32,000 nt of DNA from Desulfocapsa sulfexigens DSM 10523 (GCF_000341395.1 NC_020304.1:840001-872000); one strand, 5' to 3'; numbered from the stretch's first letter, positions 1-32,000 are shown. Made by a program: numbers and translations. Notes: generated by a model not told the origin, from the sequence alone.

Positions 1-1
1 C

Positions 2-850
2 GAGGGGAATACATTTGGCACCATTGTACACACCAACCAGCACCCCTTTTTTTTGTCCTTCCTGGTATGCGTTTACAAAACCACTTAAACCGGAAAGGTT
101 CATGGCCGCATTCTTCAGGTAGGTACCGGTGTCAAATCGTGTCTCTTTGGTTTCAGTATCATAATAATAGGAATTTTGTCCTGCATCCCAGAGTGAAAGT
201 ACGCGACCAATAACTCCTCCAGTTTTTTGCACTTTTTTATACGTGTCATGTCCTGCAACGATTTGGGATCTGGTGTTTTTGGCTTCAAGAAGTGCTTTTT
301 GAGTTGCATTGTGCTGCTTCAGTTTCGCGATGGCCTGTTTTTCAATATATTGCTTTCCTTCTTTGCTATGATTGACTGGAGAGTTAGAAGTATTCCCTGC
401 TGCTACCAGGTTGTTGAAGCGGGTTGGGTTCGTTTTTGCAGCTTTTAAAATTTTACGTATCTTTTTAATACTCTGCTTATTTTGTTTTTCCTCGCTTTGA
501 AGTTTTTTAATATACTGTGCATTCCTGTCCAATTTTCCTTTAACAAGATTTTCAGTTAATGCGTCCAGGTGCATTGTATCACTAAACACATCGGTACTCT
601 TGCCGGTGAGCAGGCTCTTCAAATTGTAATCCTTCAGACTTGCCTTAAACGCCTCACTTTTACTGATAATAAGAGTGGTCTTGTCATTCTGGGTATCTTT
701 GTCATTTTGGAGATCTTCCTTTACAAAAGTCTGTTTTTCCGCAGCAACAGATAGTGGTGTGGGAGAGAATCCGAAAACTATACTAAGAGCCAGTAAAACA
801 CTCAGACAGCTGCTGACAAGAGTTGGGCTCTTGTATAGTTGAGCAATCAT
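2..850 (-). CDS. Hypothetical secreted protein; its 3' end is cut off by the window edge. It is absent from the supplied ORF track because it has no stop inside the window.
   Basis: The ATG at 850-848 overlaps the stop of the upstream TPR gene (ATGA at 847-850). I checked every minus-strand codon of this frame down to nt 2 and found no stop. The N-terminus MIAQLYKSPTLVSSCLSVLLALSIVFGFSPTPLSVAAEKQ looks like a signal peptide. I recognise no family. Confidence 0.6.
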   Translation of the reverse strand, partial: MIAQLYKSPTLVSSCLSVLLALSIVFGFSPTPLSVAAEKQTFVKEDLQNDKDTQNDKTTLIISKSEAFKASLKDYNLKSLLTGKSTDVFSDTMHLDALTENLVKGKLDRNAQYIKKLQSEEKQNKQSIKKIRKILKAAKTNPTRFNNLVAAGNTSNSPVNHSKEGKQYIEKQAIAKLKQHNATQKALLEAKNTRSQIVAGHDTYKKVQKTGGVIGRVLSLWDAGQNSYYYDTETKETRFDTGTYLKNAAMNLSGLSGFVNAYQEGQKKGVLVGVYNGAKCIPL

Positions 851-2106
851 TTGACACCTCCTAAAAGCCGGGTTTTGACTTTCTCAACATAGGCTCGTAA
901 AGCACTATCAAGATTTTTGTCGGCCAGAAGACTGAATGCAATTGACAATGCAGCATCTGTTTCCCCCTGTGCTTCCTGAATGGTGGCAATGGTTAACGCC
1001 AAAACATGGTCATCTCCACGTTGCTGTATATCTTGGCGAATAAGTTCAATTGCACGAGTCTCTTTTTGTGAGGAAAAAGCAACAAAGCTCAGCTGTATAG
1101 CAGCAGCTCTTCGCTGATCGACGGGACAGGATGTCATGCGTTGTTCTGCAAGCGCGAACGCGACTTCAAAATTGCGCAACTGATAATACGCTTCCACTAA
1201 ACGAGCCAGGAGCGGATCTTCCGAAAAAGACTCGAACACTGATTCGTACAGATCAATAGCTAATGCAGTTAAACTTGGAGAATTCACCTCCATATAGGCG
1301 TCTGCCAGATCAACGGTAATTCCGTTATTCTCCGGCAAACCAACTGTTGCTTTTTCAAGATAATCGATGGCACTGAAGAGCTTATCACGGTCTTTTTCAA
1401 CTACAGATTCAGCAAACAAATTCGCACCAATGTCATGCCATTCCAGAGCCTTTTCTGCCATATACTGGTCGCTGAGTTCTTGCTCTTCTTCTGCCTTTTG
1501 TTGTGTTGTACTTTGGGTGGGGGATGTATTTATCTGACTCTGTAACCAATCTGCACGGGCCCCCACATTATGGGCATCTGCGGCATTAGGTGCCAGGACA
1601 CAATATTTTTTGTAAGCCAGAGCTGCCTGGTCGTGTACACCCTGTTTTTCCAGCAGGATACCTAGATTTTTGTATGTCAAAGCATAGTTCTTATCACTCT
1701 CAAGAGCCGAAATATATGCCTGCAATGCTTCATCGAATCTTTCGAGCTTACGCATTACCAGACCGAGATTATTTAGTGTCACTAAACTGGTGGGATCTTT
1801 CTTAAGAGAACGAGAAAGAGAAATTCGTGCTTCTTCTAATTTTCCTTCCCGAGCCAATCTGGTTCCTTGCTTTTGTAATTCACCCGCCGTCAGACTTACC
1901 TGGTTTAAGGGTGGCGCAATGTTTTCTTCCGGGGGCAGTAGAAAAGGAGAGCCACCTGTCGTCGCAGAAGGAGAAGAGGCCTCCGATGTTTTTGGAGGAA
2001 GAAAAAATGGAGATGTTTGACTGTTGGCAAATAGTGGGTGAGCAGGAAAGAGAGTGAAAAAGAGCATCAACCAACTCAGAGGAGGGATAACTCGAAGGTA
2101 CTTCAT
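847..2106 (-). CDS. Exported TPR-repeat protein
   Basis: 419 aa ORF. Signal-peptide-like N-terminus (LMLFFTLFPAHPLFA/NSQ). Duplicated SPF[FL]LPP motif. TPR-like stretches (LNNLGLVMRKLERFDEALQAYISALESDKNYALTYKNLGILLEKQG). Its start overlaps the upstream stop by 1 nt and its stop overlaps the downstream ATG. Confidence 0.85.
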   Translation of the reverse strand: MKYLRVIPPLSWLMLFFTLFPAHPLFANSQTSPFFLPPKTSEASSPSATTGGSPFLLPPEENIAPPLNQVSLTAGELQKQGTRLAREGKLEEARISLSRSLKKDPTSLVTLNNLGLVMRKLERFDEALQAYISALESDKNYALTYKNLGILLEKQGVHDQAALAYKKYCVLAPNAADAHNVGARADWLQSQINTSPTQSTTQQKAEEEQELSDQYMAEKALEWHDIGANLFAESVVEKDRDKLFSAIDYLEKATVGLPENNGITVDLADAYMEVNSPSLTALAIDLYESVFESFSEDPLLARLVEAYYQLRNFEVAFALAEQRMTSCPVDQRRAAAIQLSFVAFSSQKETRAIELIRQDIQQRGDDHVLALTIATIQEAQGETDAALSIAFSLLADKNLDSALRAYVEKVKTRLLGGVK

Positions 2107-2321
2107 CAGTGCTTCTCTCCTTTTTCCCTGGGCGACAATTTTTTCAGGTCTTCTTTTGTTATCAGATCTTTTTTTGCATCATAAACATTATCCATTAATG
2201 CCTCTGCGGGCATGTCTTTGGCGCTTGTGTATTTGTATTTTTTCACACCATAGCGCAACACACCAACTTTTCTTAAAATGAGAACCAACTGGGCGAAGAT
2301 TTTTTTCATCGCATTATCCAT
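2106..2321 (-). CDS. Small basic hypothetical protein (71 aa), first gene of the coupled operon
   Basis: ATG ORF whose TGA (2106-2108) shares one nt with the ATG of the TPR gene (2104-2106). Lys-rich. No family recognised. Confidence 0.5.
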   Translation of the reverse strand: MDNAMKKIFAQLVLILRKVGVLRYGVKKYKYTSAKDMPAEALMDNVYDAKKDLITKEDLKKLSPREKGEKH

Positions 2322-2506
2322 CCTACGGTAACGGGTAAAGAAATATTTGTTAATTGCCTCTCGTAATAAGCTAGGAATAGTCAGGTAAGTTTCTTATTGA
2401 TCTGAGCATAAAAGAAATTATTATGAATTATGTTAATGGCAAGATTGTTCATATGAAATGAGGTTAACTGTTCCTGTCCTGAATCTACTCAAAATCCTAT
2501 TTTTTT

Positions 2507-2715
2507 ATGAAAATCAATAACTGCCCCCTTCATCCCGGCTCATTATCTGTAGAGCAACTTTTTCCGGGACAACTTCTTAGCCATCTCCTGATTTAAAAGT
2601 CGCTAACTCTCTACAACTCTGCTGTTCCGCCATATCATTAGAGATAAAGATACATTCTATTATACGCTGCACAACGAAGTAATATGGACCACCACGGTCA
2701 TAGAGACCCAACTTG
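2507..2715 (-). pseudogene. Decayed copy of the 3' third of the DUF2058 (YaiL-like) gene found intact at 14457-14927
   Basis: Translation of track ORF 2577-2786 ends ...LGLYDRGGPYYFVVQRIIECIFISNDMAEQQSCRELATFKSGDG. The intact gene reads ...LDRDDSGDPYHFVVQSKIERIFVSEEMTEQLSRGQLAIVKSGDGYEVVPAKVAQQIMSRD. After the stop the same frame continues EVVPEKVALQIMSRD, so the stop is a TAT-to-TAA nonsense change at 2577-2579. A 1-nt indel lies near 2524-2535. The N-terminal Lys-rich half is missing. By hand alignment, 139 of 180 ungapped nt are identical between 2536-2715 and 14497-14676. Confidence 0.8.
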
Positions 2716-3000
2716 CACTGTATCCAAGTCCGATAACAAGAAATACCGGGAGAACAATTTCGATAACATTTTGCATGACTATACATCTACTTGAGTGTCA
2801 CTCGAAGCTACAAGAAAAATCGTTAACAAAAGAATAAAATAATGAAGGAGAAGGAGGATATCTTTGTTATACGTGCCATTGTATCCAATAATTCTAACGA
2901 ACCGAATAGTTCTTGCCATTCGCTCTCCTATTCATCTAAAATGAATCAACAAAGAAGTTAGGTATTCCCGTTATAGCAAAAAGAAAAGTGGAGTTAAAAC

Positions 3001-4641
3001 ATGTTTTGGATTGATTGGGTTGCGGTTGTCATGGTTGGAGTAGGTGCCTTTTTCATGCTCCTATCAATTCTCTCAGCTGTAGCCATGCTGTCCCGCCTTA
3101 CCCCTTTTTACAAAAGAAAATGGACCCTCCTCACCATATTTAAAGGATTTTTCCTCTTAGGTTACCTTGCCTTTATTATCATTCTCGTGATGAAACTCAA
3201 ACTTCCGGTGGAGTTTGTTACCGGAGTTGTTTTTCTGGGCGGTGCCTTTTTTGTTTTTATGGTTATTCGCCTGACTAAATATACCATCACAGACCTTGCC
3301 AATAAAGAAGATGCCCTCAACGAACTTAATGCCACTCTGGAGAAGAAGGTAAGCCAGCGTACCATTGAACTCGAAAAAAGTATGGCAGATCTGGGCAATG
3401 AAATGTTGGAACGTGAAAAGGCAAATTACGAAATCCACAGAATGGAAGAAGAATTACGACTGATTCTTGACACAATTTCCACAGGTATCCGGGTTATTGG
3501 CCTAGATCACAGGATTACCAGGGTAAATAAACGTTTTTGCCATCTTCTTGGTATGAGTAATGATGAGTTAGTTGGAAGTGCCTGTTATGAAAATTTCGAT
3601 AATGAAGACTGTCGGGATTCACCATCCTGCAGGTTGAAAAATCTAAACACTGCCCATGATGACAATGAACTCATAGAAAAAAAGACTACCCGGGAAGGGA
3701 AGCAATACCATTTTCGCATCACCTCAGCGCCCCTGAAAGACACTGACGGGAAGGTTGTTGCACTCCTGGAGGATTTCCAGGACGTCACACCATTAATCAA
3801 AGCGCAGGAAGAAAAAGAACTGGCTCAGAGTCGGCTTCATCAGGCAGCCAAACTCGAATCCGTGGGCCAGTTGGCTGCGGGTATTGCCCACGAAATAAAT
3901 ACACCTGTTCAGTTTGTCGGCACAAATCTGGAATTTTTGAAAGAAAGCTTTGAAGATATTGCCACCTTCCTCGAAAAACTTCAGATAACAATGAATGACG
4001 GAGAGAGTACTGCCGGTTTAAAACAGGGACTGGAGGAGCTTGACTGGGATTTTCTTTCTGAGGAGATTCCCCTGGCCATTGAGCAATCCATGGGAGGAAC
4101 GGAAAGGGTTCGTAAGCTTGTCCTGGCCATGAAGGAATTTTCACACCCCACTACCAGAGAGATGGCTCCGGCAGATATTAACAGTATCCTGCATAACACT
4201 ATTATAATTTCTCAAAATGAATGGAAACACGTTGCAGATATGAAAACCAAGCTTTCTGAAGATCTCCCCCCCGTACCCTGCCTGATTGATGCAATGGGCC
4301 AGGTATTTCTCAATATTATCGTGAACGCTGCCCACGCCATTGCAGACAGGATCAAAGACACATCCGAAAAAGGAACAATAACCATCACCACTGCTACTCA
4401 CGGTGATTTCGCAGAAATATCCTTCAGTGACACCGGAAAAGGAATGGACAAAGAACTCTGTAGTAAAATCTTTGATCCTTTTTTTACCACTAAAGAAGTG
4501 GGCAGCGGTACAGGACAAGGACTATCCATCGCCCATGACATTGTCGTCAACAAGCATCATGGTGACATTAAAGTAGAAAGTTCAGTTGGAGTCGGGACAC
4601 GGCTTATTGTACAACTGCCATTGAAAGCTGTAGAGAACTGA
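3001..4641 (+). CDS. Membrane sensor histidine kinase (3 TM, coiled coil, PAS, HisKA-like, HATPase_c)
   Basis: 546 aa ATG ORF with GTGGAG upstream. Three N-terminal hydrophobic helices. H-box AAGIAHEINTP. ATP-lid motifs DTGKGM and GSGTGQGLSIA. Confidence 0.93.
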   Translation: MFWIDWVAVVMVGVGAFFMLLSILSAVAMLSRLTPFYKRKWTLLTIFKGFFLLGYLAFIIILVMKLKLPVEFVTGVVFLGGAFFVFMVIRLTKYTITDLANKEDALNELNATLEKKVSQRTIELEKSMADLGNEMLEREKANYEIHRMEEELRLILDTISTGIRVIGLDHRITRVNKRFCHLLGMSNDELVGSACYENFDNEDCRDSPSCRLKNLNTAHDDNELIEKKTTREGKQYHFRITSAPLKDTDGKVVALLEDFQDVTPLIKAQEEKELAQSRLHQAAKLESVGQLAAGIAHEINTPVQFVGTNLEFLKESFEDIATFLEKLQITMNDGESTAGLKQGLEELDWDFLSEEIPLAIEQSMGGTERVRKLVLAMKEFSHPTTREMAPADINSILHNTIIISQNEWKHVADMKTKLSEDLPPVPCLIDAMGQVFLNIIVNAAHAIADRIKDTSEKGTITITTATHGDFAEISFSDTGKGMDKELCSKIFDPFFTTKEVGSGTGQGLSIAHDIVVNKHHGDIKVESSVGVGTRLIVQLPLKAVEN

Positions 4642-4697
4642 CCTGCAGGCAATTTCCCGGGTGGGTAGTGCGTAGAGACAATACACGGCTACAGGTA

Positions 4698-6470
4698 CTA
4701 TTTTGTTTCAATATAGCAGAAATCATCTTTCACGAGTTGCGCAAATGCCTCTTCAGGAACTGGAGGACTAAAGAAATATCCCTGCCCGATGTCACAGCCC
4801 ATACTGCGCAGGAGTTTGAACTGTTCACTGGTTTCGATGCCCTCGGCAATGGTGGTCATCCCCAGACTCTTGGCCAGAGCGATAATTGCCTGAATAATGG
4901 CGGCATCCTGTGGGTTTTTAATGATATCTTTGACAAAAAACCTGTCGATTTTAATTGAACTGATGGGAAAGTTTTTCAGGTACAGCAGGGAGGAGTAGCC
5001 GGTACCAAAATCATCCACTGATATGGTCAAGCCCATTTTTTTTATTTCTTCCAGAATTTCTTCAGTTTCTCCTTTTTTTTCAGCCATCACACTCTCAGTA
5101 ATCTCTACCTCAAAGGCATTGGGTTTTAAATGGTTCCCCTCAAGACTTTCCCGCAGTTTTTGGGGAAGATGCTGCTCAGCAAATTGTTTACTGGAAATGT
5201 TGACTGCCACCCGTACCTGCCGGTACCCCTGTTCTTTCCAGGCCTGCTGCTGCTCCCCCACCCGGCGTATTACCCAGTCTGTAAAGGGAACGATAAGCCC
5301 AAGCTCCTCAATGGAAGGAATAAAATCAGACGGGGGAACCTGCCCCAACGTGGGGTGTGTCCAACGTGCCAGACTCTCCGCCCCGACAATTTGGCCATCC
5401 CGCATATCAACCTGTGGCTGATACCAGAGAACAAACTCATCATTTGTCACTGCTTTACGGACATCGTTTTCAAAATCAAGACGCACCTTTGCCTTTACAT
5501 TGAGTGCTTTTTTGTAAAATTGAAAACCGTTTTTTCCTTTTTCCTTTGCATGGTACATCGCCAGATCCGCATGTTTCATCAGCACTTCGCTGTCGTTACC
5601 ATCCAGTGGAAAAATAGAGATCCCAATACTGGCAGAAATAAATATTTCATGCCCTTCTATTGTAAATTTATGGGACAGGGAATTCTTGATTCGCTGGGCG
5701 ACCCTGCTGGCATCCTCGGGAGTTTGAAGCCTGGGAAGCATAATGGTAAACTCATCACCTCCCAGTCGTGAAACACAACTCTTTGACTCATCCTGCCCAT
5801 ATCTACTGAAAGAATCAGAATCACGAATACAAGTGCTTACCCGTCCAGCAACATTTTTGAGGAGAATATCACCAACATGATGTCCAAGGGTATCATTGAT
5901 AATCTTGAACCGATCCAAATCCATAAAGAGAACAGCAAGTTGACTTTCCTCTGCAGCAGAGTCGATAAGAGCCGTATCCAGACTATCTTTAAACATGGTA
6001 CGATTGGCCAGTCCGGTCAGATGATCATAGAAGGCCAGCACTTCTATCTGTTTGCGCTGATCAATGACATCAAAAAATGCGTTACTGGCACGCAGCATGT
6101 ATTTGACCCGATAATTTAACACAGGCCAGTTGATTGGCTTAGTGATAAAATCAGTGGCTCCGGACTCAAAAGCGCGATGGATGGATTCAAGATCTTCCAG
6201 TCCTGTTACCATAAGTATGGGCGTATGAATACCACCTGTCATCTTACGAACCGTCTTACAGGTATCAAATCCGTCAAGTTTTGGCATCATGACATCAAGG
6301 AGAATGGCATCTGGCTGCAACTTTTCAAAAACAGAAACTGCGACCAGGCCATTCTCTGCCTCAGCTACTCTGAAGCCATCTTTCTCAAGACTGGCACGCA
6401 TTAACAAACGAAGACCAAAGTCATCATCGACAATCAAAATTAAAGGGGTCTTTTCCTTGACACCACTCAT
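4698..6470 (-). CDS. Response regulator with REC-GGDEF-EAL architecture (c-di-GMP turnover)
   Basis: Receiver motifs LILIVDDD and [18 protein letters not shown] motif. EAL-domain motifs [25 protein letters not shown] and GQGYFF. The ATG overlaps the upstream kinase stop (ATGA at 6467-6470). Confidence 0.94.
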
Positions 6471-9265
6471 GATGTTACCTTTTCTGCCATAAGAGGATCG
6501 ATTATCTTCTGATATTCCTCTTGCGCGGTGACAAAGACTTCCATTCCTCCATGCAGAGCGTTTGTGTATGCCCTGTGCTCTAAATCCTTAAACAGGGCTG
6601 AAAGGGACAGGGCACCGATGTTTGCGCTACTTGATTTCAAGCTATGGGCAATGGAGCGAACCTCCGTTGCATCCTTGTTCCGCAAAGCCCGGCACAGACT
6701 ATCCATCTGATTTGGGGTATCCTCCAGATATATGGATATAATACGAGTAAGGATATCAGGTTCTCCTTCTGGCTGCAGAGCACGAATATTATCAAGTGCC
6801 CTGCGGTTAATCAGTTCTTCACCGACGACACTCATGGGGCTTTCTGAATGTGATTCTTTCTGGAATACTCTCTTGTCATCCTGCTGCAGCTTCTTCGGTA
6901 ACCAGTGCTTCAACACCTTTTCAACCTGCTGCAGACTGAAGGGCTTACTGATATAGTCATCCATGCCGGCTGCAAGACATTTTTCCCTGTCTCCGGTCAG
7001 GGCATTTGCTGTCAAAGCAACAACCGGTGTCCGCTTTCCTCTGTCTTTCATATTTTCCAAACGTCGAATGGCAGAAGTTGCTTCATATCCATCCATACGC
7101 GGCATCTGACAATCCATAAGGACAATATCAAAAGAATTCTTTTCAAAAAATTGCAACGCTTCCTGGCCATTCTTCGTCAATGTTACCTTACAGCCGAGCT
7201 TACGCAGTACTCCCATGGCCACCTGCTGATTTGTGACATTATCCTCTGCCACCAGAACATTAGCATCAAATGTAGCCCGGTTTTTCTGCAGACTATAGTG
7301 GGTAATGAGCTGGTTATCGTCTTCGAATCGATCTCTTGCCATCAAGGCAACGAGACTGTTATAGAGATCAATCTGACGAGTTGGTTTAGTAAGGTAAATT
7401 TTGATACCGGCTTGGTGAGCCAGGCGAGCATCACCGCGTATACCAACGGAAGTGAGCATGACCATACGAGTGCCCTGCAAAGAAGGATCCTTACTGATCA
7501 GGGCAGCAACTTCAAGGCCATCCATACCGGGCATATCTTTATCAAGAATTGCTATGTCAAAAGGCTTCCTGTCAGCCACCGCCTGATACAACAGGGTCAG
7601 TCCTTCAATTCCACCTGAAGCGCTGGCATGATCAACCCCCCAGATTTCCATCTGATGCTCAAGTAGTCGCCGGTTGGTAGCATTATCATCTATAATGATT
7701 GCCCGCAGGTTGGATAGCTTATCGGCCTCGGTCGATGCAACCACCTCCGTTCCCGAGGCCTTGTCCAGGGTTACTTCCATCCAGAACTCTGACCCGCCTC
7801 CAGGACGACTATTGCAGTTAATCTCTCCCCCCATTAGCTCAACGAGTTGCCGGGAAATTGCCAGGCCAAGCCCTGTTCCCCCGTATTTCCTGGTGGTAGA
7901 GTCATCTGCCTGCGAAAAAGGATGGAAGAGTGTTTCATATTCATCTTCAGAAATACCAATCCCCGTATCCTGGACCGAAAAGCGAAGGGATGCCTCGTTA
8001 TCAGTCTCTCCAAGGAGCGTCAGCTGGAGAAGAATTTCCCCATGATCCGTAAATTTAATAGCATTCCCCAGCAGATTAACCAGAACCTGCCGCAACCTGC
8101 TGGGATCACCGCTAACGTAGGAAGAAATATTGTCAGGGACATTGACAATCAGCTCCAGGCCCTTGGCATGTGCCCTGTAAGCAAGCATTTGAGCGACATC
8201 TTCCACCAGCAATGCTAAATTAAAATTAATTGTTTCGAGCTCAAGTTTACCGGCTTCGATTTTAGAAAAATCAAGGATATCATTGATAATGGTAAGCAGG
8301 GATTCCCCCGAACTCATGATCGTCTCAATGGAACTGCGCAGCTCCTTATCCAAATCTGTATCGAGCGCCATCTCGGCCATACCAAGAATACCGTTCATCG
8401 GAGTACGGATCTCATGACTCATGTTAGCAAGAAACTGTGATTTTGCTTTATTTGCAGCCTGGGCCTGCTCCGCCAGAACAATGGCCTCGTCCATTGCCTT
8501 TTTTAGCTCGACAGTACGTTTCTGTACCTGATCCTCAAGGTATTCATCACGCTTCTGGATCATGCTGAGCATATCATTAAAACCACTGGCCAATAAGCCA
8601 AGTTCATCCTCGCTGGATTGTGTGGCACGGAGGGAATAATCCTTTTTTTCAGAAACCTGCCGAATAATAGCGGCCAGCTTAACAACAGGATCAGTAATAA
8701 TCGTCTGTAAGCGATTTCCCAGAATGGCGGCAATCAGCAATCCTCCCCAGAGAATAGCCAACAGGTACAGCCCGACCTGAAGCATATTACTGTAGAGATC
8801 CTCCATACTGACCTGTATAAAGAGAGACCCGATTTTTTCCTTATCAAGAACAATGGGCTGAAGTACCTCAATATATTTTTCGCTAAAGAGGTACCCCTTT
8901 TTCTTTAATTCAGCATTGAACAGGCTATGTTCAACGTTTCCATTATTAGAAGACCCTGGCGAATAGGCTGCAACGATCACTCCTTCAGGGCTAACAATAC
9001 GGGAACAGATAATTGTTTCTTTAATGGAAAGAGACCGCAGGATTTTTTCCAGTGCTTCTACATCATGAAAAACCAGGCCTGCTCTACTATTCTCACCAAT
9101 AATCTGAGCCAGTGTCGAAAGCTCTGCAAGAGTATTTTTCCTATAGAGATACCACTGACTGACAAAGGTGACCGCAAAAGTGAGAATAAGAACAGAAAAA
9201 CAAACACCAAGAATAATGGTGTTAAGCTTATGTTTGACAGGCAGTTTACTGAAGCGAAAATTCAT
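6467..9265 (-). CDS. Hybrid sensor kinase: TM, periplasmic domain (CHASE8-like by architecture), TM, HAMP, HisKA, HATPase_c, REC, REC, HPt
   Basis: 932 aa. H-box [16 protein letters not shown] and G boxes [15 protein letters not shown] and [10 protein letters not shown]. Two receiver modules (DKDMPGMDG and [11 protein letters not shown]). HPt motif [12 protein letters not shown]. The ATG overlaps the stop of the YfiR-like gene (9262-9265). Confidence 0.94.
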
Positions 9266-9825
9266 TTTGCCCTCCCCACAACTTCAACAGCAAGGGAAAG
9301 CAACTGTGAATCTATTTTGATATGATTCTTAAGAGCATATTCAAGATTGACGAGAAAGCGCAACCGCTCCCTCAGTGTCACAAACTGAACAACCCCTCCC
9401 TGGGCAGCAAAATCCGTCGCGTCACCCACCGTCACAATTGCTTTGGAACCGAGTACTTGAAGTACTTTCCCCACAGACTTTAAAGGTGGCATACTGATAT
9501 ACAGAAGATGACATTCCTGCACTTCTTCAACCTTGGAGAAATGGCGGATAACAATGGGGCGATTACGCACGGTTTTTTGAGCCAATGGAGCTAACTCGGC
9601 TTCAACAGAACTCCTCCCAAGCACCCCTATCACCAGGGGAGACTGCTCATCAGTGAAGGTCTCCTCGGGCCATTGGATAAATTTGGCAAAATTATAAAGG
9701 TAAGCCACCTTCAGCTTGTCTTCAGAGGACGGAGCTGCCCCCTGTCCTGGGAGAACAAAACAAAAGATACAGACCAGATTTATGAGAGAAACAATACGTC
9801 TCAATGGGTTCCAGTTGTCATTCAA
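9262..9825 (-). CDS. YfiR-like periplasmic protein (DUF4154)
   Basis: Signal peptide ([20 protein letters not shown]) followed by [16 protein letters not shown], which I recognise from memory as the DUF4154/YfiR signature. The only start before the signal peptide is TTG at 9825, which overlaps the receptor stop (TTGA). Confidence 0.8.
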
Positions 9826-11843
9826 AATTTCCAGGTCAGCTTTGCGTAGACACTCTGGCCGATTTCAGTGGCCGGAATAAAATAATCGTGTACAAACTCC
9901 AGGTGATCTGATTCCAGGAGGTTTTGCCCAACCAACATCAATTCGAGCTGTTCAACAGGTGTCCAGATAAAATTGAGATCCAGGGCAACATAGTCATCCA
10001 CTACAATTCCGGTAGAGTAGGTGGCCAGTCCAGCGGCAGCCAGCTGATCGACATAGCGTGCCCAGAAGTTGAAACGAAGTGTTTCACTCAACTCCATGGA
10101 CGAATGTAATGATATCTGATGCTCCGGACTTGATCCTTCCGCAACAAGTTCACTGATGGATCCCCCATAGTTCATTGCAACGCTTGAGGTCATCTGCAGA
10201 TTAATGTAGCTGTAAGAGAGTTCGGTAGCCAGCCAGGAAAGAGGCTTCCATCGACTGCTGATCTCCAGGCCATAACTCTGTCCTTCTAAACCATTCACAA
10301 AGAGAACAGACACCGGATTCTCCGGCAGATAATCAGTCAGGTTTTTATAGTCATTATAAAACAGCGCCATATCCACAGAAAAATCACTGCATGGCGAGTA
10401 GCGGTAGCCCCCTTCATAGGCAATAACTTCCTCTGCCTCCAGCTCTGGATTACCATAAACTGAAACCATGGAAAACGGTGGAGTGGGGAGAGGCCCAGAG
10501 ACAATACGCCCGCCATCTTCTACCCTTGAAGGGGTTCGAACCGCACGGGAAACTGCAGTCCAGATGTTATTCCCCGGATTCACTTTCCAGAGAAGACGGA
10601 TACTGGGCTGGATTTCAACTCCTGTGTAAACGTTGTGCTCCACTTTTGTGCCAAGAGTGAGCTTGATCCCGTCTTCGAACAGGCCGATCTCATCCTGGAT
10701 AAAGCCGCTGAAGAGTTCACTGGTCTGTTCAGCTGGTTCAATACCAACTGTATAGGAATTACTAAACTCGTCAGAAATATTCCGATAGCCTAAACCCCAG
10801 ACGATATCGTTCTTTGTCCACTTGAAATGATGCTGAAAATCGAAATCCACGGTGTGGTGTTTCTGGCCAAGGTAGGTTTCATCCCGCTCGGTTACATCAA
10901 AATATGCCTGAAAGGTCCAGCTGTTTGTCTCAGACAGCTTGTGCTGCCAGCGACCGAGCAGATTATAACCGTCACTTTTAATCTGGTCATCAACGGTTAA
11001 CGGCAGGGGTGTTCCCTCGGCCCATATTGGGAATACGAGTTGGCTGTCATCTCCCTGATACAGGTCTCCCTGCAGAGTCCAGTTATTTTGCAACCCGATA
11101 TCTCCATCCAGGCGAACCCCAGCACTGGAAAGCTGTGAATCATCGTGGGCATCCGTTTCATCAGCCAGTAACTGATAGGAGTCCCGATCATGCCGGTGAA
11201 GGTAAAATCGGCCATAGGTGTCATTGTTTACCTGTGTTCCGTAACGTAAAGATACAATACCGGTTTCATGGTTTCCGGCAGCGACACTGACCAGCCCCCC
11301 CTGGGTGTCGGAAGATTGTTTTGTGATGATATTAATGATGCCGTTCACAGCATTGGCGCCCCAGAGAGTTGCCCCGGGGCCTCGGATAACTTCAATCCGC
11401 TCCACATCCTCCAGCACCACATTCTGCACATCCCAGTACACTCCGGAGTAGGATGGCGTATAGACGCTGCGACCATCGATCTGTACCAGCAGTTTATTGG
11501 AGAACACCCCATTGAAACCACGGGAAGTGATAGCCCATTTAGTAGCAGTCATCCTCGAAACCTGCAGGCCGGGTGCCATGCGAAGTGCCTCGGGTATGGA
11601 AGTGGCACCCGAGTTGTGGATAGCTGCCTGGTCGATCACATAAACTGCAGCCGCTACATCACCAAGATTCTGAGCCTTACGGCCGGCCGAGGTGATCTGG
11701 ATCTCCATCAGCTCGGAGAGATCCAGATCGAGCATCTCTTCCTCCGCAGCCCAGAGTGCAGCAGGAGTGCTTATCAGCAAAATGCAGGACAGCATCATAC
11801 CTGTTTTTAACTTTCGAATTATATGAGACATCTGGTTTTCCAT
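9822..11843 (-). CDS. TonB-dependent outer-membrane receptor (plug plus beta-barrel)
   Basis: 673 aa. Signal peptide. Plug motifs IPEALRMAPGLQV, IDGRSVY and IEVIRGPGATLWGANAVNGIINIITK. C-terminal aromatic residue (KLTWKF). The start could instead be M5 at 11831. Confidence 0.92.
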   Translation of the reverse strand: MENQMSHIIRKLKTGMMLSCILLISTPAALWAAEEEMLDLDLSELMEIQITSAGRKAQNLGDVAAAVYVIDQAAIHNSGATSIPEALRMAPGLQVSRMTATKWAITSRGFNGVFSNKLLVQIDGRSVYTPSYSGVYWDVQNVVLEDVERIEVIRGPGATLWGANAVNGIINIITKQSSDTQGGLVSVAAGNHETGIVSLRYGTQVNNDTYGRFYLHRHDRDSYQLLADETDAHDDSQLSSAGVRLDGDIGLQNNWTLQGDLYQGDDSQLVFPIWAEGTPLPLTVDDQIKSDGYNLLGRWQHKLSETNSWTFQAYFDVTERDETYLGQKHHTVDFDFQHHFKWTKNDIVWGLGYRNISDEFSNSYTVGIEPAEQTSELFSGFIQDEIGLFEDGIKLTLGTKVEHNVYTGVEIQPSIRLLWKVNPGNNIWTAVSRAVRTPSRVEDGGRIVSGPLPTPPFSMVSVYGNPELEAEEVIAYEGGYRYSPCSDFSVDMALFYNDYKNLTDYLPENPVSVLFVNGLEGQSYGLEISSRWKPLSWLATELSYSYINLQMTSSVAMNYGGSISELVAEGSSPEHQISLHSSMELSETLRFNFWARYVDQLAAAGLATYSTGIVVDDYVALDLNFIWTPVEQLELMLVGQNLLESDHLEFVHDYFIPATEIGQSVYAKLTWKF

Positions 11844-11949
11844 AACAAATATAATCAGTACAAATCATCTTTTACTATTGTTTCACAAGAGAGTATTAAT
11901 CCCACCTATAAAAATAAAATTGACATTTTTTTCACAGCAACAAGTCCTT

Positions 11950-14241
11950 TCACTCTGGGCTTAAAGCAGAGTTGATCCCCTCTCGGAGTTCTTTCATGTC
12001 AAATGGTTTTGACACCGCTGCACAAAATCCATAATCACGATAATGAGAAAGAACCTGGTCGTTCGAGTAGCCACTGGAAACTATTATTTTTGCTTCAGGA
12101 GCCAGTTGCAGCAGTTTACGGGCAGCTTCCTTTCCCCCCATGCCACCGGGAATAGTAAGATCCATAATTACAAGATCAACAGGTGTCCCCTTCGCCTCCA
12201 TCTCCTGATATAACCGTATTGCCTCATTACCATCAACGGCAAGAATTGCCTCGTGACCAAGGGAGGCAAGTTGCGCCTCAACCAATACACGGATCATCTT
12301 ATCATCATCCATCACCATAATCCTGGATGCCCTTGGCAATGGCATGCTTTTCTCATTTTTGTTAGTGCTGCAAACAGCACCGGGGTCAGCCGGGAGATAA
12401 ATGTTAAAGGTCGTTCCCTGACCGGGACTCGAATGAACCGTTATACTTCCATGATGCTTTAGAATAATCGTATGACTGATAGCCAGCCCTAAACCATTGC
12501 CCTCTTCTTTCGTACTGAAATAGGGGTCGAAGATGTTATTTATAATTTCCTGCGGAATCCCCGATCCGCTATCTTGGAGAGTAATGCGGACAAAGAAATC
12601 ATCACTATGCCTGCTCACCAGAAGCTCGGAAGAACCGGCTTCAATGTTCTCACAGCTGATGTTCATTGTCCCACCCAGCGGCATGGCATGTATGGCGTTA
12701 ATGACCAGATTCTGTATAACCTGGCTGACCTGTCCACTATCCACCTGAACCATCCATAAATCATCCGGAAAAAAATACTCACAGGAAACCTTGGAGCCAT
12801 GGAGAACAAAATCTGCTGATTCCTGAATAAGCTGGGCCAAAGCAGTGCATTCCTTTACCGGTTCACCTCCTTTTGAAAAAGTTAAGAGCTGCTGAGTCAG
12901 TTTTGTCGCCCTTTTGGCAGCCTTTTGAGCGTCTGCAAGAAGAGAAAATGCTGTATCATTCTTTTTAAGGTGTGCTGTAGCGAGCTCAATATTTCCAAGG
13001 ATAACTGAAAGAATATTATTAAAATCATGGGCAATCCCTCCGGCAAGGACCCCAACCGATTCAAGTTTTTTGGCCCTGAAGAGTTCTTCCTCCATCTGCT
13101 GTTTCTCTGTAATATCGCGTGCGAGCATAAGGAAATGAAAGGATGTCTCTGAGACCTGTTTCTTAGAAGTGGAAAGTTCAAACCAGTGCTCTCCTTCTGC
13201 CAGGGGCAGCCTGATTATCTGGCCATGAGATATACCCTGCTCTGCAGCTTTCTCAATAGCCTCCATCACCACCCTGGAGGCATCAGCGGGAAGGATCTCG
13301 CTCACCGTATGCCCCAGAAGGATCTCTTCTTGAGCAGCCAGAAGCGTTGCATCCTGAGCCCAGATTTCGATATATTTCCCTCTTCTGTCGAGCTCGAACA
13401 TAAGATCTGGAATGGCAAGCAAGGTAGCATCGAGATCGGCATTGGCCCTTCGCAGCTGTTCTTCAGTGGATTCCCGACTCTCAATTTCCTTCATCAGTTC
13501 CTGGTTTCTCTCCTGTAATTCAAGAGTGCCACGAACAATCAGTCCTTCTCTCTCATCGATTTCATCGTTCAGCTCGTCAATTAAAAGCGCATTCTCTTCC
13601 TGCAGTCGTATTGACCGCAGAATGTTTTTATTTAGATTGCGGGCAAACAGAATCGTCATGATCAGGTATATGGTCACCGCAAGCGCCAGCCATTGATAAG
13701 AACTGTCCTGGTAACAAAACAGGTTACCAGCCAAAACTGCTCCCTGGGGGAGGATATAGAGGATAACAGCCGGCAGGGAAGCAGCCAGAACAGGAACAGC
13801 CACACTGATAACCCCAAACGCCAGGAAGACCAGTGCAGCAAAAACGAAAGGATCATTCTCGTCATTGAGAAGGAAATATACCAGACTCCAGGCTACTCCA
13901 ACCAGCCCGCACCCAACACAATAGGAAACTAACCAGCCTGAAGAAGAGCGTAATTCCGGTCGTTTTTTTCTAAGATACCACAGTCCGATACGGTATGAAG
14001 CCGTAACAAACAAAGCCAACAACCACACAAGGAGAAGAGGCGAATCCAGACGTGGCTGCAATAAAGAGTAATAAAGAAAAGAGACGAGGAAGATGACTGT
14101 GTTGGACACGGGGGCCTGCATATACAGCAGACGGACTCGTTCATCCTCAACAAAAGATGACTTCGAAAGAGAATTACCAGCAGAAAATGCGGGGTGAGAT
14201 TCTGTCATTTGTGAAGATCTCTGGTCATCAAAGCAAGACAA
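11950..14241 (-). CDS. Hybrid sensor kinase: multi-pass membrane domain, coiled coil, PAS, HisKA, HATPase_c, REC
   Basis: 763 aa. About 6 hydrophobic helices at the N-terminus. H-box AGGIAHDFNNIL. G-boxes DSGSGI and GNGLGLAIS. Receiver motif VIMDLTIPGGMGG. The track start is TTG at 14241, preceded by GGGAG 7 nt upstream. An alternative ATG lies at 14208. Confidence 0.9.
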   Translation of the reverse strand: MSCFDDQRSSQMTESHPAFSAGNSLSKSSFVEDERVRLLYMQAPVSNTVIFLVSFLYYSLLQPRLDSPLLLVWLLALFVTASYRIGLWYLRKKRPELRSSSGWLVSYCVGCGLVGVAWSLVYFLLNDENDPFVFAALVFLAFGVISVAVPVLAASLPAVILYILPQGAVLAGNLFCYQDSSYQWLALAVTIYLIMTILFARNLNKNILRSIRLQEENALLIDELNDEIDEREGLIVRGTLELQERNQELMKEIESRESTEEQLRRANADLDATLLAIPDLMFELDRRGKYIEIWAQDATLLAAQEEILLGHTVSEILPADASRVVMEAIEKAAEQGISHGQIIRLPLAEGEHWFELSTSKKQVSETSFHFLMLARDITEKQQMEEELFRAKKLESVGVLAGGIAHDFNNILSVILGNIELATAHLKKNDTAFSLLADAQKAAKRATKLTQQLLTFSKGGEPVKECTALAQLIQESADFVLHGSKVSCEYFFPDDLWMVQVDSGQVSQVIQNLVINAIHAMPLGGTMNISCENIEAGSSELLVSRHSDDFFVRITLQDSGSGIPQEIINNIFDPYFSTKEEGNGLGLAISHTIILKHHGSITVHSSPGQGTTFNIYLPADPGAVCSTNKNEKSMPLPRASRIMVMDDDKMIRVLVEAQLASLGHEAILAVDGNEAIRLYQEMEAKGTPVDLVIMDLTIPGGMGGKEAARKLLQLAPEAKIIVSSGYSNDQVLSHYRDYGFCAAVSKPFDMKELREGINSALSPE

Positions 14242-14456
14242 AGCCTGCTCCCGTGAGTACTTCGCTGAAGTAGTTTTCTAACTGCAGACTGGCAGCAAAC
14301 ACTTCGTTCTAAGCTCAGCTTCTAACATTTGTTCAAATAATTTTCGATACGAGCTTTATTTACTCAGAATCTCATAAAAGCTATCCATTGGTCAAGCACA
14401 ATCACAGAAAAAAACCAGCACAGAAACCATAATCACATGATATTATAAACAAAAAA

Positions 14457-14927
14457 TCAAAAAGAACCATGAAAGGCAATGACTGAATTTTTGTCACGGC
14501 TCATTATCTGTTGAGCAACTTTTGCCGGAACGACTTCATAGCCATCTCCGGATTTAACGATTGCCAGCTGTCCACGACTCAGCTGTTCCGTCATTTCTTC
14601 CGAAACGAATATCCGTTCTATTTTACTCTGCACTACAAAGTGGTACGGGTCACCACTGTCATCGCGATCCAGCTTGTTTTGCTCTATAAGTTGTTTCACC
14701 TGTGCCTTTTGCTCGCGCTGCAGCTTTTCCGCAGCATGTTTTCGATTCAGTTCACGGTTACGTTCTGCCTGAGCTGCCTGCTCCTCCCTGGCCCGGCTAC
14801 TGATCTGAACCGAAGAATCTTCCTTTTTCTGCTTGCGATTAAGATGTTTTTCACGTTTCACCTTGTTGGCCTGCTTCTTGTTGACCAGCCCGGCCTTCAG
14901 AAGCTGATCCTGAAATGGATTTCCCAT
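14457..14927 (-). CDS. DUF2058 family protein (YaiL-like, Lys-rich N-terminal half)
   Basis: The track ORF extends to 15017. I place the start at the ATG at 14927-14925 (MGNPFQDQLLKAGLVNKKQANK), which has AAGGA upstream. That N-terminus matches how I recall DUF2058 proteins beginning. Confidence 0.8.
   Translation of the reverse strand: MGNPFQDQLLKAGLVNKKQANKVKREKHLNRKQKKEDSSVQISSRAREEQAAQAERNRELNRKHAAEKLQREQKAQVKQLIEQNKLDRDDSGDPYHFVVQSKIERIFVSEEMTEQLSRGQLAIVKSGDGYEVVPAKVAQQIMSRDKNSVIAFHGSF
14469..14676 (-). repeat. Partner of the dispersed direct repeat at 2507-2715; it forms the 3' end of the intact DUF2058 gene
   Basis: Collinear, same-orientation similarity to 2507-2715. It is strongest in the first 60 nt of 14497-14565 versus 2536-2604 (54 of 60 by hand) and weaker further 5' in the gene. 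Confidence 0.8.
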
Positions 14928-15051
14928 GGTTTTTATTTCCTTTACAAAGTAATCTGTCTGATCTGAAAATGCGGGAGTGCTGTAACTCTCCTGAAAATAC
15001 TTTAACCGACAAAGCATCCTTACAACAGTTTTTCTTTATCCCGAGAATTCC

Positions 15052-16680
15052 ATGATCCATTTGAACAATATCTCCAAACAATACGGAAGCCAGATTATCC
15101 TGAACAAATCCAGTCTTCAGATCCTGCCGGGGGTCCGAACCGGACTCGTTGGACCGAATGGTGCTGGAAAAAGTACTATATTCCGCCTGATAACTGGCGA
15201 AGAAGAGGTCGATAGTGGCGAAATATCCTGCTCAAAGAAAACAGTACTCGGCTATTTTTCCCAGGAAACAGGAGAGATGGCCGGACGCTCGGCACTGGAA
15301 GAAACCATGTCTGCCGTGGCCGAAGTGATGGCACTTGCCGAAGAAATTGCAGAGATGGAAACAGCCATGGCGGTACCCATGGCCGATGACGAGCTGACCG
15401 CACTGCTTGAGCGGTACGGAGATGCTCAAGAAGAATTTGAACACCGGGGCGGTTATGACCTTGAAACCCGTGCTAAATCTGTCCTCACCGGGCTTGGCAT
15501 CGGGCCGGATGATTTTAATCGTCCGGTTGAATCCTTCAGTGGTGGCTGGAAAATGCGCATTGCCCTTGCTAAAATTCTTACCATCAACCCCGATGTCCTC
15601 CTCCTCGATGAACCCACCAATCATCTTGACATCGAATCCATCCTGTGGCTTGAGGGGTGGCTCAAAGATGATTTCAAGGGTGCATTGCTCATGACAAGCC
15701 ATGATCGAACCTTTATGAACTCTATTGTCAGCCGCATCGTAGAAGTTTCCAACAAAACGGCAACAACCTATGGAGGGAACTACGACTTTTATCTCCAGGA
15801 ACGGGAAATTCGGCGTAAAAACCTTCTCGCCAGCTATCGCAGACAACAGGAGATGCTGGCCAAAGAAGAAGATTTTATTGCCCGCTTTGCAGCACGGGTC
15901 TCCCATGCCGCCCAGGTGCAATCACGTATAAAAAAACTGGAGAAGATAGAACGCATCGAATTACCGCCTGAACAGAAAACCATGCGTTTCAGCTTTCCAG
16001 AACCTCCTCGCAGTGGAGACGATGTGGTTGCCATGGAAGAACTCGGCAAATCATGGGATCTGGAAGATGGTGGTAAAAAAGATGTATTCAGCGGAGTGAG
16101 CGGTATGATCCGGCGCCAGGAAAAGATCGCGGTGGTCGGAGTAAACGGTGCCGGAAAATCCACCTTTCTGAAAGTGCTGGCCGGAGAAACACAAGCAACT
16201 GAAGGAAGCATCACTTTAGGTGCTAATGTATCAGTCGGATATTTCAGTCAACACTCAATGGACGTCCTCGATGGAAACAGGACTGTCTTTGAAACTCTGC
16301 AAGAGGTGATGCCCCAGGATCATATCGGAACAATTCGCAATCTCTGCGCCGCCTTTCTCTTTCAGGGGGATGATGCAGACAAACGCATATCACTGCTTTC
16401 GGGTGGTGAAAAGAGTCGTGTTGTACTCGCCACCCTTCTGGCCCGCCCGCTCAACTTCCTGATCCTTGATGAACCCACCAACCATCTGGATATGCAATCC
16501 CGGGAAATACTCCTGGAAGAACTGCAGAAATTCACCGGCACTGTTCTCCTTGTGAGCCATGATCGCCATTTTCTTCACTCACTGGTCGATCATGTCATGG
16601 AAATTGACCATGGTGAAATGCGCCTCTATGGTGGCAGCTACGACTATTACCTTCGAAAATCCGTGGCGTTACAGGAGTAA
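15052..16680 (+). CDS. ABC-F family ATPase (two ABC cassettes, no TM domain)
   Basis: 542 aa. Walker A motifs GPNGAGKST and GVNGAGKST. Signature motifs FSGGWKMR and LSGGEKSR. Walker B motifs LLLDEPTNHLD and LILDEPTNHLD. A charged linker separates the cassettes. Confidence 0.93.
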   Translation: MIHLNNISKQYGSQIILNKSSLQILPGVRTGLVGPNGAGKSTIFRLITGEEEVDSGEISCSKKTVLGYFSQETGEMAGRSALEETMSAVAEVMALAEEIAEMETAMAVPMADDELTALLERYGDAQEEFEHRGGYDLETRAKSVLTGLGIGPDDFNRPVESFSGGWKMRIALAKILTINPDVLLLDEPTNHLDIESILWLEGWLKDDFKGALLMTSHDRTFMNSIVSRIVEVSNKTATTYGGNYDFYLQEREIRRKNLLASYRRQQEMLAKEEDFIARFAARVSHAAQVQSRIKKLEKIERIELPPEQKTMRFSFPEPPRSGDDVVAMEELGKSWDLEDGGKKDVFSGVSGMIRRQEKIAVVGVNGAGKSTFLKVLAGETQATEGSITLGANVSVGYFSQHSMDVLDGNRTVFETLQEVMPQDHIGTIRNLCAAFLFQGDDADKRISLLSGGEKSRVVLATLLARPLNFLILDEPTNHLDMQSREILLEELQKFTGTVLLVSHDRHFLHSLVDHVMEIDHGEMRLYGGSYDYYLRKSVALQE

Positions 16681-16802
16681 CCTTGACAAACGACGGGTAG
16701 GCCACCACTTCACCATCATTTGTAGCTCCTAGCTGTTTAGTGTAACATGAATCATATGACTGTAGGATTTTGTTCAACTATTATTTTTCCAGAGGTATAA
16801 CC

Positions 16803-17987
16803 ATGAAATGTCCAAGCTGTGGAAATAATCAGAAAAACACACTTGAATGTGAACGCTGCGGCATCATTTTTGAGAAATACAGGGCACGGCAGCAGCGTCT
16901 TGCCGAAGTCAAACTGGCCAGCGAGGAGCAGAATGAGAAAAAGAAAAAATCACTTTCCAGCCTGGTAATTGGTCTCATGGTTGGACTGCTGGTCGGTGGC
17001 GGAGCTTTCTTTTACTTTGGAAAAGGGTCCGATACAGCAGTCCCACCTGCTGATTTTACCGAAGCATTTCCACAACAACAGGAAGTCAGCGAAAAAATTC
17101 AGGATACGGTGGTCACAGGACAAGAATCAATGCCACAAGTGCCACAGCAAAACAACAGGCATACATCACTAGAAGGACTGGCCGCACAACTGCACGAAAA
17201 ACATCCTGCCACGACTGCCATAGAAAAAGCACGTAACGCCACGGTCTTTATCAAAACCAGCTGGGGAAGCGGTACCGGTTTTTTTGTCTCAAACAATGGA
17301 CTGATCATTACCAATAAACATGTACTCCAGATGCAGGAAAAAGATATTAATGCGCTCAATGATAATGCAGAGAAGGGGGCAAAACTTCTGGATGGTGAGA
17401 GAAAAAGAATAGAATATCTCAAGAGTCAAGTTTCACGGATAGGCGACGAAGGGATGCGCCAGCAGCTCAAAGAAGATATCAGAGCCCGGGAACAGGAATA
17501 TGCAAAGTACAGTGCACTGCATCAGCAGTTACTGGACCAGATCTCCACTATAGAGACGGCTTCACCAACCAACGACGTTGAAGTTATCCTCATCGATGGC
17601 AGTACCTGGCCGGTGAATTCCGTCACCATCAGTGAGCGCCACGACCTGGCTCTCATATCCATTGACGCCTATTCATCCCCCTATCTCTCCATATCGCGCA
17701 GCCAAAGAGACCAGGGGCAGAAGGTCTATACCGTGGGCAATCCCCACGGCCTGAGACATACCGTGACATCGGGGGTCATCTCCGGCTACAGAAACTATAA
17801 CGGAGAATTTTTCATCCAGACCGATGCTCCGATAAATCCCGGCAACAGTGGCGGCCCCTTAGTGGATGAAGCCGGAAAAGTACTCGGTGTGAACACCATG
17901 ATCATTCGGGATACCGAAGGGATCGGATTTGCAATCCCCATGAAATCGGTTTTTGAAGAATTTGGAAACTATATTTCAGTGAAATAA
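16803..17987 (+). CDS. Membrane-anchored trypsin-like (S1/HtrA-type fold) serine protease with an N-terminal zinc ribbon
   Basis: The track start at 16770 is TTG. I prefer the ATG at 16803 (MKCPSCGNNQKNTLECERCG), which has AGAGG upstream. One TM helix (LVIGLMVGLLVGGGAFFYF). Catalytic-triad candidates are H in TNKHV, D in HDLALI and S in GNSGGPL. Confidence 0.88.
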   Translation: MKCPSCGNNQKNTLECERCGIIFEKYRARQQRLAEVKLASEEQNEKKKKSLSSLVIGLMVGLLVGGGAFFYFGKGSDTAVPPADFTEAFPQQQEVSEKIQDTVVTGQESMPQVPQQNNRHTSLEGLAAQLHEKHPATTAIEKARNATVFIKTSWGSGTGFFVSNNGLIITNKHVLQMQEKDINALNDNAEKGAKLLDGERKRIEYLKSQVSRIGDEGMRQQLKEDIRAREQEYAKYSALHQQLLDQISTIETASPTNDVEVILIDGSTWPVNSVTISERHDLALISIDAYSSPYLSISRSQRDQGQKVYTVGNPHGLRHTVTSGVISGYRNYNGEFFIQTDAPINPGNSGGPLVDEAGKVLGVNTMIIRDTEGIGFAIPMKSVFEEFGNYISVK

Positions 17988-18041
17988 TCGTTTGTGAGAC
18001 ACAGAAGAAATGTGTGAATACAGGAACCAGCAATAGAGACA

Positions 18042-19178
18042 GTGCAAACACAAAAAGACACGCCACTCTTCGGGAAAGAGCAGGCCGCCCATATCAAAGG
18101 GGCAGCCATTATCATGTTGATTCTGCATCACCTCTTTCTTTTTCCCTCCAACAAACCCTGGTTCACCAGCATTATAGGGAATCGCTGGGGTGGTATTGAG
18201 TTTTTCATCTCCTCGGTAAGTAAGCTCTGCATCCCGCTTTTTTTCTTTGTTAGTGGCTATGGTCTCTGGCAGGCTTCCCGCTCCGACCAGCACCTTTGGA
18301 AAAGCACCTTCCGCCGCCTGCGAGCTATTTACACCATCTATATTGTTACGGTGGTAATAACAGTGCTCCTGTACTTCTTTGTAAACGGCTCCTGGGTACT
18401 GCTGTCAAGACGACATGCCGCTGAAACATTTCTTGGCACCAATATAGCCATTAACGGCTCCTGGTGGTTTTTCATTATCTACGTTGAACTCCTTCTTCTC
18501 ACACCTCTGGCTGTCCATTTTGTGAGAAGGTTTTCCTGGCTATATCTGGCATTACTTTCATCCTTTGTCTATCTGTTGTCTCCCGAAAGCGGCTTCAGTT
18601 TTTTTGCGGACCAGATCGCCAGGCTCGACCTCTCTGCCATTATGTACGAACCATTTCCCCTGAACCTCCTCTGGTTCAATCAGTTTTACTTTTTTACAGG
18701 GTTTTGCCTTGCAGCTTCGGGTCTTTTTGAAACCATCCTTCGTGGCTCGATAAAAACAATGGGCCGTTCCCTGTTGCGATACGGCATTGCCCTTGGCCTT
18801 ATTGGAGCAATCTTCTGTTTTCGCTATTATCTGATCGATATCAGCTCGGCTCTTGGAATTCTTTCAAAGGAAGGATTAAATATCTTTCAACGCACTCTTA
18901 TCAGAACCAGGGCCGATTTCATTCTGGGCCCCCTGCTGATTTACGCCATGGTTCTTCTCCTGCATCACCACAGATTACGATCACTCGCATTCCTGGGCAA
19001 TCACTCCGCACCAATCTGGCTGATCCACGGAACAGTGATAGCACTACTATTACAGCCCATGAAAAGTATTCGTCCCTGGTCACCGCTTGTCTTCTTTCTG
19101 GTGTTGTCTCTCTGTGTACTCTATGCTCTTGCCTATTCATCTGTCGCCAGCTGGTTACGAAAGAAATGGCTACATTGA
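18042..19178 (+). CDS. Acyltransferase family 3 integral membrane protein
   Basis: 378 aa, about 10 hydrophobic helices. The N-terminal AAHIKGAAIIMLILHH region is typical of acyltransferase_3 proteins. GTG start, so the start position is uncertain. Confidence 0.75.
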   Translation: MQTQKDTPLFGKEQAAHIKGAAIIMLILHHLFLFPSNKPWFTSIIGNRWGGIEFFISSVSKLCIPLFFFVSGYGLWQASRSDQHLWKSTFRRLRAIYTIYIVTVVITVLLYFFVNGSWVLLSRRHAAETFLGTNIAINGSWWFFIIYVELLLLTPLAVHFVRRFSWLYLALLSSFVYLLSPESGFSFFADQIARLDLSAIMYEPFPLNLLWFNQFYFFTGFCLAASGLFETILRGSIKTMGRSLLRYGIALGLIGAIFCFRYYLIDISSALGILSKEGLNIFQRTLIRTRADFILGPLLIYAMVLLLHHHRLRSLAFLGNHSAPIWLIHGTVIALLLQPMKSIRPWSPLVFFLVLSLCVLYALAYSSVASWLRKKWLH

Positions 19179-20258
19179 ACTGTTCTTCTCTCCTCCAGCT
19201 CCCTCTATCTGACGTTTCCGTAAAGAATGTAATTTCTCAACAATCGTTTCTGCTCGTTTCAGTTTACTTTTTACTGTTTCATTCTCGGGTTCTAGCGCTA
19301 TAATGTTTTCCCACGCTCGTATAGCCTGTTCGTAATCCCCTGCACGATAAAAAGAGTCCCCAACGGACAATTCTTCCTCAACATATTCGCTGATCTCACG
19401 ATGCAGACGCTCCTGCATAAGTTCCACCGCCACAGTTTTCTGAGCACCTGCTGTCAACCGAGAGAGGTGTTGACGAGCCTCGGCCAACTTTCCAAAAGCC
19501 ATTGCCTTATTAAAAGATTCCATACTCTTCTTATCTTTCCTTATAGCAACTTTTTTTCTGTCCTTCTGCTTCTCAATCGCTCTCTTCCGGATCTGTTTAT
19601 CCAGACGATCCATCTGAGAGTCTGCCTCTGGACCGGGATACAACTCCACAACCAGCGGAACAATGCGACGCGCCATTGCAAGGTTGTTTTCCGCAAGCAT
19701 CTGTTCGCCAAGATGCAGCAACTGCAAAGCAATTTCCCTCGCATCATTTTTAGTACGGGAATATTTCCATTGAACAACCAGATCATTCGGGCTACTGGCA
19801 TGAAGGTCCTCCAAAAGAGGCAGCTTCTTTTGCAGCCATTCTCCCGTAATAATCAACTCCTCATACTCCAGGTTATCTAATTTTTTCTGAAAACGGAGGA
19901 GCATGTTCTGCTGCGCAGACTCCAGGGTTTTAGACTCTCCACTCTTTTGCAGTGCCTGACTATACGTAAGTTTAGCGGCAGGCCATTCGTTTTTTCGCTC
20001 CTGCTTCAGGGCGGTGGAAATAACAGATTTTTCATAGGCCCGCAGTTCATCAAGGATCAGCCTCCGTCTTTTCTCAATTTCCAGGGCATGTGGATACTCT
20101 TCTGGAGTATCCGCTATAAGGCTGAGAGCCTTGCCAAATTCCTGCCCTGCCTGGTACTCATCAAGAAGGGTGAGACGGTCAATTTTAGGATCAAGGAATA
20201 CCAAATGGGTACAACTTTGAAGGAACAACGCTAAAAGGAGGAAGACGAAAGAGTTCAT
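19170..20258 (-). CDS. Putative lipoprotein with helical-repeat/TPR-like content
   Basis: 362 aa. Lipobox-like LFLQSC at residues 11-16. TPR-like C-terminus (GDSFYRAGDYEQAIRAWENIIALEPEN). It begins 7 nt after the cyclase stop. Confidence 0.8.
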   Translation of the reverse strand: MNSFVFLLLALFLQSCTHLVFLDPKIDRLTLLDEYQAGQEFGKALSLIADTPEEYPHALEIEKRRRLILDELRAYEKSVISTALKQERKNEWPAAKLTYSQALQKSGESKTLESAQQNMLLRFQKKLDNLEYEELIITGEWLQKKLPLLEDLHASSPNDLVVQWKYSRTKNDAREIALQLLHLGEQMLAENNLAMARRIVPLVVELYPGPEADSQMDRLDKQIRKRAIEKQKDRKKVAIRKDKKSMESFNKAMAFGKLAEARQHLSRLTAGAQKTVAVELMQERLHREISEYVEEELSVGDSFYRAGDYEQAIRAWENIIALEPENETVKSKLKRAETIVEKLHSLRKRQIEGAGGEKNSSM

Positions 20259-20265
20259 GATAACA

Positions 20266-21735
20266 TTAATGAACCATGCCAGAATGGTTCATTTTGGCAA
20301 ATTCCATGGAAACTACCTGTTTCGATTGAGCCTCAACTTTCCAGATTTCCGAAGGAGCCGCCTTTCCCCGTAGTCGAATAGTTTGGGCCAGACTAGTTTG
20401 ATACAGAATGGCCAGCGAAAGGGAATCGTGCAGTTCCCGGGTTACAAGTATCTCACCGCCTGCTGCAATGGATGAGAGCCTGGCAGCAAGGTTTACGGCA
20501 TCACCTATTACTGTATACTCCATACGTCTTTCTGATCCAATATTCCCCGCAAGCATAGTGCCGGAATTAACAGCAACGCTGAACTCCACTGTAATCAGCC
20601 CCTGGTCGCAGCGCTGCCTGTTAAACTCTGTGATCATCCGTTGTATTTCAATACCGCAATGCACCCCATTCAAACCGTGTTCCCTATCCTCAATGGGTGC
20701 CCCAAAGAGGATCATAGCACAATCTCCAATATATTTATCAATGTGCCCCTTATGATCTCTGGCAATCTGATCAATAAGGGTAAAATAGTCATTGAGGAGC
20801 CGGTTCAAAGATTCCGGGTCTAATTTTTCACTCAAACTGGTGAAGCCTGCTATATCTGCATACAATACCGTTGCCTCTACATGGCTGCCACCAAGACGGT
20901 TTTCCGTATCATCCATCAGAGTGGATGCCACATCGGGTGAAACATGGCGCGAAAAGGTCTGCTCCACGTGTTTCTTCCTGGAAAGCCCCTCTGTCATGGT
21001 GTTCAGGGACCCCATAAGCTGCCCCAACTCATCCTTACGACACTCTTCAAAGCGAAACTGATAATTTCCCTGGGATATTTCCTGGGTCCCATCGACAAGC
21101 TGCTGAACAGGACGGGACAGCCTTCTTCCAATCAGGACCGCAACAACGATCCCAAGACTGAGCATAAGAGCTGTTATAAGCATAATGGTCTGCAGAGTAT
21201 TCCCATAGGCCGCCCCCATAAAGGAACGATCGAATGTAATAACGCAGTACCCAACTGTCAAATCCCGAAAAGTGATATTACTGACGTAAGAACTAAGGTC
21301 AACAGGGTCTTCCTCTCCAACTGACCAGTACATGGGTTGACCGTCATGTATGCTGGCAGGGTTTACAGAGGGAATAATTCCGATACCAGAAAGGAGGGCT
21401 GACTGATCTGTATATATGGCGACACCTTCTATGCCCTCATTGTACACGAGGTTGGAAGTGAGTTGATCCACGGCCTGACGGTCGTCTGCCAGAACAGGCT
21501 CGACAGCGGCAATGGCCAATTGATCACCCAATGCTGCTGCGTAAGCATCTGCCTGCTGATCAAACACAAGGCTCTGATTCCCAAGAATAAGAAGACTCAG
21601 AAGTCCCATTCCGATGATAATGACAGTAGTGATAATAGAGGCCAGCTTGACAGCAATGGATGAAGAAACGATCCCCTTAAAAAAAGAAGAAAGAAATTGT
21701 CGCCTCCTCTCAACCTGTGTCTTCTGCTCAATCAT
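20266..21735 (-). CDS. Membrane adenylate/guanylate cyclase: TM, periplasmic domain, TM, HAMP, class III cyclase domain
   Basis: 489 aa. Cyclase motifs VLYADIAGFTSLSE, DKYIGDCAMILFG and EYTVIGDAVNLAARL. A HAMP-like segment follows the second TM helix. Confidence 0.9.
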   Translation of the reverse strand: MIEQKTQVERRRQFLSSFFKGIVSSSIAVKLASIITTVIIIGMGLLSLLILGNQSLVFDQQADAYAAALGDQLAIAAVEPVLADDRQAVDQLTSNLVYNEGIEGVAIYTDQSALLSGIGIIPSVNPASIHDGQPMYWSVGEEDPVDLSSYVSNITFRDLTVGYCVITFDRSFMGAAYGNTLQTIMLITALMLSLGIVVAVLIGRRLSRPVQQLVDGTQEISQGNYQFRFEECRKDELGQLMGSLNTMTEGLSRKKHVEQTFSRHVSPDVASTLMDDTENRLGGSHVEATVLYADIAGFTSLSEKLDPESLNRLLNDYFTLIDQIARDHKGHIDKYIGDCAMILFGAPIEDREHGLNGVHCGIEIQRMITEFNRQRCDQGLITVEFSVAVNSGTMLAGNIGSERRMEYTVIGDAVNLAARLSSIAAGGEILVTRELHDSLSLAILYQTSLAQTIRLRGKAAPSEIWKVEAQSKQVVSMEFAKMNHSGMVH

Positions 21736-21964
21736 AATATGGTGAATATACGCTACGTATTCTTCTTGTTCTCATTCTTTGTTCATTGTATTCTTACAAC
21801 CAAACACGGACAAATTCAAATACCGTTAAACGGCAAGTTAGCCTGTACTCAATTCAGCAGCCCCTTAAGGGCAGAGAGTGAAAGTACCTTATCAATATAT
21901 TTTCTTTGTAAAAAACAAGAAATTATGCTGTAAGCATACTAAACCATTCCTCTGATAATATACC

Positions 21965-22741
21965 ATGGAACAGCTAATATATACCAACAACCGCTATCAT
22001 ACCCCAGCGAATGCAACTTCTTTCTGGGGGAAGCTCTTTCCGTCATTCTCATTCTATATGAGTTTTCTGGCTAACGTCTATTTTTCCAGCAGAAAAGCAA
22101 AACAGGGGAATTATGACAATGCAGCATGGTGTCAATCAAGCTACAAAGTCCTACGGGCCCTGGAACGGACAGGACTGCAGGTATCGATAGCCGGTGTTGA
22201 ATACCTGCGGGGCCTTGACTCTCCCTGCGTCATTGTAGGTAACCATGTCAGCATGATGGATACGGTTATTGTTCCAGCTATCGTGGTTCAGGAAAGACCC
22301 ATGACTTTTATCATCAAAGAGAGCCTGATGGAGTACCCGGTGTTTAAACACGTGATGCGGTCACGGAACCCCATTGCCCTCAGCAGGAAAAATGCCCGGG
22401 AGGACTTGAAAAAAGTACTCAGTGAGGGACAAAAACGACTGCAACAGGGCATATCCGTCGCTGTTTTTCCACAAACCACCAGGGGGACAGATTTTGATCC
22501 AAAACAGTTTAACACCATCGGAGTCAAACTTGCCTTGAAGGCTGGGGTTCCGGTACTCCCCCTCGCCCTGAAGACCGATGCCTGGACAAACGGTAAGATC
22601 ATTAAGGATCTGGGGCGAATCCGCCCGGAAATTTCAACCCATTTTTGCTTTGGCCCACCAATTACCGTTGAAGACAAAGGAAAAGAAGCTCACCGCAAGG
22701 TAATTGAATTTATCAGTGGAAAGTTGAAGGAGTGGCAATAA
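21965..22741 (+). CDS. Lysophospholipid (1-acylglycerol-3-phosphate type) acyltransferase, PlsC family
   Basis: 258 aa. HX4D motif NHVSMMD. FPQTTRG motif, cf. FPEGTR. Confidence 0.85.
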   Translation: MEQLIYTNNRYHTPANATSFWGKLFPSFSFYMSFLANVYFSSRKAKQGNYDNAAWCQSSYKVLRALERTGLQVSIAGVEYLRGLDSPCVIVGNHVSMMDTVIVPAIVVQERPMTFIIKESLMEYPVFKHVMRSRNPIALSRKNAREDLKKVLSEGQKRLQQGISVAVFPQTTRGTDFDPKQFNTIGVKLALKAGVPVLPLALKTDAWTNGKIIKDLGRIRPEISTHFCFGPPITVEDKGKEAHRKVIEFISGKLKEWQ

Positions 22742-23477
22742 ACTCAAAAGCCTCGGCTGCCAACCAGCCACTGCGTCCAGCTTCGTCGACGACAAGGACA
22801 TAGTTATTGTGTACCCTTTCAGGATGGACCATTCGCCCTTCCTGAATGGTACCAATTGAAGCAGCAGACTCAAAAGGTGACACCCGAAGTCGTGCATCCG
22901 ATACCACAACGACCCCATCCTGCCAATGTTGATATTGTCCGGCAGCTCCAACAGTAGCCACTACCATGACAACCAGACAGGCTGCAGCAAGCCCGTAGCG
23001 AGTCGTTCGTTTATATGAAGGAAAGATCGGTACCAGCAGAACCACCCAAAAAAGTACAAAAGCTGTTACCGTGAGCCCCAGCCACTGATTCAGGCCGATA
23101 AAAGAGACAAAGCGCTGTATAAAAGACTGCTCTTCCTGAAACAACCCGCTGTTTTTGCGAACGAGTTCAAGATTTCCACGACTATCGGAGTCTCCGGGTG
23201 CCAGCCGCAATGCCCGCTCATAGTTAAGAATAGCCCTGCCACTCTGGCCGGCCTGAGCGTAACTGTTTGCCAGATTATAGTAAAGTGGTGCTGATACTCC
23301 CCCCCCCGTTAATGATTCAAAAAGCTGAATCGCCATCTGGTAATCACCCCTGCTGTACGCTGCTGCAGCATTCTGAAACTGTACCTGGGTATCTTCTTCA
23401 ACCGCCCACAGCAGCTGTGATGAAGTCAGGAGAAAAAAACAGACCCCACATACAATCTTCTGTAAAAAGTCTGTCAT
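22713..23477 (-). CDS. batE: BatE-like protein (TPR, TM helix, C-terminal SH3-like domain)
   Basis: 254 aa, last gene of the Bat operon. TPR motif (GDYQMAIQLFE...YYNLANSYAQAGQSGRAILNYERALRLAPGD). TM helix. C-terminal GWLAAEAF segment. The ATG overlaps the BatD stop (ATGA). Confidence 0.8.
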   Translation of the reverse strand: MTDFLQKIVCGVCFFLLTSSQLLWAVEEDTQVQFQNAAAAYSRGDYQMAIQLFESLTGGGVSAPLYYNLANSYAQAGQSGRAILNYERALRLAPGDSDSRGNLELVRKNSGLFQEEQSFIQRFVSFIGLNQWLGLTVTAFVLFWVVLLVPIFPSYKRTTRYGLAAACLVVMVVATVGAAGQYQHWQDGVVVVSDARLRVSPFESAASIGTIQEGRMVHPERVHNNYVLVVDEAGRSGWLAAEAFEFIATPSTFH

Positions 23478-25387
23478 CTCAGCCCTTCCAGTTCCTTTTT
23501 CAATTCACTCACAATACCCTGCATCTCCTGAGGATTTAACTCCTGCCCACCATAGGCACTTTCATCTGCAGCCCTGAATATTGGCAAAAGAGGTGAATCG
23601 GTGGAAAGTCGTTTCTCCAGGTCGGCATAGGTAATTGCCCCCGCCTCCATTTCCCAGACAAGGCCAAGTTGCTCCTGAATAGCTCTGCGACAGGCGGCCA
23701 GGAACCCCCTTGAGTCATTGACCGCAAGGGCCTGTTCGATTTCCTGGACACGTAACAGAAGCAGATGTTTCATGGCCTGCTCCCTTTGCAGTCGTGCATT
23801 CCCCGCATATCGCGCCGCCCTTAGTTTCAACACCAATACTACCAGGAGCAGGAGAAGCAACAACCCGGCCAGAACCTGAAACCATTTTCTTGCAAACAGA
23901 GGCGTCAATTCCTGATTCAATTCTCCGGGAGTCAATTGCAGGGGAGCCAGACCATTCAGCGGCGGAACAACCTCCTGCTCGGCCTCTGCAGGTTTCATCT
24001 CCTCTTTTCCCTGATCCTTGTCTACTTTTACAGCTACAGATGGCGCCTCCTCCGTTTCCCTCTCCTGGATATTCAGAGGAACAGGATCTGCAATCAGGGT
24101 CTTATATGTGGTGCTAAGCGGATCAAAATAGCTGAATCTGATGGCCGGAATTTGTTGCAGGTTCTGATCTTTTGCAACGAGCGCCTGCTCAAAAATCTTC
24201 TTTCCATGGCCGGGCCCACCATCCTTTAAAAACTCTGAGGATGGCGTGTAGGTCTTCCAACCCTCTTCAGTAGCCAGTTTCGGCACCTGAACCCGATCAA
24301 AATTCCCCTGACCACTTATGGTCATGGTAAGAGTAATGGGATCGCCGGGTGCCACCGTAAGTGGGCTTGCAGTGACATCCAGATTGAAATCTCCAATAGC
24401 ACCACTAAACCCTTCCGGTTTACCATCCAGCGGCAGAGGAAGTACGGTCAGGCTGAGTGGAGGGCTTGCAATGGTCACCTCTTTTTCGCTGTAGGAAGAA
24501 AAGAAATTATTAAAAAATGGATCATGGCCACCAAAAGGACTGGTTCGTTGTTCCGGGAGAAGAAGGGTTGCAGCAATATCCACACTCAGCTGATGAACAC
24601 CCTCTTTAATCCCTGACAAGGCCGACTGCCACGATAGCACGTTGTAGCGACTGTCATTTACAAGTTCCCTGGTCTGCTCCGGCTCACGTTCCAGCTGCTG
24701 AAGCACAAAGCCGTCCCCCTGCAACTGCGGCAAACTGTTAAGATTCGCCTTAATAGTGTCACGAAAATATACTTTTATCTGCACCGGAACAATCTCACCG
24801 CTGTAACTTTTTTCTTTAACAGGTAATACCCGAAGAAAAGCTACTTTATCGGACTCTCCGGAGCGAAGCCTGGCAGAAGAAGAGCCACCCGACGTCTGTG
24901 GCTGCACCGTCGCAGCCTGTGGAGCTGTTACTGTAAAAGTGATCGGGCGGGTCATCACGGTTCCCTCACCTGTCACAACCTTTATGGCGGGAATGGTAAA
25001 ATCACCCTCACGAAATGCCTCCACATGAAACAGAGTTGAGACAGATGCCGAATAGGCACCGTTAATCAGATTCATCTGAGTGGACTGACCCCGTTGATAA
25101 AAACGAAGTCCTTCAACTTCAGGCATCTGCGGCTCTGACGACCGTGCTCCTGTCACAGAAATGGTGAGTGCCGCGGCGCGATCCAGTGGGAAGCTGGAAA
25201 CATTCAATGATGCCGTCACCTCCACCTCAGCATATGCAGATTGAACAACTGGCAGCGTCAATAAAAGAAACAATACAGTACCTAACGCTGTTGATGAAGG
25301 GTGAACCGGCACTCTTCTCAGGAGCCCCTTGATGAAGCCAGGCACTTTCATTATTCTATTATATGAAAAATTGTCTCTACTCTTCAT
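23474..25387 (-). CDS. batD: BatD-like (oxygen tolerance family) membrane protein
   Basis: Large exported domain plus a C-terminal TM helix (WFQVLAGLLLLLLLVVLVL). Operon position is after the VWA/TPR genes. The track start at 25393 is TTG; the ATG at 25387 shares one nt with the upstream TAA. The start remains uncertain, with another Met at 25351. Confidence 0.78.
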   Translation of the reverse strand: MKSRDNFSYNRIMKVPGFIKGLLRRVPVHPSSTALGTVLFLLLTLPVVQSAYAEVEVTASLNVSSFPLDRAAALTISVTGARSSEPQMPEVEGLRFYQRGQSTQMNLINGAYSASVSTLFHVEAFREGDFTIPAIKVVTGEGTVMTRPITFTVTAPQAATVQPQTSGGSSSARLRSGESDKVAFLRVLPVKEKSYSGEIVPVQIKVYFRDTIKANLNSLPQLQGDGFVLQQLEREPEQTRELVNDSRYNVLSWQSALSGIKEGVHQLSVDIAATLLLPEQRTSPFGGHDPFFNNFFSSYSEKEVTIASPPLSLTVLPLPLDGKPEGFSGAIGDFNLDVTASPLTVAPGDPITLTMTISGQGNFDRVQVPKLATEEGWKTYTPSSEFLKDGGPGHGKKIFEQALVAKDQNLQQIPAIRFSYFDPLSTTYKTLIADPVPLNIQERETEEAPSVAVKVDKDQGKEEMKPAEAEQEVVPPLNGLAPLQLTPGELNQELTPLFARKWFQVLAGLLLLLLLVVLVLKLRAARYAGNARLQREQAMKHLLLLRVQEIEQALAVNDSRGFLAACRRAIQEQLGLVWEMEAGAITYADLEKRLSTDSPLLPIFRAADESAYGGQELNPQEMQGIVSELKKELEGLR

Positions 25388-27387
25388 TACCAATCCTTTG
25401 ATATTTTCTGATCCCTGGTACCATTGGAAATGGCCCCTGGAACAAAATTCAACTCACCCGTCTCATCTTTTAAACTATTCAAGAGCTGTTTAGCTTCTTC
25501 TTCCGTCATTTTCCCCTGACTTCTTCGTTCCTGAGCCCTTGCTGTCGCTTCCTGCTGCTCTTTGTCCCTGGCTGCATCCTCTTCTGCGGCATCCTTATTT
25601 TCTTCCTGCTGTTCTTCTCCGGCAGCAGAGGTATCCTGTTGATCCTGCCCCGTCTCGTCACCTTCATCTTCCTTTGCAGAATCTGAATCATTCCGCTGCT
25701 CCTGCCCACTCTCCTGTGATTCCTGGTCTCCGGAATCGTTTTCAGAGGAATCCTCATCCTCGCTTTGCTGGCCCTGATCCTGATCCTGCTTCTGCTCCTG
25801 CTGCTCTTTATTGTCGTCTGAGTTTTGATCCTGATCTTTCTTTTCCTGATCCTGCTGTTCCTGCTGTTTTTTGAGTTCCTCAAGCTTCTTCTTTACAAGC
25901 TCAAGATTATAATGGGCGTCATCATGCGTAGAATCCAGCTGAAGGGCACCATCGAAGGACGCCACGGCCTCACTCCACATTTGAATGCTGTGTTGAGGGT
26001 CAGTCTGCAGCGTTTCTTTGCCTCTCTGGAACAGGGCATTACCCCGATTATAATATGCCTCCTTCTGAAGCTCGAGATCATCACTTTTCAGTGCTTCGGT
26101 GAATGCCTTGGCCGCATCCTCAAACATATTATTTTTATACGCTGCAGTTCCGTAATTGTAGTGTAACCTGGCATCATTTGGAGACTCCTGCAACTGTTCA
26201 TCGTAGAACGTTGAAGACGTAAGAAAATCTCCTGAGGCGTAAGCATCTTCTCCCTTTGACGCCTCAGCATCCTCCACCCATGCCAGAGTCCCCAGTCCAA
26301 AAAGTAGCACCAGAACAGCCGCAGCCTCCTGTTTTCTTCGACGTCCTGCCGTTTTTATAAAGGGAAGTCGCAGGCTACGGGCGGATTTTCTTCCTCCAAG
26401 CAGAAACTCGATCATGAGTAAAGCAATGGCAACACCCAGAGGCCACACGAATCGTTCCAAAGCAACCTTATGTCGTTTTTCCGCAAGCTTTTCCTTAGGG
26501 ATAAGAGATAACTTCTTCTGGTATATGGTCTGCAATCCTTCACCACTGTTTCCAAGCGGCACATACAGTCCCCCTGACAGCTCTGCAATTTGCCCAAGCA
26601 TGGTTTCATCAAGGCGTGAGGTGATAAAATTCCCCGACTCGTCCTTAACAAAACCACTCCTGCCATTCTCCATAAAGGGTATCAGTTCTCCCTCACTGCT
26701 GCCAACGCCAACGGTGTAGATGGTCATACCCTTTTCTGCTGCAGCCTCTGCAGCTTTTAAGACATCTCCCTGAAGATTTTCACCATCGGTAATCAACACC
26801 AGTATCTTATGGTTCGCTTCGTTTGAAAGGACTGTTTCCGCTTCAACGATTGCTGCCGCCAAATCGGTCCCGCCCCTGGGGATGATCGTGGTATCAATTG
26901 CCTCAAGAGAACTTTCAAAGGCACTGTAATCAATGGTCATGGGACACATCAGAAAGGCTGACCCCGCAAAGGGCAGGATTCCCACCCTGTCCCCTTCCAG
27001 CTGGCTCACAAAATCCAGAATGGCAAATTTTGCCCGTTTGAGACGATTAGGACTGACATCCTCTGCCAACATGCTTTTTGAGGTATCCACAGCAAACAAA
27101 ATATCAATACCCTTTCGCTTCACATCTATCCATTTAAAACCGTACTGCGGTCTGGCAAGTGCTATAAAACAGCAGCCAATCGCCGTAAGAAGGAGGATTC
27201 TTTTCAAGAGACGTCGCTCAAGAGAAACATTAGCGCACAATTTTCCAAGCAAGTGTGGAGCTGCAAACTTCTGCAGCTGTTTTTGTCTTTTCTGAGCGAT
27301 TTTCCTATACAAAAAAATAAGGATGATAAGAGTTACTGCCCCAACAGAAAACCAGAAAGGAGCACCAAATGTGATCATTTCACTCAT
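25387..27387 (-). CDS. batB: Fused BatB/BatC-like protein: TM, VWA domain, TM, TPR, long acidic low-complexity region
   Basis: 666 aa. VWA MIDAS-type motif DILFAVDTSKSM. LVLITDGEN. TPR block (YNYGTAAYKNNMFEDAAKAFTEALK...YYNRGNALFQRG). D/E/Q-rich stretch of roughly 135 aa. The ATG overlaps the BatA stop. Confidence 0.85.
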   Translation of the reverse strand: MSEMITFGAPFWFSVGAVTLIILIFLYRKIAQKRQKQLQKFAAPHLLGKLCANVSLERRLLKRILLLTAIGCCFIALARPQYGFKWIDVKRKGIDILFAVDTSKSMLAEDVSPNRLKRAKFAILDFVSQLEGDRVGILPFAGSAFLMCPMTIDYSAFESSLEAIDTTIIPRGGTDLAAAIVEAETVLSNEANHKILVLITDGENLQGDVLKAAEAAAEKGMTIYTVGVGSSEGELIPFMENGRSGFVKDESGNFITSRLDETMLGQIAELSGGLYVPLGNSGEGLQTIYQKKLSLIPKEKLAEKRHKVALERFVWPLGVAIALLMIEFLLGGRKSARSLRLPFIKTAGRRRKQEAAAVLVLLFGLGTLAWVEDAEASKGEDAYASGDFLTSSTFYDEQLQESPNDARLHYNYGTAAYKNNMFEDAAKAFTEALKSDDLELQKEAYYNRGNALFQRGKETLQTDPQHSIQMWSEAVASFDGALQLDSTHDDAHYNLELVKKKLEELKKQQEQQDQEKKDQDQNSDDNKEQQEQKQDQDQGQQSEDEDSSENDSGDQESQESGQEQRNDSDSAKEDEGDETGQDQQDTSAAGEEQQEENKDAAEEDAARDKEQQEATARAQERRSQGKMTEEEAKQLLNSLKDETGELNFVPGAISNGTRDQKISKDW

Positions 27388-28370
27388 GGCAGGCGCCTCC
27401 TCCCAAGCATAATCTCAATTCCCAGAAAAAATAGGGCAGCAAAGACAAACCAGGAGTAAAGCTCCCGGTAATTTTCAAATTTCTTGATGTTTCGGGTAGT
27501 GGTTTCCATGGTATTTATCTCTTGATAGACCTTCTCCAGAGATTTTGTGTCGGTAGCCCGAAAATAACGTCCCCCTGTCATTTCAGCAACCTGCCCCAAC
27601 GTTTCATCATCGATATCAACCCTGACCCGCATAAGACGTTTTCGCCCAAACCGGTCTTTTACAGGCATTGGAGCCTCGCCTCTTGTTCCGGCACCAATGG
27701 TATAGACCTTGATCCCAAGTGTTTCAGCGGCCTCAGCTGCAACAAGAGGTGGGACCGTACCGGCGTTGTTCATCCCATCGGTGAGGAGAATCATGATGCG
27801 CGACTTGGCATCACGATCACGGAGACGGTTCAGTCCGCTGCCAATGGCCGAACCAATCGCAGTACCGTCCTCAATCATCCCTATGGACAAAGAATCCAGA
27901 CGCTGTACCAGCCAGTCATGATCCAGTGTAAGAGGACTCACCATATAGGGACGGCCACTGAAGGCAAGCAGCCCAATACGATCATTGGGCCGCTCCATAA
28001 TAAAGGTGTGCATAACCGATTTCACGACATCAAGCCTGTTGGCAGACTTTCCTTTCAAGGTGAAATCCAGTGCCTCCATGGAACCCGAAACATCAACCGC
28101 CAGCAGAATATCAATGCCGCTTGCTTCAATTTCAGTGGTGGTATTCCCGAGCTGGGGACGCGCGAAGGCAAGGATAAGAAACCCCAGGCCCAGAAGGCGA
28201 AGCGCAGCGATTATCCCCCCCGGCCCTGTTTTCCGTCCTTCTGCTAAAACAGCAGCAATGGAGGTGGAGGAAAAAACAAGTGCGGGTGCAGCACTTCTTC
28301 TCCCACGTAGAATGGCGAGCAGAGGCAGGAGGGCGAGAAGCCAGAGAAATTCCGGGTGTAAAAATCGCAT
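27384..28370 (-). CDS. batA: BatA-like VWA-domain membrane protein
   Basis: 328 aa. N-terminal MRFLHPEFLWLLALLPLL. VWA motifs DILLAVDVSGSM and ILLTDGMNN. C-terminal TM helix. Confidence 0.88.
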   Translation of the reverse strand: MRFLHPEFLWLLALLPLLAILRGRRSAAPALVFSSTSIAAVLAEGRKTGPGGIIAALRLLGLGFLILAFARPQLGNTTTEIEASGIDILLAVDVSGSMEALDFTLKGKSANRLDVVKSVMHTFIMERPNDRIGLLAFSGRPYMVSPLTLDHDWLVQRLDSLSIGMIEDGTAIGSAIGSGLNRLRDRDAKSRIMILLTDGMNNAGTVPPLVAAEAAETLGIKVYTIGAGTRGEAPMPVKDRFGRKRLMRVRVDIDDETLGQVAEMTGGRYFRATDTKSLEKVYQEINTMETTTRNIKKFENYRELYSWFVFAALFFLGIEIMLGRRRLP

Positions 28371-28374
28371 AGTC

Positions 28375-28899
28375 CTACCTGCCTCCGTCCCTGGTTTCGC
28401 GGGTGGATTCGATAAAATCCCCTATCGCTGTTTCCATTTTTTTCATACCATTCAGATCCGGGGTACAACGGGCAAATTTCGCCATATCGCACTGATTAAG
28501 ACATTCCCGCAGACTGTTACGATGTTTCTCCGAAAATGTTATCTGCCTGACTCCAAGATTGTCTGTAAGATGACCGAAAAACTCTTTCGTGGTTTGTCTG
28601 GTCGTTTGAATGTGAAAACGATTTTCAATATAGCGCCGTAAAATATCAGAGACTTCCTGGGCATATGACAGGGCCTCCTCGCCATTCATTCTGCTCCTGG
28701 CCCGCTTGAGGTCCTCCAGTGCCGTTTCATGGGCAGAAGGGAGAATAACAGCCTTCTTTCGCAGACGAAAAAACCAGAAGAACAGGGCTGCCATAATCAA
28801 AAAAACGAGTATTACTAGAGCGAACAGCAGATAGTTCGGATCTTCAGGTAACGGTAAGGGAGGGTGGATATCACGAAGTTGCAACTGTTCCTGATTCAT
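28375..28899 (-). CDS. DUF4381-like small membrane protein
   Basis: 174 aa. LRDIHPPLPLP followed by one TM helix (LLFALVILVFLIMAALFFWFF). It occupies the conserved slot between the DUF58 and BatA genes. The ATG overlaps the DUF58 stop. Confidence 0.7.
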   Translation of the reverse strand: MNQEQLQLRDIHPPLPLPEDPNYLLFALVILVFLIMAALFFWFFRLRKKAVILPSAHETALEDLKRARSRMNGEEALSYAQEVSDILRRYIENRFHIQTTRQTTKEFFGHLTDNLGVRQITFSEKHRNSLRECLNQCDMAKFARCTPDLNGMKKMETAIGDFIESTRETRDGGR

Positions 28900-29810
28900 C
28901 TGCTGAGCCTCCTTCTTCTGTTGCCAAAGAAATTCAACAGTGGCGGCACATAGGACTGGTCAGTGGAGAGATCGAGAAGATCGACACCCGCCGAGCGAAT
29001 AGCTTTATTGAGTGTTTTTCTTCTGTCGGCTGCAAGCTCCGCATAGCCTCGACGCACAGAAGGGTCAGAGGTGTCGAGTTCTACCTGAACTCCACTCTCA
29101 GCATCTTCAATGGTGAGCCAGCCCACATCGGGGAGGGTATGCTCACGCGGATCCGAAATAATCATGGCGATTAAATCATGGCGACGGTTACTCACCTGCA
29201 GTTTCGGCTGCAGAGCTGTTAAGGCCTTTTCGAAATCACCGGGTAGACAGAAATCTGAAATAAGAAAGGTGACACATTTACGCCTGGCAACTTCATTTAC
29301 AAAATCAAGGGGAACAATCAGGTCTGTTTTCCGGCCCTGGGGCTGAAAGAAGAGGATCTCCCGAATAAGTCTGAGGATATGTGATCGTCCTTTTTTGGGC
29401 GGGATATACAGCTCCACAAAATCTGAGAAAAGAATCAGACCAACTTTGTCATTATTACGAACAGCCGAGAAGGCAAGCACTGAGCCGATCTCAGCCATAA
29501 CTTCCCGTTTAGAACTTGCAGCGGAACCAAAATCTCCTGAACCGGAAATATCAATCAGCAGCATAATGGTGAGTTCCCGCTCTTCGGTAAACTTTTTGAT
29601 ATGGGGTACCCCTGTTCGTGCCGTAACATTCCAGTCAATGGTTCGAATTTCATCTCCCGGCACATATTCCCGGACCTCGTCAAAATTCATACCTCGTCCC
29701 TTAAAAACGGACTGGTAGCTTCCAGCTAGAGTATCGTTGACCAGCCTGCTGGTTCGAACCTCTACCTGACGAACCTTCTTCAGAATTTCCCTGGTGATTT
29801 GCTCTTCCAT
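28896..29810 (-). CDS. DUF58 protein (MoxR-associated, VWA-like fold)
   Basis: Motif GSYQSVFKGRGMNFDEVREYVPGDEIRTIDWNVTAR is typical of DUF58. The track start at 29840 is TTG and would overlap moxR. I prefer the ATG at 29810, 7 nt after the moxR stop. Confidence 0.88.
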   Translation of the reverse strand: MEEQITREILKKVRQVEVRTSRLVNDTLAGSYQSVFKGRGMNFDEVREYVPGDEIRTIDWNVTARTGVPHIKKFTEERELTIMLLIDISGSGDFGSAASSKREVMAEIGSVLAFSAVRNNDKVGLILFSDFVELYIPPKKGRSHILRLIREILFFQPQGRKTDLIVPLDFVNEVARRKCVTFLISDFCLPGDFEKALTALQPKLQVSNRRHDLIAMIISDPREHTLPDVGWLTIEDAESGVQVELDTSDPSVRRGYAELAADRRKTLNKAIRSAGVDLLDLSTDQSYVPPLLNFFGNRRRRLSR

Positions 29811-29817
29811 ATCAACC

Positions 29818-30879
29818 CTATGGGACAGGAACGGTATCAAGAATTTTTCGGATAATATCCTCTGTTGTTATCGCCTCGGCCTCGGCCTCATAACTGATAC
29901 GAATACGATGTCGCATCACATCCATGGCGGCAGATTTCACATCATCGGGTGTTACGTATCCCCGTCCGGCCAAAAAGGCCAGGGCCCGGGAAACGGTTTT
30001 CAAATTAATGGTCGCCCGGGGTGAGGCTCCGGTTTCTATATAGTCGTGAAGATCAAGCTTGAAACTTCTGGGATCACGGGTGGCACAGACGAGCGAAACA
30101 ATATAATCTTTTATTTTGTCATCCATATAAATGCTATCTACCACCCTGCGTGAAGCAAGAATATCATCCGGTCCGACGACAGGATTAACCACAACAACAG
30201 AATCAGTATGATCAACGGCGTCAAGGATCATACGCTCCTGAGTCATGGATGGATAATCCACAATAACCTTCATCATAAACCTGTCTACCTGTGCTTCGGG
30301 CAATGGATAGGTCCCCTCCTGCTCAATGGGATTCTGGGTGGCAAGTACCAGAAAAAGCTCTGGCAGACGAAAGGTCTCGTCTCCAATAGTCACCTGTTTT
30401 TCCTGCATGGCTTCAAGCATGGCAGACTGCACTTTGGCAGGAGCCCTATTGATCTCATCAGCAAGAATAAGCGACGAGAATATTGGTCCCTGCTTGACCT
30501 CAAAAAGCGTATCCTTAGGATTATATATCTGAGTCCCTATAATATCGGCGGGCAGCATATCCGGAGTAAACTGGATACGCTGAAAATCCGTATGTATAAC
30601 CATAGCGAGGGTTTTTACCGCCAGTGTCTTGGCAAGCCCCGGTAATCCCTCCAGCAGGATATGTCCTCCAGTAAGCAATCCCACAAGGAGACGTTCCACC
30701 AGGTGCTCCTGGCCAATTATGGATTTAGCCATCTCCCGACGCAACAGACCAACCCAGGAAGAGCTCGCAACAACGGATTCATTGATAGCCTGAATGGAGG
30801 TATATCCTTCCTGCCGTACTGATTGGGGTGGAAGAGATGCAGATGAAACCGGATTAACAGATCTATTTTGCTCGTTCAT
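29818..30879 (-). CDS. moxR: MoxR-family AAA+ ATPase
   Basis: 353 aa. Walker A-like GLPGLAKT. Walker B LILADEINRA. VLATQNPIEQEGTYPLPEAQVDRF is typical of MoxR/AAA_3 proteins. Confidence 0.93.
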   Translation of the reverse strand: MNEQNRSVNPVSSASLPPQSVRQEGYTSIQAINESVVASSSWVGLLRREMAKSIIGQEHLVERLLVGLLTGGHILLEGLPGLAKTLAVKTLAMVIHTDFQRIQFTPDMLPADIIGTQIYNPKDTLFEVKQGPIFSSLILADEINRAPAKVQSAMLEAMQEKQVTIGDETFRLPELFLVLATQNPIEQEGTYPLPEAQVDRFMMKVIVDYPSMTQERMILDAVDHTDSVVVVNPVVGPDDILASRRVVDSIYMDDKIKDYIVSLVCATRDPRSFKLDLHDYIETGASPRATINLKTVSRALAFLAGRGYVTPDDVKSAAMDVMRHRIRISYEAEAEAITTEDIIRKILDTVPVP

Positions 30880-30941
30880 GGAGACTCCTTTTAACGGAAT
30901 GAGGGTATCTTCTTATCAGGACTAAAGAATACCACAGAAAC

Positions 30942-30969
30942 ATTACCGGAATATTACCGGAACATTACA
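30942..30969. repeat. Tandem direct repeat with 11-bp period (ATTACCGGAAy x2 plus a partial ATTACA) in the divergent promoter region
   Basis: ATTACCGGAA occurs at 30942-30951 and again at 30953-30962, followed by ATTACA at 30964-30969. The repeat lies between the moxR start (30879) and the rhodanese start (31141). Confidence 0.6.
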
Positions 30970-31140
30970 ATGCTGTAATCTTGTACAATTTTCTGCCAAC
31001 GTGTCTTCAGCCACGCATTATTTCACCAAAAACCCTCCGCAGTCCGATACGTTTTAAATTTGTTCATCCAAGCCAATTATGATAACATCATAAATAATCA
31101 TTCACGATCTGTTCTCGATTTTCTGGTTTACTAAGGAACC

Positions 31141-31977
31141 ATGTTTATGAGAAAAATCATTCCGTTTGTCCTTGGCATTTTTCTTTTTCTCCCAACAAAC
31201 TCTTATGCGCTCGAACGCTTTGAAATTTTCACCACCTCTCAATTGATGCAGCTGCTTCAGGACAGAAAGGATGGAAAAACGGACTTTCTTCTCGTCAATG
31301 CCCTTGACGAAATGATCTACCGCCACGCCTTCATCCCCGGTTCGGTGAATATTCCCATCACCCAGTTTGGGCAATATGCTCACAGGCTCGGAAAAGACAA
31401 AAATAAGCTGATAATTTCATACTGAATGGGCTACAGGTGAGTATTCGCCTACAAAATGGCAGTTGCCATTAAAGCAAAAGGGTTCACAAATATTAAAATA
31501 TACAATGGTGGACTGAAGGACTGGATACAATCAGGCAATCCCACGGAATCAATAGAAACCCTTCCAGAAGCAACCGTCCAGTTTATCGATGTCAATCAAT
31601 TAAGGATGCTTCTTTCCGAGGCTGACAAGACAAACTGTATGGATAAAAATGGTAAACCACTTCTTACACTTATTGATTTCCGTTCCTCCAACAGTGATTC
31701 CATAAAAAAAGGGGCAGATAAATATCGGATAGCAACAAAATGCCATACCATTTCAGCATTGCTTGATGAATTTATTGACAACAATAGCCTTATCGAATCC
31801 ATCCCCTTAGAAGGACTTACTATTTCTATCAGTGAGACAGGAAACAGAGACACGTTCCTTATCAGATATCTCTCCAAATGTTGCAGACCTGATATCCGAG
31901 GTCTTAAATACGGTATGAGAAGCTGGATAAAGGCCGGGTATCCTGTGGAAAAAACAGCCCATTCGGACACAAACTAA
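31141..31977 (+). CDS. Exported tandem rhodanese-domain protein read through two in-frame TGA codons (candidate selenoprotein, 278 aa)
   Basis: Track ORFs 31141-31425 and 31456-31977 share one frame (offset 315 nt). The only interruptions are TGA at 31423-31425 and TGA at 31438-31440. The joined sequence ...KNKLIISY-U-MGYR-U-VFAYKMAVAIKAKGFTNIKIYNGGLKDWIQSG forms one complete rhodanese domain, with the first TGA at the catalytic Cys column. The ATG at 31456 has no SD. Signal peptide IIPFVLGIFLFLPTNSYA/LE. AAGGA RBS at 31133-31137. The second domain has Ser at the catalytic column (ISISETGNRD). Confidence 0.65.
31435..31450 (+). promoter_or_regulatory. Candidate SECIS-like hairpin 1 (6-bp stem, GUAU loop); its stem contains the second UGA
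   Basis: Pairs are A31435-U31450, G-C, G-C, U-G, G-C and A31440-U31445. The loop is 31441-31444 and starts 15 nt after the first UGA. Confidence 0.35.
31455..31470 (+). promoter_or_regulatory. Candidate SECIS-like hairpin 2 (6-bp stem, AGUU loop)
   Basis: Pairs are A31455-U31470, A-U, U-A, G-C, G-C and C31460-G31465. The loop is 31461-31464 and starts 20 nt after the second UGA and 35 nt after the first. Confidence 0.35.
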
Positions 31978-32000
31978 ATGCTTAAAAGTCTTCGTGCCAA

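Follow-up and report, generated by a model that had tools for sequence, protein, structure and literature searches.

Known rhodanese selenoproteins and the Desulfocapsa locus

Rhodanese-type selenoproteins are an established kind, for which a recent review gives five forms (PMC13188914, 2026). Forms 1–4 include proteins with UxxS, UxxG and CxU motifs, the last of which corresponds to the NCBIfam model rhodanese_LYCAU (NF041203), and 'rhodanese form 5' is TsoB (NF045694), which is like a rhodanese/DsbD fusion and carries two selenocysteine (Sec) residues in a UxxxxU motif (Haft & Tolstoy 2025, as given in PMC13188914). A UxU rhodanese form was reported from Olavius symbionts in an older study. 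The lineage literature describes the Deltaproteobacteria as rich in selenoproteins; Desulfotalea psychrophila has 12, and one Desulfobulbus relative possesses all the Sec biosynthesis genes.

The gene described here lies in a window of 32,000 nucleotides (nt), the whole stretch that was analysed, from Desulfocapsa sulfexigens DSM 10523 (NC_020304.1:840001–872000). This marine bacterium disproportionates sulfur compounds, and its genome paper gives nine rhodanese-related sulfurtransferases, a list from which the present gene is absent. On the plus strand, one reading frame runs from an ATG at 31141 to a TAA at 31975–31977, and its only interruptions are two TGA codons, at 31423–31425 (UGA1) and 31438–31440 (UGA2), which lie five codons apart and enclose ATG GGC TAC AGG (MGYR). 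Re-reading of the sequence confirmed the original prediction on this point: between 31141 and the terminal stop the frame contains no TAA or TAG. With both TGAs read as Sec, its 278 codons would give a 278-aa product, ...LIISY-U-MGYR-U-VFAYKMAVAIKAKGF..., and none of 69 orthologous sequences has a further in-frame stop.

Public records split this gene into two short proteins in every isolate examined, for example Dalk_0460/0461, DSCA_29210/29220 and the Desulfopila aestuarii pair WP_073614800/WP_073614799. In D. sulfexigens DSM 10523, the second open reading frame of the window (ORF2, 173 aa) is identical to UWK_00748 (AGF77326.1/WP_015403022.1, 'hypothetical protein'), and the whole gene consists of an unannotated N-terminal fragment (ORF1) plus UWK_00748. 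Judged from its orthologues, the gene at 31141–31977 is genuine, conserved and mis-annotated, and the mis-annotation affects cultured sulfur-cycle bacteria: D. sulfexigens, Desulfatibacillum, Desulfosarcina, Desulfopila, Desulfogranum and Fundidesulfovibrio.

Among the described forms, TsoB is closest in its motif. Like TsoB, the window protein has a rhodanese domain with two predicted Sec residues spaced x4 in the active-site loop, and NF045694 is the best NCBIfam match for its first rhodanese domain (E = 1.5e-12 to 8e-17). However, three members of the family score 46.4, 46.3 and 60.5 bits against a cut-off of 805, with alignments confined to profile positions ~42–162, and the window protein lacks the DsbD-like membrane domain of TsoB; identity with TsoB was rejected on both counts. 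Unlike TsoB, the window protein combines a predicted signal peptide with a degenerate second rhodanese domain and an obligatory kinase neighbour, and the first loop position of its family toggles between Cys and Sec. Identity with rhodanese_LYCAU was also rejected (29–41 bits against a cut-off of 115), the spacing here being x4 and not that of CxU. More generally, forms 1–4 and the UxU form share with the window protein a rhodanese fold, a deltaproteobacterial origin and the placement of Sec within the active-site loop or adjoining it, but their motifs are spaced differently, and in the window family the invariant predicted Sec is found at loop position 6 instead of the catalytic position. No model in NCBIfam (release 20.0) reaches its cut-off on the window protein or on its diverged orthologues, and Rfam has no family in the window. 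Because the window protein fails the TsoB model, it would represent a new, unannotated rhodanese selenoprotein.

The original prediction took Sec-containing rhodaneses to be on record but knew of no U-x4-U loop; since TsoB carries UxxxxU, that motif is not new. Our literature search for CxxxxU or UxxxxU returned the TsoB entry alone, and the present form is absent from deep-Sep and from the 2022 review. Within the literature and libraries searched, the family, its mis-annotation and the invariant position-6 Sec with a toggling catalytic position appear to be undescribed, as do the candidate nested SECIS pair and the universal kinase partner presented below.

Two UGA codons in a rhodanese active-site loop

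The read-through product begins with MFMRKIIPFVLGIFLFLPTNSYA, followed by LERF, an N terminus that looks like a Sec-type signal peptide. The predicted peptide, read from the sequence, is encoded on the plus strand at 31141–31209 and would be cleaved ahead of LERF; translation might also start at a second ATG, at 31147. All orthologues have a hydrophobic N terminus followed by [LMIF][ED]RF, in line with the export originally proposed for this protein. Downstream, a first rhodanese domain (plus strand, 31255–31530; Pfam PF00581, residues 39–130) spans both TGAs, and the Pfam alignment of the read-through product crosses them with a score of 44.8 bits, above the cut-off of 22.2 (E = 1.9e-11).

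An AlphaFold model was made for P0005, one of two orthologues (with P0076) whose public protein calls cover the full span and carry Trp at both TGA columns, TGA having been translated under another code. The model, with W at both columns, is a tandem rhodanese (pLDDT 92, pTM 0.86) in which the TGA columns correspond to residues 1 and 6 of a loop that joins strand 71–75 to helix 82–93, and Foldseek searches with it returned tandem rhodanese matches with E values down to 7e-16. The profile score and the succession of strand, six-residue loop and helix thus both identify a rhodanese homology domain, of which neither the ORF1 nor the ORF2 fragment forms a complete copy by Pfam or AlphaFold; the ATG of ORF2 (31456) falls within the helix that follows the active-site loop. 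The structure of BH2092 (PDB 3NHV/3O3W) superposes on this domain at 1.9 Å over 110 columns, and the C-WGPA-C loop of 3NHV aligns to both TGA columns.

The second rhodanese domain (plus strand, approximately 31588–31950) is degenerate. Its loop, S-E-T-G-N-R, is without Cys or Sec, and its catalytic column holds Ser (31831–31833) in place of Cys, or Thr in P0005, which bears out the earlier proposal that the C-terminal domain is inactive and leaves the first as the predicted active domain. Two Cys residues elsewhere in the second domain are invariant (31636–31638 and 31741–31743).

A protein search returned about 73 relatives at 42–99% identity, nearly all of them ~173-aa calls covering ORF2 only. 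At the DNA level, we assembled 46 genome loci, from Desulfocapsa and other Desulfobulbia, Desulfobacterales, Fundidesulfovibrio and Geopsychrobacteraceae, and 23 further distinct metagenome sequences, giving 69 distinct orthologue sequences that span 40–99% identity. UGA2, at loop residue 6, is TGA in all 69. At UGA1, the catalytic position and loop residue 1, the codon is TGA in 42 and a Cys codon in 27 (TGC in 14, TGT in 13), so that the loop reads U-x4-U in 42 orthologues and C-x4-U in 27, among them Desulfatibacillum with C-MGYR-U, and a neighbour-joining tree requires at least 10 switches between Cys and Sec at this column. Column 1 is, on these sequences, a case of classical Cys/Sec alternation. 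Frameshifts and other in-frame stops are absent from the 69 orthologues. On both sides of the TGAs the codon-position identities are 0.75–0.80, 0.87 and 0.50 in the same frame; both flanks are, by this measure, under purifying selection in one reading frame. Interruptions at these two columns throughout 69 distinct sequences place the pattern far beyond chance.

Among the 69 orthologue sequences, none has Cys at column 2, and the Cys counterparts of this column come from more distant relatives. An exhaustive search with the first domain of P0076 yielded 1,296 relatives, among whose top matches 125 domain matches have Cys at both columns, with the consensus [FY]-C-G-G-x-x-C-x-x-S. Of the homologues that lack Sec, these proteins are the closest to the family, and many of them are exported and have their rhodanese domains in tandem or in triplicate. 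Unlike the family, this Cys-x4-Cys clade, to which BH2092 belongs, is without Sec and occurs in varied genomic contexts. As far as we have searched, we know of no functionally characterized member of this clade. Together with 3NHV, the 125 domains bear out the original placement of both TGAs on Cys-type columns. P0094, a close Sec-free relative found on a 1.2-kb contig without gene context, has C-KGHG-S, that is, Ser instead of Cys at column 2.

Taken together, the locus shows Cys/Sec pairing, conserved UGA with coding constraint downstream and, as described below, a bSECIS-type stem–loop, features by which bacterial selenoproteins are recognized. Both conserved TGAs most likely encode Sec in the active-site loop of an exported rhodanese, a reading that draws on column conservation, the Cys-containing relatives and a covarying SECIS-like hairpin. 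The read-through originally predicted therefore stands for both codons, but with a different emphasis: the invariant Sec would be the second one, at loop position 6, and it is the catalytic position that toggles between Cys and Sec. The family would thereby offer a natural Sec-versus-Cys experiment, with one loop position taking both residues and the other being Sec in every motif-carrying orthologue. ARAGORN detected no tRNA-Sec in the window or in the 46 loci, and a Pfam scan detected no Sec-machinery genes in the window; selA, selB and selD are absent from the window and from the loci retrieved.

Two readings without Sec have to be weighed against this one. The UGAs might act as terminators, leaving a 94-aa fragment and a separately initiated 173-aa protein, or they might be read through by near-cognate insertion of Trp, Cys or Arg. 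The public annotation of the fragments as separate proteins speaks for termination, but the start column of ORF2 is AUG in only 18 of the 69 orthologues and start-capable in 34, which supports the earlier view that ORF2 is no separate gene, and each fragment on its own is an incomplete rhodanese domain. Moreover, the stops fall exactly at Cys columns, with Cys and TGA alternating, and are followed by a conserved hairpin with a SelB-type GU loop. We consider a non-Sec fate of the UGAs very improbable. Even less credible, to a degree that we would hardly entertain it, is the idea that the gene has decayed into a pseudogene, that the TGAs are sequencing errors or that the host uses TGA as a sense codon. 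The automated calls P0005 and P0076, which render TGA as Trp, would agree with such a code; however, both codons are seen again and again, without frameshifts, in isolates and metagenome-assembled genomes (69 distinct sequences), both flanks are constrained, and genuine stops are most often TGA, both in the window, where it ends 12 of 22 genes, and in the orthologues, many of which end the same gene with it. Among those 22 genes, only the rhodanese gene contains an in-frame TGA. The lack of further stops, the coding constraint at codon positions, the ORF2 start column and the use of TGA as a stop therefore exclude the pseudogene, split-gene and alternative-code explanations, and we rejected a pseudogene, a TGA-sense code and an independent ORF2 on these grounds and on the orthologue columns.

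Candidate SECIS hairpins

The published model of the bacterial SECIS (bSECIS) specifies a small apical loop, N1-G-[G/U]-N-N2 with N1 and N2 paired, located 16–37 nt from the UGA in a structure of −7.5 kcal/mol or lower. Two hairpins on the plus strand were compared with this model. The downstream one, H2 (31456–31469; AUGGC-AGUU-GCCAU), is SECIS-like and fits the published model in loop and spacing: its loop starts 20 nt downstream of UGA2 and 35 nt downstream of UGA1, within the 16–37-nt range for both. H2 is present in all the orthologue sequences, with 96% of its positions paired and a loop of the pattern [A/G]GU[U/C] in which GU is invariant (69 of 69). Its stem covaries: pair 41–52 is UA in 32 sequences and CG in 29, pair 42–51 is GC in 64 and AU in 5, and the loop is closed by AU in 57 and by GC in 10. 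On its own, H2 has a predicted energy of about −6.4 kcal/mol, slightly weaker than the model limit of −7.5 kcal/mol. We propose that H2 would be the SelB-binding SECIS for the invariant UGA2.

The upstream hairpin, H1 (31435–31450; AGGUGA-GUAU-UCGCCU), is part of the minimum-free-energy fold and is a candidate SECIS for UGA1. It begins 9 nt after UGA1, and UGA2 sits in its 5′ arm. Its strength follows the codon at column 1: with TGA there, 5.6 of the 6 pairs form on average at −5.9 kcal/mol, as against 4.0 of 6 pairs at −0.95 kcal/mol with Cys. The same association is seen at third codon positions. At the synonymous third position of the H1 Arg codon, all 42 orthologues with TGA at column 1 have G, as do 16 of the 27 with Cys (Fisher's exact test, 7e-6); the Ala/Ser codon ends in C in 42 of 42 and 20 of 27, respectively.

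It is possible, if unlikely, that H2 is the single SECIS for both UGAs and that H1 has no function, its better pairing in the TGA1 group stemming from shared ancestry, codon usage or a preference for Ala versus Ser. The position of the H2 loop inside the permitted range for both codons agrees with such an arrangement, as does the fact that no compensatory base changes were seen in H1 among the orthologues. H1 also narrowly fails the bSECIS model, with 15 nt from UGA1 to the loop and about −6.9 kcal/mol, both just outside the limits. Against this stand the differences in pairing, energy and third-position bases between the two groups, and, across a tree with its ten or more switches, H1 is more stable with TGA at column 1 in five of six sister-clade contrasts (Wilcoxon p = 0.03), although a sign test on these independent contrasts is not significant (p = 0.11). 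We regard it as probable, on these comparative data, that H1 serves UGA1 and H2 serves UGA2. With this division of labour, H1 would aid the decoding of UGA1 wherever the first position is UGA, the ribosome would then melt H1, and H2 would be used next. The locus offers a compact system in which to study the bacterial decoding of two UGAs five codons apart.

A hybrid histidine kinase as invariant neighbour

Exported soluble proteins encoded beside a hybrid histidine kinase with a large periplasmic domain are known from the TorT–TorS and LuxP–LuxQ pairs. The rhodanese gene has a partner of this kind, although the two pairs offer an analogy only: there is no sequence relationship, and here the kinase is paired with a predicted rhodanese selenoprotein instead of a periplasmic binding protein. 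In the window, the ATG of a gene for a hybrid sensor histidine kinase abuts the rhodanese stop on the plus strand, and its first 23 nt (31978–32000) are included before the window ends. An orthologous hybrid kinase of ~800–900 aa is encoded downstream on the same strand in all 44 loci with enough sequence, mostly at a distance of less than 30 nt (range −49 to +83), and the two genes are probably co-transcribed. The kinase contains HisKA, HATPase_c and receiver (Response_reg) domains, together with two transmembrane helices around a periplasmic domain of ~265 aa for which we found no Pfam match even at E ≤ 5, no relative in the PDB and no NCBIfam equivalog.

The neighbourhood expected of TsoB contains the TsoA and TsoC selenoprotein genes; by Pfam scanning, the kinase gene is the only neighbour conserved in the 44 loci here, and no oxidoreductase is conserved nearby. 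Because the rhodanese appears to be exported and the sensor domain of the kinase to be periplasmic, the two would share a compartment, and a hybrid sensor kinase as constant partner suggests that the protein serves in sensing and not in bulk sulfur metabolism. The explanation that best joins the observations, and that we hold to be quite likely, is an exported rhodanese with two Sec residues, decoded with the aid of H2 and H1, that takes part with the kinase in sensing periplasmic chalcogen or redox chemistry. In this model, a single gene would give rise to an exported two-domain rhodanese selenoprotein with the loop U-M-G-Y-R-U in its first domain. After export by the Sec pathway, [Sec/Cys]-x4-Sec would serve in the periplasm as a dyad that is redox-active or binds chalcogen. 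This dyad might close into a selenylsulfide or diselenide, or it might be loaded with sulfane sulfur or selenium; the Cys-x4-Cys relatives near polysulfide- or thiosulfate-reductase-type operons may work in a similar way. The loop would react with, or bind, a periplasmic chalcogen species or an oxidant and signal its state to the periplasmic domain of the kinase, and the rhodanese would act as a co-sensor, not as a bulk enzyme. We infer this sensor role with the adjacency of the genes as its basis. The most specific version of the proposal is tentative: a Sec-based periplasmic co-sensor that gates the kinase via an undescribed sensor domain, its loop switching between the selenol and the selenylsulfide or diselenide, or to a sulfane- or selenium-loaded state, and its mRNA carrying a nested SECIS pair with UGA2 inside the H1 stem.

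A serious rival to the co-sensor is a role as a periplasmic sulfur carrier or reductase, comparable to Sud with polysulfide reductase, in which case the adjacency of the kinase would reflect co-regulation only. The Cys-x4-Cys relatives lend this some weight, with P0074 and P0102 encoded beside Psr/Phs-type molybdopterin oxidoreductase operons and P0153 beside a multihaem cytochrome, and the host itself disproportionates sulfur compounds. Against it, the sole conserved neighbour in all 44 loci is the kinase gene, which lies mostly within 30 nt and in the same orientation, and no oxidoreductase is conserved near the gene; we rate the carrier role as doubtful. The strict kinase pairing suggests a way for sulfate reducers and sulfur disproportionators to sense chalcogen or redox chemistry in the periplasm.

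We also considered whether Cys-type relatives share a pairing of rhodanese and sensor. One of them, P0108, has the same two-domain layout and precedes a gene for a methyl-accepting chemotaxis protein (MCP), but the periplasmic domain of this MCP is unrelated to that of the kinase (E = 0.25) and the candidate was rejected; further Cys-type relatives that were examined lie in unrelated, uninformative contexts. Upstream of the rhodanese gene, the MoxR, DUF58 and Bat genes are divergent and are conserved in close relatives only.

Relatives and database entries of the rhodanese gene

One near-orthologue of the rhodanese encoded at window positions 31141–31977 (+) is full-length and free of selenocysteine (Sec): P0094, from a 1.2-kb contig (L091), carries the loop C-KGHG-S. 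In the related protein P0095 the loop reads C-LGYPVDF and the C terminus is degenerate; on the basis of these two sequence features, P0095 looks like a decayed copy. A further copy of the gene is present on a 3.6-kb contig (L020; JBKICO010000343.1) of a metagenome-assembled genome labelled Acidobacteriota. This copy falls into the same 90% cluster as those of Fundidesulfovibrio agrisoli and F. soli, and the contig is probably mis-binned rather than an acidobacterial occurrence.

Public protein sets also contain P0005 (JGI) and P0076 (ENA), automated gene calls from short metagenome contigs that have Trp at both of the in-frame TGA positions read as Sec. These residues presumably arose through translation under a code in which TGA specifies Trp; translating the two TGA codons in this way yields spurious full-length ‘W-x4-W’ rhodaneses in such sets.

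Cysteines of domain 2 and of the partner kinase

In the degenerate second rhodanese domain, the Cys codons at window positions 31636–31638 and 31741–31743 encode residues that are invariant among the 31 aligned sequences of the C-terminal fragment (ORF2). This pair may form a structural disulfide or may partner the Sec loop in a relay. The hybrid sensor histidine kinase encoded directly downstream carries a CxxC pair in its periplasmic sensor domain in about 15 of 35 orthologues; the pair is not universal. In the kinase of locus L014, residues ~81–85, within this domain, lie in the sequence NSCSECHDRR, a CxxCH motif that may bind haem c.

Gene neighbourhood

Upstream, and divergently oriented to the rhodanese gene, lies a Bat/MoxR-type ‘aerotolerance’ operon (window 22713–30879, − strand) encoding a MoxR AAA ATPase, DUF58 and DUF4381 proteins, BatA, BatB (VWA and TPR), BatD and a TPR protein. 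Its synteny with the rhodanese gene is confined to close Desulfocapsa relatives. Elsewhere, a signalling-rich stretch (window 3001–14241) encodes a PAS histidine kinase, a receiver–GGDEF–EAL protein, a CHASE8 hybrid kinase with Hpt and a second PAS hybrid kinase, together with a YfiR/HmsC-like protein and a TonB-dependent receptor.
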